The translations under genes were made by a program, and so were the position numbers. A stretch of 63,748 bases of DNA, the filler included, from Hausera hauseri (Eukaryota): the NCBI GenBank assembly GCA_046269625.1. It is 11 parts of 11 records of this genome, joined end to end, with 100 filler letters (N's around TTAATTAATTAA, not from the genome) between each part and the next. Parts side by side here need not be neighbours in the genome. Positions count along the whole stretch, not along the records: positions 29,851 to 34,072 come from JBJURY010692327.1; 10 more parts are not named here. One strand, written 5' to 3'. Shown here piece after piece: positions 1-63,748 of the stretch. Below the pieces are notes generated by a model. That model had not been told where the DNA came from. It ran no database searches and saw nothing but the letters and a program-made list of their open reading frames with translations. Numbering within the stretch: the first letter of the stretch is position 1; the number at the start of each line of letters is the position of its first letter.

Positions 1-479
1 TTTAAACAAAAGATTAAATCCACAGATCTTGATTGCTTTTATTTGTCGCAAGTGCTGGTTACTCCAGCACTTGTACTGCTGATTTTTGTTGTGATATTAG
101 ATTTTTGAGATTTAGATTTTTGGGGTTTATGAATCCGTGATTTTAAATTTTATTTTGATAATTTATTTTTTTGTTCGTGATTTTGAGAGAACCCGTGATT
201 TTGTTGGAGATTTTAATTTTTTAAATTTGGTATTTTTGTAAGGTGGAACCTTACAATATTGCATACACCAATCAGCAACAATCGCAAACTTGTCTGGTGT
301 GCTACAACGAGAAACATTCCCTACCAATTTTCGTCTTAGTTTTAACGGACTTTTTCTCCAACAATCCGACATTATCATAAACTACACCCGCTTTCTTCGA
401 CACCTATACTTACTGCACACTACCGTCTGTTAGGTGGTTCCGACACCAAATCATTATTAAACGATTCTCCGGAACTCAC

Positions 480-2929
480 CCATATTCCTACCATACACGT
501 TCCTCTCAAGCAGCCCCTTTAGTTCTACCTGCAGCATCCTCGTTGGTCAATTTCCCTTGTGTCGACTATTTTACCGATAAACAACATTCCAGTCGCACGT
601 GGCTGGAATTCCACGCACAATGGCTAAGATCGAATAAGATCACTGACCCTTTCCTCAAGGCAAATAGCTTATTAATACTTCTACTAGCTAGTCTTAAATC
701 GCTGCTTCCAAACCTTTCCGAAAATTTTCAAACTTCAGACCCATACGAAACGCTCTTTAACGCCGTTTTAAAACTTACCGAGCCCTCTCTGAATAACATT
801 ATCCAAAATATTTTAATGATAATTCAACAGGAGATCAAAAACCCTCTGAATTTTTACAAACCTCTTTGACCCAATTAAACAAGTTAGGAGTAAACCAGAC
901 AAACAATGCTGATTTATTCCATAGATATTTCGTTCAATCGTTGCCGAAAGAAATACGCGCCTTATTAATCGTCGTTGAAGATACCGCTACGTTGGAAAAG
1001 TTAGCACAATTGGCTGATAAAAGTTAAGAAATATTAAATACACACCATACTCCAATTGTTGCAGCCGCATTACAACCGTCTATGACACCATCCAATGCAG
1101 AAATCGTAGCGCTGAATAACCAAATAAACGCTCTCATGGCTGAAAACACTGCAATATACCAAGCTATTTCTGCTTTAGCGTCTAAACTGGACACTTTATC
1201 CATGCCGCGACGAGAACAATTCACAATTAATCATAGCCGTGCTTCATCGAACAATTCGAAATCCGCTAGGTCCCCTACTCGACCTATGCCGTGCTATTAT
1301 AACACTAACTTCAAGAACCAATCCAGCAAATGTTGCTTGGGGTGCCAATTCTTTACACCCGCGTTTCAAAAATCTGATATTGTTTGTATTTACCATAATA
1401 GGTTCAGCAATAAAGCCCGAAACTGCATCAACGGTTGCACGCTTCCCAACCGACCTGACAAATCCCATAGTAATTTTCCCGACTCCCCAAACCTGTCCAT
1501 CCAAAAAAACTGACAAAGCCACCAGATGTTCCGACACATGCTGGCAAAGACTCCCATCGTCATTGTAACAGCTGTACGAATGCTGTCCTCACATTAAATG
1601 CCTTCATTTCCACCAAGCCCAATCAGCTAATCAACTTTCTAATAGATTCCAGAGCGGCAGTATCCCTGCTACTCATGTCCACCAAAATATAGATTACCTC
1701 ACCAACCACAACTAAACTGTATACAGCAAACGGCTAAGCTTTACCTGTATTCGGCACAGACAAGGTTTCATTTACATTGCCACTATTCTCCGACATTCTC
1801 AATTGGACTTTCATTGTTGCCGACACACAATCTCCAATAGTTGGGACTGATTTCTTATCTTTCTACAACCTCCTTGTAGATTGCAGACAATGTCGGATCA
1901 TTAAAAGCAGTTCAACAAAGCCAAACTCCACCAATAACCAACCGATCACGCGGCCTATTTCGCCTATAAAATCCATATTAAATAAACCATCAACCAATGT
2001 GAATAAAAACCTTCTTAATACCAATAGTATTAGTCCTACGTTTTTGTTGAAGTCCGATTTACCGTTTCTCGCACTAAATCTAATCAGTCCATTGCCATAA
2101 CAACAACAGCCCTTACTACGCTTAGCCAAGAAATGCAACAGTATTTAACCAAATCTTGTTTTCATAAAATAAAAAAGGACCCAGCATTTCGACCGGCTGA
2201 TACAACGTTTCATCATATAATCACAGAAAATTCTAGGCCCGTTAGGCAAAAACTCCCCACACTTTCACCATGCCGTCGACAGGCTGTCCAAGCGGAATTC
2301 TCTGCACTCGATCAACCTGGCATAATAAAACGCTCGAAATCATCGTGGGTATCACCACTCTACGCCGTCCCAAAAAAGGATGGCACATTCCGTCCATGCG
2401 GCGATTATCGCCAACTTAATAACTTCACTACCATGGATGCGTATCCTCTACCTTTGATTAAGGATATATTGCATTCTTTACACATGACCACAATTTATTC
2501 GACTACAGATTTTGAAAAAGCCTACCACCAAATACAGGTGGCACCTGAAGACATCCAAAAACGGCTATAAAAACACCTTTTGGTCTTTACGAATACGTAT
2601 TCATGCCGTTCGGATTAAAGAACGTAACACAAGCCTTTCAACGGCACATTTATTCAGTCCTTTCAGGTTTACTATTTGTATATCCGTACATCGATTATAT
2701 ATTAGTCGCATTGACATCGCCCAAACAACACGAAGAACATCTCGGACTAGTTTTCCAACGCTTATACAACTACAATTTGCAAGTAAACTTTTCTAAGTGT
2801 TCCTTCTTTCAGAAAAATTCAATTTCCTTGGTCACGTCATCACACCTGATGGTCACAGTCCACAGCCTGATAGAATTCATCAGTTACGAAACATTGAGCT
2901 ACCGAACACACACACACTTCATCCTTTAG
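480..2929 (+). mobile_element. Decayed Ty3/Gypsy LTR retrotransposon (family A): gag-protease-RT, truncated
   Basis: Gag-like ORFs 543-1513 ending in CxY(H)xxF..A..C motifs; protease remnants (FLIDSRAAVS; WTFIVAD..PIVGTDFL); RT motifs SSWVSPLYAVPKKDGTFRPCGDYRQLN, MPFGLKN, YIDY; several stops and frameshifts. Confidence 0.92.
1504..1513 (+). promoter_or_regulatory. Putative -1 ribosomal frameshift slippery site A_AAA_AAC at the gag stop
   Basis: AAAAAAC immediately followed by the gag TGA (1511-1513); the -1 frame continues toward the protease. Confidence 0.6.
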
Positions 2930-3094
2930 CGAACAAATCATGAGAAATAATATGATGTGTTACAATCATTCTCCTTGTGAGTACTAGTACTCAATCATGA
3001 GTTCGTCGTACAAAATAAAATTCACACAACTTTTTACAAAACGAACGAACGCATTTACAACGATGACGATGATGAATTTGACTTTTTAACAATG

Positions 3095-4131
3095 TCCATT
3101 GGTCTGATCGTGAGGCGACTATAATAGGAAATACTCAAATACTGATTGGCTACGGGCTCAAGCCATTTCCCCAACCAGCAGACTTGAACAATGGGAAATT
3201 TTTACTGTTTGAAATTTTCCCACCATTTTCCCCATAGTCAGACAACGTTGAAATTGTGCGCATTCGATTCCCCGACATTAATTTGACATTTGCACCGAAC
3301 ATTGCGCAATTCGTAACTCGTGTCTTGCTTCTCATAACATATTTCCTCTTTTGCTCCTTTTGCTTATAGCGCCGCCCAGTAATATTTTCGACTCTCGCGG
3401 CGCTAGAAAATTTTTCTCGCCTCATCCAGCTCTACCAATTTCCGCCGGTGACATGTGCGACATGTGCTTCCGGCTGGGGAGGGTCTCCGACCACAAAACA
3501 AGAAATGGTCAGAATTGCTAGATAGGTTGGGAAAACTGGTTTCCAGATCGATCTGAGCACTTTTGGAAGGGGTTAGGAGCCAACACTACTACCTACTATG
3601 GTGAATTTGCCTTTAACATTGCGATTTTTTGTTCGTTTGTTTGATTGCATTTCCCACCCCGATCCATTGGTCTGATCGTGAGGCGGCTATAATATGTAAT
3701 TTTCCGCAGCTTATGGGCAATGTATTAGACAAATTTCCGTCACTGGCAGTCTTGAACATGGGGAAATTTTACCCCTTTTAAATTTTCCCATCGATTTTTC
3801 CCCATGTTCCCATGGTCTGAGGGACTTGTAACAGTCTCCATTGCAATCGCCAATATCGATTTACCCCTTGTGCACATTTTCTCAGTGCTAGGAACATGTT
3901 TTGCTTCTTCCTCTTCTAGTGCCCCGCCCTTACATTTCTGTAAACCACACCTCTTTTTAACTTTTGCTCACCTCGTCACGAGATATCGATATATATGATC
4001 CGAACCTCTCTGCTCGACCTCATTTTCTGGGGGGGGAGGCGTGAAAAAATTTTAGTGAGATGTTCAGAATAGCCAATCAGGCGGGGAAAACTGGTTGACG
4101 GACCAATCAGAGAAGTGCGGTGGAGAGCTCA
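3095..4131. repeat. Two tandem ~570-bp units of a dispersed CCAAT-box repeat element
   Basis: Unit motif CCATTGGTCTGATCGTGAGGCG(A/G)CTATAAT at ~3097 and ~3664, internal GGGAAATTTT...AAATTTTCCC inverted repeat, paired CCAATCAG boxes; homologous to 58840-59377 and 25577-25670. Confidence 0.85.
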
Positions 4132-5141
4132 CATTAAGTATTCACACATTGGTGAAAGCACGAACAGTCATAAACACAGATAGAAAATTTTTAAAATAAT
4201 GAAATTTTGAATTTTTCTCTCAACCGAACTCTAACATAACTGTTTATAAATAATTTTGATTTTTATTTCCATTAATTCCAATACTGTGTTAAATTGCATT
4301 GAATTATTTTTGCAAAATGCTTTTTAACAACGTATAACAAGCATTAACCCATCTTTTCTGGAAATTTTCTGAACGCTATCGTTTTAATTGTATTCGGTTA
4401 GTAGTAGTCGTAATCTTAACTGTTCAGAAGAAACACAAAAACAAGTGAAGCAAATTTTAGTGTAACAAATCGTAATCGGAAGCAGAAAATGTAAACTAAA
4501 TTTCATCCATATTAAGAAAATAATGAACCATTTCGAGGCAATGTTTATAAAAAATTATTTGACATTTGATGTGTCTGTCTCTATTATCTCAAGAACGGAG
4601 AATTCTTTCATTAAATTTCGAGTGCTATCTCAAATTTGCGCCATCTCGGATTTTATTCTATTGTCACCGTTTCCGGCACACCTCTTCGTTCATGTCTGAA
4701 GTGTAGCTTAATATTGTTTTGAAGAAAATTTTAACGCTAAGTTCCAAGTTAAGTAGGGAATCTAGAAAACGGTACTGTGTACTTTGAGGGTCAGAGCATG
4801 TCTGATTCTATTTTGCCCTTAATGTTTAACCCCCCAGGATACCTTTCCCAACAAAATTCACCCCTCATTGTAACCACCATTACTCAACATTCTCCTACCC
4901 TCAAGGGGAACATGGGGAGGGAAAAGTAAGTTACACCAATAATTAAATACTATTAACAATTACAATAAATGTGCAAGATTAAACATGCAGAAGAAGATAT
5001 AATGTCACACAATACAGAATTGAAGGATGGTACACCAATAACAATATCAACAAATAAATACGATATTTACATAACAATAACAAAAGTTCATCAAATAAAC
5101 AATGTCACTAGATAAGCAGGTCAATCAAAGTAATGTCAGTG

Positions 5142-7109
5142 TTAGTCATCGAGATCAATGCTTTCTTCGGAGATTCTGCTGATTAATAGATCTTGACAGT
5201 CCGCCTTCTTTCCGATCGGGACTCGTTCTACTGGGATAAGGATTGTTTGTCCATTCTTGAGCAACAGTACATATTTTAGGTCTGCCTGTTGATGGCTCTT
5301 CTCCAATGAGTGGGCGACTTGATCTTTTATTAATTTTACTTGTAGTCTAGTATTGAGTTTAACTCCAAACTTGATGGGTAACTTCAATACTATTTGAGTG
5401 TTCATATATGGGAGAAATGAATATTTATTCTCCATCCTCTGATAAGCGAATCCGATCACTAAATTCCTCTCTGAATTCCATTTACTAATTTCAAATGACT
5501 TAATGGGTTTTTCAATATAATAAGGTCGATCCACTGTATAGACTGGCACAGGGAGATTGAGATATCCACTTTTAATGATTATACCGAAATTATAAGTGAC
5601 TTTTCTTTGATTAGTTAGCGTATACTGTATAATTTCGGACAGTTGATTAATTTCTATTGTTTCCGTTTGGGTTTGTTTATTGTACTGTAATTGAGTCTCG
5701 GTCCAATTTGATTGTTCCAAATCATCCTGATCATCTTCTGGTGCCATCAATTGCAGTATATCCTGTTGATCAATAATCTCTTCTGAAATATCTGAACCAA
5801 CTTCATCTACCACGACATTTGGCGTATTCAGTTCTCCATCTTCAGTCATCTGTTCCATGATAGGTCTATTGGTGTGGGCTTCAACATGATAGACCCAAGC
5901 GAAATCTATCAAATATTTTGTTCTATTATAAAATAGATCTCCGTGATCAATTATATTAGCCTGGAGAGTTTGCGGCATCCAGCTACCATCTTGCAAGTTC
6001 TGAATAATTTTGTAGATATCCATGGTTAACTCCCATCTTCCCATGGTATCCTGATCATAAGAGAATCCTCGGACAACCTTAGGTAATTTTAGTTCCTTGG
6101 CGACGTTAGTAATATCAATTGTATTGAAGGACTTCCCGGTTACTTCTGGATGTTTGAGTAGATCAATGACGCCAGCAAAATAATTGGTAGGGATATCTAG
6201 AAGTTGTATCATCTTTTGGGTTTCGATTCCCACCACGACGGCACCAAATAACCACTGTACTACTTCCTTGGTGACTTCATATATATCTACTCCGAGGCTT
6301 TCTAGTAATTGAAAGTTTATCCCATGTCTTCCTGAATTACAATTATGGATCTTCTGTCTGCTGACCACTAACGATCGGTATAATATGGTTTTCGCCGTAT
6401 TTGTTATTAGCACTTCCAACGGAACAGGGGAATTATCATGTAGAAATCCCACTGAGACTGTTAGGAATCGAATTGTATTTGATTGTCCAGTTTGAATAAA
6501 ATTGAGTTTGTTATCTCTGATCGCCGTAGGAGGATTTTGCACAAAGATTAGTGGTCTTGGTAAGGCTAGACTCTTTTCCGGGATGATCCACTCGATCATC
6601 ATAACAATTGGTATCCTTATTGGTCTAATTTGAATGTTATTTGTACTCATAGGAGTACTGAATGTCAGTGTTTCTTCCTCGTATAGCGTTGCCACATTAG
6701 ACATTGTAAAATATGCATTCTTTGAGGTTTTTAGCACAATTGTTCCTTTTGCGATGTGGATGGCCAATCCTTCAATAGAAAAACATTCGGAAACTACGTC
6801 ACTGATAGAAAATTGATGAGATTCGGTAATATTGATGATTTTGAGATTTCTGTTTAATGCTAAGCCATACTTCAGATGATTTGGGATTTTTGCTACTTGA
6901 AGATAGATCGACTGAGGATAGATACATGCTTGGCGTCTAATAACGTTATAAAAATTCTTCGTCATCGTGTGGGAAGAGGCCGAAGCCTTTATACTATACT
7001 GCATTAAAAGTTCCTCAATTGGTAGAATGTCGGCGTGAAACAAAGGAAAAGCGGTCGTAGATATGCTTTGGTGAGATATTTTGTTTACTTGAGGCATCTG
7101 AAAATTCAT
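5142..7109 (-). CDS. Intact intronless ~655-aa protein with a central DEDDh (ISG20/REX4-like) exonuclease-like domain lacking catalytic residues; probably a mobile-element or viral accessory gene
   Basis: 720-codon open frame; likely start MNFQMP at 7109 downstream of TATAAAA (7205-7211). Segment FLTVSVG..LEVLITN..TILYRSLV..IHNCNSGRHGIN..EVTKEVVQWLFGAVVVGIE..IQLLDI follows the spacing of the REX/ISG20 pattern; acidic stretch follows. Confidence 0.65.
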   Translation of the reverse strand: MNFQMPQVNKISHQSISTTAFPLFHADILPIEELLMQYSIKASASSHTMTKNFYNVIRRQACIYPQSIYLQVAKIPNHLKYGLALNRNLKIINITESHQFSISDVVSECFSIEGLAIHIAKGTIVLKTSKNAYFTMSNVATLYEEETLTFSTPMSTNNIQIRPIRIPIVMMIEWIIPEKSLALPRPLIFVQNPPTAIRDNKLNFIQTGQSNTIRFLTVSVGFLHDNSPVPLEVLITNTAKTILYRSLVVSRQKIHNCNSGRHGINFQLLESLGVDIYEVTKEVVQWLFGAVVVGIETQKMIQLLDIPTNYFAGVIDLLKHPEVTGKSFNTIDITNVAKELKLPKVVRGFSYDQDTMGRWELTMDIYKIIQNLQDGSWMPQTLQANIIDHGDLFYNRTKYLIDFAWVYHVEAHTNRPIMEQMTEDGELNTPNVVVDEVGSDISEEIIDQQDILQLMAPEDDQDDLEQSNWTETQLQYNKQTQTETIEINQLSEIIQYTLTNQRKVTYNFGIIIKSGYLNLPVPVYTVDRPYYIEKPIKSFEISKWNSERNLVIGFAYQRMENKYSFLPYMNTQIVLKLPIKFGVKLNTRLQVKLIKDQVAHSLEKSHQQADLKYVLLLKNGQTILIPVERVPIGKKADCQDLLISRISEESIDLDD

Positions 7110-7185
7110 TATCGATTTGATTCTGGTTCTGCGATTGAGCTGGAATTGTGGTTTAATTGCTGCACTGTTTTGCGAAAAGGGATCT

Positions 7186-7368
7186 GAATGAGAAATTTCA
7201 TGAGTTTTATAGTTATTTTGGTGTGTGTGTGTGTCTAATGACCACCACATAACGAATGAAAAGGAAAATACTGTTCCTAGTGTGCGTGGCGCGGGTGTAT
7301 GCATGAATAATTGCGATGACGTCAGCTGTGGCTGGTCACGCGATTTTATCGGGCAGTAGCACGTGCTA
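7186..7368 (-). promoter_or_regulatory. Compact Pol II promoter for the 5142-7109 gene
   Basis: TATAAAA (7205-7211, minus), Inr-like TCATTC (7186-7191), CRE TGACGTCA (7317-7324), palindromic E-box TAGCACGTGCTA (7357-7368). Confidence 0.5.
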
Positions 7369-7379
7369 GTGCTAGTAAG

Positions 7380-7479
7380 NNNNNNNNNNNNNNNNNNNNN
7401 NNNNNNNNNNNNNNNNNNNNNNNTTAATTAATTAANNNNNNNNNNNNNNNNNNNNNNNNNNNNNNNNNNNNNNNNNNNN
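7380..7479. other. Artificial contig spacer (N44-TTAATTAATTAA-N44); identical spacers at 14885-14984, 19440-19539, 29751-29850, 34073-34172, 39786-39885, 43888-43987, 48044-48143, 52116-52215, 59608-59707
   Basis: Ten identical 100-nt N blocks with a central 12-mer giving stops in all six frames; the sequences either side are unrelated. Confidence 0.98.
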
Positions 7480-7613
7480 GTTGAGGAACTCTTCGCCTTC
7501 TCGGTCATACTTACTCTGCTGAAATAAAAATAAAGGTTAAGCCTAAGACAGATCATTGTTTTGAAACAAAACATTTTATCTGTCTGATGATAGGATAACC
7601 TGATCTGTAATTG

Positions 7614-8920
7614 TCAGGTTATGCTATCATAAAGTTTGTCGTGGTACCCTTTTCCCCGATTATCTCCATTCTGATTTTTACCGCACTTCTTACAGTTTTT
7701 GGAGACTAGAAAAATCATCGCTGTTATTATGACCAGAACGGAAATTGACACACCAATTATAGTGATTATTGGTAAACTGTTCGGTTAGGTAGAACTTTGT
7801 GTCGTGAACACATTCAGAGTGCTAGTATCTTTATATGACATCACTTCAATTTTATTACCAAGTGTTCGTACTGTAAAAGTTTTAGGGTTTTTACCCTCTG
7901 CGGTCATTCTGATTATATATTCATGTTGTGGGCGTAACGACTTACATACTGTTCCCAAACAATTTCTCTTTAGAATCACAACTTGGTTGGTGTGCTCGGT
8001 GCGACACTCAATTTTAACGTTCGTATCTAGCGTTTCTTCAGCGTAGAATAGAATTCTATCATTCTTCGTTATGATTCTGACGGGTATAATTCCTGGTATT
8101 TCGTCCGTAGTGATACTCGTAATACGGTGAGTTGTACTCGGCGCCGTGGATGGTTTTCCCGTAGTGGTCGGAATTGGGAGTTCCCATATTTCATTCTTTG
8201 GGCGATATCCTCTAAGGAAAATGCTTCGTTCACCTGGATAGGTATCGTATAAATTAAATTGTAATTGGTATCTTTGCCCTAATTGTATTATACAGCATAC
8301 TGTGGAGCGTCGCTTTCCCAACGAACAATACGCCGGTCTAGGGATAGAAGTGTTCGCTGGTGTAAGCTGGACAGAAATTTCCTTGTCTTCTGGTACTCCG
8401 AATTTGGTCCTAATCCGAATACATTGATTCTTTAAGTCCTTGTAAATTCCCACAATGTTGTCATCTAAAATTCTGTTAATCGGATCAGTGCTTCGAATTA
8501 TTTCGTCCGTTTTAGCTTGATTTGCGTCCTTCCGTTGTGGCATTCGAATTGTGAGCTCTGAAGCTATGTCGGCTTGGGCTCCAAATTTATAGGAATAAAA
8601 CAGCTGAAAGCTATATCTATAGACTTTCCCGAAATCTAAGTTACAGCATCTTCTGTGACGCCCGTATGGAAAATCACACACTCTTATATCGTCTCCAGTA
8701 GCTACGAATGTTATTTGAAATCCTATGTGGCTCTGAATAGGTTCGTCTGTTTCAAACCATGCACATGGTTTACTCCAGTCCATATCGCGTACTCTAAGTG
8801 TCTGTAAATTTTGGATATACTTTTGTTTCTCGGTTCTAGCGCTCGATTTCGCCATAGGCATGTATGAAGCAATTAATGATAAGGCTAGGACTATTTGTAC
8901 ATAAGATATTGGCCTAGTCA
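7614..8920 (-). pseudogene. Type I membrane protein fused after integrase: signal peptide, three FN3-like domains, Thr-rich linker, TM, short tail (one TAA at 7785-7787)
   Basis: After the IN GPY module and RRYNLRS: YVQIVLALSLIASYMPMAKS; repeats CCNLDFGKVYRYSF / CCIIQLGQRYQLQF / CKSLRPQHEYIIRMTAEG..FTVRT; beyond the TAA the frame reads PNSLPIITIIGVSISVLVIITAMIFLVSKNCKKC..YHDKLYDSIT*. Confidence 0.7.
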
Positions 8921-9200
8921 CAATTGATGACGTCTTCTTTTCTTTAGTTGAACGTAGATTATAGCGCCTATTCGGCCTTATTTCGGTTTTGACTACCCTT
9001 TGGACTGATGTGACTTCCTCTTTTCCATTCTTATTTATGTAAACTGTAGTCGGCGTAGTCCTTGTAACTTCGTAAGGTCCTTTCCCTGTCCTGGTAAGCT
9101 TAAGAGATGTGCCTTTTCTCGCTACCGGGTAGTGCACATAAACCCAATTTCCTGCTTCCCAATCATGCGGTTTAGCCTTTTTGTCATATTGTCCTTTAAA

Positions 9201-12200
9201 TTATTCTTGGTATTCTTTAGATAATTCTTTGGCTATTTCCCAACATTTCTGTAATCTGGACTGCAATACTTCAACGAAGTTTTGCTCTAAATCCTCCGTT
9301 CGAGCTGTATATGGGATCAATCTTAGGTCTGTGGGCAATACAGCTTCTCTACCATACGTCATAAAAAATGGCGTAAATCCTGTTGCCGGATGAGGGGTTG
9401 TATTAATGGCGAACTGTGTGCCCTCCAAAAACTCATCCCAATCCTTTTGGTCTTTCGCAACTACTGTTGACAAAACCCGTATAACGGTTGCGTTCATTCG
9501 TTCGACCATTCCGTTACATTGGGGGTGATAAGCCGTGGTAGTTAATCGTTCGATCTCAAAAATCTTGGAAATTTTCACGAACAACTTGCTCGTAAAGTTT
9601 CTTCCTCGATCTGCCAATATTTGTTCGGGCAGCCAGTATCTACAGATGATTTTCCGTACTACCGCTTCTGCTAAGGTCTCAGCCTTTTGATCCATTAATG
9701 CTATAAGTTCAACGAAGTGAGTCAGTCGGTCAATACAAGTCAGAATATATCTATTATTCTTGTGAGTCGTAGGCAACGGTCCTACAATATCCATAGACAT
9801 TGCTTGCATTGGTCTATCGGGTACGTCAATAGGCTTGAGTTCAGCCACATAATTCTTTACTTTCTTCTGTTTGGTTGCACATACTTCACAAGCATTCACC
9901 CAATTCTTTACGTCAATGTAGATGCTCGGCCAGTAGTATTTGTTTAATATTCTTTCCAACGTCTTTTCCATGACATGTGTCCGGCTAAATATGAGTCATG
10001 TTCAGCCATGAGCACTTCTGCCCTTAAGTCCTTTGGTATGACGACTAGTTTTCGTCCCTTTCGTTCGTAATATAATACGTTCTCTTGATTGGAATCTCCA
10101 GTGGTGCAGTATTTGTGGCCATATCTTCGCAAGTGCTTCCACAATTGGTGTCCTCTGGGGGTTTTATTATCGTTCACGAATTCTACGATTTGCCGTATAA
10201 CATTGTCCTTTCGCTGTTCAATAGTAATTTTTAGTGCCTTGTCTAAAGTAAGGGTTCGTTGTCTCTCTACTAAATTTTCGAGGTGAGCCCTCCTCATTAC
10301 TGTCACTGCGCTAGTTTTGGTTTTAAGTCTAGATAGTGCGTCGGCATCAACATGTTTGTTTCCAGGCTTGTATTGAAATTCGATGTTGTATCGTGAGATC
10401 TCTTCAATCCATCTGTTTAGCCTACAAGTTGGATTGTTCGCTCTACCCTTTAGAGTCGTAACTGCCTTATGATCTGTGACGATTATAATCTTTTGTCCGT
10501 AGACGTATACATTAAAATGTCTCAAGGCTTCTTTTACCGCTAATGTTTCCAGCTCTGTTACGGAGTAGTTCTTCTCAGCTTTCTTTAGTGAACGTCCTCC
10601 ATATGCAATTGGATGTTCCAGTTCTTCGTCTTCTCGCTTTTGTGCTAATTCGTATCCAATACCTTCCTTACTAGCGTCTGTTTTGATTATGAACGGTAGA
10701 TTGAAGTCAGGATATCTTAAAACATGCTCACTAGTTAGAATTTTCTTCATCTCATCAAAAGCCTTTTGTTCTACGTCGGTCCATTTCCATTTGATTCCTT
10801 TTTTCAACAAACGGTATAGTGGCGCATTTATTTTAGCGTTTTCTGGCACATAGGTGGCATAATATCCACATAATCCCAACCAATGTCTTAGTTCCTTTTG
10901 GTTCTTGGGTTCTATGCAGTCTGATATTTTACTCAATAATGACTTATCCGGTTTCGATCCTCCTTCTCCTACTATATGTCCAAGGTATGATACGGCATTT
11001 TGGGCCCATTTACACTTCTTGGGGTTCAATTTTAGTCCTGCCTGTTCCAATCTCATAAGTGTATCCTCAATATCCTTTAAATGGTCCTGTTCTGTTTTTG
11101 ATGCAATCATAAGGTCGTCCAAGTAGGCGAATGCGTGTTCCAGTCCCATCAGCATTTGGTTCATCATACGGGTAAAGATGGCTGGTCCGGTGGTTATCCC
11201 AAATAGCATAACATTAAATTCGTATATGCCGTCGTGTGTCTTAAATGCCGTTTTGTAACGGTCTTCTTCTTCTATTTCTACCTGCCAATATCCAGATTGC
11301 AAATCGAGTGTAGTAAACCATTTTGCTCCCGAAAGTCTGTCTAAAGCTTCCTTTACCGATGGTAATGGGTAAGAATCTTTCATCATCAATGTGTTTAACG
11401 CTCGGTAATCGATACAAAATCGGTGCTTACTGGTACCTTTTTTCTTAACCATTAATATCGGTGAATACCAAGATCGATAGCTCGGTCTAATTATGTCGGC
11501 CTTTAACATTCGTTCCACTTCCTTAGTTATCTCTGGTCTTAGCGAATGTGGAGGAGGATACCATTTTGGCATCTTTTGATCTTCCAAGTCTATTTCATCG
11601 TTAGATCCAGGCTTCTTCTTAAGCGGAATTGTGAGTCTTAAAGCTTTCGCTCTACCAATATCTTCTTCATCTTTTGCGATAATTGAGCTATAGCGACAAA
11701 GTAATTCGTAGAATTGGCAATACGCTTCTGGCGAAAATTTTGTTTCAACGTGGGACGGAAATTCGGCACCCCTATACGGCTTTTCTTCAATAGTAATTGA
11801 CGAAACTCTATGCGTATGTCCCAAAGTGGTATTGGCGTAAAGTTTGATCGCAGTAGGTGCGTTATTCGCTATCCTAATGGGTACACGGCCGGTTGATACT
11901 CTCGTTAAGACGTTGCTGAGTGTAAGATTTGGGTTAAGCGATTCCTTCGGCTCGAAATATACTGGTTGATCGTCGTCTTGCCGTATTTGAGCGTATATTA
12001 ATAATTCAGTTCTAGGTGGTATGTTTTCGTCTACCGGAATCCATACCTCTCCTAATTTCCTATCTTTGGTGGTTTTAACTCCTTTTATTGGGCCTAGTTC
12101 TATCAGTTTGCCTGCATTGAAATCTATCGCTATATTGGGCAATTGTCTTAATAAGTCGCATCCTATTACTACGTCATCCGTCAATTGTTCCATTACGGAA

Positions 12201-12553
12201 AATTCGTGATGAAAAGATTGTCCCATTATGTGAACTTCTGGTTTCCAACGAAATTTGCTTTTTGATGATTGCCCGAAAGCTCCAATACTACCTGGATCAG
12301 TCGTGGGAGGTGGATACAGTTGTTTCCGTAAGAACTGTGGTATTGAATCGTACTTTATCAGCGATATCTCTGATCCTGTATCGATTAGCGCATAAACTTC
12401 CCAGTCTTCCAGCTGAATTTTTGCGAAGGGTCTTCCTTCGATTACTGTACCATAATAATTCGGTGCTTTACGAGGTTGTCGGACCATGGATACCTTATAA
12501 CCGTTTATAGTGACTTCTGTACTTCCGACCGGCTGGTCTACTAATTGTCTCAA
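9201..12553 (-). pseudogene. pol: Pol: aspartic protease, RT, RNase H, integrase (Ty3/Gypsy order)
   Basis: ALIDTGSEIS; RFCIDYRALN; LDLQSGYWQV; YLDD; KTDAS..IAYGGR..NYSVTELE; HDSYLAGH..CEVC; MDIVGP..DRG..GMVERMN. Confidence 0.97.
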
Positions 12554-12871
12554 TTTCCCGATTAGATAGAGTTCGTTATCTGTACTAGTCGCATTTTCTA
12601 CTCCTTGGCCTCTAACTGGGGGCTGAATATTCGAGTTCTTGAGATTTCGTGTCTTACTGCGTCGCGTAAATATCGATTGTATTTCGTTTGGCTTGGGTAT
12701 TCTAGGCGAATAGATTATACCGTGGTCGTCAACCGCTGGTCAACGATACAGAGCGGATGTTCTTTCCGTTCCGTGGATCTTACGCAATATTCCGTATCGT
12801 TTTGTTCCTTCGTATGGATCCTCTAGATTAATTGGCTGTCGATAGAGGTCTGTCTGACACGAACTCAGAGA

Positions 12872-14884
12872 TTATTTCTCACAATCTTCATATATCGTTG
12901 CCGTCGGCGGCAATACCGGTAATGGTAATTTCATAACGGAGTAATTTTTATGTCGGCCTATTCTGGAGGTGGGGTCTCCTCCCTTATGCTCGTCATCGTC
13001 CGAATTATTTCTTCGCATTTTACTTTCTATGAATTTTTGCCTGTAATTAAATATGCGTCTTTTACGCTTTCGATTGTGATAACCCACATGTCGCTCTACC
13101 TCTGTTTTCCATTTACTTTCTTCATAAGCCCTCAAAAAATTACCAAAAGGAGTGATAATGGCTGTTAGGATTTTGCATGAGAATCCCGTTAAGGTAAATA
13201 TCTCGTACCCATTTATAATCGCTTGGATTATCGCTTTTATCAATTGAATCAAGAAGTATATCGCTAGAAATCCTGACGCGGCTTGTCCGAATATAAGGAA
13301 TCTTTCCCAAATCTTGTATAATATTTCTGTGGTTACCTTTTTGTAATAGACAACACCTAGCAACGACTCCCATTTCGCTTGATATCGTGAATCTTCCAAT
13401 ATTGTGTGCATTGCTCTGTTCAATTCGTGCGTTTGCTGACGAGGAAAAGCAAGAAATTGTCTGAACGCCTCTACTTCTTTCGGTCGATAAATACCTTTTT
13501 CGGCTGTGTCCTGAAATTTATCATCAGTTATTCCTTTTACTAAGTTTGTGCCTGTCAACTTGATGGGTGGTGCAATAATACCACCGTTTGGCAAACTCAC
13601 CCAATCGGTTCCGCTTCGCCTAAACATCGGCTTTCCTAAGCTGGTTTTACAATCTTTCAAAACCGTTGGTTGAGTGGCATTCGTCAACAGAACTCTAGTA
13701 ATTGGCGTTGCCAATCTCGGTATATCCTGATATATCACTGGAAGCTCTTGTATACATCTCTTCTCTTCCACATTAATCGGTACGTCTTTCTTCTCGCACT
13801 CATACGTCAATAGCACTTCTCCGGTTACTCGTCCGAAAACACCTTCCTTCATCGGAATTATCAGTGACGCCAGCTCTGGATTGGCATAGATTAGAGCTAA
13901 TTTAGTTCTCATAATTTCCAAGTCTAATTTACAATCGTTTGTTACCATTTTGTGGTATAACTCGGCTATTCCGGCTTGTCCTTTATAGTAAAAGTAGTCA
14001 TCTCTATTCTTCAGATAATCCTCGATTCGGATATCTTGAGTCTCAAGTTTAAATATTCGGGCATTTATTTCAGTCTTAGCTACAAAAAAAGCTTCGTAAT
14101 TAGTAGCATACATTACGACGTCGCGTCGAGTGAGCATAGCCTTCTTCACAAACTTTAATCCATGGGCATCAGAAATTAATATGGTGGAGGTGGACTGTTC
14201 AGCTACATCTTCGCGTGTTTTAGAATTAGTCTCTATATTAGTTATGTACCGTTTTCCAGTCGTTTCGTTGAATTTGAGTTCTTTAATCCCAATGAAATTA
14301 CAATCGGTTTTAGCTGGTGGTTCCCAAATTACCACTGAGCTCCGAAATGGACAAGTGCCGTCCTAGATGTGACATTTGTGGTTCTCGGTGTAGAACTTGG
14401 TGACACTGTGGAACATTACTTTCTGTATGCGCATTTCGGTTTCGTAAAAATCCACTACTACAATGTTTTGCTTTAATCCCTTTCCCGTATCGTATTCTAT
14501 GCCTTGACAATGTCCGGCGTGCATATCCAGTCGTCCTGCTGCAACCTTATATACTCTAATTATTTTCCCTTGTTGCATCTCCAATTCCATCCCATACCAG
14601 TTTATTCTTCCAGTTTCTCTGGCCTGTTTGCACTTCTGACGCTCTAAATAAATCGGAATCGGCGGGGTGGTTGGTTTGATTATTGACGAGTGTCCGTGTA
14701 TCAATCCACAGTGAAAAATACTGCGAGATCGTCTTAACATACATTCTACTCCATCTAGCGCGATTAATTCCCGTTGTTGGTATAATATGTAATCCTTTTC
14801 CTTTGTCTCCAGCTTGTGCGGTCTCGCATCTTCGCACATTTCCAAGTCCATTAGGGAGTACTTCTGGCCAAGTCTAAATCTGTC
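12872..14884 (-). pseudogene. env: Chuvirus-like (class III/gB-related) envelope glycoprotein, one internal TAG at 14363-14365
   Basis: Cys pattern C..LYQQ..VEC..IFHCG..H..C..G..AGR..GHCQG..C..DGTC..VIWE..C; LYHKMVTNDC; FGRVTGEVLLTYEC..C..ELPV; C-terminal hydrophobic WERFLIFGQAASGFLAIYFLIQLIKAII. Confidence 0.85.
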
Positions 14885-14984
14885 NNNNNNNNNNNNNNNN
14901 NNNNNNNNNNNNNNNNNNNNNNNNNNNNTTAATTAATTAANNNNNNNNNNNNNNNNNNNNNNNNNNNNNNNNNNNNNNNNNNNN

Positions 14985-15115
14985 ATTAACTCATTCACTC
15001 ATTAAATGAGTCTTATTTTCATCCTTTTTTGAATTTCTCGACTTTATATTGGCTATTTATTCAATTGGCTTTGCATTAAATTTAAACATTAATATTCGTT
15101 TAAATTCCGCCTCAC
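14985..15115 (-). repeat. Dispersed LTR-like repeat starting TGTGAGG; second copy at 20550-20670 (+)
   Basis: Reverse complement matches TGTGAGG(C/A)GGAATTTAAACGAATATTAATGTTT...GCCAATATAAAGTC...CATTTAATGAGTGAA. Confidence 0.7.
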
Positions 15116-16028
15116 AGCCAGTATTATTTTTTCAGTTTCTTTAACTGAAACTGTGATCAGAGGAAGGATAATCCTTGTTTTAATGGTAATTGAGTCGAGG
15201 TGGTTGTTGTATATTTCGATTTTTCATATTCCAAGTGTGGAATTGTTTCTCTTCGTACTTCCTCTATATAGACGATTGGGTTGGGTCTTGCAAGTGTCCG
15301 TATCATTATCGTGGCATTTTTATAAAAGCGTTAATCTAGACGAATAGTAGAAAATGGCGTTCAATCAAGCGTGTCCGTCATATCATTTGAATGGGATCTG
15401 CTTTTCAATTGAATTTCTTCTTTGATTGCAGATATAAACGAAAGTTGTCCGATCGGAATGATCGATTAAGTCGGATAGTTTCGTTGAGGCTGCGGGTAAT
15501 TTGATTATTAGACCGGTCCTCTGATTTACCAAATGTCCTTTTCGGTTGTTTGGAATAAGCTACGCTTTTCCAAAGTAGGCAGTCCTTGTGAGATGTTGCA
15601 TTGAGGTTGCTGGCGATCTTGTAGTAGAAGGATATGATTCTTTCTACTGTTTCTGAACCTTCTTGGAATGAAAAAAGATAAATTAATATCATACAAGAAA
15701 ACTTAAAAAGCGGAATAGAAATTGAAATACTTCTATTTAATTTACTTTTTCGGTAGGTCGTAAGAAATTTAACGGCCTTATCTTGCATTTTTTGTGCAAA
15801 AATATAAGGTTATATCTGTTGGTCAAAGCTTTTGTCGTTTATGTCAAATTAATTTTCTAGTTTATCGATCTTCATAGTTAAAGGAAGTTAGCTGGCTTTT
15901 AGTTTGAATTTTATTGAGAACTTCTCCATTACTTTTCCTTTAAAAAATGTGTTTCTTTGATTTTTTCGTTGTTTCCACTCTTATTACTCCCCTGCCCTTA
16001 GGGGTGCCTAGTCGCGTAACTAGTGCAG

Positions 16029-19000
16029 TCATTGGTGTTGTGGTGGTCGGAATGAATTTCCTTTGAATATTTTAGACACGAATAAGTATTGGCAGGTAAA
16101 CGAAGCGTAATTGTATTCTTTCCTGATTTGATACCCGCTGATATACGTCGAGGCGGACTTCATACCAATAATGTGAAAAAAATGTACAGAGCGTTCTCGT
16201 TTGTTCTCTAAGTAATAGTAATGTAATTTGGCAAAGATGCACCTAGTGGTCAGCCATATACTGCGTTCATAGTTTCGTGGCATAAGTCTTATAGTCCGGA
16301 AAGTAACGCATGGTTCCTGAGGATCTATATCCACGTAATAGACGATATCCACTAGTAATCGAGTAAGGAAATCGGTGTTAAATATTATTTCTGACCTATC
16401 TGCGTTTTCTATGTCTTCACGTGTTGGAATGTTGATTTCTTGCTTTGGGTTCCATCTGGTAATATAGTGTTTATAATTATCAGTCCACGATTGTATTTTA
16501 TAGGTATAATTTTTATTGTAATCCAATTTACATCAAGTCAAATTATGTCCACCTGTGATCATACAGTTAATGGATTCCTTCATCGAATAGGTAAATTAAA
16601 AATAAAATCGATCCGGGGAGTATATGGGCAAATAGGTCATAAAGCAAATGCCTGGTCTTTATCGACACGAAGAGTGATAGTTAGTCTAACTAGTTCGTAA
16701 TTCACTACGTGTACTTTCGTATGATTAGAAACTGCGGCTGTTGTTTTCAAAAAATATCAATAGTATGAACCTAGTGATACTTATAATACTATCCAATTTG
16801 AGGTAAAAACGGTAACTCACGGGTTCCTGACCATCCGTATTCTGTTTTTGAGACAATACTGCTACTTTTGGTTCTACGAATTGTGGTGATTCTAAGTCTA
16901 TCTGGCGTATGAATTCATTATAAGATGTTCGTGCTCGGGTAACTCGTTGCACGGATACTATTTCACGTGTTCAATCCTTTTTGTAAAAATTAGGTTTGCG
17001 GTCTTGTTTCCACAACTTTATACGGTTCTTGGCCGGTACGCGTTAGTTTCAGTGACTTTCCTATCTTAACAGAAGGATAATGAACCATTATGTAGTCACC
17101 AATCTTGCAAGCATGTGGACGTGCTTTATTGTTGAATTGTTTTTTATATCCTGCTTTATATTTCCCTTCGAATTCTTTAGCTTCTTTTTGGAAATATTCA
17201 AGTCTCCTTAGTAAATCTTGGTATTACTGGTCCATATGATCACTTGGTTTCAAGGAAGATGGTAATAATTCCGTGTCTAACGGCAGCGGTGGCAATCTTT
17301 TTGTAAGTGTAGTGTTAATTGCGAAAGCCATAGTTTTTAAATGAAGTTGCCAATCTTTCTGATCGTGTGCGACTTTTGTTGAAAGAATGCCTTGAATTGT
17401 TCGATTCGTTCGTTCAACCATACCATTGCATTGAGGGTGGTAGGAGGTTGTTAACAAATGTTTGCACTGAAATATCTTTGACAATTTTTCGAAAAATTCA
17501 TTGACATAATATCGTACACGGTCAGTTAACAATTGTTTCAGTGTGCCTAATTCTCCATTATTTCATAGAAGAATGCTTCTGCAACAGTACTACTGGTCAT
17601 GTTCTTCAATGGTATCAGAACAACATATCTGGAGTAATAATTAACAAGTGATAATATATTTGTATCCTGCATCTGAGGTCGGAAAAGGTCCCGAAGTATC
17701 CATTGAACAAATTTCCATAGGTTTGCGTGTTTTGGGAAGACTATCCAGAAAAGGTTTTGCGCGAAAACCTCTATACTTCTGAGTAGAACACATTTTTCAA
17801 GAATGTATCCATCCTTCAATATGTTTATTCATTTGAGGCCGATATTTCGCTCTTATACGTTTCAACGTCTTGTTCAAAGATGGGTTACCTAAAAGATGAG
17901 AGTCATATTCTTGTAACATGAGGGCCTTTATTGCTAGATGTGGTAAAATTACTAATTTCCGTTTACCAACTTTGAGTTTTAAAATATAATCTTCAATTTC
18001 TAATTGTTCTTTTTGTTTTTCGTAAACTTTTTGAATATTGTATAATATTTGATCAACTGAATGTACATTTGTTAGTTATTTTATTTGAACAATGAATGAG
18101 TTTCAAATGAGTTGTAAGGTTTCAATATTTCGAACTTGAATTTTTCTCTGTTCATGTAGCATGTCACTAATAATTTTCTCGTTCAACTGTTTGTCTTTTT
18201 CTTTGTTCTGCGACTTATAAGCTGCGGCCACTATTTCCTCATAAGGAAATCTAAAAATCGCACCCGCATCTGTATTATCCTTTTCGAGCCGATATCGATA
18301 TTCAGTGTCGTAATTTAAAAGCTCTAACTTCCACTTTGGAGTCGGCTTGACACATGTCTATTATCCTTTCGTAATGACAGTAAGGCCTTGTGGTCAGTGA
18401 ATATTATAACTTTGTGATCATAGACGTAATATTCGTAATGTCGTAATCCATCGCGTAGTGCTAACAATTCTAATTCGGTAATGGAATATTCCCTCTCAGC
18501 ATTGTTTAAACTGCGTCCTACATAAGCAATTACGTGTTCCGTTGTCTCGTCTAAACACTGTTTGGCTAAAATGTAACTAATGGCCTTGACGCTGGCATCT
18601 GTTTTGAGAATGAACAAAAGTGAAAAATCTGGATATCTCAATACAGGTACAAATACAAAACGTCGTTCAATTTCATTGAATACTTCTTGATTTTCTTCAG
18701 TCCATTCCATTTTTTGGTCCTCTTTTAATAACTTATATTGCGGCTGATTAATTTCTGCGAAATTCTCGATAAATATAGCGTAAAATTCGCCTAATCCTAA
18801 GCAAGCTGTCATCTCATGTACACTGGTAGGTGGGGGATATTCTAATACTTTGGACAGAAAATCTGGACTGGTGTATGTACCATGGTTTGAAACTACAAAA
18901 CCAAGATATCTAACTTCAACTTTATACTATTCACACTTTTTCGAATTCTGTTTCAGTTTTGAAACTCTGATTCGGTCGAATACGTCTCTTAGTTCGACCA

Positions 19001-19439
19001 AGTGTGCTGACCAGGTCTTTGAAGTAATCAAAATATCGCTTATGCATGATAGACCTCGTACTTCTTTTAGAACCAACCGAATAAACTCTTGGAAGAACGT
19101 AGGTGCAATTTTTAATCCGAATGGCATACGCGTAAACTGATAAACACCTGTATGTGTCATAAATGCTCTCTTCCAACGGTCTTTTTCGACTACTGGGATC
19201 TGCAAAATCCGCTTTGCAAATCTAATGTAGTAAAATATTTGCAATTCTTTACCTTCTGGATAATATTTCGTATTCTTGGTATTAGATAGGCATGACTTAT
19301 CAGATGTTTATTTAATGTAACGCAATTTACACACAAGCGATGTTTAGTGGTATTGGATTTCTTTGCCATAACAATAGGAAACGGTCATGGCGATTGACTA
19401 GGTTTGATGATACCCTTATGTAACATTGTTTGTATCTGC
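16029..19439 (-). mobile_element. Large Ty3/Gypsy element, copy 2 (RT-RH-IN plus post-integrase FN3-like extension), heavily decayed
   Basis: MPFGLKIAP; LRYPDFS..KTDAS..EHVIAY..YSITELE; TSYHPQCNGMVERTN. Downstream CKLDYNKNYTYKIQ and DIDPQEPCVTFRT resemble CCNLDFGKVYRYSFQ and DMDWSKPCAWFET of copy 1. Confidence 0.85.
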
Positions 19440-19619
19440 NNNNNNNNNNNNNNNNNNNNNNNNNNNNNNNNNNNNNNNNNNNNTTAATTAATTAANNNNN
19501 NNNNNNNNNNNNNNNNNNNNNNNNNNNNNNNNNNNNNNNCAAGCATCCATAGATTCAATATTTAATAATAACGTAAATTAAAAATAACCTTCAAATCATT
19601 CCGATTTTTTGCTATAGGC

Positions 19620-20222
19620 CTGGCAGAACAAAATTTTCTTTTGATCTCTGCAAATAATAATTTAAAAACAGCCAATGAAACTCAATCTTCAACAAAACAT
19701 TTTGGACATCTAGTGATTTGTAAAATAGTATACGGAATCATATTTTTGCTTTATATTTTCCAGTATTAAGACTGGATTATCTGTGAAAACACCTTCTGAA
19801 TGACAGTTTTGTAAATAATCCAGAGATATTTGTCCATTGCAGTTGCAATAGATTAGCTGGTATGTGGCCATGCCGTAAATTTAAATAATAGATAGAACGG
19901 ACAAATTCTTGCTCTTACTGGATGGCCGGAATGTAAATGCTGAAAATCTTAGAGGTGCGTAACCATAGTTTCTTGAAACATTGATATTAAATCCTGTCTC
20001 ATCCAGAAACAAATATTTCCGGTCTCCAAATTGCCTAAACTCAACGAACGATTCTAGTTTCTGACAGACATTGTGCATTATCAGAACATTTTCTACCCTT
20101 TTCGTAAGTTTATTTCTGGTAAGTCCAGCCTCCTTGAATATTCGAGACATTTTTAAGTTTTCCAAGTTGATAATCCTATAGATTTTCAAAATCCGGTTGG
20201 TGCGTATTGGTCGTTGTCTCAT
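19620..20222 (-). mobile_element. IS630/Tc1-type DDE transposase remnant
   Basis: LTRNKL..YLFLDETGFNINVSRNYGYAP..KNLSVLSII. Confidence 0.75.
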
Positions 20223-20859
20223 AACGAATTTCGACAGTTCAGTAGTTTGTAGTTTTGATAAAAACTCATATGGTCAATTTACAATTATGCAAATTTGTGT
20301 TATCGACCGGGGAAATTAGGAATTACGCATTGATGCTCGTTGGGTTTTCAAGTTATGGAAACTTGACGATTGTGAAAACAAAGAAAATGTAATCTATTTG
20401 CAGTTCGGATTTGCAAGAGATTTTGAAATTTGGTTGATTGTGAATACGTTGATTAGGGGGTTGTCCGAGGGAAATCAATTTTGGGAATTTCTCATTTTGT
20501 GTCTGGTTCTTTTACTTTGCAATTTCCCATGGAACCAACAATTATGCATGTGAGGAGGAATTTAAACGAATATTAATGTTTAATTCAATTCAAAGTGAAA
20601 TCAATAAACAGCCAATATAAAGTCAGGAAATTCAAAGAAGGATGAAAAGAAGAATCATTTAATGAGTGAAGGAGATAATTGTTACACAAACTTTTATAAT
20701 AAATTTCTTATACAGAATTTAATCTTACAATCATCGAGTGACGTTGACGTCGGTATGGTAGAAACGCGATCTACTAACACTGATTTCATTTGTTTATATA
20801 TTATTGATAAAAGAATAAAAAGATTTTGGATCTTTGCTTCAATATATATTTAATTCAAA

Positions 20860-23460
20860 TTGGCGGCAGACTCTGCCTTCGTCGTGGGCTGGTTCCGGGT
20901 TTTTCTACATTTATGGAATGTTTATATATTGAACAGAACTCAATCCAATAAAACACGCTATGAGTTATTTATGAGGGACAGTAGATGTTCAGCTTCCTCC
21001 TTTGTAGACATTTTCATTGTATATGATATCTGGGATCTGCAGTGATTCTGTAGTACACATGTAGTTTTCATATGTTTGTCTGTGGATTCTTTGTACTGTA
21101 AATGCTCATTGAATATGGTATGCAGTATCCTTTTCCTTTTGCAGACATAATAACTATTATTCCTCAAAGTGCAGGACTTAAGTCCACAAATATGGAGTTT
21201 GTTTACTGCTAATTCTTTTCTTCGTATCTACAACTTGTGTATTGGATTCGATCACACTCAGATTTGAGAAGATATTTCCGACTTCCGTGTTTTCGTCTTA
21301 TAATTCCGCATTTCCCGTTTCATTTTCCAAACACTTCTCTATACTGTGGTGAAAATCTTCTCGATACCCATTTTGTTTCGAAACAGTTAAATTGTTTAAC
21401 TCTTATTTTAACGTATTAGCATCACTCTCAGGGTCAGTCATAAGTTCGTGGACACAATATACTGTTTTTCACTGTTATGCTGCTATTTAACTGATATTCT
21501 AAACTGTGGAAATGACTTAAAATCATGAAGATATTGATTGAATTTAAATGTAATTTAATTTAATTTAAATATCGTTGTTTCTAATTTATTTATAATGGAT
21601 AAAATGTATTCGTAATTCGCGTACTCCTAAGACACTATTGGAAAAAGGGTCTCAGTGCAAGAGCTGCCGCTTATGACATTTATTTAGTTGAAGGGACAGA
21701 TGCTGCCAAAAAGTCATCCGCGACCAAATGGTTTAAGAGGTTTGTGCAGGGGTAAACAAGCCTTGATGATCACAAACGTGAAGAACGTCCATCAGTTTTT
21801 AATACAAGCTTTGCGCGAGCGTATGGAACAAGCGCCTTGTCTCCGTATCCGAATATTGTCAAAAGAGTTACATTCTTCTCAATCTACCATAGTTCGACAC
21901 CTACACAATCTTGGATTTGTCAGCAGAAGATCTTGTGAAGCTCCACATGCATTGACAGTTGATCAAGTACAGCGGCTAATTGATATTTGCTGTCTATTAC
22001 TCTCTGATTCCCTTGATAAACGTTTTAACGAATAATTACTGGTGATGAGAAGTGGATTTATCTACGAAATCCTAATAGTGCTTAACCAAGTGCTCATCGT
22101 GGTTGCTTTTAAAAAAGATCATGCTTTGTATGTGGTAGAATTATGTCGGAATCTTGCAGTACAAGTTCGTTTCTGATAGACATACTGTTGGTGGCGATCT
22201 CTATGCTGAATAGTTAAATCGTAAACTCGATATCCAGCATTGGTGAATCGGAAATGGGCGCTCTTTCAGCATATGTCGTGTGACCCAACAAAAGTTGCAA
22301 GAGCTTGATGGTTTTGAAATTCTCCCTCAACCTTCTTACAGTCCAGACCTGGCGCCTTATGATTATCATTTCTTCCGATCTATAGCGCACTTAAAGCGAC
22401 GTCATTTCCAGGACTTGGAAGAGCTTGACCGAGGGTGCCAGGAATTTTTCTCTTCCAAACCAAAAACGTTGTTTCATTATGGTATGTAACAGTTAGTAGA
22501 TAGGTGGGTCAAGATGGTGTTTATTTCCATGACTGAAAATATGTTTGATATTTCTTATTCATACTGCATTTTACCATGTTTGTATGATACTAATTTGATT
22601 AAAATTTTTATGGAAGTGTCCATGAACTTATGACTTACCCTAGTACATCTTATTCTGATGCCTTCACGTTTGTTAATAATATTGGAAATATTGTTTGTGT
22701 ATGGTTGTGCCGATAAATAATGAATAAACAGATCTTTCACCTTTCCATCTTTCGTAATGCTAACATTGATGTGCAGAAGGATCAGTGTTTGTTCTGATTC
22801 CGTTATTATTGATAATTCACATTCTACTCGTATGTGTTCTGGTTAATTGAGTTTTATCCATTTCTTCTTGATCTCTTACCAGTAGAAAATAGTCGTCAAC
22901 ATATCTTTTGAAGAAACCGATGGTCTTCTGAGTGTGGAGGCACTTTCCAATGTGTTCATATAAGTAATTGCGAGGACGGAACTTAGACTATATCCCATTG
23001 GTAAACCTTCAAGCTGCTTATAAAAGGTCCTCGGAAGCTAAAAATTGTGTTCTTCTGCACCTTGGATGTAAAATTTATTATGTTCCCATTTAGTAATAGC
23101 TTCCAGTTGAGATTCTTAGCTTGTGGAATATTTCTTATGTTGTTAATGGCATATTCAATTGGTATTGAGGAATACAGCATATTTATCATTAATATGTTGC
23201 TCAAGATCTTTCGTATACAAGTTAAATTTATTTTTATCCAGAAACTCGTTTAACATTGTATTTATTCATCGAATGTAACAAATGCTCAGGAAAATACTAT
23301 TTCAATAATCAATAACCAATGAAGCAGGAGTTTAGGGACACGTTGTATTACTATTACATCTTCATTGTCATATAGAATAGCTAAGAACTTTATTAAACCT
23401 GTTCTTAGATGCAAACAATTGCCCCGTGTAAGTTTCCACAAAGTTTATTCTCCATTTGAA
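20860..23460 (-). mobile_element. Penelope-like retroelement remnant (RT plus GIY-YIG), split by a mariner insertion
   Basis: LYSSIPIE..; FKRYVDDYF near 22900; frame resumes across the mariner (IRIRC | SDANTLK*EL..NGY); GIY-YIG-like YYV.KRKR.LHT.FNEH at ~21100-21150. Confidence 0.7.
21427..22643 (+). mobile_element. Mariner transposon, near full length, non-functional
   Basis: ~28-bp TIRs (CAGGGTCAGTCATAAGTTCGTGGACAC / GTGTCCATGAACTTATGACTTACCCTAG) with TA on the right; ITGDEKW and YSPDLAPYDYHFF motifs. Confidence 0.93.
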
Positions 23461-25576
23461 ATCATTTATAGGTTGAAGGGAAATGCAATGGCATTAATGA
23501 AGAAAAAGATAATCTTGCACGTGAAGTTGACATGTTAAGAAATATAAAATTGATGCTGGAAGAACCAAATATAATTGCCCATCAGGAGGTTGTTGATGGA
23601 TGTGTTCAACTTTGTTTACAAGGAAAAGAGGCAGATGTTCAAAAAATCATATTCGAGTCAAAACATAAGGAATTGGAAAATATGCTGATGGAAAAGAAAT
23701 GGTTATACTTGACAGAGATTAGAGAATTGAGGATGAAATTGGATGAATGTATTGAACTGCAAAAATCGCATAGAGTGGAAGTTGAAGAATATCTTTCTAA
23801 GGTTTGTTGAATCAAGTACAAATTGGTAATCCATGAATTATTAAATTCGAGGATTACAGGAAAGGTTGAATTGTTGACAGATAAAAATTTGGAAACCAAA
23901 AAGAAAACACTGGTAGAATACTCCAAAATATCCGGAAATTTTCTCCCTCCAGTTGAAACGGAACGAAAGTTGTTTGGCAACACTAGTGTGACAGACGACG
24001 AGGAAATTGATCTGGTGTTTGATGAGAAGCGTTCTTTACATGCGATCATCGACAGTATCAAGGTAATGAGGATTTGCCTGTCGACAATGATCAACGTTTC
24101 TTCAGCCTGTTGTCGATGACATTATGGGTATTTTTCAAATTGAGAAATCGAGGTTGATTAACGATGAATTTTTGTTTTTGGTTGACGTCACTATTTCAGA
24201 GGGTCCATGGAACAGGACTTAAATGTTGTTAAGAAGACAATAGAATCAGTTTTGGACAAATGGCAAAATGAGAAAACCGATCTGAGTTTGGAGTAATTGT
24301 TCGTTGTCAGTGAATTTTGACTGACGATTTGTCAATTCAGAATGAATAAACTGTGGCAACAGGGTGGTCCTTCTTGCGACATTTTGCAAAGTACCATGGG
24401 TAATTTGCGTGACATCAAGAAATTACAGAATGTATATTTATTGACATGGAGATCATCTTGTGAATTTCTATTAAGGATAGAGAGACGTCGGTGAACAGAA
24501 TTCGTTCGGGTTCGGTACTTGAGGATTTTGCGAAATATCAATGAATAATTGAGGTTCGAACAGACATACTTGCACGAATGTCTGTCACAGAATAAGCTAC
24601 GGGATTCGAGACTGGAGTTTCTGAATGAGAGACAGAATAATTAGATTTTTGGATTTGTTATAAATACATTTTGTAGTTCGTTTTGATATATTATGGGTCT
24701 TTGATGGGGTTTTGTAATCTCGTTTCTGTTACCATCCAATTTTCATTATCAAAATGGCGATTTAATACATGCAAATTATGTTGGCGCTTATCCCGACAAT
24801 TTTCTGTTTTAGATAATTACTTCAATGCAAAACTTATTAGATTATTTACTTTTTGAACTTTCCAACCCTTGACACGGACCGGAATTAGATTTCTTCCTCC
24901 CCTTCCATCGAGCCATTAAGTTTCAAAGTACGGACGACAAAAATGTTCTAGTCGAAACCTATTTAGGAATCGATTATTGATAAAACAAAAAATTGTAAGT
25001 AACCTATTTATTGTAATAACATGTCATAAAAACAAGTACATAAAACTTGTTACGAAGACTTCAATGTGAGAGATGAAAATTGGAATGTTCTTGATTTAAA
25101 ATTACATCAAAATTTGAATTCAATCTACTGGTGGCTATTTCTAGAACGGCTTCTAAATTTTCTTCCGTTATTCGTGATCTAATACTGTTCTTTGTATTTT
25201 AATTAAAGAAATTGTAGTTTCACAAAGGTACGTCGATACAAAGAACGATAAATATTTCTGTGGATTATCTAGAATATTTTATACACTTCTGGATTTAAAG
25301 AGGGATAGAAGTCCGTTATTGTTTTTTTTCAGCGAATTGATTCTTTAACATTAAATTGGTTGCAATGCTATTAGTTCTAACTGGACACAAAGTGGTGCAT
25401 CATTAACACTAAAGGAAAATTGTAGACTTACTAAACATAAATTTTGAGAAATTGTGTTAAAATATTCTGACGAACTCATTGTATAAGTCACATATTATTG
25501 TCTCATATTTCTTAAGTTCACCACTTTTCAAGTTTTTCTCTTTTGCATAGTTGGAAAGTGAATTAGTAGGTGGAAT

Positions 25577-25670
25577 TGAGCTCTCCACATCACTTCTCTG
25601 ATTGGTCACAAAACTACTTTTACCCACCGGATTGGCTATTCGGATCATTTGACTAAAAATTTCGCGGAAC
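25577..25670 (-). repeat. Terminal fragment of the CCAAT-box repeat element
   Basis: Reverse complement ..GAATAGCCAATCCGG..GACCAATCAGAGAAGTGATGTGGAGAGCTCA matches 4040-4131. Confidence 0.8.
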
Positions 25671-25679
25671 CTAGTATGA

Positions 25680-25940
25680 AAAGGTAACATATGTCGTAAT
25701 ATATATGAAATATAGGTAATATATAAGTCATATTAAGATAATATATGTGAAACATAAGTAATATATTGGGGAATCGGAGTAAAATGTAGGCAATACATGT
25801 AATATGTAGGTAATGTATGTTGTAAAATGGGTAATATGTATCTAATATCTTTGTAATAAGCAGGTAATATGTAGGTAATTTGGATGAAATATGGGTAACA
25901 TATTGGTGATATCTAAGTAATATGTAGGTAATATAGGTGT
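25680..25940. repeat. Degenerate AT-rich minisatellite ((T/A)AGGTAATAT-like units)
   Basis: Many imperfect GGTAATAT/GTAATATG units. Confidence 0.75.
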
Positions 25941-26039
25941 GGAAATTTTATACAGAGAATGTACAATGAATTCTTTTCAACGTCATTTATTCTCTCGTTT
26001 AAACAAAATATCCCAGTTATATGTCACAAATACCTTTTT

Positions 26040-27000
26040 ATAAATTTCCCACTACATCCGTTTAATTCCAAGTATTTTAGTTTTAATATCGACCCACTTT
26101 GTCGATGACATCTGATCACACGATGGATGTGCCTCCTACTTAAGTTGTCTTCCGCTCTGGTCAACATGGCCTCTTCAACTATATATCCCTTTTTCTCATT
26201 TTCCATCCCATCTAGTCTGAGCCAATCGATACGTGTGATTCCCTTTTTAACACCAAACTTAGCTCGAAAACCCATGATACATGTTTCGAAGAAATTATAC
26301 ACTACGGTGTTCCTCCTAACCCAATCATCATCTTTAACTTTAATAATTATGGTGACACAGGCCATAGTCAATTTTACATGGTTTCTCCTTCGTTCTACGA
26401 TTATTCGATTTTCGTTTTTGTATCTAACTACCTTATCGACCTCGGACCCGACCAATTCTGTAGTGAATTTTTTTTGTCTCAATACTCGCCTAGTTTTCCT
26501 AATCGGAATATTTGACATACATCCCTTTGTCTTGGTCATACGGTCAAAGGGAGAATTTATATAGAGGATATTCGATTTCATTTTGTTTTCATTCTCATTT
26601 ATGAGCATCGGTCTCACTGTACTGTGTGGTTTTATAATCTCGCTCCTAGTGTTTCCTTTTAATATTTCTGCATTGATCATAACGCCGATTATATCCTTTA
26701 CATTCTTCTAAGCGTACATTTTAAAATCCTTACGTACGAAGAATTTATATATCGTTACATGAACCCCTTTAGCTCTCCCATACATGTACAAACACATCAT
26801 TTTCAAACTTTGTATATAGTCCTCTTTTTTTGATACAAAAACATATTTTGTATATTGAAATACTAAACGTGACAGACAAAACTACATACGAATCAGAACC
26901 ACGAATAAAACTATCATTTGTTTCTAATATAATCATGACTGCAACCATTACGACACAAACCCCCTTGGCGCTTATGGAACCCAAACAAAAAAACAATAAC
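26040..27000 (+). mobile_element. Highly decayed non-LTR (LINE) reverse transcriptase
   Basis: Remnants resembling F.DLSxAxD, GVPxxxIISxTL, degenerate YADD, and SxVRxxLxY..WNP. Confidence 0.5.
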
Positions 27001-28779
27001 TGAGAGTATTATTAAAACGAGTCCTAACCATTTCAAATTTCCGTCCATATATAATTATCATCTGCTTATCGATTCCGATCTTGTTGTCTTTTATTAGGGC
27101 GTCGGACTAGTCGTAGACTTTTTCATAGCTCTCTTTTCTCAAAACTATTACGACAAACTCTCGTTCATTCCTCTTCCATTTCTTTATTGTCTTTTTAAAT
27201 TCACCAAACAAGACTACGTTCCACGAGTTCTGAAGTTTATAAACATTATCAATATGATAAACGTAAAACTTTCGTTGCAGTTCCTTTGTACTTTCACCCG
27301 TATTATACCTTTGAGTTGAGCATTCATTTATAAGACATCAAGAAATATACGATCCCGAATAATACATTTTCGATAAAGTGGAATTTGTGTCTTCTCTAGA
27401 CCCTTTTGATGGATGGCCTTCAATTTTTTTCAGGGATCTTACACGTGTCTCCTCCAAGTTCTTCTGTCTCTTTCCATACATGAATTTTTAATTTTGAGTG
27501 TTTAGGATCCATAAAATTTGCAATCGTTGGTCTCGCACTTCAATTTAAATTTAGATTCATCAGGACAAAATTAATAATTTGATTTCAATTTTTGATTTAA
27601 TATCTATTACTATGAGTATTAACATAGTAATAAAGATTATTATTATTGATACCCATAAATGCATTTATTATTACGACTGCAAAAGTGGCAATTAATATTA
27701 GGATAATGAAAGTTTACTTTCATTTATTTACAACAGACCTCGAACGACTTTGAGAGTATCAATTTGATTTCAATAATTATTTTGTGCCTTTCTGTGATAC
27801 CGACTTAGTGATTCGGGGCAATCGAATAAACTCAAATGCTGTTAAAATTTGCGCTGATGTTTCTCGTGATGAAATTGATACGTTCTGATACGTATTGATT
27901 CATTCTGATATGGTCATTTCTTCTGGTTTGAACTGTTTGGCAAATGCTAGTGTGTTGTATAAATATTATGAACTCATCGATTTGAATGATTTGGTTGATG
28001 ATGATGAAGTGGATAAATTTCCAGATCACATTTCACTGTCACCACCATTAATTAACGAAATTGGAGTCGACAATAATTACACATACTATGCTACTGATAA
28101 TTGCGCAATTGATGTATTTCATAATTCTCCGGATCATATTATAATCACTCTCTTATTGTTTCTGCTTGGCATCCACGACAAGCTTTCTCGTATCACTTGA
28201 AAACGACTGTAAATTAACCTTTTGACGTGAGACTAATGATGAATTTCTCTTACTTGAAGACTGTTACGGTCACAGTAAGTTTGATGCTCTTGTTCGAACG
28301 AAGAGTGATCAATTTTGTTTCCGTGATGTCGTGGGGAGTATTTATTTTGCTTCAATCGGTGAGACTGGTACAGTAAATATGTCTCTTGTTTAGTAAATTC
28401 TTTCTCAGATAGATGAAGGTCTTTATTGTACTGAAAGGATACCGCTGGTCATCCAAAATTGTTTCTTGATTCGGACAGAGTGTCGGAAAACTATTGGAGG
28501 AGATTTGAAGAGGACTGATAATGTTGCGAAATAGAGAATAGAGAATTGCTAATTGCGGAATCGGAACAAATTGAGTACTAATGACAGATAAGAAAGTTAT
28601 TAAGTATATGTTCGAGAGTATGAAGAATGTGTTGGTTAAGTCAAGGACTTAATATCCGATCTCTAAGAAGATAAAGAAAGAGGACCAATGAACGTATTTG
28701 TCAAAGTGACTTCGCAGATATAGGATAAATATTGCAAGACAAGTGAAGTTATCAAACATTGTCAGGAGTTATTTCTTTG

Positions 28780-29750
28780 TTTTCATTTGTAAAGTACACA
28801 TTCTGATATATCAATTATGACATTCTGCATTAATTCTTCCATTTCTTTTAAAACGTTTGGCTTCCCGAACCCCAAGAAGGGCCGTGTCGTATTTACATAA
28901 CATTACACATCAAATACAGAACAAATTAAATATACAATATACATTTATATAACCAACATGCTTATATACATATACACATTTTATACATTCTCTACATCTT
29001 ATGTCCCCTAGATCTCTTGATGTGAACTGGATTGGCCAACTAAATTGGTTCAAACATTCCCCACTTCTTGGGGTAGTCCGGTCTATAGACATGTCTTCAT
29101 AACTAATCACAGTTCTTAAGTCTTTCCATTCATTTAATTCTTTTTCTATTTTACAAACTTTGTTGATGGGTCGCCGATAGATTTCACCATTTTGTGAAAT
29201 CTCAACAACTCGCACGATCCCATCTTGACCATGAAATATATTGATTATCTCAGCTACTGGCCAATGATTCCTTTTTTCTGCTGTTTCTAATACCCATACT
29301 CTATCTCCTGGATTAATATCAACTTTCCCACTGCCATTGTTTTTGTCCTCCAAGTTATCAATAGCTCCTTCCTCCATCTCTTCCAATATTCATCATTTAT
29401 TAACTGAACATACCTCCATCGTGCGGTTACGCTGCTTTTCGTTGTACCTATTAATTCCGAATCAATATCGATGTTGTGACCAGCTATAATGAAATGATTG
29501 GGTGTGAGAACAATATCGTCTTTACTGTCAGCTGACGGTACCGTGAGTGGTCTATTATTTATGATTCATTCAATTTCACACAAAATGGTTTATAGTACTT
29601 CATCGGTAACCTGAGCATCTGCTAGTATCTTATTCAATGCTCTTTTAACCGACTTTATTAATGCCTCATAAGCTCCACCGAAGTGTGGTGCACCTGGAGG
29701 GTTTAATATCCACCGAATATTGTTTTGCTCCAGATTCAATTTCGCTGAAT
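28780..29750 (-). mobile_element. BEL/Pao LTR retrotransposon 3' end (integrase C-terminus, PPT, 3' LTR)
   Basis: NPPGAPHFGGAYEALIKSVK; INNRPLT; GDRVWV..RNHWPVAEI..GQDGIVRVV..RRPINKVC; polypurine AAGAAGTGGGGAA then TGTTTG starting at 29056; left boundary approximate. Confidence 0.9.
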
Positions 29751-30341
29751 NNNNNNNNNNNNNNNNNNNNNNNNNNNNNNNNNNNNNNNNNNNNTTAATT
29801 AATTAANNNNNNNNNNNNNNNNNNNNNNNNNNNNNNNNNNNNNNNNNNNNCCTTGATGAATTTCTTCTTGTTTCAACTTAATCACTGCCGCATAAACTGT
29901 CATTTTCGATTTAAATGCTGATAAACTATCTGGTTCAGACATGTTTTTCACAAGTGACACTTACACAGGGGTGTTTATATAAACTTTGCGAAATTTAGAC
30001 AAATTGGGGGTGGAAAAAGTGAAACCCAACAGCGGCCAGAATGTACTAGGGGGTTGGATTAGTGAAACCCAACAGCGGACATATAATGTACTGAATATTT
30101 AATATTGAATATTGATTTCCGATCTTGGGGGTTGGCCGCGTGTCGTCACATCCCTATACTCAGGAACATCGAAACAAAGTAAAATAGGTATACCAAAGGT
30201 AACATTAACAACTTATGAACTTCTAGAACAATTAATTAAGAAAGCTAATCCAAATCAACTCAAGAAGATACGAACAATTACAACAATTCCATTAAAGTCC
30301 ATAATATAACCGCTAGAAATTCCATATCGCAAATTACAAAA

Positions 30342-30590
30342 TTGCTGCAGAATTACAAACTGCACGGAGGCCTAAATAAAGCATTGAAGCTATTATTAAA
30401 GGAATGTGATCAAAATCGACTACAGATGGCATTGAGATGCATAGTGTTCAGCTTTAAAAATCAAACAGAGGTTGATGCCAAGTTACACCATATGGTAAGG
30501 GACTTAGCCCATTACATGAATAAACTAACGAAAGATTGGGTAACCAAACAAGGAGGTTGGGATGACATGCTCAAGAAATTTAACCATACA
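30342..30590 (+). pseudogene. Bcl-2-family-like domain (clear BH2, degenerate BH1)
   Basis: ..LAHYMNKLTKDWVTKQGGWDDMLKKF fits the BH2 W-x3-GGW motif with its preceding helix; in frame with the glycoprotein signal peptide. Confidence 0.65.
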
Positions 30591-30619
30591 ACACTAATGT
30601 ACCCCAGAGATACCAATGT

Positions 30620-32425
30620 CTCAGATTGGGTTGTACAAATTATTTATCTGCTACTATACTTGATAACCGTGAGCAGTTTAAAAACCACGAAAGCGTTAGA
30701 AGCCCATGATTGTTCCAAACTGGAAATAACAACCAGACTTTCACTGGTAGATATAGGTAAATATCAAAACGCTAATCCAATATCAGTAAAGAAAGAAGGT
30801 CCTTACAACTATAACTTGTATCAAAGAATCAGCTATCAACAAGTGCAGGTAAAGGAATGTGAGCTTACAACTGTAGCCATAATTCGTGGAATTCAGTAAT
30901 TATTCCACTCGGACTACCTAAATCCGTGAAAATAATGGCTGAAAATTGCAGAAAAGCCATGGATTCAATTAATGTAGGCCTTCAACAGCCAGTACAAGCA
31001 GGCATAGAAAACGAGTATATTCACGCATAGTTACAGCCGGTAAAATATAGATTGGATACGGTGGAGCTTGTAAAGGAGAAAGTATGATGATAAATGGACA
31101 AAAGAAATTCGCTGTGGTGCAAATAGAAGATTATACTGTCACTATAAAAGAATATAAAGCAAATTTCAATGCAATCGCAGGAAAAATGTTAACCGCACCA
31201 TCCTGTACATATTCCGATGGAGTACCCTAGGAGAATCCAACCTAGTTTGGGAAAAAGTACCTATGTATGAAATACAAGATTATTTATATTATAATGACGA
31301 GTACCAAGAACCTATACATAACCATAATATAAGTCTACCTAGTCCAGGAACCTTGAAACAGACCACTTTCCTAAAATTTTTAATGTCATCCAGTGACAAA
31401 GATGACATCGTACTGGCATGTAAAGGAGCAGTATCTACTTGTGGATCAAATGCAGTTTACTCTACAAGCTATGAAGACCTATTCGTAACAAACATAACAG
31501 GAAATACAGGATAGTTGCTAGCCAAAGATACAAAGTGGTATCTATATACAAATAACAAGATAGACTATATCTATACCGAAAAAATGGATTTGGTCGAATT
31601 ATATAATATGATGGTTTTGGGAGATTGTAAAATCAATCAAACATTGAAGCAACATAACTTAATACTAGCCAGAAAATTCCCAGAACATATTGCCATAATT
31701 ATGGGATATCGCCCTGGAACATTTCGTAGAGTACAAGGTGAAATACTCCACGTGTATCAATGCCCTCCAATAGAGGTAATTCCAATAACAACCACAAGAG
31801 AAAATTGTACAAACGAATTAATGGTCCAAAACAACGATAAAAATATAAATAAAACAGGATATGTTCGCCCTGTTACCCTACCGAAATTAGCTTTGCACCG
31901 TGTTACAAAGACTTCTATCCAGCCTTCAAACTTAGTGACGGAATATGGCCCAAAACACGCCAACCATCTATGATGAACATACCACAGACGATTGGACTAC
32001 TACCATTGGATAAAGGCATGAAATTTAAAGTAAATAAAGAACTCCCCAGCAGCGGATTATATTCATTAACAGACCTGGAAGCAGTAAGAAAACATGTATT
32101 GTTTCAGAATATCCGAGAGAACATCATCACAGAATTTGTATATGCTGTTACAAAAGTATCAGATGGTGTACCTAATTATGGAATGTTACTGCCAATCGAT
32201 CATTTAGCAAGAACAGCTAAAAAGGCCCTTTATGACTTTTGGAATAAACTGCTTATTTTTGGTCAAGTTATATCTGGAGTTTTGGGATATACGTTATAAT
32301 CACAACCATAATAGTCATTAAGACAAATAGGAGCTGCAAGAAATATAAAGAAAGCACGTGGTTCTACATGGCAAATAATGTTAGGATGTTTCCCTTCTAT
32401 GGCGCAATCAGTATTGATGTATTGA
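30620..32425 (+). pseudogene. env: Chuvirus-like envelope glycoprotein (multiple frameshifts)
   Basis: Colinear motifs with 12872-14884 in several frames. Confidence 0.85.
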
Positions 32426-32812
32426 CATACAACGAAACTTGACAAATTAAGAAAAGAACTTCATCTAACTCCAGAACTAGTACAACAGTTACAAGCCTTT
32501 ATTAAATTAACAGTGGAAGAATACCTGGTTAAATATATATTATTGAGAAAAAAAGCTGGACAACACTTCAAACCAAAAGCACCAACATACTACAAACCCA
32601 AACCTATTGATGAATTTCCGGAGTATCCCGAATACGAAGAAATGAAGGTCACATCAATGCATGATCTTCCTATGGCAAGAGATCTAGATGAATACACCTG
32701 TTTACCAAGTACTAAGCACCCACCGAACGTATTCCGACAATATAATACCACATATACTGGACGGAATAATACAAAATTTATTTTTATAACCCAAACCACT
32801 GCTACAACAGGA

Positions 32813-34072
32813 AACAATCCCTATGTCCATGTACGATTTAATGGATTAAATATTATAGCACTACTAGATACCGGAGCATCCGTATCAATGATTCGACATT
32901 CTTACTTAACTGACGATCAAAAAGGAGCAATCATGCCCAGAAATATAGTAATAGCAGCAGCGAATTCCACTCAAGTGCAATTCCCAGGAAAAATAGACGT
33001 CAAAATAAGAATCGACGGTAACCTAAACACTATCACCTTGTTTGTGGTTGATGACAAAATATTGCCAGTGCCTCTAGTCATAGGAATGGATGTATTGTCT
33101 CAAATTTCAGGTCTCTCTATGGACTTATCCACAAAGACACTTAAGTATACTCTAACCAATTTGTCAATCGAGGATATTAGTATGACGTTAACTCATGATG
33201 TTATTATAAGCCCACAACAACAAGTAATGGTGGTGTTAATAATACCGCCACAATACCACAAGCAATATAGCATTTTTGAGCCAAACCTATATAATAACGA
33301 AAAATATAAGATTTCACAATATCCCTTATTTGTACCAAAAGGAGTACAACGTTTAGAATTGCCAATACAAAGCATCAATAAAAAGGCAATCAAATTACGA
33401 CAAAACCTCAATTTAGGACAATTACAACGAGTTAAGGTATGCGCAGCAACATTTCTGGTGGCAGATGAAAACATTGAATTCAAGGACGGCAATTTAAATC
33501 AATACCAACAGAAAATTATTACAGTTATTCCATAAATATCGAGATATTATAGCTGTGAATGATAATGACTTCGACAGAACCAACGTTATTCAACATCATA
33601 TAATCATCATATAATCCGTATAGAATGGGTGAAGTTGACAAATGGTTGAACATGGTATTATTAGACATAGTTTCTCTCTATGGACATCCCCAGTAGTATT
33701 AGTGCAGAAGAAGGACGGAGCACAACGATTATGTGTAGACTTCAGAGCAGTAAATAATGTTACAAAGAAGGATAATTACCCATTACCAAAGATAGACGAA
33801 ATGCTCACAGCCTTAAGAAATGCCTCAATATTCACCACTCTAGATTTGCAACGCGGATTTTGGCAAGTCAAAGTTGCCGAAGAAGATAAGCAGAAAACAG
33901 CCTTCTCTACAGGAACTGGATTATGGGAATTTAACGCTATGCCCTTTGGCTTCACAGGAGGATTTGCCACATTTCAAAGATGTATGAATTTAGTTTTGCA
34001 ACGAGTAACCTGTTGTATTGTGTACATAAATGATGTAGTAATATTTTCTGAAAATTTTGAACAACATCTAGA
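32813..34072 (+). pseudogene. pol: Pol (protease and RT N-terminal part)
   Basis: NPYVHVRFNG..ALLDTGASVSMI..LVIGMD; SLWTSPVVLVQKKDGAQRLCVDFR; LDLQRGFWQV. Confidence 0.95.
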
Positions 34073-34260
34073 NNNNNNNNNNNNNNNNNNNNNNNNNNNN
34101 NNNNNNNNNNNNNNNNTTAATTAATTAANNNNNNNNNNNNNNNNNNNNNNNNNNNNNNNNNNNNNNNNNNNNGAGAAATTGTTCATGTTCATATATGAGA
34201 TAAAGCACGTGAGTAATTGTTCATTTTAAATTAAAAATATAAAAGGACATTAAGATATAT

Positions 34261-34309
34261 ATATGAGATATTGTGTAAATTTAAATTTAATTTATACAAT
34301 ATTTCATAT
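34261..34309. promoter_or_regulatory. 21-bp AT-rich stem-loop just upstream of rep (candidate origin)
   Basis: ATATGAGATATTGTGTAAATT-TAAATTT-AATTTATACAATATTTCATAT, two G-T mismatches; no canonical nonanucleotide. Confidence 0.4.
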
Positions 34310-34317
34310 TTTTAAAA

Positions 34318-35860
34318 ATGTCTGTACCATCTTCGCATTTGTTATCGAGACCAGAGCGTAATTAGCAAGTAATTTAATTATTTATTTATTATTAATTTAT
34401 ACATTGTAAAGGGATATCGGAACAATTTTACGATTGGAAACGCAGTGAATGGGCAGTATGTCAGAATGTTCCCCGATGTTTCAGATGATCATTGCAGAGC
34501 ATTGCAGTACAGGTTTCCTGATCAAATCAGTGAACTTATTGTGCCGCCGGAAGGGGCAACATTTCGCCATTTCATGGCGATAATTAAGTATGACGATTCT
34601 GTTGATTTAGTTGTAAATATGTCAAATTATATACGCCTTTCTTTATTGTACAAATTTTATATGAAGGTGGTGGAAGATACATCTTCTACCGGTTTCCACC
34701 ACCTTCACTTCCTTTTTTATTTACGCAACCCTATGCGGTTGCATAGGTTTAGAGTTGTATTTGGGTTTAATTATGTTATCCCTTTTAGGAGTGATATCTT
34801 TGCCGTGTACAAATATCATCAAAAAGATATCACTCCTATTGTGTTTACCCTTCAGATCGGTAATCCCCCAATAGATATAAATAAAGAGAATACCTCGCGC
34901 AAAGCTTTGTATAGAATGTTCGATGATGCTCCCTCGGTCTCAGAGGCTATGCATATCATGAAGGAAGGAGACCGAGCGGAGTTCGTTACGCGACACAAGA
35001 TGTTGCAGTCATATGTCAATAGTAAGTTTAGGCCCAAGGTGTCTGTAAATAATTCCTTTGTTTTTACTATTCCCCCTATAAAATTTGATGTTGAGCGTGG
35101 GGTTAATACGGCTTTGTTGTTTGGATCATCCAATATAGGGAAGACCTGTTATGCCATGAGTCATGGCAAGAACCCACTTATTCTTCATAGTCTCCATGAC
35201 ACTCCTGCTGAGTGGTCATCGGAGTACGATTTGATAATCTTTGACGATGTCGGGTTTGGGGAAATGTTCCCGGACATCTTCTTATCTATTGTCCAATGCA
35301 ACCACGTACATGACAATCGGTCTATACGTGGGTTGTATAAGTCTGTTGTAGTTCCTAGTTCGGTTCGAGTTATCTTTACGTACAATAGTCAGTCCTCCTT
35401 TTGGCCTCGAAAGATGGACTTAAGTCAGAAGGAGGCTTGTTTGAAACGATGTCTCCTGTACGATTTAGGAGATTTTATGCTGTATTGTACAGGGGAAAAT
35501 AGGTATCGTTTTATTCAGGAGAATCGGGTTGACTTCCGTAGGTTAGCTGAGGAGTTTAGTGAGCCTCCCGCTATACCTGTTGTTATTAATCGGGGGCATT
35601 ATCGATCTGATTCTGTTTTATCAACTCCAGAATATGTACCCAATGATTTAGTTGTAAATATGTCAAATGTAAATAATTATCGTCAAACTTATCATCGTGA
35701 TGTTTTATCGCCTTTTCATATGTGTACAGAGGCGTGCTATGTAAATCCCGTTGATTTTATGAATACAGGTAATGACCCTACTGGTGTGCGTACTGCTCCT
35801 AGTATGGGTGAAAACAGTTTGAATTTGACTTGGGGTGTTGACAACCATATCACATTCTGA
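34318..35860 (+). CDS. rep: Endogenous CRESS-DNA-virus-like Rep (HUH endonuclease plus SF3 helicase); probable 5' exon 34318-34368 and 43-nt intron 34369-34411
   Basis: Motif II GFHHLHFL, motif III YKYHQKD, Walker A GSSNIGKT, Walker B IIFDDV, motif C IFTYN, Arg finger ACLKR. Phase-0 GT..AG intron joins ATG 34318 to the Rep frame, but the 5' exon has a TAG at 34363-34365. Confidence 0.9.
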
Positions 35861-35956
35861 TTGGTTGCTCATTTGGTGTGTTGTACTGTATATAAATTTT
35901 TGTGTGTAAATATGTGAATAAATAGTTTATTGTTTTTGTTCTTCATTTGTTTGCTA

Positions 35957-36536
35957 ATGTCTTATAATCCGGGCTTCCTTTCAAATTTATTGAAGTTAAA
36001 TTACAGTATTGACGCCATGTGTGATCATGTGCGTAATGTGGAGCGCAGATATAATCTCCCACCAGAGGAATTAGTTGATATACAACATGTGGCGCGTTTA
36101 TCCTTGTATAATCTATCCCTAATGAAGAAATTATTATGCCAGTATGATAAATTGTGCGACAAGTATTCAATCGAGGATCCACTGCATTTGTGCAGTATTT
36201 TGAAGTCTTATGCGGATGAGGATGATGGGATTCGGGATGTGTATAACTGCGTTCCTCGTACTGCTGAGGATATCTGTGAAAATCTCCATAGGGATGAGAT
36301 CTTATGCAGTCAGTCCCCGTTTCCGGTCTACGATTGGGGTAATGATTGCCTCATCTGTTTTGCATTGAGGGGTAAGCGTGCTCAAGGTATTTTGTTTTCC
36401 TATTTTTGATTTATATTTATCAGGTAAGTGGTTGGACCCCCGAATAGTGATGCGTCGAGCCGCATCTCCACTCCCGCTGACGACGGAGAAGAAGGATGAT
36501 GAGGATACGGAGCCTATGTGTGGTGATGTTGTGTAA
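35957..36536 (+). CDS. Spliced hypothetical gene downstream of rep (exons 35957-36386 and 36424-36536)
   Basis: TATATAAA ~35888; ATG 35957; 37-nt GT..CAG intron 36387-36423 keeps the frame open to TAA 36534-36536, overlapping AATAAA 36535-36540. Confidence 0.7.
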
Positions 36537-39500
36537 TAAACTTAGTGTGCCATGTCTTTGTTCTTTGTGTCTTTGTTATAATTTTTAGAGCGCTGCCCCT
36601 GTCTTTGTTTGAATGTCATATAATAGTTGTTGTAAATGTTATATTAATAAATGTTTCATATAAGCAAATCTTGTTTTATTTTCTTTTTACGTAAAGGAGT
36701 TAAGTAACAATACAGTTTTCAAAATTGTTGGTAATTATTTATATACAAAGTTACTGTATAGATACAAATAATTTTAAAAATATTTTATCCATGTTATAAC
36801 TAAAATTTTATAAAAAATAATTTAAGCTTTGTTTGCAAAAATGATATTTATATTATTAATTTGTATTTGAATAAGGAATTTGCAATAAAGCTCTGACTAG
36901 CAGTAAAGTACCTTCATTTATGAGATACGTTCATTGCTCTTATGCAATTCTATTAACAAAATTTTTCAATAATTGTCAATACACATGTAATAGTATATGT
37001 TGTACGAATGTAATTGATTGAGGTGGATCCATGTCAACAATTCTTAATTCCTGATTATTAAATGAAGATTAAGCAATTTAAGAATGACACATTTAAGAAT
37101 GACACTCGACATTATACAACAATGTCAGTTATTTTCATTATCTCTAAGGTATAAATTTTCTGAGAAAATGACAAACATCCAAATACAAGAAAGATTTTAA
37201 TTTCCAGAAAGTTGCCATACTGCATATAAAAGAATATGCAAAAGTTATTCATATAAATTTGAAAATAACAATCAATAATTACTATTGATTAGCCGTAAAG
37301 TAGAAACGGAAAAGGAGTTAACTAGTCAAATGACAATTTGAACGTAGTATCGCCTATATAGAACTAAAATATAAAATTTGATAATTTGACTTTGAAAAAA
37401 ATTTGTGTGTATTTCATAATTCTTGTGTTTGTATTCATTGTGTATTAAAAATTGTTATTGTTAAAAAAAACGTATTTATGATTTCATTACATACCATTCA
37501 TTTCAACCTTAAGAATTATAAGACACAAATTGTGTGAACTGTAAACAAATAAAATTCATCTTCACTACTTATTTGCCAAACTATGTACAATAATATTTAA
37601 AAATTATCATTGATAAATTGCTAAAAACAAGGATGTTTTTAAGACTTCGTAGTTCTAATTATTTACAATTGTCTTACAGTTCGTGTATGTGTGTAAAAAT
37701 ATTGTGAATGTGTGTTCATGCAATAACATTATAGAATTATAAATATCATGCAATTAGATTCCAATATTGCATAAGCACACAAACACGGCCTTCATTGCTA
37801 TGCAGATTTCAACTGTAAACAAAAATATAAATTTTGGTTACTATAAAGTCTTAAAAAACACCCATGTATATAAAAATTACTAAATTTTATTTTTATGGTT
37901 CTATATAGGTGGTACTACGTGACAGATGTAACTTTGATAAGAACTTCCGAATAATTACTGAACTTTATGTCCCATTATATAAAATATTGAAATTAATTTT
38001 TCCCAAATATCCTGATAGTTTCAAATTCATGGAATATGCTTCATCGGTATAATTTCTAATCATTTTCCAGTGATGTAATAATGTTAATGTTATGTTTTAA
38101 ATTCGAATGAAATTTATCAATTTTTGGTTCATGATAAAATCATAAATTCCATTTCATAATACTCATAAATACCATTTTTTCTTTTCATAAATATTGTTAA
38201 TATTGATTTTTACCAATAATACCTTATTAATATCATCACCTATTGCATCAGAGCAGATACTATGCTTCCCAATCGACCTTGGCAATGTTGCGTAAGTTTT
38301 ATCAAACGAATCAATACCATTAGGCAAACTTCTTTCTTTGGCATCAAGTGAATCTGTTTTCGAGCTCATTGATCTAAATAATAATAATAATAATAATTTC
38401 ATTTCTAATGTTAGAAAAATCTAAAATATGGTAGAATTAAGAATAAATAATTAATTTATCTTTTTTTATCAATATAAAACTTTATTAATTCAAATACAGA
38501 ATTTGTTTAATCGTAACGAGGATTGTGTACAGTGAACTCAACAGTTTAATCTTTAAATAGGTATTTCATAAAAATGCACCCGTTAATTTTGCAATTATGT
38601 AAAAATTTTTATCGGTAAATTTTGTAAAATTTTATTACTGGTTAAATAAATTTTCTTTTTTATTTATGCAGAAACGTCATATTAATATTAAAGCACATAT
38701 TTTAGCAAAAAATTAATTTTTCGTGCTCTCCGAAGTAACAGCATTTACAATCTATAAAGACAACACCGAAATCTGATTGGTCTGTTTAAGCCAAACAACT
38801 GATTGACAATTGTCGACTAACTTTACAACTGAATCTGATGTGTAATTTAATTTCTGAAAATTGATTTAATTTAATTGCACCAACTGAATCTGATGTAAAA
38901 TTTAAATTATTCTAGACGACTAATAATCCGATTTTATTTTAATGCAATTTTATGTAATGTAATTTTATTTTCTTGAAATGATATATATTTTGATTCCTAC
39001 ATACACCAGCAGTATTCTGGTTTAAAACTTAACTTTAAACTTTCCACACTGATTCAAAAGATGTCTCATGCTTGTGATAGCTATGTCTTGTCTACTGTCT
39101 TTTATTTTTCGATTGTTGTAAGTTATTTATTTAAGTACTCATTAAAAATTTTATTTTATCGCTGTGTATTTCCTTGTAGTATATTTATCTATTTAAAATA
39201 ATACCAAATAAATAAATAAATAAACTTAAATTAAGGCCCCCTCAGGTATAGCGTCCCAGCAGGACGCTTGTTCAAAATCAAGTAAATAAGGGTTATTCCG
39301 CTAGTGTGCCTCCTAGCGATCGATTCTCACAGTAGGACCAAATAAAATACGGTAACCCCACAGATTACTGCAAGAATAAATAATATTTAAGTTTGATGTC
39401 GCGAGGCCTAAACTATTTAGAACCTGTAACTTAACACAATTTTATTTGCAGCATTAATAATCTTAATTATTTCATCATCTTGACCTTTGTTTTTAGTGTC

Positions 39501-39885
39501 AAAGAGCTTCTTATTAACTACATGATAAGCATTCTTCGGTTCCTTAGGACTATTCATGTTACTATTTATAAACAAATCTTTATTTACATGTAAATTATTA
39601 TTGGCATATAAATCACTTGAAATATAAATTTTACCTTATGCAACTACACCTTGATTTACCTTACAATCACACCGGAAAAAACCGCTGTTTATGGCATTTT
39701 GTACTTTTACCTTGTAATTTCTACCGTTACTGGCGTGATGATAATTATTATAAATATGTGGATGTTTATGTGGATGTACAGAGAANNNNNNNNNNNNNNN
39801 NNNNNNNNNNNNNNNNNNNNNNNNNNNNNTTAATTAATTAANNNNNNNNNNNNNNNNNNNNNNNNNNNNNNNNNNNNNNNNNNNN

Positions 39886-40030
39886 CCATGTTGTACAAAA
39901 AAGGATGGATCTTTCAGACCATGTGGCGATTATCGTCAACTTAATACGTTAACAACAATGGATGCATACCCATTACCATTAATCAAGTACATATTGCACC
40001 GACTTAATACTACCTCCGTTTATTCGACGA
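39886..40030 (+). mobile_element. RT fragment of Gypsy family A
   Basis: [33 protein letters not shown]. Confidence 0.85.
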
Positions 40031-41149
40031 TTGTGGTGCCGCGGACTAGGGCGCCACCATGGTCTAAATTGCAAATGTTATCAGAAACAAAAAATCCACA
40101 ACGATTCACCAGTTTCATTTGACGAAAGTTGTCGCTATAACAATCCGTCCGCAACGAAACTCACTCAATCTCGATAGTTATGCTTTTTTACTGATCTCAC
40201 AACTTTTGTCAATTAGATGTTCAAACTAATTCATACCAAACACAAAACAATATTCCAAATATGCAGGTCAGTATACTTTTTGTGGGGAAACATAACATCA
40301 TGTAATTGTGGACAAATGAAATTAATCAACCGTACCATCTTTGTTGTACAAATAACCAATCAAACTCCGTCAGTTTAATACATGTAAGAATGATAATAAA
40401 ATATAAAACCAGTCACTCTTTAAGTCTCAAACAATTAGCCTTCGCTGCAGGAGAAAAATTATAAGCAAGTAATTTCAGACAAAATGCAATCCATCCATCT
40501 AGCTGTGTGAATATGAATAAAACAGAAAAAAAAGAAATCATTTCAACACTGCGAAGAAATGTTGGCATATGATGTGTTTGAGACGTACACATTGTGGCAT
40601 TGTAATGTACGATGCAGGAACCAGTTATTATGTGAAACATAATAAAAATTTCTGTCGACTTGATTACGCTAAAATCGGGATTGTGTTGACTATGCAATAC
40701 GCTCAACATGAATTTCGAAATCAGATATTTGGTTAAAAATTACATTTTTCATTGACGTTATTCAAATCTATTTGTTGATAGTTTTAAGTATTGTTGCTTG
40801 ATAGTGTTTCTTGTTAATGAAATTATGATCAATAAAAAATTAATAATTGAAATTTGAAAATAAACATTACCTACGGGTCTTATCGTTGTTGTTTTGGAAT
40901 TAATCTTTTCTCAATTGATAATTGATATAAAATTGGTGTCAGAAACATCAAAGAAACTTTATTTTCGATTGCCTCATTTTTCTATCATGAATGCCGTTGG
41001 ATTATTATTTTCAAAAAATGAATATGATCATTTATCCTCTATCCTGTTGCTAACGTCAATAATGGAATATAAAACACACACAGAAGTTTATGTCAGTCTT
41101 CAATCGGATAAAAGGAACCACAATGAAGGAACTGTTGCTGGTAGCGGTA

Positions 41150-41476
41150 CAGTTCGTCGAAAACGACGAGCAAGTTCAATGTTTAATGTTTCTCAAAAGC
41201 GAGAATTGAAAAAGTTACCGTTATTAAAAGACACTCCGCCAGCAGAAAAAGAATTATTTCTGAAAAAGATTGATCAATGTTCTGTTGTGTTTGTTTTTGC
41301 CATAGATAAGTTAAGTGATTTGAAGGACAAAGAAATAAAACGATCGGCATTAAATGAATTGATTGAATATATAAATTGCAATAAAGGAATTCTAACGGTA
41401 AATCTCTATCTGGAAATTGTTAAAATTCTTGCTGTAAATTTATTTCGAACTCTTCCGCCGTCGAGTAATCCAACTG
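41150..41476 (+). pseudogene. PPP2R5: PP2A B56 (B') regulatory subunit N-terminal fragment
   Basis: SSMFNVSQKRELKKLPLLKDTPPAEKELFLKKIDQCSVVFVF..LSDLKDKEIKRSALNELIEYI..AVNLFRTLPPSSNPT, truncated after this point. Confidence 0.9.
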
Positions 41477-41489
41477 CTGCCCTTTGCCG

Positions 41490-42100
41490 TGCTACGGATG
41501 ATGCATATTATTACGACTACGAGGATTATTTTAAAGCAATTATTGAAGATTTCCATCAGATTACTAATCCTGATATACTCCATCCGACAGCCGAACTTAC
41601 CCAGAATTTGGAAAACAGTAAAACCGCTGCAGCTAACATTAAAAAACGTCTGCAAAACAAAACCCCAATTGGAATAAAAAATCAAATGATTAAAGCATTT
41701 GCTATTGATGATACTGGAATTATTTCCCAAAATATGTTTGATGCTCAAAGCATGAAGATGAAGAAAATGATATTCAGTCTGTGTTTGTTTAACGTGGCGA
41801 TCCTAGAGACAAAAAATATGGTTGTCTAGGGTTTAGTCTTCCGTATGACTTCAACGACACGGATTTTGAGATATCTATCAAACAACTTCCTAGTTTGATG
41901 CATCATGCAGCTAATATTTCAGTGATGCCGTTAGAGATGACATGAATAGATATAAAAAATACAACAATGCTGAAAATACTATTCAAAGCTTCCTTGACTC
42001 ACCCTTCCAAAGCATTCTGGAACAAGAGGTCAATAACTGTAATAAAATGCTCATTCGTATTCATCGAGGCATCAAATTGGAACAAGTACTTTTGGAGCAA
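41490..42100 (+). pseudogene. Scrambled dynein heavy chain C-terminal fragments
   Basis: NPDILHPTAEL; KKMIFSLCLF..LE.KKYGCLGFSLPYDFNDTDFEISIKQL across a frameshift; PFQSILEQEVNNCNKML. Confidence 0.65.
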
Positions 42101-42296
42101 GGTGACAACGTTGGTAGATTTTTTGAAATAAGTAATAATCAAAAATTTGGCCTAACACAATTTCAAGCTATGAAAGAAATATATGATAATATTTCAGGCC
42201 TGTTAACTATTGAAAATAAATGCACATGAGGAGGTTCTTCTATAGATGAAACAGTAGACACTCATTATTCGACGTTTGTGAGTCGTACATCTGGAA

Positions 42297-43283
42297 ATGT
42301 GCAAATTACGAATTACTCTGTTATTTATTGCTCTACGAAATGTGGACGTCGAATTTTTTAAATATCTTATTAATTGTGGAGCAAACGTTTTCTCAACTAT
42401 TGCAGCAAAGCGAAGAAATTTAGACTTAATAAAATTGCTGATTCAACACGGTATCGACCCAAAAGATTCATCTAGTCGCACGGCCCTAAGTTACTGTTTC
42501 ACAAATTGTTTCCGTCCTGGAATTGATTTATTTCTGAATAATATCGCTTGTAAATACACAGTTTCCAATTTTCAACGTCCTGCTTGCATTTCTAATGCCG
42601 TGCTAAAACGCCTGCATATTAATATCGAAAATTGTGAAGCCAGCATCCCGTATTTTGCTTTGGCTCTCCAATATGGTTCGGAAGAGGATGTTTTAACTCT
42701 CGTGCATTATGGTGCAAATTCGAATTCCGCATTTATCCATAATGGTGTAACAGTAACACCCACGTTTTTAACTTTGGAAAATGATTCTTATTCAAATCTG
42801 TGCAATTTGGTCAAATATGGTTACAATCTTAATTTTATCAGTCTACCAATTCAAGAAACATTATTGCATGCAGCTGTTCGGCTAAGAAAAACAAAATTCG
42901 CTCACGAACTGTTATTCTCCGACGTAAATGTTGATATTCGATGTCGGTTAGGTAAAGACGAGCAATATTTACCAATTCATGTAGGTGCTCAGAACGGTTT
43001 AATTGCAATTATAGAGACATTGATTTTGTTTGGAAACAGTGTTAATTCAATGATTACATTGAAAATGGTAGAGCGTTTCAGCCAATTGCATCATGCAACT
43101 TTAAATGATCTTACATCCATTGTTAAATTTCTTACTAAACAAACTTCAGCTAGCGTCGGAAATAATCCCGAAAGCAAAATTGGAAAACTTTATTACAATT
43201 ACAGAAAATTTGCTGTTAGTCACTCCGTTCTTATATTGAACGACCAAAGAACAAGTGTTGGCGGAGTTAAAAAAGGTCAGTGA
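42297..43283 (+). pseudogene. Ankyrin-repeat protein (partial or degenerate)
   Basis: TLLFIAL..KYLINCGANV; LIKLLIQHGIDP; TLLHAAVR..VNVDI; LPIHVGAQNG..LILFG. Confidence 0.8.
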
Positions 43284-45069
43284 ATATAATATTCCTAATT
43301 TTAATACTTAGCGTCAGCATCGTTTTACAATTTTTACAAAATCATTTAATAATTATACTAGCTGCGTTAACCAATACAAGTAAACTTGAGGACAGTGACT
43401 GTAAAAATTCACCATCGACTATGAACGTTAATTATGAGTCGTGGTCTTCTTTAAAAAAATTTTCCCAAAATATAAAAACAACTAAAAAGCAACCATTTCT
43501 ATCAATTCCTATCTCAAACAAATACATTGGACGATTTATTAATGAAACGAAAGACGAAAAACGACAGTGCCGGACGACTTCTCTGACAGTTTCCACCTCA
43601 GTGGGGCAGATTACACGTTACAATACGGAGATTTTGGGTGCGATCGTGTCCCCGGTGGCACGCTATACCTCCGAAATGGCACATACCTCCTCCTCCATTT
43701 CTCTTCTACAAAATAAACATGTCTTTCCTTCTATCTATCTTTTCTTCCAAAATATACATATCCACACACACCGCGCATACACCAAATCTCAATTAAATGA
43801 CTCTCATATATCATATTTCTTTTATACATATATTAATGAATGTACCAATTCTTTAACATATAAAAGCTCACCCGATGAATTGGTTACNNNNNNNNNNNNN
43901 NNNNNNNNNNNNNNNNNNNNNNNNNNNNNNNTTAATTAATTAANNNNNNNNNNNNNNNNNNNNNNNNNNNNNNNNNNNNNNNNNNNNTACAATCAGTTTC
44001 ACTTAAAAAGAGTAGACCTAATGGCTGCTGTCCGGGAAAAATTCTAGGAAAAATCTACCCCATGGCAGAAATGTTAACAGGCACTACTGCCTATTTCTCA
44101 ACCCTGGTTAAATAAAGATCTTATCTTATTTATTCTGCTATTAGAATGAATTCAGGAACTGTTGAGAATCAGGTCACAATATGATAGCTTTAGTTTGTTA
44201 GTGAGCCACGTTAAGAGTCTCTATGCAACTGTGTTTTTGTACAGACAGTAAACATTGAAATAATATGTCGGGGAAAATAATGAAGGGTTAGTAACAGCCA
44301 CACTTCACAGGAGGCAATAAAATACAATCTGAGAAGAGCCCATTGCGCATGCGTGTACTCACGCCTCCTGTCTAGATCAGCCAATTGCCGAGCAGTTCTT
44401 GTCGTCAGTAGTCGAACTTCATGATGCAGGTGATGATGATGCGCATATCGATGTTGTCGACGACGACGAAGCTGCATTTTTTGTTGTTGCAGTTTGTGCT
44501 GGGCGCCTGAAGCCTCATCTGGGCTGCAGCAAAACATTCCACTCTCAAGAAACGTTTCGTATAAGCAGATTGTTTTGCTTCCTGTACACAAATCACACAA
44601 GCGGAAATGACACTGTTACGCTGATGCTCCGGTTATGTAGTAGTTATGTCCACTTGACAACCAACTTTCTTAGTTAATCGAAGTTATTTGACAATAACTG
44701 AGATTCCAAATGTGACTACATTTAAAATGTATCCAGGTTATTCTAATTATTCATAACAATCAAGGAGGGATTTAAAAAAACCCCCAAAAAACTTTATGGT
44801 AAATTACCGGTCGCTGTTCTTACCAGAATTTTACTATAAAATGTATAGTACTACACACAAGGAAGTGTAACTTGTCAGCATTTCTATACAGAAAGTTATA
44901 AAGAAAATAAATCCAAATTAATCCAAAAATACAGATTACAAGAAATCCACTTGAACAAACAATTTCTATTAAAAAATTTTGTTAAAAAAAAGAAGAACCG
45001 ATTCCATTTTCTGTCCAGTTTCCTCACGGTATTACTGAGATCTGGAAAACAAAACAAACAAAAACAGCA

Positions 45070-45190
45070 GCATGTGTCCATATAAGACATAACCTATTGT
45101 AGAAGACACAAAAACGGTGATAGAAGGATTCTTGCTCTCGGTTGAGCATAACAAGTCACTGAGTTCAGACTTTGCTCAGGATGGTGTGCG
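45070..45190 (-). ncRNA. Candidate intronic H/ACA snoRNA
   Basis: In a 194-nt intron: TGAGCA..TGCTCA stem, H box AGAGCA (45133-45138), second hairpin region, ACA near 45073. Confidence 0.4.
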
Positions 45191-45373
45191 TCATGGTTAT
45201 GGTCTTCCAAGTCACAGGTTGAGATTGAGACTCACATGTTGTCAATCAGGTATTTCGTCTCTGCTGGAAAACAAAGCAAAAATCAGAAGGTTGCACTACA
45301 TGAACATCATATCAACTCAGCATTTGCTTAAATGTTTGTTTCACCTTTGTTACATGCACCTGACCTACTAGGC

Positions 45374-45590
45374 CAGGGTGGGCAATTCTGGTCCTTCGGG
45401 GGCCGGTGTCCCACAACTCTTAAAATGTCTCCCTGATCCAACACACCTGGATCCAATAGCTGAATCAGTGCAGTGAGGTTCTCCAGAGTCCCGCTAATGA
45501 CCTCATTATTTGACACAGGTGTGTTGAAGTTGAGACGCATCTAGAAGTTGCAGGAGTCCGGCCCTTGAGGCCTGGAGTTGCTCACCCATG
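45374..45590. mobile_element. Non-autonomous hAT-type MITE
   Basis: TIRs CAGGGTGGGCAATTC / GAGTTGCTCACCCATG, internal palindromy, 8-bp TSD TACTAGGC/TACAAGGC. Confidence 0.85.
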
Positions 45591-46162
45591 TACAAGGCCA
45601 TGAGCTAAGTTATACAACACCAGGCCTTGCCAGTAGGTGGTCCTCTACAAATGAAACTGAATTATAAACACCAAATAATGTGGAAAAACTTTGCACAAAC
45701 CAGGACCTGAAATAAAGGTAAACGTAAGTATTTCTATGGATGTTTTGATGGTGCCTTGAACCGCTTTTTCTGTGTCGTCTGGATTTCATTCCACAGATAT
45801 GTTGCATTTTATGAATGAAATGTACACCTTGATCAAGGTTTTTATTGTTTGGCAAGAGGACCTTTGGTTATTTCTTCTTTTTGCCAATGTATGTCCCCAA
45901 ACAGAGAGAACCCTTGTAACATGTTAAACAATCTTATGTCCAAATTTCAATGCACAAATTGACTTTACAAGTTACAAACATAACTGTTTTAAGCAATTTA
46001 TGAAATAGATAGTCACCGTTTATCTGAGTGTCATGAAGGCCAATAAATTGTCTTCAACCACTTATGTAAGTTACAATTCCTGCAAGCTAGCAGAAACAAA
46101 GCTGTAAATGCGTACACTTTTTATACGGGCAAACAAATAGTTTTAACATAATTTATGCTATG

Positions 46163-47089
46163 TTAGTTTTTCTCAGTCACTTTTGGTGCATTTCTCAAGT
46201 CATTGTTGGCATTTACAAAACAGTAAGTGCATTTCTCAAAACAATTTGTAGAAACAGCAAAAAATAACATTTGTTTGCTTACAAAATCCTTAGAACAGCT
46301 CTAAAAATTCTGTCAGTGATTATATCACTGACTCAAAATAAGTTATAGTTTCTCTATGTACAGATAAGACAGTCAAATTGATTAGTCATGGGAAGAGTCT
46401 ACAAAATTCACATTTATGCTTTTGCTGTAATTTATTGGCGGGCCATGCCATGGTGATTCAGAAAGAAAAAGACAAAAATGCAGAGTACAAAACAAGTAGA
46501 TAAGGAACCAGAGGACAATCTCCTTATGGAAAACTGTACAGTACTGTAGAAATTACATTACATTTTAATTTCCATTGTCATGCTGACAAAAGTTCCTCAG
46601 TGGGGTTAAGGAATGAACTGCAGGGCAGGAGGACCTCCATCAGCATCATGTTGTGGGTCGCAAAAAATATCCTGATGTTGGACTGATAGAAACTGGCAAT
46701 TAACCAATTCAGAAAAGATTTATAAAAAAAGTCGAATATAAATTAATTTAAATCTGATTGACATTATGACAACTTCAAGACTTATGCATGTTAAGACTTA
46801 CACAGTGAACTTATGCTGTTTTGGAAGTTGAGACAATTCAACAGAGACACCTTTAACACATTTTGATTGTTAAAGGTTAACAATTAAAGCAAATTAAAAT
46901 GAGAAAAAGCAGAGAAGTGCACATAATCAGTTACATGATGTGAAAGCAAAACTTGCAAAATGAATGAGAAACAATTATTTTGCAGAAATGACACAGTAAT
47001 TTGAAGATTGAACAGAACTTAAAGCAGGACTCTAGTTTTCAGAATTTAAATTATGTTCTGAGAAATGCACCCAAACTGAGAAAAACTGT
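46163..47089. mobile_element. Non-autonomous TIR DNA transposon
   Basis: Imperfect TIRs AGTTTTTCTCAGT..TTGGTGCATTTCTCA / TGAGAAATGCACCCAAACTGAGAAAAACTG. Confidence 0.7.
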
Positions 47090-49183
47090 AAAATATTAAT
47101 ATTTAAATGTCCTTATCTTAAAACCCTTCAACTGTCATGGACCCAGTGACTTTAGTGCAAGTATTTTGGGGGTGAGAGTCAAGAGGTCAAAGGAAAATAT
47201 TAAATATTAGCTCTGATGCCAAACTTTATACTTCCAAGTATTACCAAAGTATTGAAACAAAAGCTAGGGTGTTCTTCTTAACTTGAAAAAGTTGCTTCTA
47301 CCATTAACAATAACTTTAAGCACATGCAGAAATATAAATATATCTATGCAGTCATTCCTACAGAAACATTAATGGAAGTGTTGCATTTGGGAAAATTAAA
47401 TGTTCCACATAGAAAAATGTCTAACTGCAGTGCATGTACATAGACAGCATGGGTCAGAAATTACACATTTTTTTATCAGTTGGTTAAATTTAGCCAACTT
47501 CAGTTAAAATTGTGAAAGGGGCTCACCTGTGATGCAGAAATGTATTGTTGTCCTTCTCCTCCTCCTGAACGCGCAAAAATAGCAGAAACTTGATTTCAAA
47601 GACAGTAGCCGCATCCTGATAAGGACGTACTGGGCTGCCAGCACCCTGAGCTAGCACCTGCTAGTTAGCAGCTTTAGCTAGCACCTGCTAGTTAGCAGCC
47701 TTAGCTAGTGCACTGGGACTTTACTCTGAGTTCAGGACACCACAGTATCCTGAGCCAAACTCAACCACAGGAAGAGTTAAAAGAATCTTGCTGCTGATGC
47801 TGAAGGATCAAGCAGCAATACAAACTAGATAATTATTTGTTTACATGACAAATAACAGTCTCCATTTACTGTAAACCCTGCTATTTATCACAATAACAAA
47901 ATGAAAAACTCTCTAGACTATTCTCTACTAATAGCACAATATTTAAAACCAAGTGTGAGATTTGTGAAACATCAATGAAGGGCAACTTCACAATTTTTAT
48001 CCCTCCATCCATTTTCTTCATCCACTGAATCCCTCAGTGGATTNNNNNNNNNNNNNNNNNNNNNNNNNNNNNNNNNNNNNNNNNNNNTTAATTAATTAAN
48101 NNNNNNNNNNNNNNNNNNNNNNNNNNNNNNNNNNNNNNNNNNNTAATAGTAGCTAAAGTTTATGTAACACTGTGTGCTAGGTAACATTTTGATTGCTTAT
48201 ATTTACATAGCTGAAATTATTCACACTTTTTTATGTCATTCTTTGTGATTAGTGAAACACTTTTGAGATATAGTTTTAATATTGGAAATAAACCAAGTTG
48301 TATCCATTATTTATGTGCCTCTAGCCGTATAATCAATGATTTGAAAATCAGTGGTAAATGATCAACTTCATATACAATTTTATTCTGACCCCAAATCACC
48401 AAATCGTATACAATCCTACATAGAAAGACTGATTAACCATACTCTGGATACAAGATTCATTTAATTGGATAAATCTCAGTTATCGCGGATGTCCTTCAGA
48501 CGATCAGCAGAAACTCTCAATACTTCGCTTATCCAAATAACTATATAGCGGAGTCCTCTCAACAACTCGGAATAGTTAATTATTGGGAGAATAGGGCAAA
48601 CAACAACAATTCACATAAATGTAAACATTCATTTAAATAAGAATAATAAATTGTTAAACCACTGCAAATGCAACTGAACAATAATTAGAGTACTATTATA
48701 ATTATTGTTCGAACTGATGACTATTGTTTCAAAGTCAATTTTGTAATTCAGAAAATGTAGTTAAATCTCCAAAAAAATGGCGTAGCAAAATATTTATAAG
48801 AGAAGTAAAACGTCAATATGGCTAGTATAATTCCAAATTTCTCCATTGACTAACTTTCAATCATACCGTACAAAATTACAACGGCTCATATACACATCCC
48901 GAATACTGTAACAATATGACTGTTGCAGTGGAACATAAAATAAGCAGAAGATAAAAGTAAAAAAATATTGGTAATAATATTATTGAAACACACACACGCA
49001 CACACAGCCATATGTATAAATTATACATCCTAATAACCGAATAAATAATACTTTCTATTCGACAAAGCCATCGAGTAGAAATTTCTATTTACACAGCGTA
49101 AAAATGAATACGAAAAAGCGGCTAAATAAATCGGACTAGTTACATCCGGTTCCTATAGCAATTATTCGATAAAGTTCGACGAT

Positions 49184-50000
49184 CTATGAAAACGATGCAA
49201 TCGGTTTGTAAATTTTTGGGAATGGTTTCACAAAATTATAATCTCGATTGTGACAGCTGACATATTCAACCGATCGACTAAGCTGACTGAAATTCGATAA
49301 CAACGTCGACAGGGAGAGATTATTCGATTTCAAAGCTGATACGTCGTTACTAGACTCATTGTTGGTGCCGCAACTGTTGTTGTTTTTGTTACTAGGTGTG
49401 CTGGATATTTCAACGCAGAGTCGGTTGTATTTGTTACACATCAGGCGATTGGTGCAGCAGGGTACCGCAGCGAATATGTCATACGTGTAGAGACTACCGA
49501 CGAGTAGTTGAGCTCCTGTCCATGGTCGATGGTAGAATTGACAGCAGATGACGATTTCGTGCATGCAATGGAATCAAATCAAATGGAGATATTTCTCGCA
49601 ATGTTAATAGGAGTTAATTCCATTTGCCGGTGCTGCACAAAGGGAACCCGGGGAATGAGATGATGCCGGGATCGGAATACTTCTGTCCGATTCAGGTTGT
49701 GATTCATTTCTGTTTGTGTATGTTACTAATTTGGCTGGTTTCAACATTTTGGGTTGTGTTGATTTTATTTTCGAATCTGCCATGATTTTTGGACTGCTTG
49801 TTGATTTCAAAATGTCGTCATGCATTATTCGTTGAAGTACACTTTCGCATTTATATTTCTGAGACGATGACGATAGGATAAAGTTGCAATATTGGCCTTG
49901 AGTTTCACAATCCTGTATGGATGCAGAAGAAATGTGTATGTTGTACGTATCGTTTTCTTGATCGCAGATTTTAATAACGGGATCTGTCATACACTTACCG
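49184..50000 (-). pseudogene. HECA: Headcase-family protein fragment
   Basis: CQFYHRPWTGAQLLVGSLYTYDIFAAVPCC..RLMC..FSQLS..C..DYNFVKPF; upstream TYNIHI..QGQYCNFILS; some conserved Cys lost. Confidence 0.8.
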
Positions 50001-50299
50001 TGGTCGACTGGTAGATTTTCCAATTTAATATTCAAAGCAGCGACTTCTTCTCGATGGGTCGGGAAATTTCCGAATGCCGTTCTTAATGAATCAAAAAGTT
50101 TATCAGATGATGACTTGACTTCGAGTATAGAAATTTGTTTAATTAATTTATCCTTTTTCCCTAACTCATCCTGATAAGCTTTGATTTGTTCTTGTAGTTT
50201 GAACAGATGCAAACGCTCATTGGGGACGGTGATTTTGCATAGGATGCTCGGCTACCTGTGTTTAACAGGAAACAAACCAAAATTCAGTGATGCTCTCTC

Positions 50300-50428
50300 C
50301 TGTCGACGATTCTTGAAAAAATTTGAGGCGGGAAATCGGGCCCAACTATGGACCCGACGCGGCGCCAAGGGACGTCCGGCCGTTCCCGACCAAATGGGCC
50401 AAAGGGCACCAGCCGCTATGGGCACACA
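50300..50428 (-). repeat. Solo or partial LTR of Gypsy family A
   Basis: Matches 59815-59930, the 3' LTR that follows a PPT. Confidence 0.8.
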
Positions 50429-50429
50429 T

Positions 50430-52110
50430 TTGCCAACAATTGCTATGGTCTGTGATAGATACGCTTTATCCACGCGATCTGCTGCTACTCTTGCTTCTGC
50501 GGTTTTGGCTGACGTCGGCTTGGTTTCTACCGAACTCTGATTAGTGATAAAAACAAGATACACAGAGCTGTATCTAAAGCCCGGACAGAAGTTTCAAAAT
50601 TTATTGGATGTATTGTTATAAAAAGCATTTACTTTGATGGACGAAAAAACAAGGCTTTGATAAATGAAAAAATTGGGGATCGTTACCATCTCAAGGAAGT
50701 TTTAGAAGAGCACATCTCAATTTTAGCAAAACCTGGATCAATTTATTTGGGACACACATCGCCAAGTCGTGGCACTGCAAAGGAAATTCTTAATTCGATC
50801 ACAACTTTATTAGGAGGTTAAGGTTTGAATTTAGATGACGTGGTTTGCGTTGGATGTGAAAGAACTGCAACTAACATCGATTGGAAGAGTGGCGTGATTC
50901 AATATGTATATGAGTATTTGAATAGACCGTTACAATGGTATGTGTATGCTTCGTGCCAATGAGTTATCCTTCGCCATTTATTTGTAAGCTTAGATGGTTG
51001 CACTTCGTGTAATAGAGAATATTCCGGATCTATTGGAAAACAATTAGCTGTTTGCGAAAATAAAATCACGGTGTCTTTTTGTGCGTTGGCTGATAATTTG
51101 CCTGACTTGCCGAAAAATGTCGTCGATGAACTAAGTACATATCAAAAATATCTTTATGAGATATGTCAAGCTGCATCAAGTGGTTCCTGTAGTTCTGAGC
51201 TGGCAAACCATCCACCTGGAAAAATGGCGCACTCGAGATGGCTTACTTCTGCTAATCGTATACTCAAACTTTACGTAAGTACCCTTAATGAATCAAAAAA
51301 TTCTCAATTGCTTGTCAACTACGTAGTTAAGGTATACGATCCGATTTAGTTCTTAATCAAGCAAAAGACGTCGTTTAAGGACGGCGCAAAAAACATATTT
51401 ATCAACTGATTATGTACTCTCGATTTTGACCCGAAAATCTAAGATCTTTTGTGAATTCTATTATTGAAAGAAATGGTATTTTGTGCACCCAGAAAACCTA
51501 CTTGTCAGTATGTTATTTGATGATAGAGAATACATTTGGGAGCTGGCATTGCAAAGAATAATAAAAGCTAGAGAAACTGAAAGTAGCACTAAACGCAGGA
51601 TATTTAAACCAACAAAAATAAATTTCGATGATAGAAATTACACCGAAATTATTGTGTGGAACGAGAGTTAGGTTACATCACCGACGATTCTTCAAAATAT
51701 TTCTAATGAGGACCATCAAATCATAGCAAAAAATAAGAGCTAGGAAATTGTTGACTTTCATTGTCACAAAATCTCTGGAAAGATGTGTTAAACTGGTAAT
51801 AGAGGCCTCACAAAGTGTAACTGACGCTACTTCTAGAGATGGCTTCATTAGAACCAGGTGGCAATATCGAGCAGAAATGCCAAATTTTAGACACAAAAAT
51901 AAGTTTAAATTCTAAGTTTTTGTCATTGATTATAAGCTCTATTTTGGTTATTTTGTTTTCTTGTGATTTGTTTCGTTGATTTCAATAATGAAATACCTTT
52001 TAAACTTGATTTTTGTATTATTTTAGACATACGGTTTAGGTCTGTAAAAACCCAAAATTTGCAAAATTTCAAAGTGTAGTAGAGCCCTCAAGATAACACG
52101 CATTTCTAGT
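50430..52110 (+). mobile_element. Decayed DDE transposase with CxxH-type motif (hAT-like, possibly hATm group)
   Basis: SIYFDGRK..EEHISIL..PGSIYLGH; PLQW.VC..ANEL..RHLF..LDG; PGKMAHSRWLTSANRIL; HPENLL; ERCVKLV. Confidence 0.7.
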
Positions 52111-52959
52111 TTTTTNNNNNNNNNNNNNNNNNNNNNNNNNNNNNNNNNNNNNNNNNNNNTTAATTAATTAANNNNNNNNNNNNNNNNNNNNNNNNNNNNN
52201 NNNNNNNNNNNNNNNCAGTCCAGAATGTATAACGGGTACAATCTGCATTTCCTGCGAACCCCCATTCTAGTGCAATTATCAACACCGATAAAAATTAATC
52301 AGGTAAAATATGGCTCGTTGCCAAAGAAAATAGTTAAAGTGACTTGTGTGCATTGGAGGAAACGATGAAGAAAGTGGACAATGATTTGATGTTGTCCAGT
52401 GATATTTGGGACACATCCTCGTTTTTCCTTAAAGGCAACATAGCGAAAATTGTGCGTGCAAGTGGACAAACAGTAGTTTTGCCAACGGAAGGGTTAAAAG
52501 GATACCTGACAATAAAGCTGAAAGGATATAAGGGACTGTGTGGTATTAAATCGCCAATGTGGTAGTTAGGGAAATTTACCCTAATGAATTGACTTAGTTT
52601 TTTGGTGTTTTTAGTTTATGATCTGTAATAAAATTTATTTGCGTTTTTGTGTTGTGTTGTGTTGTTTGTGAAAAGTATTTGAGATTTTGAGTAACATGAG
52701 ATTATTTTTCGCTAATCCAACTTAAGCCCCATCGCTTTGTTATAAAACAGAAGACAAAAACTAGTGTAAAAATATGTTATTGATCACATGTACAGCAGAT
52801 GAATGTAAAACAAAGATCACAAATGTCAATGATCTTGCTGGTATGAATTGCATCTTTGTACTGACTGAACTGCACTGTTACTGACTGAGTAATGAACCTG
52901 TGTTATTTCAAACGCCAATGTCCACACGCCCAACTCTTATTTCGCCCCACCCACTTTCG

Positions 52960-55900
52960 CTTGTCATCGTTGAATGACAAAGCAACCTTTTTATTTGTGA
53001 TGGTATACAGCTGGTGCTAAATCGATCGTATGGTCGTTTGAGACACAACATCCTTTCCTCCTTCTCTATTTTTTCCGTCTTCTTGTCAATCACGGCGGTA
53101 ATAACAGTGAATTATTTCTGTCTGTTTCAGCTGGATGCCGTTTGCCCGCATTTTCGGCCCACAGTCCGTCAGCAAACTGTAATACTTTGGGCGCAAAAAT
53201 ATCCATTACCTGTATTGAACCGGGCCTTCTCTTTCGTCCTTGAAGCAGCCGATTTTGTTTGTTATCGCGCTGCTGTACAGTGGATGGTCCGAAGGGTAGT
53301 TGAACGTGTCCAGTAGTCCATCTGACATCATTTATCGGAGCAGCTGGTCTCGATTAATGTTTTTCAGTTCAAGGAAGAAGCTGCCTGTGTCACCGGCAAC
53401 GATACTAATCTCACAGCTGCCGCCGCCGCCGACAATTTGCCGGTAACGTGCCAAGTCGCGATATTGGAGCTCGTACATTCGCAACTTGCTCAGATCCAAT
53501 ACCACTTGTTCGATGTAGCTCGGCCGGTCCAGTACGACTTCCTCCTGGTTTAGAAGCACGGAGACCAATCCATCGGCATTGTGCATTGACCGCCTGAACT
53601 GAGCTTTGATGGTTATGTAACCAGTCGTTTTTCGTTGTTGCACAGGCGCACATTGAGCCGCTTCTTCAGATTTTCCACTGTTTTCCCGTCCAGTGAATTG
53701 TTCTTGAGCTTGTAATAGTTCTTTTCAAACTTTGCACAAGCTGCATCTTGTTTCCAGAATTTCCATCGGCGCCTGATTGAAGCGAATTTCACGATGCAGC
53801 TGTGTGACGCGTACACCGAGCTGCATGTAAAACTGCAGTAGATGCCAATGAACCACGTAATTCGATTTGGGTTCATGCGTCATGAGTAGTTTCTTTACTT
53901 TTGAGCCGCCGGGTGGACATTGGCTAATTGGTGCGACCGGCAGTTCATCCAGAAAGTCATACAGCTCATCCAGTACCACGAGATCAACTTCCATTAGGTA
54001 GCCGACTGAGCTGCTTTCTGTAGTGTTTGCTGAACAGACTGTCCAGCAATGTCCAGTTCTTGTTTGTCCATTATCCATTCAAACAAACCGTACGGCGAGG
54101 GTTGCGAAAGCGCCCAGCCGTACAGGTTATTAATATCAACGTACAATATTGACGTTGTATCATCGCTGGTTACGTGATGCTTGTTGACAAATGTCATGCC
54201 GCCTCGAATACCAACGTCAAACAGTCGATACATTTGCAGGTCTTGTAGCAACTCAATGTCCCGATCCAGTGACATTAGTGCCGATGCCCAACTCATTCCC
54301 GGTATTGAGTAAAAGTTGAACGGTTCCAACCTATCTTCCTACAAAGCTTTAACCCGAAATGTCTAAAACACCGGCTAATAGGCACACATCGATCTTTAGA
54401 TACTGAAGCATGTAGTCCAACATGTTTCTACAACCGAGCTCTGTCCAAGATTCCTGTGGTCTTTGATATTCATCTTCTGTGATAACTGTCCATCGCAGCG
54501 GTAATTCCTCTCTTGTTCGGAGTCGCTTATATAACACGGCAAAGTCATACGGGAATATGCCTTTGCTGCGTGCAATATGTGTGGGGAACTGCGTTAGTGT
54601 TAGCAGCATATCCGACAAGGCATTTACGAGCTTTTCTAGAGACTCAATGAAAAACTGCAATGAGTCAAGAAACTGTATCTGAAACCGGTTTATGCGTGCC
54701 GATAGGGACAGGTACTTCTCCATCGTTGTTGGGTTTGTGGATAGCTCCCTGTGCGGAAATCCATTTATGGCCCATTTCAGAATATGATGACAGTCATAAC
54801 TCCTGAAGTGATCCGGTACTAGCCGCTCTGGGAATATTTTGTGGTGGCACAGGTAACATTCATCGGTGGCTACAAACGTCAGGCGTTCATTTTCATCCGT
54901 CCAAATCAGGGGTTTTGTGCTGTTATTGCGATAAGATGGTGCGATTTCCTTTTCTACTATCGTTTCCAAACACTGCAGGAAATCATGCGCACAGGTCCAG
55001 CCGTGAAAGGCGTAATACTGCGGCTGACCGACCGCTATTATTGGGACAGTCAACATATCAACGGCGATTGGAACGTGTTTTTGATCATACACGTTGTGTT
55101 GTAGTAGAATTGCCTCAATATCGGCATATACTACATATGCCGGACTGTCTGTTTTTAACCAATCCGTAAACCTGAGTTACTTTTTGACGGGAATGACATA
55201 CATGTTTCTACCGTGATATTTTCGACCTGAATCCATGCAGACATACAGGACACCATTTACAATTTATACGCTTTTTGATGAGTAGATGGTGATACATGAT
55301 AAGTAGTCTGTGCAAGTTTCTTAGTGCCACGTAATTAAATTTATCTGCTTGCTCCAGTAACAATAAATTTACTACTGAGTGACCACTTGGGTTCCAACTT
55401 CAATAGAGTATATCTACATGAGGGTTTTTGTAAATTTCGTCATGCGCCGGTATTTCTACGACTGTGTTGTACCGAACACGTTGATTGTCAGTGTCGGATT
55501 ATGTCGTTAGAAAGCCGGAATGGATTTCCGTTTTATCGGAATCCAGCTTTCATCGAAATCCAATTCAGAAAAATATTTCTCATACCGTTTTGGAGTAGAT
55601 GCTCTATGTCTGTCCACTTCGTCATATTTCAATACCGCCAGAATACTGTAAAGAAAACAGCATTTATCGTTAGTATTTTTTACATTCACTAGCGCCAGAG
55701 ACTGCTTCAGAGCTGCAGGTGTCAGTATGAATGATCGTCCAGACAAATATATCACATCACACGACTTTGTTAGGATAAAGCCGAGAGTGACATTTAGTAT
55801 AATTCGCCATCCACTACCCTTTTCGATGTAGTTGACGATTTTCTCCTCGAACTTTTAGCCTAAGTCGTCAACAAAATCTTCAGAATACGGTACGGCTCGA

Positions 55901-56085
55901 TGTGACAGGTACCACTGTTTCCTGCCACCTTCCAAATTTTCAAATTCTGCAAGTGCATAATATTGCACTTTGGAGTAGTGTTGTTGGAATTTGGCCACCT
56001 CTATTTCCAATCGGTTACTCACATGAGTGGGTACATCCTTCAATTGCGTTGCTGTTTTCGCCATCATATCCACCTTCATGTCCAT
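52960..56085 (-). pseudogene. polB: Protein-primed DNA polymerase B of a Polinton/Maverick (adintovirus-like)
   Basis: VNVKNTNDKCCFLYSILA; YDCHHI; FLDSLQF; KGIFPYD; YLKIDV; GIRGG..YVDINNLYGWA; YYKLKNNSLDGKTVEN; GDTGSFF; KVALSFNDDK. Confidence 0.93.
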
Positions 56086-56584
56086 GTACGATCTGTTCAG
56101 GTCGTATTTGACTGTAATGTTGGGAATATTGGCCTTCTGTTCTTCTTATTGATGCTGTTCCTGATGCTTCTGCTGCTACTGCTGTTGCTGGGTACTGTTT
56201 CTGATTAAGTTGTCAAGACTTGTTGAAGCCTGATGTTTCCTACTGGTTGTTGTTGTTGTTGTTGTTGTTGAGGGGATGATGCAGCTGATGTTGCCGCTGT
56301 TGTTGTCCATAAATATTTGTTTCTCCGACCGCTTAAACTGGTTTAAGTGGTCCTTGTGCAAATTATAGAACTGTTCGTAGTTGATTTGATCATCATCAAC
56401 TATAGAACAACAACCTGTACAAACATAGGCTTATATATTATATATATATAGACTTATTGATACTTTAAATTAAAATAAATACTACTTCTATGGTGGGGTG
56501 GGATAATGGTGGTGGTAGTGGTCTAAGGGCGACTATACATATTCAGCACCCAATGTCACTCAAGTAAAACAAACAGACAGACAG

Positions 56585-56860
56585 ATGGAAGAGTACATGG
56601 AAAGTGAGATTCAGAGATTGACCGATGATATTTTGACCGGCTATGGGTTTGATATTCAGTACCTATGTGAGCTGTCAAAAACGAGAATCATGAGCAGGCG
56701 AGAATATATTGAATTGATAATCAGATCTCTGTTCGTAAAACGTATCGAGGATAGAATCAGACGAAAACGACAACAACAACGACTTATTAATTTCCTTATT
56801 GGACTTGTATTTACTGCTTCGCTTTGTATTGTAATGAAAAAGTTGATTGACGGTATTTAA
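56585..56860 (+). CDS. Small hypothetical protein with C-terminal hydrophobic segment (Polinton-associated)
   Basis: Clean 91-aa ATG ORF divergent from pPolB; LINFLIGLVFTASLCIV. Confidence 0.45.
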   Translation: MEEYMESEIQRLTDDILTGYGFDIQYLCELSKTRIMSRREYIELIIRSLFVKRIEDRIRRKRQQQRLINFLIGLVFTASLCIVMKKLIDGI

Positions 56861-57040
56861 CCGCACACATAAATATGAAATTCGCTACGTATTTGTTATT
56901 TTATTGTGTGTGTGTTCAAGCTACATTGCAGTATAAATACTTGTGCTTCTTTCTTCTTCTCCTCCTAAGATTATACAATTTTTAACTTGACGACACAACT
57001 CATTAGCTTATACCACTAATTCGACGGTCTCCGGAACCAT

Positions 57041-57448
57041 ATGTACAATCTCGATCGACCTTTGGACCATGCTCGATATTTGCCTCCAGAAGAGCTACTT
57101 CTACTTGCGGAGCAGATTTGGAGGGCACGACAACCCTACATACGCCGTATGAAGCAGGTTGTTGGTGATATGGAATTTTTATTCCGTAAGATTTTTTGCA
57201 CATTTGGTGGAAAAATGACGACGACGACGACGTTGGACGATAATAATAATCCTCGTCAAGCACATCAATTTATGACCGATTTTGTCAAACGTAGTGGTAG
57301 TAGTGAAACGGATTACATTCCTACGTGGCAGTCAACAGATGAAATTTTCTTGAAGCAATATTGCAATATGATTAATTCCGACAGTCTCGATCATTCTTCT
57401 TCTTCTCCGGAATTGGTTAATCCTTGTGGTTTGTGTAATCCGAATTGA
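57041..57448 (+). CDS. Small hypothetical protein (Polinton-associated)
   Basis: 135-aa ORF with upstream TATAAA (~56932) and downstream AATAAA (~57492). Confidence 0.5.
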   Translation: MYNLDRPLDHARYLPPEELLLLAEQIWRARQPYIRRMKQVVGDMEFLFRKIFCTFGGKMTTTTTLDDNNNPRQAHQFMTDFVKRSGSSETDYIPTWQSTDEIFLKQYCNMINSDSLDHSSSSPELVNPCGLCNPN

Positions 57449-58064
57449 CTCGAAAGATTTAGTAGTAATAGTAATTGTACAATATAACAAGAATAAAAGT
57501 TTGATGTGAACTTTTGCTTTCTCATTACTCAGAAAGAGGTAGGTGGGAAAAGGTGTTGTCCAAAAACTAGGTCACACGAAAAAGTTATAGGCAGGGAAAT
57601 GGTGGGTAAATTAAATAAAAAGAAATTTAATAATAATGTTAAAATTATTACTAATATAAAAATTATTAAAATAAGAATAAAAATAAACTAACATTTATTT
57701 CCTGTTGTCGCAAATTTTCGACGAAATGACGATACACTAAGTGCAGTGGTATTTTATTATTTGTTAGTGTGTGTTGGTATTACTTTACTGACAAGTACTG
57801 TTGACTTTGTGAAAACAGTGACTCCCAAAATAAAACCACATCTAACCAAATGTCCATTATTTCGACACACTGCCCTTTACACCAATAGTAATAGAACGAA
57901 TCATGAAACTAAGTACAAAATTTCCATTAATATGAGCTTTTGGATACACTTACACGCTTTGCATTACAACTCATTATTTCGTTTTGCATGCAGGCATGTC
58001 TGGCGCATAACGTACACTTGTTTCACGTCACGCCTCACCATTGCACGTGTCAACTCGTCGTATC

Positions 58065-58725
58065 CCGGCTTTGTCTTCTGCGACATGCAAAACCGACCGC
58101 ACCACTGAACTCGCCGTTGTCCATGTGATCACAAACCGGTCATTTACCGGCGCTAACATCAATGGATCCATTGAAATTTACCTGCGTTTCCATTGGCGCC
58201 ACATTTTCTTCTCTTTGACCGACTTCCCCACTTTTCCCAAACATGCGAACCCCATGCTTCCCACATCATTAAAACGCCCATACTCAACTCTACATTTTTT
58301 CCTATCCATCCTTGCTCAAATTCTGCTTCAGCAAAAAGTTCGTTTTTTCTTTTGCATTTCGCGGATTTGTCTTTTGCGACGCGCAAAAACCGACCGCGCC
58401 ACTGAATTTATCGCTATCGATTTGACCACAAACCGTTCATTTACCGGCGCTAACATCAATGGATCCATTGAAATTCACCTGCGTTTCCATTGGCGCCACA
58501 TTTTCTTCTCTTTGACCGACTTTCCCGCTTTTACTAGACAAGCAAACTCCATGTATCCTACATCATTCGAACGCCCGTACTCTGCTCTACACTTTCTCCT
58601 ATCCATCCCTGCTCAAATTTTGTTTCTGGAAAAGTTCGTTTTTTTTTTCTTTTGTATTTCCCGGCTTTGTCTTTTGCGACACAGGAAATCCGACCTCACC
58701 ACTGAACTCGCCGTTGTCGAATTGA
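58065..58725. repeat. Tandem ~300-bp direct repeat (~2.2 units)
   Basis: TTTACCGGCGCTAACATCAATGGATCCATTGAAATT at 58143 and ~58441; unit start motif CGG(C/A)TTTGTC seen three times. Confidence 0.9.
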
Positions 58726-58839
58726 CCAATCAGCATGCGAGCCGCTTGTGTTTGGTCAATTGGTGCGTGGATGGACCCCTCCCCAGCTGGTGTAGAACTC
58801 TCTTTCTTCCGCTACTATATGATTTTGACATAGACTTTT

Positions 58840-59377
58840 AACAATGCGTTTTTTAGGTTCGTTTGTTCGTTCGGTTGCCATTTTCACCCGGATCCTTTCG
58901 TCTGATCGTGAGGCGGCTACAATATGAAATTCTCAACTACTGATGGGCTATGTGCTCAACCCATTTCCATCACCGTTTGACTTGTGTAAGTGAAATTTTC
59001 TCCGTTTGAAATTTTCCCATAGATTTTTCCCATGTTGTCATGGCCTGATTGAGTTGCTACCGTGTCTATTGGATTCGCCAACATCGATTTATCCTTTATA
59101 CACATTGTCTTCGTGCTACAACATGTTTCGCGTTACACGTGAGCATTTTCTGTTTTGCTTCTTCCTCTTCTAGCGCTTCTTCCTTACATTTCTGTAAGTC
59201 TCACCGCCATTAACTTTTGTTCAGCTCGTCGTGCTCTACCGATTTGAGTCGGTCCGATGTCAAAAGCTTCTTGCCGCAGGGGGAGGGTCGGGAGAAAATT
59301 TTCGAAATGCTCGAAATAGCCAATCAGGCGGGGAAACTGGTCAACTGGACAATCAGAGAAGTGCGGTGGAATGCTCA
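58840..59377. repeat. Third full unit of the CCAAT-box repeat element, interrupting the capsid gene
   Basis: Colinear with 3610-4131; ends ..GTGCGGTGGAATGCTCA directly against capsid coding sequence. Confidence 0.85.
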
Positions 59378-59607
59378 CTTCCTCCTATTGACAACCTTAG
59401 ATTTCCTAATTGCATTCTGCTTTTCATGTCCCAATCGATGTCCCACTAAAACTGACTGTTCCACGTTTAAACGTCGAACTAATAATTTGATTTCCGGTTT
59501 TATCGTCTTGGTAGCAGCATCAGTACCAGTTGGTGCAACATATTTTAAAATGGCGTCACTCGGATTTCTTGTTAATTTTATATTGACATTAACACCCGGA
59601 ATCAAAT
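59378..59607 (-). pseudogene. Polinton major capsid protein fragment
   Basis: IPGVNVNIKLTRN..ILKY..IKLLVRRLNVEQSVLVGHRLG fits the Polinton MCP pattern; same contig as pPolB. Confidence 0.7.
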
Positions 59608-59707
59608 NNNNNNNNNNNNNNNNNNNNNNNNNNNNNNNNNNNNNNNNNNNNTTAATTAATTAANNNNNNNNNNNNNNNNNNNNNNNNNNNNNNNNNNNNN
59701 NNNNNNN

Positions 59708-62700
59708 TCGTCATTCATATACACTGTTTTGCCAAAAATCAAATTAATCTGATGAGCATCCTTAAGCAGAGCTTCAAAATGAAATCCTGATTCTTTCTTA
59801 TTTGTACGTTATTTGCAAAATTCTCAAGGCGGGGAATCGGGCCCAACTATGTATCCGATGCGACGACAACGGACGCCGGGCCGTGCCCAACCAAATGGGC
59901 CAAAGGGAACCGGCCGCTGTGGGCACCACATCACCCCCCCCCCCGTGGCAAAGTGAAAGCTATAAAGATCAAAATAGACGGAAAGAAACAATCGCTAAAC
60001 GAAAAAGTGTATCTGTCAATTGGTCTTAGTGTGGACAAGACGTTGAGTGCCTTCTACTGATTTTTCCCTGATATACTTGCTAAATGTGACTCTGCGTGTT
60101 TTGTCTTTATGCTGTGTGTTTGCCTGCAGAGGTTGAAGTTATGGAAAGAAATTGTCAGATTTTGTTGTAAGTGTGTGTCGTAAAAAGACGAGTCAAAATA
60201 AAGAGAAGAAGAAGGTGAAGGAGGAATAGAGATTGTTGAAGACAGATGGTTAAAGGTATTTAAGAGAGTGTTAGAAGACGAAGGAATAATAAAAGGTATA
60301 GTGGCTGATGAAGGAAGAGAGATGAATATTGGAATAGAAGTTGGAATTGTATTAGGCAAAAGAGTGGAAGTGGAAGATAAAACAGAGGTAGTGATAGAGA
60401 GAGGAAGAGAAATAGAAATAGAGGTAGAGAGAGGAGGAAGTTGCGAAGCTGAAATGAAAGGAGTAAAAAACGATGTGTAAGGAGAGAGGGAGGAAGCAAG
60501 CGCCGAAGATTAGGAAGGTGTGGAAGGAGAAAGAGAGAGAGGGAAAACGGCGAAGAGGCACAAAACGGAAGAGAGCAAGAAGATGGAGAGATTGGTGAAG
60601 TCGAAGTGGTGTTTGGCGGAGGCGGTATTGTAAGAGGAGAATGCAAGTTATCACAAGGGGATGGAGGTGTTAAAAGGCTTGAGGGTGCAAAATCGGGTGG
60701 GGAAAAAGGGGATGAACTGTCAGAAAAATTGAAGTAAAAGACTTGGGAGAAAACATAGGGGAAAGTGGGTTAAAGAATTGAGCAAAGATGGGAGGTGAAT
60801 TTTTGAATTGCTGTGCGTCGTGTAAAGATGTTGGTGGAGAAATTGGTTCGATGGGACCCGTATCGTCAATGAAGAAAGCCGGCTTAGCGTTGTTGATGTG
60901 GACTGTTGCTTTTTTGTCGTCCTTGAGAATGATGATGTTGTGAGAGTGTAAACGAATTACTTTGTAAGGACCAACATACTGAGGTTGAAAACCACACGGC
61001 GTCTGATTCCTTAGTCATACGAACTTGGCAGTATATAAATCGTCGGGTATGTATGGCTAATTTCCGTGTAATATTCTACAAAATAAGTCTTGGCTAATTT
61101 CAACGAAGTGTCTCTGGGCCGCTTGTATGGTTTGGTCTGTAGGAATATTGTCCAGCTCAGTCAGCTCGAATAATGGTCTGATAGAAGTACCAAATAATGC
61201 TTCTGCAGAAGAGTAGCCTGTAAAAGTAGATGGTGTATTCCGCCAGCCAATCAGAACGTACGGAAGGAGTGTAGTCCAACTGCGATTGGACTCAGCAGGG
61301 ACTTTGAGACATGTTTTTATCGTTCGGTAAAAGCATTCGAGAAGGCCATTCGATTGAAGATGATATGGTGACTTGTGAATGTGGTTAATTCCCAGTCGAC
61401 TGACAAGAGCTTTAAACAGGTTGAATTCGAACTGTGGGCCTTGGTCCGAAATGATGTGGCGAGGTGATCCAAACCTGCTGATCCAAGTGCGGATAAAAAC
61501 GTCTGCGATGGTTTCTGTGTTAGTGCTCCGAAGCGGGACAGCCTCTGGCCATCGCGAGGAACGGTCCATCATTGTGAGGATGAACTGATGGCCGTTGTCT
61601 AAGGGTAGTGGGCCTACAAGGTCAATGTGAACAGATTCAAAGCGAGATGTGCAAGGAAAATGAAATGGTGGTGGCTTTAAGTGCTTAGTGACTTTGTATT
61701 TTTGGCATGCCAAACACTGCCTAACTCATGCCTGCACGTTAGAGCGCATCGACGGCCATACTACTTGGTGTTGTAAGATTCGAAAAGTAGCCTTGGCACC
61801 AGGATGATGCAACGAATGGATGTTGTTGAATGCTTCTTTTTGAAGCGATTCAGAAAGGATGACTTTAGGATTATTATGTTTGGAGGTATCAAAGGCCACA
61901 CCGTCGATGGTTTTGCAGGATTTAAAAGATTTAAGGATGTTAGGATGTGGCTGGTTTTGTTGAAGTTTGGATTGAGGGAAAATTGGTGTAAATTCAATCG
62001 AGCTGACCGATCGGGACAAAAAGCCAGCTACTAAATTTTCGACTCCGTTTCGATGCTTAATTTCAAAATTAAATGTGGAAAAATACGATATTTGCCTCTC
62101 CTGACGTGGAGAAGGCGATTTCATGGTGCGAATTTGAAGCAAGGACTTGTGGTCCGTTTGTATTGTAAAGGTTCGTGTGTGTAGTGGATGCTTAAAGTGT
62201 TTTAGGCCAAGGACCATTGCAAGCAACTCTCTGTCAAAGGTGGAATATCTTTGCTTTTGTGCCGTGAATTTTCAAGAAAAGAATTCTAATGGCTCATGAG
62301 ATCCATTTTTGACTTAGTGGAGGACAGCACCTGCAGCTGCTGTGGATGCATCCGTGGTTAAGAAGAGTTCTGCATGGAAGCGGGATAGGCCAGGATTTCC
62401 ACGGATTTTAGATTACCTTTAAGGTGATCGAAAGCGTTGACTAGCTTGGCGGTCCATTGAATAGGTTGTTTTTTTCTTGCCAGAGCTTAGTGATGCAAAT
62501 GGAGCGGTTAGAGTGGAGCAGTGTGGAAATTACTTATGAATAAAGTGCAAGGTTTCGAGGAAAGAACGCATCTATGTTGATGTACATGGTAGCTGTATGT
62601 TTTTGAGCTGTGTGATGTGCTCGGGCTGAAGTGAATGTCCGGAGGAGCTAATAACATGTCCTAGGAAGCTGACTTTATGTTGAAAAAAGAGCATTGGAGA

Positions 62701-63300
62701 AATGAATTTGCAAGTTGTTTTGGTGCAATCGCTGGAATATTAAACGTAAGTGCTCGGAGTGTTGTTTCGAGGAAGATGATGCAATTACGATATCATCGAT
62801 ATAGGGATAAGCAAAGTTTAAACCTGAGAGAACTGTATCAATATGCTTTGGAAGATCTGAGAAGCGCTCCAGAGTCCAAAAGGCACAAAAATGTATTCGA
62901 AAAGGCCGAAAGGTCTAATGACAGCCGTTTTCGGAATGTCTCCTGGAGCCAACGAAATTTGGTGGTATGTTAGTGCAAGTCAATGCAGGAAAAAATGGTC
63001 GAACCATGGAGCCTGTGAAGGATATCGTTGATTAATGGTAGATAGTATGCATCCACTGTTGTTATGATGTTGAGTTGGCGATAATCACCGCACGGGCGAA
63101 AAGTACCATCTTTTTTGGAACTACATGTAGGGGTGAAGACCAGGAGGATTTGGATCTTCTGATTATTCCTGATTTTTCCAGTTAGAGAAACGCATCCTCC
63201 ACTGCCTGTTTGCGGCGAGGCGATAGCGGATGGACTTTTGACATATTGGTCTTTGATGCGCTATTGCTATGTGATGAAAGGTGGATTAATGTGGTACGAA
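59708..63300 (-). mobile_element. Decayed Gypsy family A copy: RT-RH-IN, PPT (59934-59944), 3' LTR (59930 leftward)
   Basis: DGTFRPCGDYRQLN; TTDAS; RELLAMV..IQTDHK; HIDLVGPLP..SDQGPQF..SNGLLE; GPY module; G-run then TGTGG. Confidence 0.92.
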
Positions 63301-63748
63301 TGATATGTCTTTTTGCAACAGACGCGTGCATGAAGACGAGATATATTTCTGTAAGTCAGAGGGCAACGATGAAAACTTCTCATGCGGTGTTGACGCATCG
63401 TGAATGGATGAAGTTGAGGTATGAGTTGTAGACGAGGTGTTGTGACAAGGTGGTATTAGGTGCAGGATGATCATGTTTAAGATGGTGTTGGCAGCTGTAC
63501 TATCAGTAATAGGTACCATGCAGTTGACAATATCGTATTTGGTGCCGTAATAAAAAATTCTATATTATGAATAATTATAGAAATAATTCAAATCGGAAGT
63601 CGTTTACTTTAGTATTGACTTTCTGGACGCAATCACCGGCGTGGTCACCGAAATGCTGCTAATTTGATTACAATTATTTCCGCTCTTTAAGGAACATCGT
63701 TTGCAGTCTACAAGTAAATTATAGTGGGACAGAAAGTCTGAACCCAAT

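Follow-up and report, generated by a model that had tools for sequence, protein, structure and literature searches.

Decayed Ty3/gypsy elements of Hausera hauseri with a predicted class III glycoprotein in frame ahead of protease-Pol

Does a retroelement of Hausera hauseri carry its envelope glycoprotein (G) upstream of protease-Pol, in the same open reading frame (ORF), and is such an arrangement new? The question is raised by a 63,748-nucleotide stretch of DNA (the window), in which the first-pass annotation had read a chuvirus-like glycoprotein running directly into protease (PR), reverse transcriptase (RT) and RNase H (RH), against an assumed rule that enveloped elements always place env 3' of pol. 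We find that the env-before-pol layout is real but already published: the Burro elements described in 2019 and the GAG-ENV-POL errantiviruses (PMC6431247, PMC13524379) contradict that rule, and the view of enveloped retroelement organisation is therefore not overturned.

Three decayed elements and their glycoprotein

Rather than a single locus, the window is a set of 11 short contigs joined by identical spacers (N44-TTAATTAATTAA-N44). It contains what is left of three related Ty3/gypsy elements, all decayed and fragmentary, which we call copy 1, element 2 and element 3 (Table 1). These contigs are 4-7 kb long and end inside the coding region, with no Gag, long terminal repeat (LTR) or full-length element visible in them. 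No more than about 5 codons separate the end of the copy 1 contig from the start of mature G, and the element 2 contig begins about 850 bp upstream of that start; because the contigs end so close to G, the view upstream of G is limited. A Gag profile found no match in the window, where both contigs stop short of the expected Gag position. On another contig, Pfam identified a BEL-type DUF5641 fragment.

Table 1. Features of the three elements, in coordinates of the window
Element	Feature	Position	Strand	Evidence or remark
Copy 1	Contig	7480-14884	-	
Copy 1	Predicted class III fusion glycoprotein ectodomain (chuvirus G / herpes gB-like)	13295..14884	-	N-terminus cut by contig end; stop 14363-65
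Copy 1	G transmembrane segment (TM), then amphipathic/hydrophobic helix	13238..13294	-	Kyte-Doolittle peak 1.75
Copy 1	G-protease linker with predicted cytosolic tail	12437..13237	-	Stops 12872-74, 12740-42
Copy 1	Retroviral aspartyl protease	12140..12436	-	PF00077 (RVP) E 7.7e-7
Copy 1	Protease-RT spacer	11735..12100	-	Place of Burro's dUTPase-like domain; aligns with relatives' spacer
Copy 1	Ty3/gypsy-type RT and RNase H	10388..11449	-	PF00078 E 8.5e-38, PF17919 E 5.6e-34, PF17917 E 1.4e-31
Copy 1	Integrase: zinc finger, core, C-terminal GPY region	8925..10039	-	PF17921, PF00665 E 1.3e-13
Copy 1	Post-integrase hydrophobic segment (predicted internal signal of second membrane protein)	8868..8924	-	Hydropathy 1.71
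Copy 1	Predicted fibronectin type III (Fn3) ectodomain, two to three beta-sandwich modules	7788..8861	-	AlphaFold2 and Foldseek
Copy 1	Second membrane protein: C-terminal TM (7760-7704), short tail	7614..7760	-	Hydropathy 2.91; behind stop 7785-87
Element 3	Decayed RT-RNase H-integrase, then homolog of post-integrase protein	16248..19438	-	Separate contig
Element 2	Contig	29851-34072	+	
Element 2	In-frame Bcl-2-like domain ahead of G	30282..30600	+	PF00452 E 0.025, weak match
Element 2	Predicted internal signal directly before G N-terminus	30618..30700	+	Hydropathy 1.72
Element 2	G glycoprotein and TM, several frameshifts/stops	30701..32422	+	PF24664 E 4.2e-15; profile matches
Element 2	Linker, protease (32813-33109), RT start cut by contig end	32426..34072	+	PF00077 E 7.1e-8, PF00078 E 1.2e-21

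In copy 1, a single minus-strand frame from 14884 to 9947 encodes G with its TM and tail, then protease, RT and RNase H, and lastly the first part of the integrase zinc finger, and is broken only by TAG 14363-65, TAA 12872-74 and TGA 12740-42. Pfam searches and frame analysis thus bear out the first-pass reading of G, TM and tail in frame with PR-RT-RH across three stops, with no Gag-like sequence between G and PR. The integrase itself is broken by stop 9201-03 and by a frameshift near 9962-9965, which shifts its remainder to another frame (tblastn). This second frame, with stops at 9201-03 and 7785-87, continues through the second membrane protein to TGA 7614, adding 528 codons beyond the 9201 stop. 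The order PR-RT-RH-integrase (IN) with gypsy-type RT and RNase H places the element in Ty3/gypsy (Metaviridae), and the best PDB match of a profile of the relatives' RT is 4ol8, which we take to be the Ty3 RT. The protease-RT spacer is conserved, with no Pfam match and no meaningful PDB sequence match.

Two of the copy 1 stops lie between G and protease, and one lies there in element 2, as might be expected if the junction were crossed by programmed readthrough or ended at a conserved stop. We compared copy 1 with contigs aligned at a likeness threshold of >= 80%. The family is very abundant, with 29,980 aligned contigs from run X1 and 3,704 from X2, and these span the whole 7.4 kb at similar depth; run X1 may be the source sample, so that X1 depth is not independent of the window. 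TAA 12872-74 is not shared by 6908/6962 of X1 depth (99%; 49 contigs) and TGA 12740-42 not by 1171/1244 (94%; 17 contigs), and the corresponding X2 depths without them are 160/160 and 32/36 (range 89-100%). No indel is listed at either stop among the X1 and X2 family contigs. The two stops are decay private to this copy, as the first-pass annotation had supposed, and stop 9201 is likewise private (not shared by 46798/46889 of X1 depth). A conserved stop is refuted for the family of copy 1 by the X1 and X2 depth, and with no such stop in the stop-free relatives described below, we regard programmed readthrough or a conserved stop as very improbable overall. Moreover, 17 of the 27 family differences listed in 12700-12920 fall, in the G-PR frame, at the third position of a codon (p 0.0015); the G-PR linker is therefore under coding constraint. 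This is population-level evidence that selection keeps the G-protease junction open.

Element 2 repeats the order of copy 1 (G, protease, RT), with TGA 32423-25 between G and protease. The first-pass annotation was right about that order and stop; its reading of a second copy did not hold, for identity to copy 1 is 23-34% in G and 46% in RT, and element 2 is a different family of the same lineage. The G of element 2 changes frame at least four times between 30875 and 31877. Its G aligns with that of the stop-free relative P0072 at 53-67% identity over five frame segments. The region upstream of G resembles Bcl-2 weakly, reaching E 0.003 to Bcl-xL when searched as a profile with six relatives; the relative P0063 matches PF00452 at E 1e-3, and a Bcl-2-like motif can be discerned by eye ahead of G in 6/18 relatives. 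For element 3, tblastn gave 34-42% identity in Pol and 23% over 247 aa in the post-integrase region (E 2.6e-8).

We then considered what kind of protein G is. In copy 1, PF24664 (Monjiviricetes_fusion) matches on either side of stop 14363-65 (E 1.7e-12 and 6.7e-43). An AlphaFold2 model built from 97 sequences, with X at the 14363-65 break, has a pLDDT of 87.8. Foldseek matches it best to chu-like virus glycoproteins (E 6e-34) and to herpesvirus gB (E 5e-13), and a profile of the 97 sequences matched only herpes gB in the PDB (33/33 rows, best E 0.0026). The modelled protein has a complete class III fold and conserved cysteines, in agreement with the chuvirus-like, class III identity first proposed for it. 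We conclude that G has a predicted chuvirus-like class III fusogen fold, and it is likely to be the fusogen of the element. An FGQ..G..IY motif at the TM recurs in 13/16 relatives tested.

A G of this type could in principle come from a different, nested element (BEL/Anakin type or endogenous chuvirus) that landed by chance before a Gypsy pol: BEL/Pao elements carry chuvirus-type G (PMC7642597), and the window includes the DUF5641 fragment noted above. However, G precedes protease in two window families and at least 17 database proteins, and contigs of the copy 1 family cover its full length at similar depth. In a G tree (FastTree, 126 rows), the window G belongs to a clade of 20 rows (support 99) that takes in all 16 proteins with PR after G and stands apart from stand-alone chu-like G and from the G-after-integrase proteins P0092 and P0114. 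The conserved order and the G tree refute a nested origin, which we hold to be scarcely credible, and uphold the first-pass assignment of G to the element itself. The RT phylogeny that the annotation called for gave a more qualified answer. A quick IQ-TREE of RT-RH (66 rows) unites the three window elements in one clade of 18 rows (support 94). Its other members are every G-before-PR protein that includes an RT (11), two partial proteins and also two env-less elements, P0027 and P0033. Element 3 is sister to copy 1 (support 99), and the tree leaves the place of copy 1 within the clade open; its RT-RH is 49% identical to that of its nearest database relative. The tree is compatible with one lineage without proving it.

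Stop-free relatives and published env-before-pol elements

If the copy 1 stops are decay, relatives should exist in which G and Pol share an uninterrupted frame. A PR-Pol query retrieved 58 long proteins, 7 of them annotated with PF24664; in 6 of the 58, G stands ahead of protease in a stop-free ORF, and in P0037 a glycoprotein-like segment follows integrase. A G-PR query against cluster representatives gave 647 matches, of which 150 were listed. Among the matches listed we scanned 18. G is followed by protease in 11 of them, and 3 others stop within or close to G; 2 carry G behind integrase-region domains, and the remaining 2 lack any retroelement domain. In all, at least 17 stop-free database polyproteins carry G ahead of protease, as predicted for the active form in the first-pass annotation, which had placed G and protease-Pol in one ORF.

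The same annotation had Gag either far upstream or absent. Absence is contradicted by the relatives: in 8/20 G-bearing polyproteins, a Gag profile matches the N-terminus of the ORF that contains G (the profile was seeded with four proteins, and 2 of the 8 matched polyproteins are seeds). Gag does lie upstream of G there, and G starts 490-1250 residues into the ORF, beyond the reach of either window contig. Most of the 12/20 relatives without a Gag match look like partial gene calls; P0014 and P0016, also without a match, are on 26-30 kb contigs, and in these Gag could be a separate ORF. Ubiquitin-like and Bcl-2-like domains lie between Gag and G in some relatives, P0017 has ubiquitin-like and ankyrin domains, and in several, one or two additional protease-like domains follow the G TM or integrase. 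A hydrophobic segment precedes G in 6/6 relatives and follows it in 5/6, and in the 18/18 relatives shown a hydrophobic run ends just before the conserved [YF]DC that opens G.

These features resemble those published for planarian Burro elements. Burro is a giant gypsy-like LTR retrotransposon of 25-30 kb whose ORF of about 4,900-5,100 aa encodes Gag, SUMO-like, BCL2, env, PR, a dUTPase-like domain assigned with HHpred, and RT-RH-IN, with accessory MATH, BIR, ankyrin and Smc domains; its env matches mononegavirus fusion glycoproteins, and its authors considered it the first element with env placed in frame between gag and pol (Arkhipova and Yushenova 2019, PMC6431247). As in Burro / GYPSM1, env in the elements studied here is in frame with protease-Pol in one ORF, a likeness judged from the published description and, here, from gene fragments. 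Section 7 of that paper does not speak of a post-integrase membrane protein, extra protease-like domains or a membrane topology for Burro (PMC6431247).

GAG-ENV-POL Ty3/gypsy elements with a gB-type ENV, nine of them from flatworms, were described from Nematoda, Bryozoa and Platyhelminthes (Chary and Hayashi, eLife, PMC13524379). Our elements share their Ty3/gypsy Pol, gB-type class III envelope and env upstream of pol; the further trait of gag upstream of env is seen in the 8/20 relatives above and lies out of the window contigs' reach in the window elements. By eye, the layout of motifs at the G N-terminus in the window and its relatives corresponds to that of six Schmidtea 'C1a' ENV rows, which we infer to be Burro elements, and is unlike that of the bryozoan rows and the nematode rows examined (PMC13524379). 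The host here is presumably a flatworm too. The main text of that paper contains no mention of polyprotein, in-frame, fibronectin, Bcl or Burro, and single-ORF and four-pass arrangements are not discussed there (PMC13524379). The nematode non-canonical endogenous metaviruses, with a glycoprotein captured from an RNA virus, are likewise reported to have env before pol, compared here by description only (Sacco et al. 2022, PubMed 35550022). With Anakin and BEL/Pao elements our elements share the Pfam glycoprotein PF24664 (Dezordi et al. 2020, PMC7642597). They differ in having a Ty3/gypsy Pol rather than a BEL-type Pol with G 3' of integrase; the BEL/Pao-type P0092, with G after integrase, is placed elsewhere in the G tree. 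With copy 1, the Burro-type lineage gains a divergent family of very high copy number.

A predicted second membrane protein and its topology

Less documented than the env-before-pol layout is what follows integrase. In copy 1, a hydrophobic segment there is succeeded by an ectodomain of about 360 residues and a strong TM (Table 1). A hydrophobic pair after integrase was found in 6/8 relatives scanned, with the first segment at the matching position in the same number, and a C..L.P.T.Y.V-type repeat motif occurs in 7/11; P0013, P0014 and P0074 either lack the protein or have a dissimilar one. The ectodomain matches no Pfam family. An AlphaFold2 model from a 5-sequence alignment has a mean pLDDT of 48 and is of low confidence over 201 of 336 residues, with the last module at 71-89. 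All 40 Foldseek matches listed for it contain Fn3 domains (best E 1.1e-6, low TM-scores), and its predicted repeats resemble cell-surface receptors such as neogenin, DCC and Tie2. With moderate support, these matches point to an ectodomain of Fn3 repeats, and the protein is possibly a receptor-binding, attachment or receptor-mimicking partner of G.

Taken together, the ORF of the stop-free relatives would read Gag-(ubiquitin-like, Bcl-2-like)-G-protease-RT-RNase H-integrase-second membrane protein, a Burro-type GAG-ENV-POL arrangement, and we consider it quite likely that it yields a single polyprotein crossing the endoplasmic reticulum membrane four times. The topology is predicted from hydropathy scores near threshold (1.7-1.75 for three window segments). 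Gag would be synthesised in the cytosol, and the hydrophobic segment just before G would act as an internal signal, sending G into the lumen. The G TM would then stop transfer, leaving protease-Pol as a cytosolic loop, until a second internal signal after integrase directs the Fn3 ectodomain to the lumen, with the last TM as anchor and a short cytosolic tail. Signal peptidase could free both ectodomain N-termini. Gag-side and Pol-side pieces would be kept at the membrane of G until the element's own protease(s) release them, so that capsid, enzymes and fusogen might be co-located for budding in roughly equal amounts, with no need for frameshifting or a spliced env mRNA. A tether of Pol to the cytosolic side of G, as envisaged in the first-pass annotation, would follow from the predicted topology alone. 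The polyprotein strategies of flaviviruses and alphaviruses are comparable.

Could the continuous ORF nevertheless be expressed as separate products? In retroviruses and insect errantiviruses, env is as a rule made from spliced mRNA, and G and the Fn3 protein might mainly derive from spliced or internally started mRNAs, giving errantivirus-like stoichiometry and assembly with Pol untethered. Yet selection holds the G-PR linker in coding frame, and the open frame over the junction in at least 17 relatives would be needless under splicing-only expression. We therefore regard this alternative as unlikely and favour the single polyprotein.

We also considered what such a polyprotein might build. 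It is conceivable, though tentative, that Burro-type elements are enveloped invertebrate retroviruses whose whole virion comes from one four-pass polyprotein, with a class III fusogen and a captured Fn3 receptor-like subunit serving in attachment or as a receptor mimic. If true, the envelope would consist of two proteins that divide the work as in herpes- and paramyxoviruses, an arrangement that the literature on Burro and GAG-ENV-POL errantiviruses considered here does not describe for reverse-transcribing elements. Alternatively, the elements could be purely intracellular, with G, Fn3 and Bcl-2-like parts acting on the host cell, whether in cell-cell fusion, in remodelling membranes, as a receptor decoy or in blocking apoptosis, rather than in an infectious envelope. 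Burro polyproteins do contain many host-regulatory domains (PMC6431247). Both the likeness of the Fn3 repeats to neogenin, DCC and Tie2 and an S/T-x-V/L C-terminal tail in 4/11 relatives, presumably a class I PDZ ligand, would suit such a role. Against it, G co-varies as a clade with this architecture, and its complete class III fold and conserved cysteines fit a retained entry function, although they are compatible with intracellular action too. We judge the intracellular reading rather improbable.

The predicted four-pass topology and the Fn3 membrane protein behind integrase lead to testable predictions about processing and particle content, and these are concrete for natural Burro elements in planarians. 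Derepression by smedwi-2 RNAi is established in these animals (PMC8532177).

Additional protease-like domains among relatives, and a glycoprotein joined to immunoglobulin domains

Six database polyproteins related to the window elements (P0013, P0014, P0016, P0021, P0060 and P0065) each carry two to three aspartyl-protease-like domains, which are located after the TM of the class III fusion glycoprotein (G) and after integrase, adjoining predicted membrane crossings. These multiple domains may process a membrane-bound precursor. Separately, we observed a 1000-aa database protein, P0128, in which immunoglobulin domains precede, and are fused to, a PF24664 glycoprotein. P0128 could be a gene-call chimera, or it could be a further pairing of a fusogen with a receptor domain.

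Unassigned reading frames

Pfam and PDB searches returned no match for either the ORF truncated at a contig edge or the 495-codon ORF, and the former also had no match among the relatives' polyproteins. On inspection by eye, the 495-codon ORF, which is followed by a 163-codon ORF, shows strings that resemble HUH, Walker A/B and motif C; they suggest a putative CRESS-virus Rep or other rolling-circle Rep.

Other mobile-element and host-gene-like sequences

The DNA polymerase B fragment likely derives from a Polinton-like element, and DUF5641 is a domain typical of BEL/Pao integrase C-termini. The PP2A B56 fragment and the ankyrin-repeat ORF look like captured pieces of host genes. In a further, decayed Gypsy family, the non-coding repeats at 3628-4132 and 58858-59378 are 70-84% identical.

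Additional features of the window
Feature	Position	Strand	Evidence
Stop-free ORF, at least 745 codons, truncated by contig end	5142-7379	-	
ORF, 495 codons	34373-35860	+	Visual inspection: strings resembling HUH, Walker A/B and motif C
Protein-primed DNA polymerase B, fragment	54349-55176	-	PF03175, E 3e-7
DUF5641 domain	28910-29389	-	E 2e-11
Further decayed Gypsy family, three contigs	1840-4140; 58850-63748	+ (1840-4140)	RT/IN fragments, common non-coding repeats
PP2A B56 fragment without introns, then ankyrin-repeat ORF	40864-43887	+	PF01603, profile 1-90, E 4e-20

Follow-up and report, generated by a model that had tools for sequence, protein, structure and literature searches.

The window analysed here is a 63,748-nt stretch of DNA from Hausera hauseri, made up of 11 separate contigs with N spacers between them. 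The contig at 7480-14884, on which the FN3 finding lies, carries on its minus strand, in order, a class III envelope gene (env), PR-RT-RNase H, integrase and a region with predicted FN3 folds (Table 1). Pfam profiles give the PR-RT-RNase H-integrase order of a Ty3/gypsy pol, and the class III env (PF24664, E 6.7e-43) lies directly upstream, 132 nt before the pol frame, a trait of the GAG-ENV-POL errantiviruses. The copy is dead, broken by a frameshift near 9960 and by in-frame stops at five places (14365, 12874, 12742, 9203 and 7787). The contig begins within env and finishes about 130 nt past the last stop; no long repeat was found inside it, and gag and everything else upstream of env fall outside it.

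Env, a spacer of 43 codons and pol share a common frame in this copy, with two stops between them. Likewise, in the third env-pol element of the window (29851-34072), the end of env, its tail and the protease keep to a single frame, which four stops interrupt. In both elements the cytoplasmic tail of env, at 12739-12900 (-) and 32426-32800 (+) respectively, is long, rich in Tyr and acidic residues, and in frame toward the protease. The third element also has, at 30249-30899 (+), a weak Bcl-2-like region (Pfam E 0.055; PDB Bcl-2 family E 0.25-2; feature atlas BID/Bcl-2 0.81-0.84) in frame before a hydrophobic stretch and the start of env, and no gag was seen upstream of that region on its contig. 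Elsewhere in the window there are a 744-aa open frame at 5145-7376 (-) on a separate contig, cut by the contig end and matching no Pfam or PHROG family; a 495-aa frame at 34373-35860 (+) which by eye is rolling-circle Rep-like with a helicase motif and has no Pfam match at E 1; and two decayed-looking frames, at 40864-41829 (+) and 42282-43283 (+), which by eye we take to be PP2A B56-like and ankyrin-repeat-like respectively.

Table 1. Features of the element at 7480-14884, and of its distant relative in the same window.
Feature	Positions	Strand	Evidence and remarks
Class III (gB/Monjiviricetes-type) env, 5' part	14366..14881	-	PF24664 E 1.7e-12; cut by contig end; TAG 14365-14363
Env, 3' part, including cytoplasmic tail and hydrophobic segments (13270-13145)	12875..14362	-	PF24664 (E in text), hydropathy; TAA at 12874
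Env-pol spacer, 43 open codons, frame common to env and pol	12743..12871	-	P ~0.03 for an open stretch so long
Pol PR-RT-RNase H and start of integrase zinc finger	9947..12739	-	PF00077, PF00078 (8.5e-38), PF17917/17919; frameshift near 9960
Integrase zinc finger and core	9204..9995	-	PF17921, PF00665; TAA 9203-9201 private to copy
Integrase C-terminal SH3-like domain, ending in basic RYNLR motif	8952..9200	-	PF18697 E 0.045, weak; aligns with integrase C-termini of relatives
Internal hydrophobic leader, predicted signal anchor	8862..8909	-	Hydropathy; retained in P0001
D1, predicted FN3-fold domain, Cys pattern C..C..CC	8538..8798	-	pLDDT mostly 75-85 over strands (D1-D2 model)
D2, predicted FN3-fold domain, repeat of D1	8178..8459	-	Fold model and D1/D2 sequence similarity
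Thr/Pro-rich linker, D2-D3	8097..8177	-	Sequence; low pLDDT
D3, predicted FN3-fold domain	7860..8087	-	Fold model
TAA in short stalk after D3	7785..7787	-	Private to copy; P0001 and P0002 open at same place
Transmembrane (TM) helix, 22 residues, basic residues on C side	7704..7769	-	Kyte-Doolittle 19-mer up to 2.9
Cytoplasmic tail of 29 residues with terminal YxxI-T; stop TGA 7616-7614	7614..7703	-	Kept in 3/3 sequences
Second, distant decayed element; its integrase tail, a hydrophobic stretch and a D1-D2 homologue share a frame that holds several stops	16250..16970	-	hmmsearch E 2e-13; tblastn 29% over 132 aa

A predicted membrane protein behind the integrase

A preliminary description of this stretch had the integrase frame running on through a hydrophobic leader and three beta-rich repeats and, past a single TAA, into a TM segment and a tail. 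That continuity stands: read with X at both TAAs, the integrase frame extends from 9995 to the TGA at 7616-7614 on the minus strand, with 471 stop-free codons as against 82 stops in 1054 codons in the two other minus frames (P ~3e-17). The TM helix also lies where it had been placed. The single stop does not hold, as a second TAA at 9203-9201 splits the integrase core from its C-terminal domain, and the main Thr-rich linker sits between D2 and D3 rather than after the third domain. We are highly confident of the resulting order of integrase frame, leader, three predicted FN3-fold domains, TM helix and tail. Of the stretch YHDKLYDSI originally singled out in the tail, the last Tyr motif is kept in all three available sequences (YDSIT, YDRIT and YGRIT) and the remainder is not conserved. 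The residue two before the Tyr differs among them (K, M or T), and for this reason an ITIM or ITSM in the tail was rejected.

Hydropathy and charge bias fit a predicted type I membrane topology with a cleaved signal, in which the basic side of the leader would be cytosolic, the FN3 domains outside and the YxxI tail inside. The 22 residues preceding the leader include seven K/R and one D/E, and the window copy has no Met upstream of the leader's end; the reading of the leader as an internal signal anchor fits because of both features. A splice acceptor before the leader, proposed by eye, was dropped because its phase differs between the first and second elements of the window.

All three beta-rich repeats of the preliminary description are predicted to adopt an FN3-type fold, the models of D1, D2 and D3 each being a seven-strand sandwich that superposes on FN3 modules. 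D1 and D2, which are separated by a helical link, are clear mutual repeats (E ~1e-8 in a small test set), and D3 is more distant. The structure models rest on alignments of two to three rows: AlphaFold2 returned three beta sandwiches (2-row alignment, pLDDT 58) and a pLDDT of 72.7 for D1-D2 (3-row alignment). In a Foldseek search, which yielded 342 matches at E <=0.001, the best was to three tandem fibronectin FN3 domains, FN10-12 (E 5.4e-10), with TM-scores of the full model that are low, about 0.2, because the angles between domains are unresolved in the model. Taken singly, D1 aligned over 79 residues to 9n7g_B (Z 7.4, rmsd 2.4), D2 over 93 residues to 4nn5_C (Z 8.3, rmsd 3.5) and D3 over 76 residues to the ROBO1 FN3 domain 3wih_B (Z 8.4, rmsd 2.4), these Z values of 7.4-8.4 being near the background of that structure search, in which non-FN3 Ig-like sandwiches tie. 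The feature atlas points the ectodomain to fn3 at 0.88, which we use as a lead only. Pfam fn3 (PF00041) matched neither the window protein nor its relatives P0001 and P0002, Pfam, PHROGs and PDB sequence searches gave the ectodomain no family name, and a BFVD structure search found nothing beyond generic phage and giant-virus FN3 proteins.

Other copies of the element

Other copies were represented by contigs of two public runs, X1 and X2, placed on the element; X1 is not independent, since it may be the source of the window itself. Altogether 29,980 contigs of X1 and 3,704 of X2 cover the element, filling 30/30 bins, the FN3 region included, in both runs. The element family is clearly multi-copy, depth here not being a copy number. 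Both stops in the integrase-FN3 frame are private to the window copy. The TAA at 7787-7785 is absent from 99.3% of the depth in X1 (43 contigs) and 98.3% in X2 (15 contigs), the other copies deviating at the first base of the stop (7787), and the TAA at 9203-9201 is absent from 99.8% (87 contigs) and 100% (42 contigs), respectively. An alternative genetic code was rejected because both TAAs are private and the copy also has an in-frame TAG and TGA. The indel near the pol frameshift (~9960) makes up a minority of depth (17 contigs in X1, three in X2). The env-pol stops at 12874 and 12742 are not among the 40 listed of 1622 differences and may or may not be private to this copy.

Between 7690 and 9260 the listing gives no indel carried by the majority, and gap-free pieces that are 13-20% divergent span the FN3 region. 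Among the majority differences over the FN3 stretch, 40 of 143 were listed, which leaves room for a family-wide stop elsewhere; five of them fall between the leader and 9200 and, on checking by hand, none makes a stop. Of the 31 listed differences within the ectodomain, 17 fall on the third base of a codon (p 0.011, post hoc), and over all 40 listed sites the figure is 18 (p 0.08, not significant). No single contig of X1 or X2 bridges the integrase-leader junction or the whole stretch.

Relatives of the FN3 protein

A profile search of 1.84 billion representatives found two relatives in all, P0001 and P0002. The first, the one relative among 2193 candidates, is a protein of 479 aa with 35% identity (E 1.7e-78), which is unbroken over leader, three domains, TM helix and tail, retains 10 of the 11 ectodomain Cys of the window copy and is called as a stand-alone protein with its Met exactly at the leader start. 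P0002 is a 189-aa C-terminal piece that starts in the linker. The same search gave no sequence link at E 0.001 to the EG95/45W family of antigens, with which a comparison had been suggested. No related loci were found in viral contigs or metagenome contigs, and 12 RT-related loci showed neither env nor FN3 similarity.

The second element of the window, on the contig at 14985-19439 (-), also has RT, RNase H and integrase, and its integrase is 37% identical to that of the first. Stops lie between its leader and D1, and no Met occurs in the part that corresponds to the stretch ahead of the leader's end. Judged by the integrase tail, it comes out ahead of the 120 relatives (63.9 vs 47.0 bits), although by the integrase core it ranks only 28th of 121. 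Across P0001, P0002 and this element, the FN3 protein is 27-40% identical to that of the window copy. A match to D3 and the TM helix in the second element, seen by eye, was rejected because its score did not rise above that of shuffled controls (best 0.4 bits vs a shuffled maximum of 8.8; 299/300 controls scored). A purine-rich tract near 16000-15985 follows the D1-D2 region of this element.

What usually follows the integrase was surveyed in the best 120 of 355 integrase relatives (>=628 aa). Of these, 31 run more than 150 aa beyond the integrase, and at least four (P0063, P0068, P0051 and P0076) continue in one frame from the integrase through a basic motif and a leader into env, which was recognized by Baculo_F in P0063 (2.8e-9) and judged by eye in the other three. 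P0118 has the same layout after a PWWP domain, its env-like region matching no Pfam family. Because four of the 120 run from integrase to leader to env in frame, the FN3 protein can be said to occupy the usual env slot. The window protein resembles P0063, P0068, P0051 and P0076 in having integrase, basic motif, hydrophobic leader and ectodomain in one frame; the cargo of the P0063 type is an F-type fusogen (shown for P0063), whereas that of the window element is an FN3 stack. Thus, fusion of a membrane protein to the integrase is ordinary for env, and the unusual part is that FN3 cargo lies there with the fusogen upstream. The FN3 profile had no match listed among the 120 relatives (best E 0.79), and no fused Pol-FN3 protein occurred among them or, in a weak search, among 1739 candidates of 661-2000 aa. 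P0070 is a gypsy pol that ends, behind the integrase, in a deoxynucleoside-kinase-like domain (precomputed annotation PF01712).

Discussion

The predicted FN3 fold of the three domains and the frame kept with integrase, which holds for other copies and also for a distant element, support the claim of the preliminary description that one element carries two membrane proteins. The second of these is a real, conserved accessory surface protein and apparently an undescribed one: the literature searched contained no report of an LTR element with an FN3 membrane protein, though an earlier mention elsewhere is possible. Our best overall explanation, which we hold at about an even chance, is a decayed multi-copy Ty3/gypsy element with a second gene for a type I membrane protein of three FN3 domains, made as the last part of a polyprotein and acting as the attachment partner of the class III fusogen.

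Manufacture as part of the element polyprotein is, in our judgement, the somewhat favoured route. By this route, the FN3 protein would form the last portion of the polyprotein, the internal leader would be engaged by the secretory machinery so that the polyprotein threads the membrane, and signal peptidase would cut the leader to release the FN3 membrane protein. Pol would stay tethered to the membrane until liberated by the element's own protease. The YxxI tail might then direct the FN3 protein to the membrane site at which Env and particles collect. There, whether on particles or where cells meet, the FN3 stack could bind a protein of the host surface, fusion being left to Env.

Fusion to the integrase, as originally claimed, is likely, although no contig crosses the junction and P0001 starts at its own Met. 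Could the protein instead be an ordinary ORF3 in the env slot, expressed from a spliced or separately started message, with the pol frame incidental? We consider this unlikely, though it would fit either function. The Met of P0001 at the leader start speaks for it, as do the databases, in which no fused Pol-FN3 protein was found, and the ORF3s of LTR elements are, in the part of that account available to us, 'typically' separate spliced units (PMC5408684). However, the window copy lacks any Met up to the end of the leader, as does the second element at the corresponding position, and once a frame carries a decay stop, gene callers begin at a later Met, P0002 for example beginning in the linker. 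Furthermore, the frame relation is common to two elements whose integrases have diverged as far as those described above.

As to function, a role in attachment or adhesion is what we tentatively propose for the modelled FN3 stack, at slightly less than an even chance. Class III fusogens of the rhabdovirus and baculovirus types are not known to require an attachment partner. These fusogens, and the gB-type errantiviruses described with env alone, count against the attachment reading. In the main rival reading, the protein would be a host-control accessory, a captured receptor-like ectodomain displayed on the producing cell as a ligand decoy, to damp defences or to block superinfection, and this we regard as rather improbable. 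Cytokine-receptor FN3 domains (TSLPR/IL-7R, IFNAR2 and gp130) are among the tied best structure matches, and the tail has a conserved Tyr motif; but the cytokine-receptor matches are at fold level, with about 5-17% identity and no family standing out, and the 29-residue tail with one YxxI at its very end is more like a sorting signal. A single terminal YxxI on a short tail generally reads as such a signal. The host-control reading also draws on company: the weak Bcl-2-like region before env in the third element, and the host-control domains (BCL2, BIR, MATH and RING) that related elements gather, as described for Burro in the portion of PMC6431247 at hand. That the FN3 region is a passenger without an element role, either host cDNA caught by chance or an assembly chimera, is very improbable and largely refuted: although the window copy is dead and database relatives are very few, contigs of both runs cover 30/30 bins, gap-free divergent pieces cross the region, and three other sequences carry homologues at 27-40% identity, one of them in the same position in the second element.

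Several known systems share parts of this arrangement. Nematodes, bryozoans and flatworms carry GAG-ENV-POL errantiviruses with an HSV/gB-type ENV (Chary and Hayashi, PMC13524379). Going by the main text of that paper, in which 'fibronectin' and 'immunoglobulin' are absent, these elements are described with env alone, and other ORF arrangements were not searched by its authors. Like them, the window element is multi-copy and has a Ty3/gypsy PR-RT-RH-IN order with a class III env upstream; unlike them, as far as that text goes, it has a further membrane protein behind the integrase. The giant gypsy elements of planarians, Burro and GYPSM1, have env in frame between gag and pol (PMC6431247, here and below in the sections available). 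Burro resembles the window element in having env ahead of PR in a common frame with pol, a frame that two stops break in the window copy, its accessory host-like domains lying inside one polyprotein, but its env is called a gypsy Env homologue and the accessory domains lie before env. Those sections mention no FN3 domain or post-integrase membrane protein. The Bcl-2-like region before env in our third element follows the order described for Burro (PMC6431247).

A precedent for two surface proteins is the BEL/Pao Atlas virus, which from the text available has a single Gag-Pol-Env frame and separate binding and fusion glycoproteins (10.1101/2021.11.23.469668). The window element is like Atlas virus in that the frame runs from Pol into a membrane protein and in the presence of two surface proteins, GN-like and GC in Atlas. 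According to the same text, Atlas virus differs in its BEL/Pao pol, its class II fusogen, the placing of both glycoproteins after pol and their joint phlebovirus-like origin (10.1101/2021.11.23.469668). In the window element, the two surface proteins flank pol and their folds are unrelated. Thus a two-glycoprotein retroelement is already known, there as a viral pair and here as unrelated proteins. Outside retroelements, the taeniid oncosphere antigens EG95, 45W and Tm16/18 likewise combine a secretory signal with an FN3 domain; on the evidence of the accessible part of PMC2706984, Tm16/18 are intron-containing host genes encoding about 130 aa and one FN3 domain.

A fuller proposal is that an LTR retroelement lineage assembled a two-part entry system, like that of herpes- or paramyxoviruses, out of unrelated components: the class III fusogen ahead of pol, and an FN3 adhesion protein captured into the slot that env had vacated. 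Both would be cut from a single polyprotein threaded through the membrane, with Pol anchored on either side. As a whole, we put this forward as doubtful. The envelope-bearing LTR elements described so far have one env for both binding and fusing. A second, host-like FN3 surface protein kept under selection would mean that a retroelement can divide the work of entry between proteins or bring along a surface modulator of its own, and it suggests what took over the env slot after env moved upstream of pol. It is also a warning that cargo behind the integrase is overlooked when surveys start from gag, env and pol. Finally, the FN3 ectodomain would be a natural receptor probe, and may offer a handle on how invertebrate errantiviruses reach germ or stem cells.

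Follow-up and report, generated by a model that had tools for sequence, protein, structure and literature searches.

Does a Gypsy-type element of Hausera hauseri carry a Bcl-2 domain directly ahead of its envelope signal peptide and, if so, what could such a domain do there? The question is raised by one of the 11 contigs that, joined by N/TTAATTAATTAA spacers, make up the 63,748-nucleotide stretch analyzed here (the window). On this contig (29851-34072), Pfam and comparison with a related protein gave the following order, all on the plus strand: a Bcl-2-like region, a hydrophobic segment or signal peptide, a PF24664 envelope protein (env), a protease (PR) and a reverse transcriptase (RT). The related protein, P0001 (1963 aa), has the Bcl-2-like domain and env unbroken in a single ORF and is 67% identical over 201 residues. 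The features of the contig are:

30184..30306 (+): Bcl-2-like domain, N-terminal part, in a separate frame; 76% identity (31 of 41 residues) with P0001 1191-1231
30307..30311 (+): frame change within the Bcl-2-like domain, a lesion of the window copy, from the tblastn frames against P0001
30312..30581 (+): Bcl-2-like core, predicted helices 2-8; 61 of 90 residues identical to P0001 (68%)
30402-30422 (+): BH1 position, ECDQNRL opposite GVNWGRI of Bcl-xL in the alignment
30534-30581 (+): BH2-like motif DWVTKQGGWDDMLKKF, read from the sequence; G-W in all 9 rows of alignment A2 that cover the site
30627..30695 (+): internal env signal peptide, candidate tail anchor of the Bcl-2-like domain, from hydropathy and the (-3,-1) rule
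30696..32422 (+): env, a Monjiviricetes-type fusion glycoprotein with a C-terminal membrane segment; PF24664 in two pieces, E 4e-15 and 8e-14
32426..33535 (+): spacer, retroviral-type aspartic protease (RVP, E 7e-8) and a post-protease domain at the dUTPase-like position
33639..34064 (+): reverse transcriptase, truncated by the contig end; RVT_1, E 5e-21

The sequence-only reading had placed a Bcl-2-like domain at 30150-30720, ahead of the env signal peptide. The order holds, but comparison with P0001 moves the start to near 30184, in another frame: the divergent domain is encoded by 30184-30590 (+) and is split by one frame change near 30306. No credible match to P0001 was found in 30150-30183 or in the remaining upstream part of the contig (best E 0.41). 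In the low-confidence model of the P0001 counterpart, the segment ahead of the frame change corresponds to predicted helix 1, a loop and the start of helix 2. The BH2-like motif, the hydrophobic core of the signal peptide (30627-30674) and the AHDC sequence (30702) all lie within one stop-to-stop ORF of 216 aa (30249-30899), as had been proposed; because of the frame change at 30306-30312, the first ~20 residues of this ORF are out-of-frame text.

The search with the Bcl-2 Pfam profile, suggested earlier as a check, had a mixed outcome. The window ORF alone scored below the curated cut-off of PF00452 (14.5 bits, E 0.055, against 31.4 bits), and this cut-off was reached by no sequence, the best relative scoring 23.6 bits. 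Searched whole, P0001 lacked a Pfam Bcl-2 match even at E 1. Among PDB sequences, the best match of the window ORF was a designed protein (E 0.02), followed by BOK, A1, Mcl-1 and Bcl-xL (E 0.04-0.45), while one relative (P0027) gave no PDB match by itself at E 0.1. The family profile, on the other hand, was informative. That built from alignment A2 matched Bcl-xL over helices 4-8, BH1 to BH2 included, with an E value of 2.3e-5, and the 60 matches listed of 99 were all Bcl-xL or Bcl-2 chains. A search of 1176 sequences with a profile of seven distant rows, restricted to the Bcl-2-like columns, recovered P0001 at E 1.1e-5 and the window ORF at 3.7e-5, the next-best other window frame scoring only 0.27. 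These data suggest that the domain is very probably a true Bcl-2 homologue. Judged by identity to P0001, it is also conserved like env (76% and 68% for its two parts, 80% for the signal peptide, 53-67% for env).

Structure predictions were of low confidence, both for the Bcl-2 segment of P0001 (pLDDT 46) and for the window core without helix 1 (pLDDT 60), with a helix order that fits a Bcl-2 bundle. Foldseek gave no match at E 0.001 with either low-confidence model; among the 38 matches listed for that of the window core, 36 were Bcl-2-family proteins, at E 1.1-7.2, TM up to 0.38 and an rmsd near 10. VIA-align, run with the same two low-confidence models, had no Bcl-2 entry among the 50 matches listed (best Z 7.1 and 5.2), and the ESM Atlas returned a single unnamed match at 0.76 for the Bcl-2 segment.

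What remains of the Bcl-2 homology motifs? The BH2 pattern (W-x4/5-GW) is present in the window and seven relatives; P0003 has Tyr for the first Trp. A form of it, W[ILVM]xxx[GQ]GW, picked after the motif had been seen, occurs once in the six frames of the window, compared to 0.007 times per mononucleotide shuffle (150 shuffles). BH1 had been reported as unrecognizable, but alignment gives its place: ECDQNRL at 30402-30422 stands opposite GVNWGRI, so that NWGR becomes DQNR, with the arginine kept and the tryptophan and glycine replaced. This motif reading leaves aside alignments A3 and A4, where the BH1 region of the window is misplaced. In the seven sequences that cover the site, the glycine position is occupied by N, N, S, D, T, N and S (Gly in 0/7) and the arginine position by R, R, R, K, K, K and K (basic in 7/7). 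According to the accessible part of PMC7719400, NWGR is pivotal for BH3 recognition and ORFV125 of orf virus retains its Gly and Arg; G138A Bcl-xL is described as inactive in the accessible part of PMC12285600. Since the BH1 glycine is missing in all seven, a canonical anti-apoptotic activity is doubtful, as is, on the aligned residues, canonical BH3-groove binding by the domain.

To place the locus among its relatives, we turn to a profile search of 1.84 billion representatives, which gave 27 matches, 21 of which were scanned with Pfam. A sub-threshold Pfam Bcl-2 match lay directly before env in five of these (E 7.7e-5 in P0027, 9.6e-4 in P0003, 2.1e-3 in P0016, 0.012 in P0020 and 0.055 in P0005). 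Another, P0004, gave no Pfam Bcl-2 match but has the BH2-like motif, followed by env and PR in a single ORF, and the ORF of P0005 runs from a zinc knuckle through a ubiquitin-like domain (E 0.031) and the Bcl-2-like domain to env. P0001 has a weak ubiquitin-like lead of its own (Atlas 0.83 to PF11976; local profile E 3.4e-4). Altogether, P0001 and six distant relatives retain the layout of Bcl-2-like domain, signal peptide and env; the distant ones are only 20-29% identical to the P0001 segment, with the domain in frame at the same place.

Neither Pfam nor the BH2 pattern gave a sign of Bcl-2 in six matches that have long upstream sequence (P0007, P0011, P0014, P0019, P0021 and P0022). P0014 encodes gag-env-PR-RT-RH-IN in one 2146-aa ORF, which shows that env between gag and pol is not limited to giant elements. 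Both P0014 and P0022 are compact, with env in frame behind gag and neither Bcl-2 nor a ubiquitin-like domain (Ubl) seen. Tandem aspartic-protease domains were observed behind env in P0019 (four Pfam stretches) and P0004 (three blastp matches). In a quick env tree of 16 rows, made without six rows under 150 aa and without P0027, the Bcl-2 label changed three times, no fewer than in shuffles (230/500). Word-indexed protein searches yielded one match among 493 candidates, none among 2462 and two already known among 2418. No related loci were found in viral contigs, and a single weak 28-residue match in metagenome contigs (L001) was set aside.

The hydrophobic segment behind the domain almost certainly works as a signal peptide. 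A signal-peptidase cut is predicted after 30695, and in 23 of 26 sequences the (-3,-1) positions that fall two residues ahead of xYDC hold small residues, the misses being P0004, P0016 and P0028, a cluster mate of P0016. At seven other offsets the rule held in only 0-9 of 26, and the composition background is 0.12. Two membrane segments flank the env ectodomain; in P0001, the strong hydrophobic segments are those at 1337 and 1911. In all eight sequences with the BH2 pattern, 23-43 residues separate BH2 from the hydrophobic core; in cellular Bcl-2 proteins the tail follows BH2 at roughly the same distance. The signal peptide is found with or without an upstream Bcl-2 domain, and its presence in the six relatives without Bcl-2 indicates that it did not originate as a Bcl-2 anchor and that the domain is dispensable. 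Whether the peptide, once cleaved, stays on the domain is a separate matter. Retention of internal signal sequences as anchors is a standard solution in HCV and pestivirus polyproteins, according to the accessible part of PMC8310223, and by analogy we lean slightly towards the peptide being kept as an anchor here. The linker, variable in length and sequence, could be open to cleavage by the element's own protease.

The window copy itself cannot express such a module, because it is broken inside the Bcl-2-like domain. Its frame changes lie near 30306, 30870, 31007, 31215 and 31877 and its stops at 31048, 31512, 32297-32312, 32423 and 33533, so that env, 53-67% identical to that of P0001, is interrupted by several of both. 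Env nevertheless has a Pfam score above cut-off, a signal peptide and a C-terminal membrane segment, all that is expected of a Monjiviricetes-type fusion glycoprotein. Its C-terminus shares a frame with 32426..33535, the post-protease part of which is domain-sized and has no Pfam match. The RT is 52% identical to that of P0014. Gag and LTRs are absent from the contig.

A public sequencing run, X1, contains a fraction of 0.40 of the sampled words; it is possibly related to the window's own source and does not count as independent support. In X1, 13,272 contigs map to the sequence examined (at least 80%), covering all 30 bins and mostly less than 95% alike; their number and divergence indicate that the element family is multi-copy. 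The frame change at 30307..30311 is not common to all X1 contigs. By its sequence, then, the element is a decayed, multi-copy Gypsy with the gene order of Burro, a planarian element to which we return below.

One candidate explanation of the in-frame stop at 32423-32425 was programmed read-through between env and pol, the lead being that P0001 terminates at the same codon. X1 reads a sense codon there (36 contigs, 777 of 844 in depth); we therefore discarded read-through, since members of the family normally run from env into pol without a break in frame. The end of P0001 coincides with this stop, though most X1 copies lack it. At the other end of the contig (29851-30150), a repeat of 17 bases lies at about 30019 and again at about 30062, contigs loop back by 45-61 bases and depth is very high over 29851-29991, which suggests that another repeat adjoins the element.

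Other contigs of the window contain loci that we note for completeness. A second env-PR-RT-RH-IN element lies at 7480-14884 (-), its env 26% identical to that of P0001. Behind its integrase, frame 9200-7785 (-) has a hydrophobic segment, a cysteine-rich region, one stop and a second hydrophobic segment, with no informative Pfam match; it is possibly a second surface protein. A 744-aa open frame at 5142-7376 (-) runs off its contig and has no Pfam match. At 34373-35860 (+), a 495-aa ORF with a P-loop-like GSSNIGKT and no Pfam match at E 1 resembles Rep proteins of small circular DNA viruses or plasmids. Pfam recognized four further pieces, on separate contigs of what looks like an animal-like, repeat-rich assembly:

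28913-29389: DUF5641
40864-41829: PP2A B56 fragment
42282-43283: ankyrin repeats
54352-55176: protein-primed-type DNA polymerase B piece

What might the Bcl-2-like domain do in an intact copy? We propose that the polyprotein of a working element, Gag-(Ubl)-Bcl-2-env-PR-RT, would thread the membrane twice, at the signal peptide and at the env anchor; Gag, Ubl and Bcl-2 would consequently be cytosolic, the env ectodomain luminal and Pol cytosolic again. Signal peptidase would cut on the luminal side, freeing env, while the signal peptide would stay behind and keep the Bcl-2-like domain at the endoplasmic reticulum (ER), facing the cytosol. The anchor would be lost if the element's protease or signal peptide peptidase cut the domain loose. 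With one polyprotein as the source, the three parts would be expressed one to one. So anchored, the domain would likely dampen cell death or stress signalling of the host, though not through the BH1 groove of textbook Bcl-2 proteins. For this scheme as a whole, an element of Burro order whose signal peptide leaves the domain ER-anchored and cytosolic, likely damping cell death or stress by a non-BH1-groove route, we consider the case evenly balanced. Its broader component, that the domain affects cell death or stress signalling in some way, canonical or not, appears probable.

The most obvious alternative is a conventional anti-apoptotic Bcl-2 of the viral type, with a groove that binds host BAX/BAK or BH3-only proteins. 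The basic residue kept at the BH1 arginine position in all seven sequences and the retained G-W of BH2 fit this idea, as do the BIR domains also present in Burro (PMC6431247). In the accessible parts of PMC7719400 and PMC11209288, moreover, poxviral proteins with altered or unrecognizable BH motifs still bind BH3 peptides, and the latter includes an anti-apoptotic poxviral protein without recognizable BH motifs. However, the BH1 Trp-Gly is replaced in 7/7, and the predicted anchor is an ER-type signal peptide rather than a mitochondrial tail; we regard a conventional function as possible, though unlikely. The loss of the groove motif in a domain that is conserved as well as env, and that sits in a fixed position beside the signal peptide, could also mean that the Bcl-2 fold now serves a structural or adaptor purpose, for instance as a membrane-proximal, matrix-like spacer separating Gag from env or by binding immune signalling proteins, with no role in apoptosis. 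Poxvirus proteins with a Bcl-2 fold and non-apoptotic roles are known. Yet BH2 is retained, and the absence of the domain from related elements speaks against an essential structural role, making this explanation improbable.

Lastly, the domain might be a captured host fragment drifting without function, or the BH2 likeness a coincidence, as had been raised at the outset. Every single-sequence score is indeed sub-threshold, but the domain keeps its frame and position even where identity to the P0001 segment is only 20-29%, the profile match to Bcl-xL covers BH1 to BH2 and conservation equals that of env, all of which makes drift or coincidence very unlikely. Returning to the ER-anchored module, its most far-reaching form would be an enveloped Gypsy clade in which signal peptidase yields a tail-anchored Bcl-2. 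A single helix would translocate env and tether Gag-Ubl-Bcl-2 to the ER, tying a death modulator one to one to particle assembly, and the loss of the BH1 glycine would mark a new, non-canonical Bcl-2 mode, possibly beyond planarian hosts. We consider this wider picture speculative and rather unlikely as a whole. Should the domain prove active and the signal peptide serve as its anchor, a reverse-transcribing element would here encode a Bcl-2 regulator within its polyprotein; all viral Bcl-2 proteins covered in the accessible part of PMC11209288 come from dsDNA viruses.

The closest known system is Burro/GYPSM1 of Schmidtea mediterranea and Dugesia tigrina, whose single ORF encodes a Ubi2/SUMO-like domain, a BCL2-like domain, an env that matches fusion glycoproteins of mononegaviruses, PR, a dUTPase-like domain and RT (PMC6431247). 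The sequence-only reading had pointed, correctly, to a Bcl-2-family domain in this planarian Gypsy and had suggested kinship; the order BCL2-like, env, PR and RT is indeed common to both, and by gene order the element is Burro-like. Cargo and order were thus already published, and the present locus adds one decayed member. A possible role in apoptosis was called worth testing in PMC6431247, section 7 of which makes no mention of BH motifs, a signal peptide or topology; Grohme et al. 2018 may already contain Burro sequences or describe the BH motifs or signal peptide. The detail added here, namely the domain limits, the BH1 replacement in all seven, the signal-peptidase site and the natural sister elements that either have or lack the domain, makes the question of whether Burro-type elements meddle with apoptosis testable.

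The comparison with Burro was made by its published description. The two share a BCL2-like domain directly before a mononegavirus-like env, then PR and RT in one direction, and many decayed copies. The ubiquitin/SUMO-like domain that precedes BCL2 in Burro has weak counterparts in the relatives P0005 and P0001 and is absent from the window contig. A single ORF of Burro runs from gag through env into pol, whereas the window copy is broken and without gag; its env C-terminus and PR are nonetheless in one frame, with the stop between them a minority state in X1, and P0005 and P0004 keep partial orders in single ORFs. Where Burro has a dUTPase-like domain, between PR and RT, the contig has a domain-sized spacer without a Pfam match. 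Burro exceeds 30 kb, with LTRs, an ORF of about 4,900-5,100 aa and MATH, BIR and ankyrin domains, while the present element is known from a 4.2-kb contig, and P0005 accommodates everything from Gag to env in about 800 residues.

With Bcl-xL and Bcl-2 the domain shares profile homology over helices 4-8, the BH2 G-W, the basic residue of BH1 and a hydrophobic segment soon after BH2. It differs in having DQNR for NWGR, in lying inside a polyprotein and in being followed by a cleavable signal peptide and a glycoprotein in place of the Bcl-2 C-terminal tail. For HCV and pestiviruses, where translocation of the first envelope protein relies on an internal signal sequence that may stay as an anchor of the protein upstream (accessible part of PMC8310223), the parallel is an analogy of topology only. 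The Bcl-2 proteins of dsDNA viruses (KsBcl-2, ORFV125, F1L, SPPV14 and DPV022), as far as the accessible parts of PMC11209288 and PMC7719400 describe them, are likewise virus-borne, with divergent BH motifs and a membrane segment behind the domain; those are stand-alone genes of DNA viruses, whereas the domain described here is part of the polyprotein of a reverse-transcribing element.

Follow-up and report, generated by a model that had tools for sequence, protein, structure and literature searches.

A Rep element in the genome of Hausera hauseri that likely derives from an uncharted ssDNA virus lineage

What kind of genetic element places a Rep gene, a strong hairpin and a second, orphan gene next to each other in the genome of Hausera hauseri (GCA_046269625.1)? 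The locus resides on contig JBJURY010220630.1, which occupies positions 34,173-39,785 of a joined stretch of 63,748 nt, from here on called the window; the underlying assembly is fragmentary, and the window consists of 11 contigs of 4-10 kb connected by identical 100-nt artificial spacers (n = 10). Metazoan gene pieces, e.g., of Headcase, are present in it. A Ty3/gypsy element left of position 34073 was dropped as a neighbor of the locus since all 10 gaps are the same artificial spacer. The evidence set out below makes it likely that the element is endogenous and stems from a lineage of ssDNA viruses that has not been charted.

Rep, its hairpin and the predicted mini-introns

The Rep protein (Table 1) has an N-terminal HUH endonuclease and a C-terminal SF3 helicase, the domain order of CRESS-type Reps, and the HxH/Q form of its motif II with an upstream Glu as well as its YxxK motif III are equally those of this type of protein. 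Residues H79 and Y117 are invariant in all 20 aligned rows, and so are G220, G225, K226, D261, N307 and R328 in Walker A and in Walker B, within motif C and at the Arg finger; a Trp-Pro pair follows motif C. An earlier note on this DNA had credited Rep with the full set of HUH and SF3 motifs. This stands for motifs II and III, Walker A and B, motif C and the Arg finger, but motif I is degenerate and carries Ile in the column of a Thr that has been called absolutely conserved in PMC8780604. The C-terminal extension, estimated at about 120 aa in the same note, was recovered at slightly greater length. We dropped it as a distinctive trait because the Reps of the clade discussed below have extensions too (median 56 aa; at least 100 aa in 7 of 47). 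An exact direct repeat of 25 nt is found in the Rep coding region, while the longest repeat in 500 codon shuffles measured 15 nt. A single-sequence structure model of Rep was unusable (pLDDT 30.7).

Both predicted mini-introns are of the GT-AG type, in phase and AT-rich, and these features make splicing of both genes likely. Their GC content (9% and 19%) compares with 41-54% in the four flanking exon stretches, and within positions 34173-36700 low-GC GT-AG stretches of 30-55 nt between GC-richer sequence occur only at these two places. Alternative donors and acceptors are close to both introns (gene 2 has an in-phase donor at 36372), and the acceptor of the Rep intron is AAG, a less common type. 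No spliced host gene suitable for gauging intron size was recognized among the 51 of 70 short ORFs or substitutes of the window that were scanned, and the adaptation to short-intron splicing of the host put forward in the earlier note is therefore a conjecture. A 43-nt phase-0 intron connecting Rep to an upstream ATG exon with one TAG had been proposed previously; its coordinates, its phase and the TAG hold base by base, but judged from the reading frame the intron is dispensable, since the frame has a Met at 34466, which lies 33 codons ahead of motif I and opens 464 codons (34466-35860). Unless Rep starts at this downstream Met, the exon 1 TAG is probably one isolated hit gained after integration. 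An additional in-frame intron in an AT-rich patch near 34600-34666 was discarded, as with its removal motifs I and II would lose the spacing that is conserved between them.

Directly before Rep, between TATA and ATG, lies the strongest hairpin of the window (34261-34309), which was matched by 1 in 1000 shuffles of a 148-nt region; a z score of -2.44 was obtained for it separately. A scan for the canonical nonanucleotide at the hairpin was negative. We regard this structure as a candidate replication origin without the canonical nonanucleotide; because this element is absent and because of the location between TATA and ATG, it may alternatively be a promoter or 5'-UTR structure. A search of Rfam returned no matches. 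On the left, an artificial spacer marks the contig end only 145 nt from the Rep ATG at 34318 and 88 nt from the hairpin. On the right, the element reaches to approximately 36770, where the T>A skew fades, followed in the contig by 3 kb of DNA with 26% GC and without long ORFs. This flank and the metazoan gene pieces of the window speak for integration.

Table 1. Features of the element in window coordinates
Feature	Position	Strand	Remarks
Rep upstream region	34173-34317	+	18% GC; TATA-like boxes 34238, 34256; left side cut by contig end
Hairpin	34261-34309	+	21 bp (19 Watson-Crick, 2 G.T), 7-nt AT loop; candidate replication origin
Rep exon 1 (predicted)	34318-34368	+	ATG 34318; 17 codons; 41% GC; TAG at codon 16 (34363-34365)
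Rep intron (predicted)	34369-34411	+	43 nt, phase 0; GT 34369, AG 34411; 9% GC
Rep ORF (HUH endonuclease, oligomerization region, SF3 helicase)	34412-35860	+	Open from intron acceptor to TGA 35860
RCR motif I	34565-34588	+	Degenerate, without the usual Thr
25-nt exact direct repeat, copy 1	34603-34627	+	In endonuclease domain
RCR motifs II and III	34691-34825	+	Motif II HLH 34700-34708; motif III YxxK (catalytic Tyr) 34814-34825
SF3 helicase motifs	35123-35449	+	Walker A 35123-35146; Walker B 35231-35248; motif C 35369-35386; Arg finger 35447-35449
C-terminal extension	35450-35860	+	136 aa after Arg finger; no family match
25-nt exact direct repeat, copy 2	35644-35668	+	In extension, same frame as copy 1
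Intergenic stretch	35861-35956	+	96 nt; TATA 35889 (gene 2); AATAAA 35917, likely Rep poly(A) signal
Gene 2 exon 1	35957-36386	+	ATG 35957; 143 codons; orphan rich in Cys and His; stop at 36409 if left unspliced
Gene 2 intron (predicted)	36387-36423	+	37 nt, phase 1; GT 36387, AG 36423; 19% GC
Gene 2 exon 2 (predicted)	36424-36537	+	54% GC; acidic tail; 36 codons, then TAA TAA overlapping AATAAA (36535-36540)
3' region	36538-36770	+	GT-rich 10-mers x3 (36553, 36568, 36600); second AATAAA 36646

Relatives and placement of Rep

Judged by its sequence, Rep is a very divergent member of the CRESS type. Among 1.84 billion proteins, 324 relatives were found at E<=1e-3, the best at 1e-18 with 28% identity over residues 87-342, and identity to the best relatives ranges from 23 to 28%. 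Fifteen of the 20 aligned rows match Pfam Viral_Rep, the family profile matches the solved Reps 7lar and 6h8o, and the Atlas features of Rep score 0.97 to Cressdnaviricota Reps. Taken singly, Rep matched neither a Rep model nor a solved Rep in Pfam, PHROGs and the PDB and gave no result against viral contigs, and only one short contig was hit among prokaryote genomes. A word-seeded search confirmed none of 2665 candidates as homologs, and one of 7998 when alignment was included.

The relatives comprise an unclassified working group of 47 rows that holds PEVE, a planarian element cited in PMC3198968, PMC9241645 and PMC10269781 (literature searches turned up mentions of it in only three papers); this PEVE-holding clade was set on a tree that included the window Rep, all rows of the trees were chosen by likeness to that Rep, and no named CRESS family was among them. 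Two marks of the clade are shared by the window Rep. One is the Thr-less motif I, Thr being present in 4 of the 40 clade rows with a residue there vs 110 of 117 outside rows; the other is the Trp-Pro after motif C (Trp in 40/47 and Pro in 44/47 clade rows). Profiles of the PEVE group scored 21-24 bits on the endonuclease part vs 1-9 bits for four other groups, and 27-29 bits on the middle part vs 1-18 bits for other groups. The helicase part does not discriminate (90-103 bits for the PEVE group vs 90-97 for two other groups).

In the most careful tree, all 20 outside rows split from the window Rep and the clade with support 97/87, and the window Rep fell outside the 17-row core (98/95), so that our early reading of a Rep nested with PEVE was dropped. 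A FastTree and one quick tree agree in placing it beside the PEVE-holding clade, but a different quick tree put it with another group, with a long-branch warning; constrained searches for either alternative placement in a quick tree gave higher likelihoods, and the AU test on the careful tree rejected neither a position with the other group (p 0.283) nor one adjacent to PEVE (p 0.195). In all trees, the end branch of the window Rep is the longest or second-longest. Profiles, motifs and the most careful tree together make a position at the base of the PEVE-holding clade likely, with no alternative rejected by the AU test. The same favored clade includes the Rep of the unclassified Periparus ater CRESS-DNA-virus sp. 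(QTE03536.1; P0008 cluster), which shares 25% identity with the window Rep (E 2e-13) and differs from it by its length of 302 aa almost without extension; a comparison of P0008 with phage records gave no result. The sequences that PMC11071296 submitted to GenBank and the trees in PMC11463337 may include further clade members under other names.

Gene 2 and the question of the capsid

A co-oriented second gene with its own TATA, a 37-nt intron and a stop overlapping AATAAA had been described before, and each of these signals was located base by base, the intron as a prediction. Its promoter has the TATA-plus-9-mer layout in common with that of Rep, a layout that occurs just twice in the 63.7 kb, ahead of Rep and ahead of gene 2, and its TATA sits inside the likely 3' UTR of Rep. 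The frequency of A at third codon positions is 0.16 in gene 2 and 0.17 in Rep, as opposed to 0.27-0.45 across 12 further ORFs of the window, and the synonymous choices of gene 2 fit Rep best (-153.2 vs -164.6 or lower). Since its codon usage is closer to that of Rep than to theirs, gene 2 is likely part of the element. The proposal of a divergent ssDNA virus lineage is thereby strengthened: the CRESS-type Rep is far from its relatives, and gene 2 behaves as a gene of the same element.

The gene 2 product of about 180 aa contains 10 Cys and 4 His residues, carries a net charge of -8 and has 4 Arg/Lys in its first 40 residues. It had been portrayed as helical, acidic and Cys/His-rich with no Arg-rich arm; its composition agrees, but the helical call depends on a single-sequence structure model with a mean pLDDT of 40.7. 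A fold search with this low-confidence model gave no match at E<=0.001, none of 18 candidates was a homolog, and there was no protein Atlas match; Pfam and PHROG offered no family, the viral contigs no relative, tblastn in 99 loci nothing below E 0.4, and the PEVE ORF3L no likeness. An LxCxE motif is absent from gene 2. With neither a homolog nor a fold match, its role is a guess from composition: gene 2 would encode a small protein of accessory or regulatory function that binds zinc and ends in an acidic tail, and not a shell protein, and in composition, low-confidence model and fold search it does look unlike a jelly-roll capsid, as the earlier note had supposed.

Where, then, is the capsid gene? 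Among 48 related viral contigs, 41 have an ORF of at least 200 aa with a basic N-terminus, and in 34 of those it lies on the strand opposite to Rep; hence, it is the usual situation that the capsid gene lies out of view, although nearly all of these contigs fall outside the PEVE-holding clade. No capsid-like ORF was found on either strand of the 5.6-kb contig, whose left side is cut off, and since the contig ends 88 nt left of the hairpin, absence of a capsid gene is not something this contig can show. An antisense ORF (35943-36350) was rejected as a capsid candidate, as it lacks an early Met and its codon pattern differs.

Nature of the element and its known counterparts

Observed at this locus are a gene identified as Rep with catalytic as well as helicase motifs, a hairpin, and a tandem of two gene-like units that both have a TATA and an AATAAA and agree in codon usage. 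With a probability of roughly 0.6, we read the element as an integrated piece of an ssDNA virus (Rep, hairpin and orphan gene) with its capsid gene out of view or on another segment. The virus would be a small one, its lineage unclassified and likely with invertebrate hosts, and the integrated piece would be young. After binding to the AT-rich hairpin, Rep would nick one strand via the motif-III tyrosine, and its SF3 helicase would unwind the DNA for rolling-circle or rolling-hairpin copying by a host polymerase. Host RNA polymerase II would yield two separate spliced, polyadenylated mRNAs, and the capsid gene would sit left of the hairpin, past the point where the contig ends, or be carried by another segment. 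One should not presume a circular form, because CRESS-type Reps also occur in linear ssDNA genomes, as described in PMC12451638 for Oomyviridae (hosts given as stramenopiles) and Lineavirales and in PMC11071296 for parvovirus-like contigs with an auxiliary CRESS Rep.

The strongest competitor, which we nevertheless consider unlikely, is a capsid-less replicon, akin to the capsid-less Rep mobile element raised in the earlier note and either a helper-dependent satellite or one segment of a multi-segment element, in which hairpin, Rep and gene 2 form the whole unit of about 2.5 kb, helper-packaged or kept as a nuclear plasmid and then integrated. The unit looks complete from the hairpin to the second poly(A) signal (about 34260-36770), a capsid-like ORF is missing from both strands of the 5.6-kb contig, the proteins of PEVE are assigned to two types of element, and Liu et al. 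mention a small segment; against this stand the mere 88 nt left of the hairpin and the prevalence of capsid-like ORFs in related contigs, even if these lie almost all outside the clade.

It is quite improbable that we are dealing with a piece of a larger DNA virus that captured a Rep of the clade, gene 2 being one of its orphan genes. Such viruses are suggested by a 58-kb metagenome contig (L058, L099) with three such Reps, two of them in the clade, repeated orphan genes and a thymidylate-kinase-like ORF, and by the CRESS-type Reps in parvovirus-like and adomavirus genomes reported by Buck et al. (PMC11071296), but motif II is eroded in the two L058 Reps, the 3 kb to the right of our element are not gene-dense, and a hairpin directly before a Rep with intact catalytic motifs fits an autonomous replicon. 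We give little credence to an assembly error that joined a free, non-integrated virus to host DNA: the fragmentary assembly, an element almost without decay and a right flank with no clear repeat in common with the rest of the window would suit it, but the TAG in exon 1 suggests decay, and the AT-rich composition shows no break at 36.6-36.8 kb. A Rep-driven rolling-circle transposon multiplying in the host genome without a viral phase would explain host-like splice and poly(A) signals and a contig break beside the element, as at repeats, but the window holds a single copy of the element, and neither terminal repeats nor a target-site duplication was seen in it. Replitron-type elements, which are not known to have a helicase, also speak against it. 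Even with the Rep-bearing repeats in truffle mentioned by Liu et al. (PMC3198968), we hold this transposon to be very improbable. That gene 2 belongs to the host and Rep landed next to it by chance, an outcome the earlier note had allowed for, is hardly credible: gene 2 is an orphan with ordinary eukaryotic signals and without viral homolog, but its codon usage fits Rep and not the other window ORFs, and its promoter layout and the position of its TATA tie it to Rep.

The integrated virus piece that we favor resembles PEVE in its Rep clade, as favored by profiles and motifs including the Thr-less motif I, and in having a co-oriented orphan ORF beside Rep. The two Reps share about 19% identity and are not sisters in any free tree, the orphan ORF of PEVE lies upstream of Rep without similarity to gene 2, and in PEVE there are inverted repeats at the termini and large ORFs on the opposite strand but no hairpin comparable to that of the window. 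No such repeats or ambisense large ORFs were seen in the 5.6-kb contig, whose left end is missing. Motif I of PEVE appears to be in another frame than motif II, and the AT-rich stretch that separates the two ends in TTTAG, which fits a short intron (weakly, 1.1 bits); the window intron, unlike this apparent one, is located upstream of motif I.

Alphasatellitidae are single-gene Rep circles without a capsid that have the canonical nonamer and an A-rich tract. The window element shares with them a stem-loop, Rep and no capsid in view, but has a second gene, lacks the nonamer and thereby departs from their layout. Endogenous CRESS-like Rep elements in eukaryote genomes (Liu et al. 2011; PMC3198968) and CRESS capsid insertions in parasitic flatworms (PMC10269781) have been described; like the endogenous elements in these papers, ours is a small ssDNA virus Rep integrated in an animal genome, but it comes with a hairpin, with a pair of promoters and with another gene, an orphan that is likely spliced. 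The flatworm virus DiCV differs by its canonical nonamer stem-loop, ambisense layout and motif I Thr. A spliced Rep gene, predicted here, is known from Geminiviridae and Genomoviridae, for which Zhao et al. (bioRxiv 10.1101/687855) argue for a single origin at a single position; the window intron differs by its location in the N-terminal leader of another kind of Rep and would, if RNA confirms it, be an independent gain.

A bolder proposal, doubtful as a whole, is that of an undescribed invertebrate (possibly flatworm) family of ssDNA replicons in which a Thr-less Rep nicks a nonamer-free AT hairpin, spliceosomal mini-introns were gained apart from geminiviruses, and a zinc-binding regulator replaces the capsid gene, its members being satellites or nuclear plasmids with PEVE as the only named relative.

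As endogenous Reps are frequent and cases of spliced Reps have been described, the kind of element is not new; its value is the lineage. At least 47 mostly unnamed Reps have a Thr-less motif I in common with PEVE, and a near-intact genomic copy now connects the neighborhood of PEVE with the genome of a host, with a candidate origin and with an arrangement of genes. New here is the hairpin at 34261-34309 before Rep as a candidate origin, and a Rep with a Thr-less motif I together with a candidate origin without the usual nonamer provides a pair for a direct test of how such a Rep recognizes such an origin. If RNA confirms the splice junction of Rep, it would represent a second origin of Rep introns.

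The Rep gene, its predicted introns and the upstream hairpin

Queried on its own, the Rep matched neither a Pfam family nor a solved structure, and a word-seeded search produced no homolog. A full HMMER scan of 1.84 billion proteins recovered 324 relatives with E<=1e-3 (top relative: E 1e-18, 28% identity), and the Atlas features of the protein pointed to Cressdnaviricota Reps (0.97). These searches used the open frame downstream of the predicted intron as the query. Judged from its sequence, the gene is a CRESS-type Rep with the catalytic residues in place. The earlier note had credited it with all HUH and SF3 motifs; the catalytic residues are indeed present, but the threonine of motif I is replaced. 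The coordinates reported in that note were all borne out upon re-checking against the sequence (see table).

There is good circumstantial support for both predicted introns being real. Their GC content is 9% (Rep) and 19% (gene 2), versus 41-54% in the adjoining exons, and the terminal exon predicted for gene 2 closes with AATAAA. Alternative splice sites lie close to the predicted introns, and the predicted first exon of Rep contains a TAG. This upstream exon is dispensable for the Rep, since an in-frame methionine codon at 34466 precedes motif I by 33 codons.

Features of the element and its surroundings (positions along the window; L-prefixed positions refer to related loci)
Feature	Position	Remarks
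Hairpin	34261-34309	21-bp stem, 7-nt loop
Predicted Rep intron	34369-34411	43 nt
Rep from in-frame Met	34466-35860
Direct repeat within Rep	34603-34627 / 35644-35668	25 nt, exact, in frame; endonuclease domain / extension; 1041 nt apart
Gene 2	35957-36537
Predicted gene 2 intron	36387-36423	37 nt
GT-rich 10-mer, three copies	36553-36609	3' of gene 2
GT-rich 10-mer, PEVE	L049: 47, 5265, 5644	near PEVE ends
Inverted repeat, right flank	37342-37379 / 37883-37920	38 nt, 79% complementary, 503 nt apart
Broken ORF (-)	39234-39785	right end of the element's contig; no family match
Contig carrying the element	34173-39785
Spacers (examples)	34073-34172; 39786-39885	100 nt
Ty3/gypsy elements	7788-14884; 30249-34072	carry Monjiviricetes-type fusion glycoprotein genes 5' of the protease and RT
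Bcl-2-like stretch	30249-30896	weak (E 0.055), in one Ty3/gypsy element
Host gene pieces after an RT fragment	40521-43280	same strand, intron-free: LIM, PP2A B56, ATP:guanido phosphotransferase, ankyrin repeats
Polymerase piece (-)	54352-55176	protein-primed type B DNA polymerase, Polinton-like
ORF of 745 codons (-)	5145-7379	no Pfam or PHROG match
Motif-I-like stretch, PEVE	L049: 3958-4140	large segment

The hairpin is the best of four in the window with at least 15 pairs, and one in 1000 shuffles matched its strength. Its stem departs from Watson-Crick pairing twice, in each case by a G.T pair on the plus strand. A distance of 9 nt separates it from the downstream Rep ATG, a location typical of CRESS origins. 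The canonical nonamer is absent from the hairpin, and a transcriptional role is an alternative because it overlaps the promoter.

The 136-amino-acid C-terminal extension is equalled or approached in seven of the 47 Reps of an unclassified group that contains the planarian element PEVE. The direct repeat shared by the endonuclease domain and the extension exceeds the longest repeat found across 500 shuffles of Rep (15 nt), which suggests either recent copying within the gene or a join made during assembly.

Gene 2 and the question of a capsid

Searches for homologs, Atlas features, Pfam and PHROG families, and of viral contigs, returned no relative of gene 2, and tblastn against 99 loci gave no hit below E 0.4. 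Nevertheless, this orphan appears to belong with Rep, because it has the same third-position pattern, its codon usage is fitted best by Rep in comparison with 12 other ORFs, and both genes have a common promoter layout: a TATA-plus-9-mer arrangement, picked post hoc from the seen sequence, occurs at two sites in the whole window, one upstream of each gene. The gene 2 TATA precedes the likely poly(A) signal of Rep, a compact layout.

The suggestion that gene 2 is unlike a jelly-roll capsid agrees with our data: such a capsid is unlikely because the predicted protein is acidic, contains 10 Cys, 4 His and one CxxC, lacks a basic arm, and was modeled as helical with low confidence. Small Cys/His-rich proteins with acidic tails act as regulators in several small DNA viruses; by analogy, we guess that gene 2 might encode a regulator.

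No capsid gene is present in the element's contig, though only 88 nt of sequence lie left of the hairpin, and a capsid-like ORF occurs in 41 of 48 related viral contigs (34 on the opposite strand). The large ORFs of PEVE are located on the upstream side of its Rep and are directed away from it. Together, these observations speak neither for nor against a capsid-less element; the bolder reading, a family of capsid-less, spliced replicons, has a low probability.

The GT-rich 10-mer, spotted post hoc, is absent elsewhere in the window; its orientation relative to Rep differs between the window and PEVE. Of 98 loci, four others have a single copy each. It may merely be a poly(A) downstream element.

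Placement of the Rep relative to the PEVE-holding clade

Scanning viral contigs with the Rep alignment gave 48 loci; one (L034) was recognized as PEVE by how its four proteins are named. A FastTree was built from 178 rows: the window, 134 of the 150 hits listed and 43 of the 52 locus ORFs, after removal of rows <270 aa. It placed the window and PEVE inside one 48-row group (SH 98). IQ-TREE with 59 rows and a fast alignment put the window outside the PEVE side, with a long-branch warning; with 58 rows and a better alignment it returned to that side. Constrained searches for both alternative placements reached likelihoods above that of the 58-row quick tree. In a careful tree of 39 rows, hand-picked from the 58, the 20 outside rows split off at 97/87, with the window outside the core of the clade; AU tests rejected neither alternative (p 0.283 and 0.195).

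Profiles of the endonuclease and middle parts of Rep favored the PEVE-holding clade; those of the helicase part did not. Another residue takes the place of the motif-I threonine, which PMC8780604 describes as absolutely conserved, in the window and in 36 of the 40 clade rows that have a residue at this column; 110 of 117 others retain the threonine. A Trp-Pro after motif C is common to the window Rep and the clade. At odds of about two to one, the Rep forms a long branch that is either basal or sister to this unclassified clade. The trees contained no named Cressdnaviricota family, and the Rep is therefore given no family assignment. Searches of open-access text brought up no account of a threonine-less, PEVE-holding Rep clade; passages of PMC9241645, PMC11463337 and PMC10433990 contained nothing further on it.

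In PEVE itself, the motif-I-like stretch, which scores weakly, lies in a different frame from the annotated Rep, separated from it by an AT-rich stretch with an acceptor-like site at its end; the annotation of the PEVE Rep is therefore probably too short, and the gene probably spliced. One 58-kb metagenome contig (L058:4896-7267 and L099:4845-5666) carries three Reps of the window's kind, two within the PEVE-holding clade, with motif II eroded, together with orphan genes that are repeated and an ORF resembling thymidylate kinase; the contig has the appearance of a large DNA virus in which a captured Rep has multiplied. A Rep of the same broad type on a 976-bp contig (L100) inside a bacterial metagenome-assembled genome is probably a binned virus fragment.

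Genomic setting and overall reading

The window comprises 11 contigs of 4-10 kb concatenated via ten identical artificial spacers (44 N, a 12-mer stopping all six frames, 44 N), so that contig order across the gaps is uninformative. Rep, hairpin and gene 2 occupy the left 2.5 kb of their contig; the remaining 3 kb have a GC content of 26% and no long ORFs. The inverted repeat in this flank is possibly a miniature inverted-repeat element. The window is rich in mobile DNA, including Ty3/gypsy elements and a protein-primed DNA polymerase piece, and contains animal gene pieces, e.g., Headcase. We infer the integration, copy number and splicing of the element.

Earlier reports cover Reps endogenized in animals (PMC3198968), flatworms with CRESS insertions (PMC10269781), spliced Reps (bioRxiv 10.1101/687855), and genomes that are linear or carry auxiliary CRESS Reps (PMC12451638 and PMC11071296). 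The feature described in the earlier note is real, and the divergent ssDNA virus lineage, one of the two readings offered there, fits the distance of the best Rep relative and the long branch near an unclassified clade. On sequence grounds, the best reading of the feature is a young, endogenous fragment of an ssDNA virus from an uncharted lineage.
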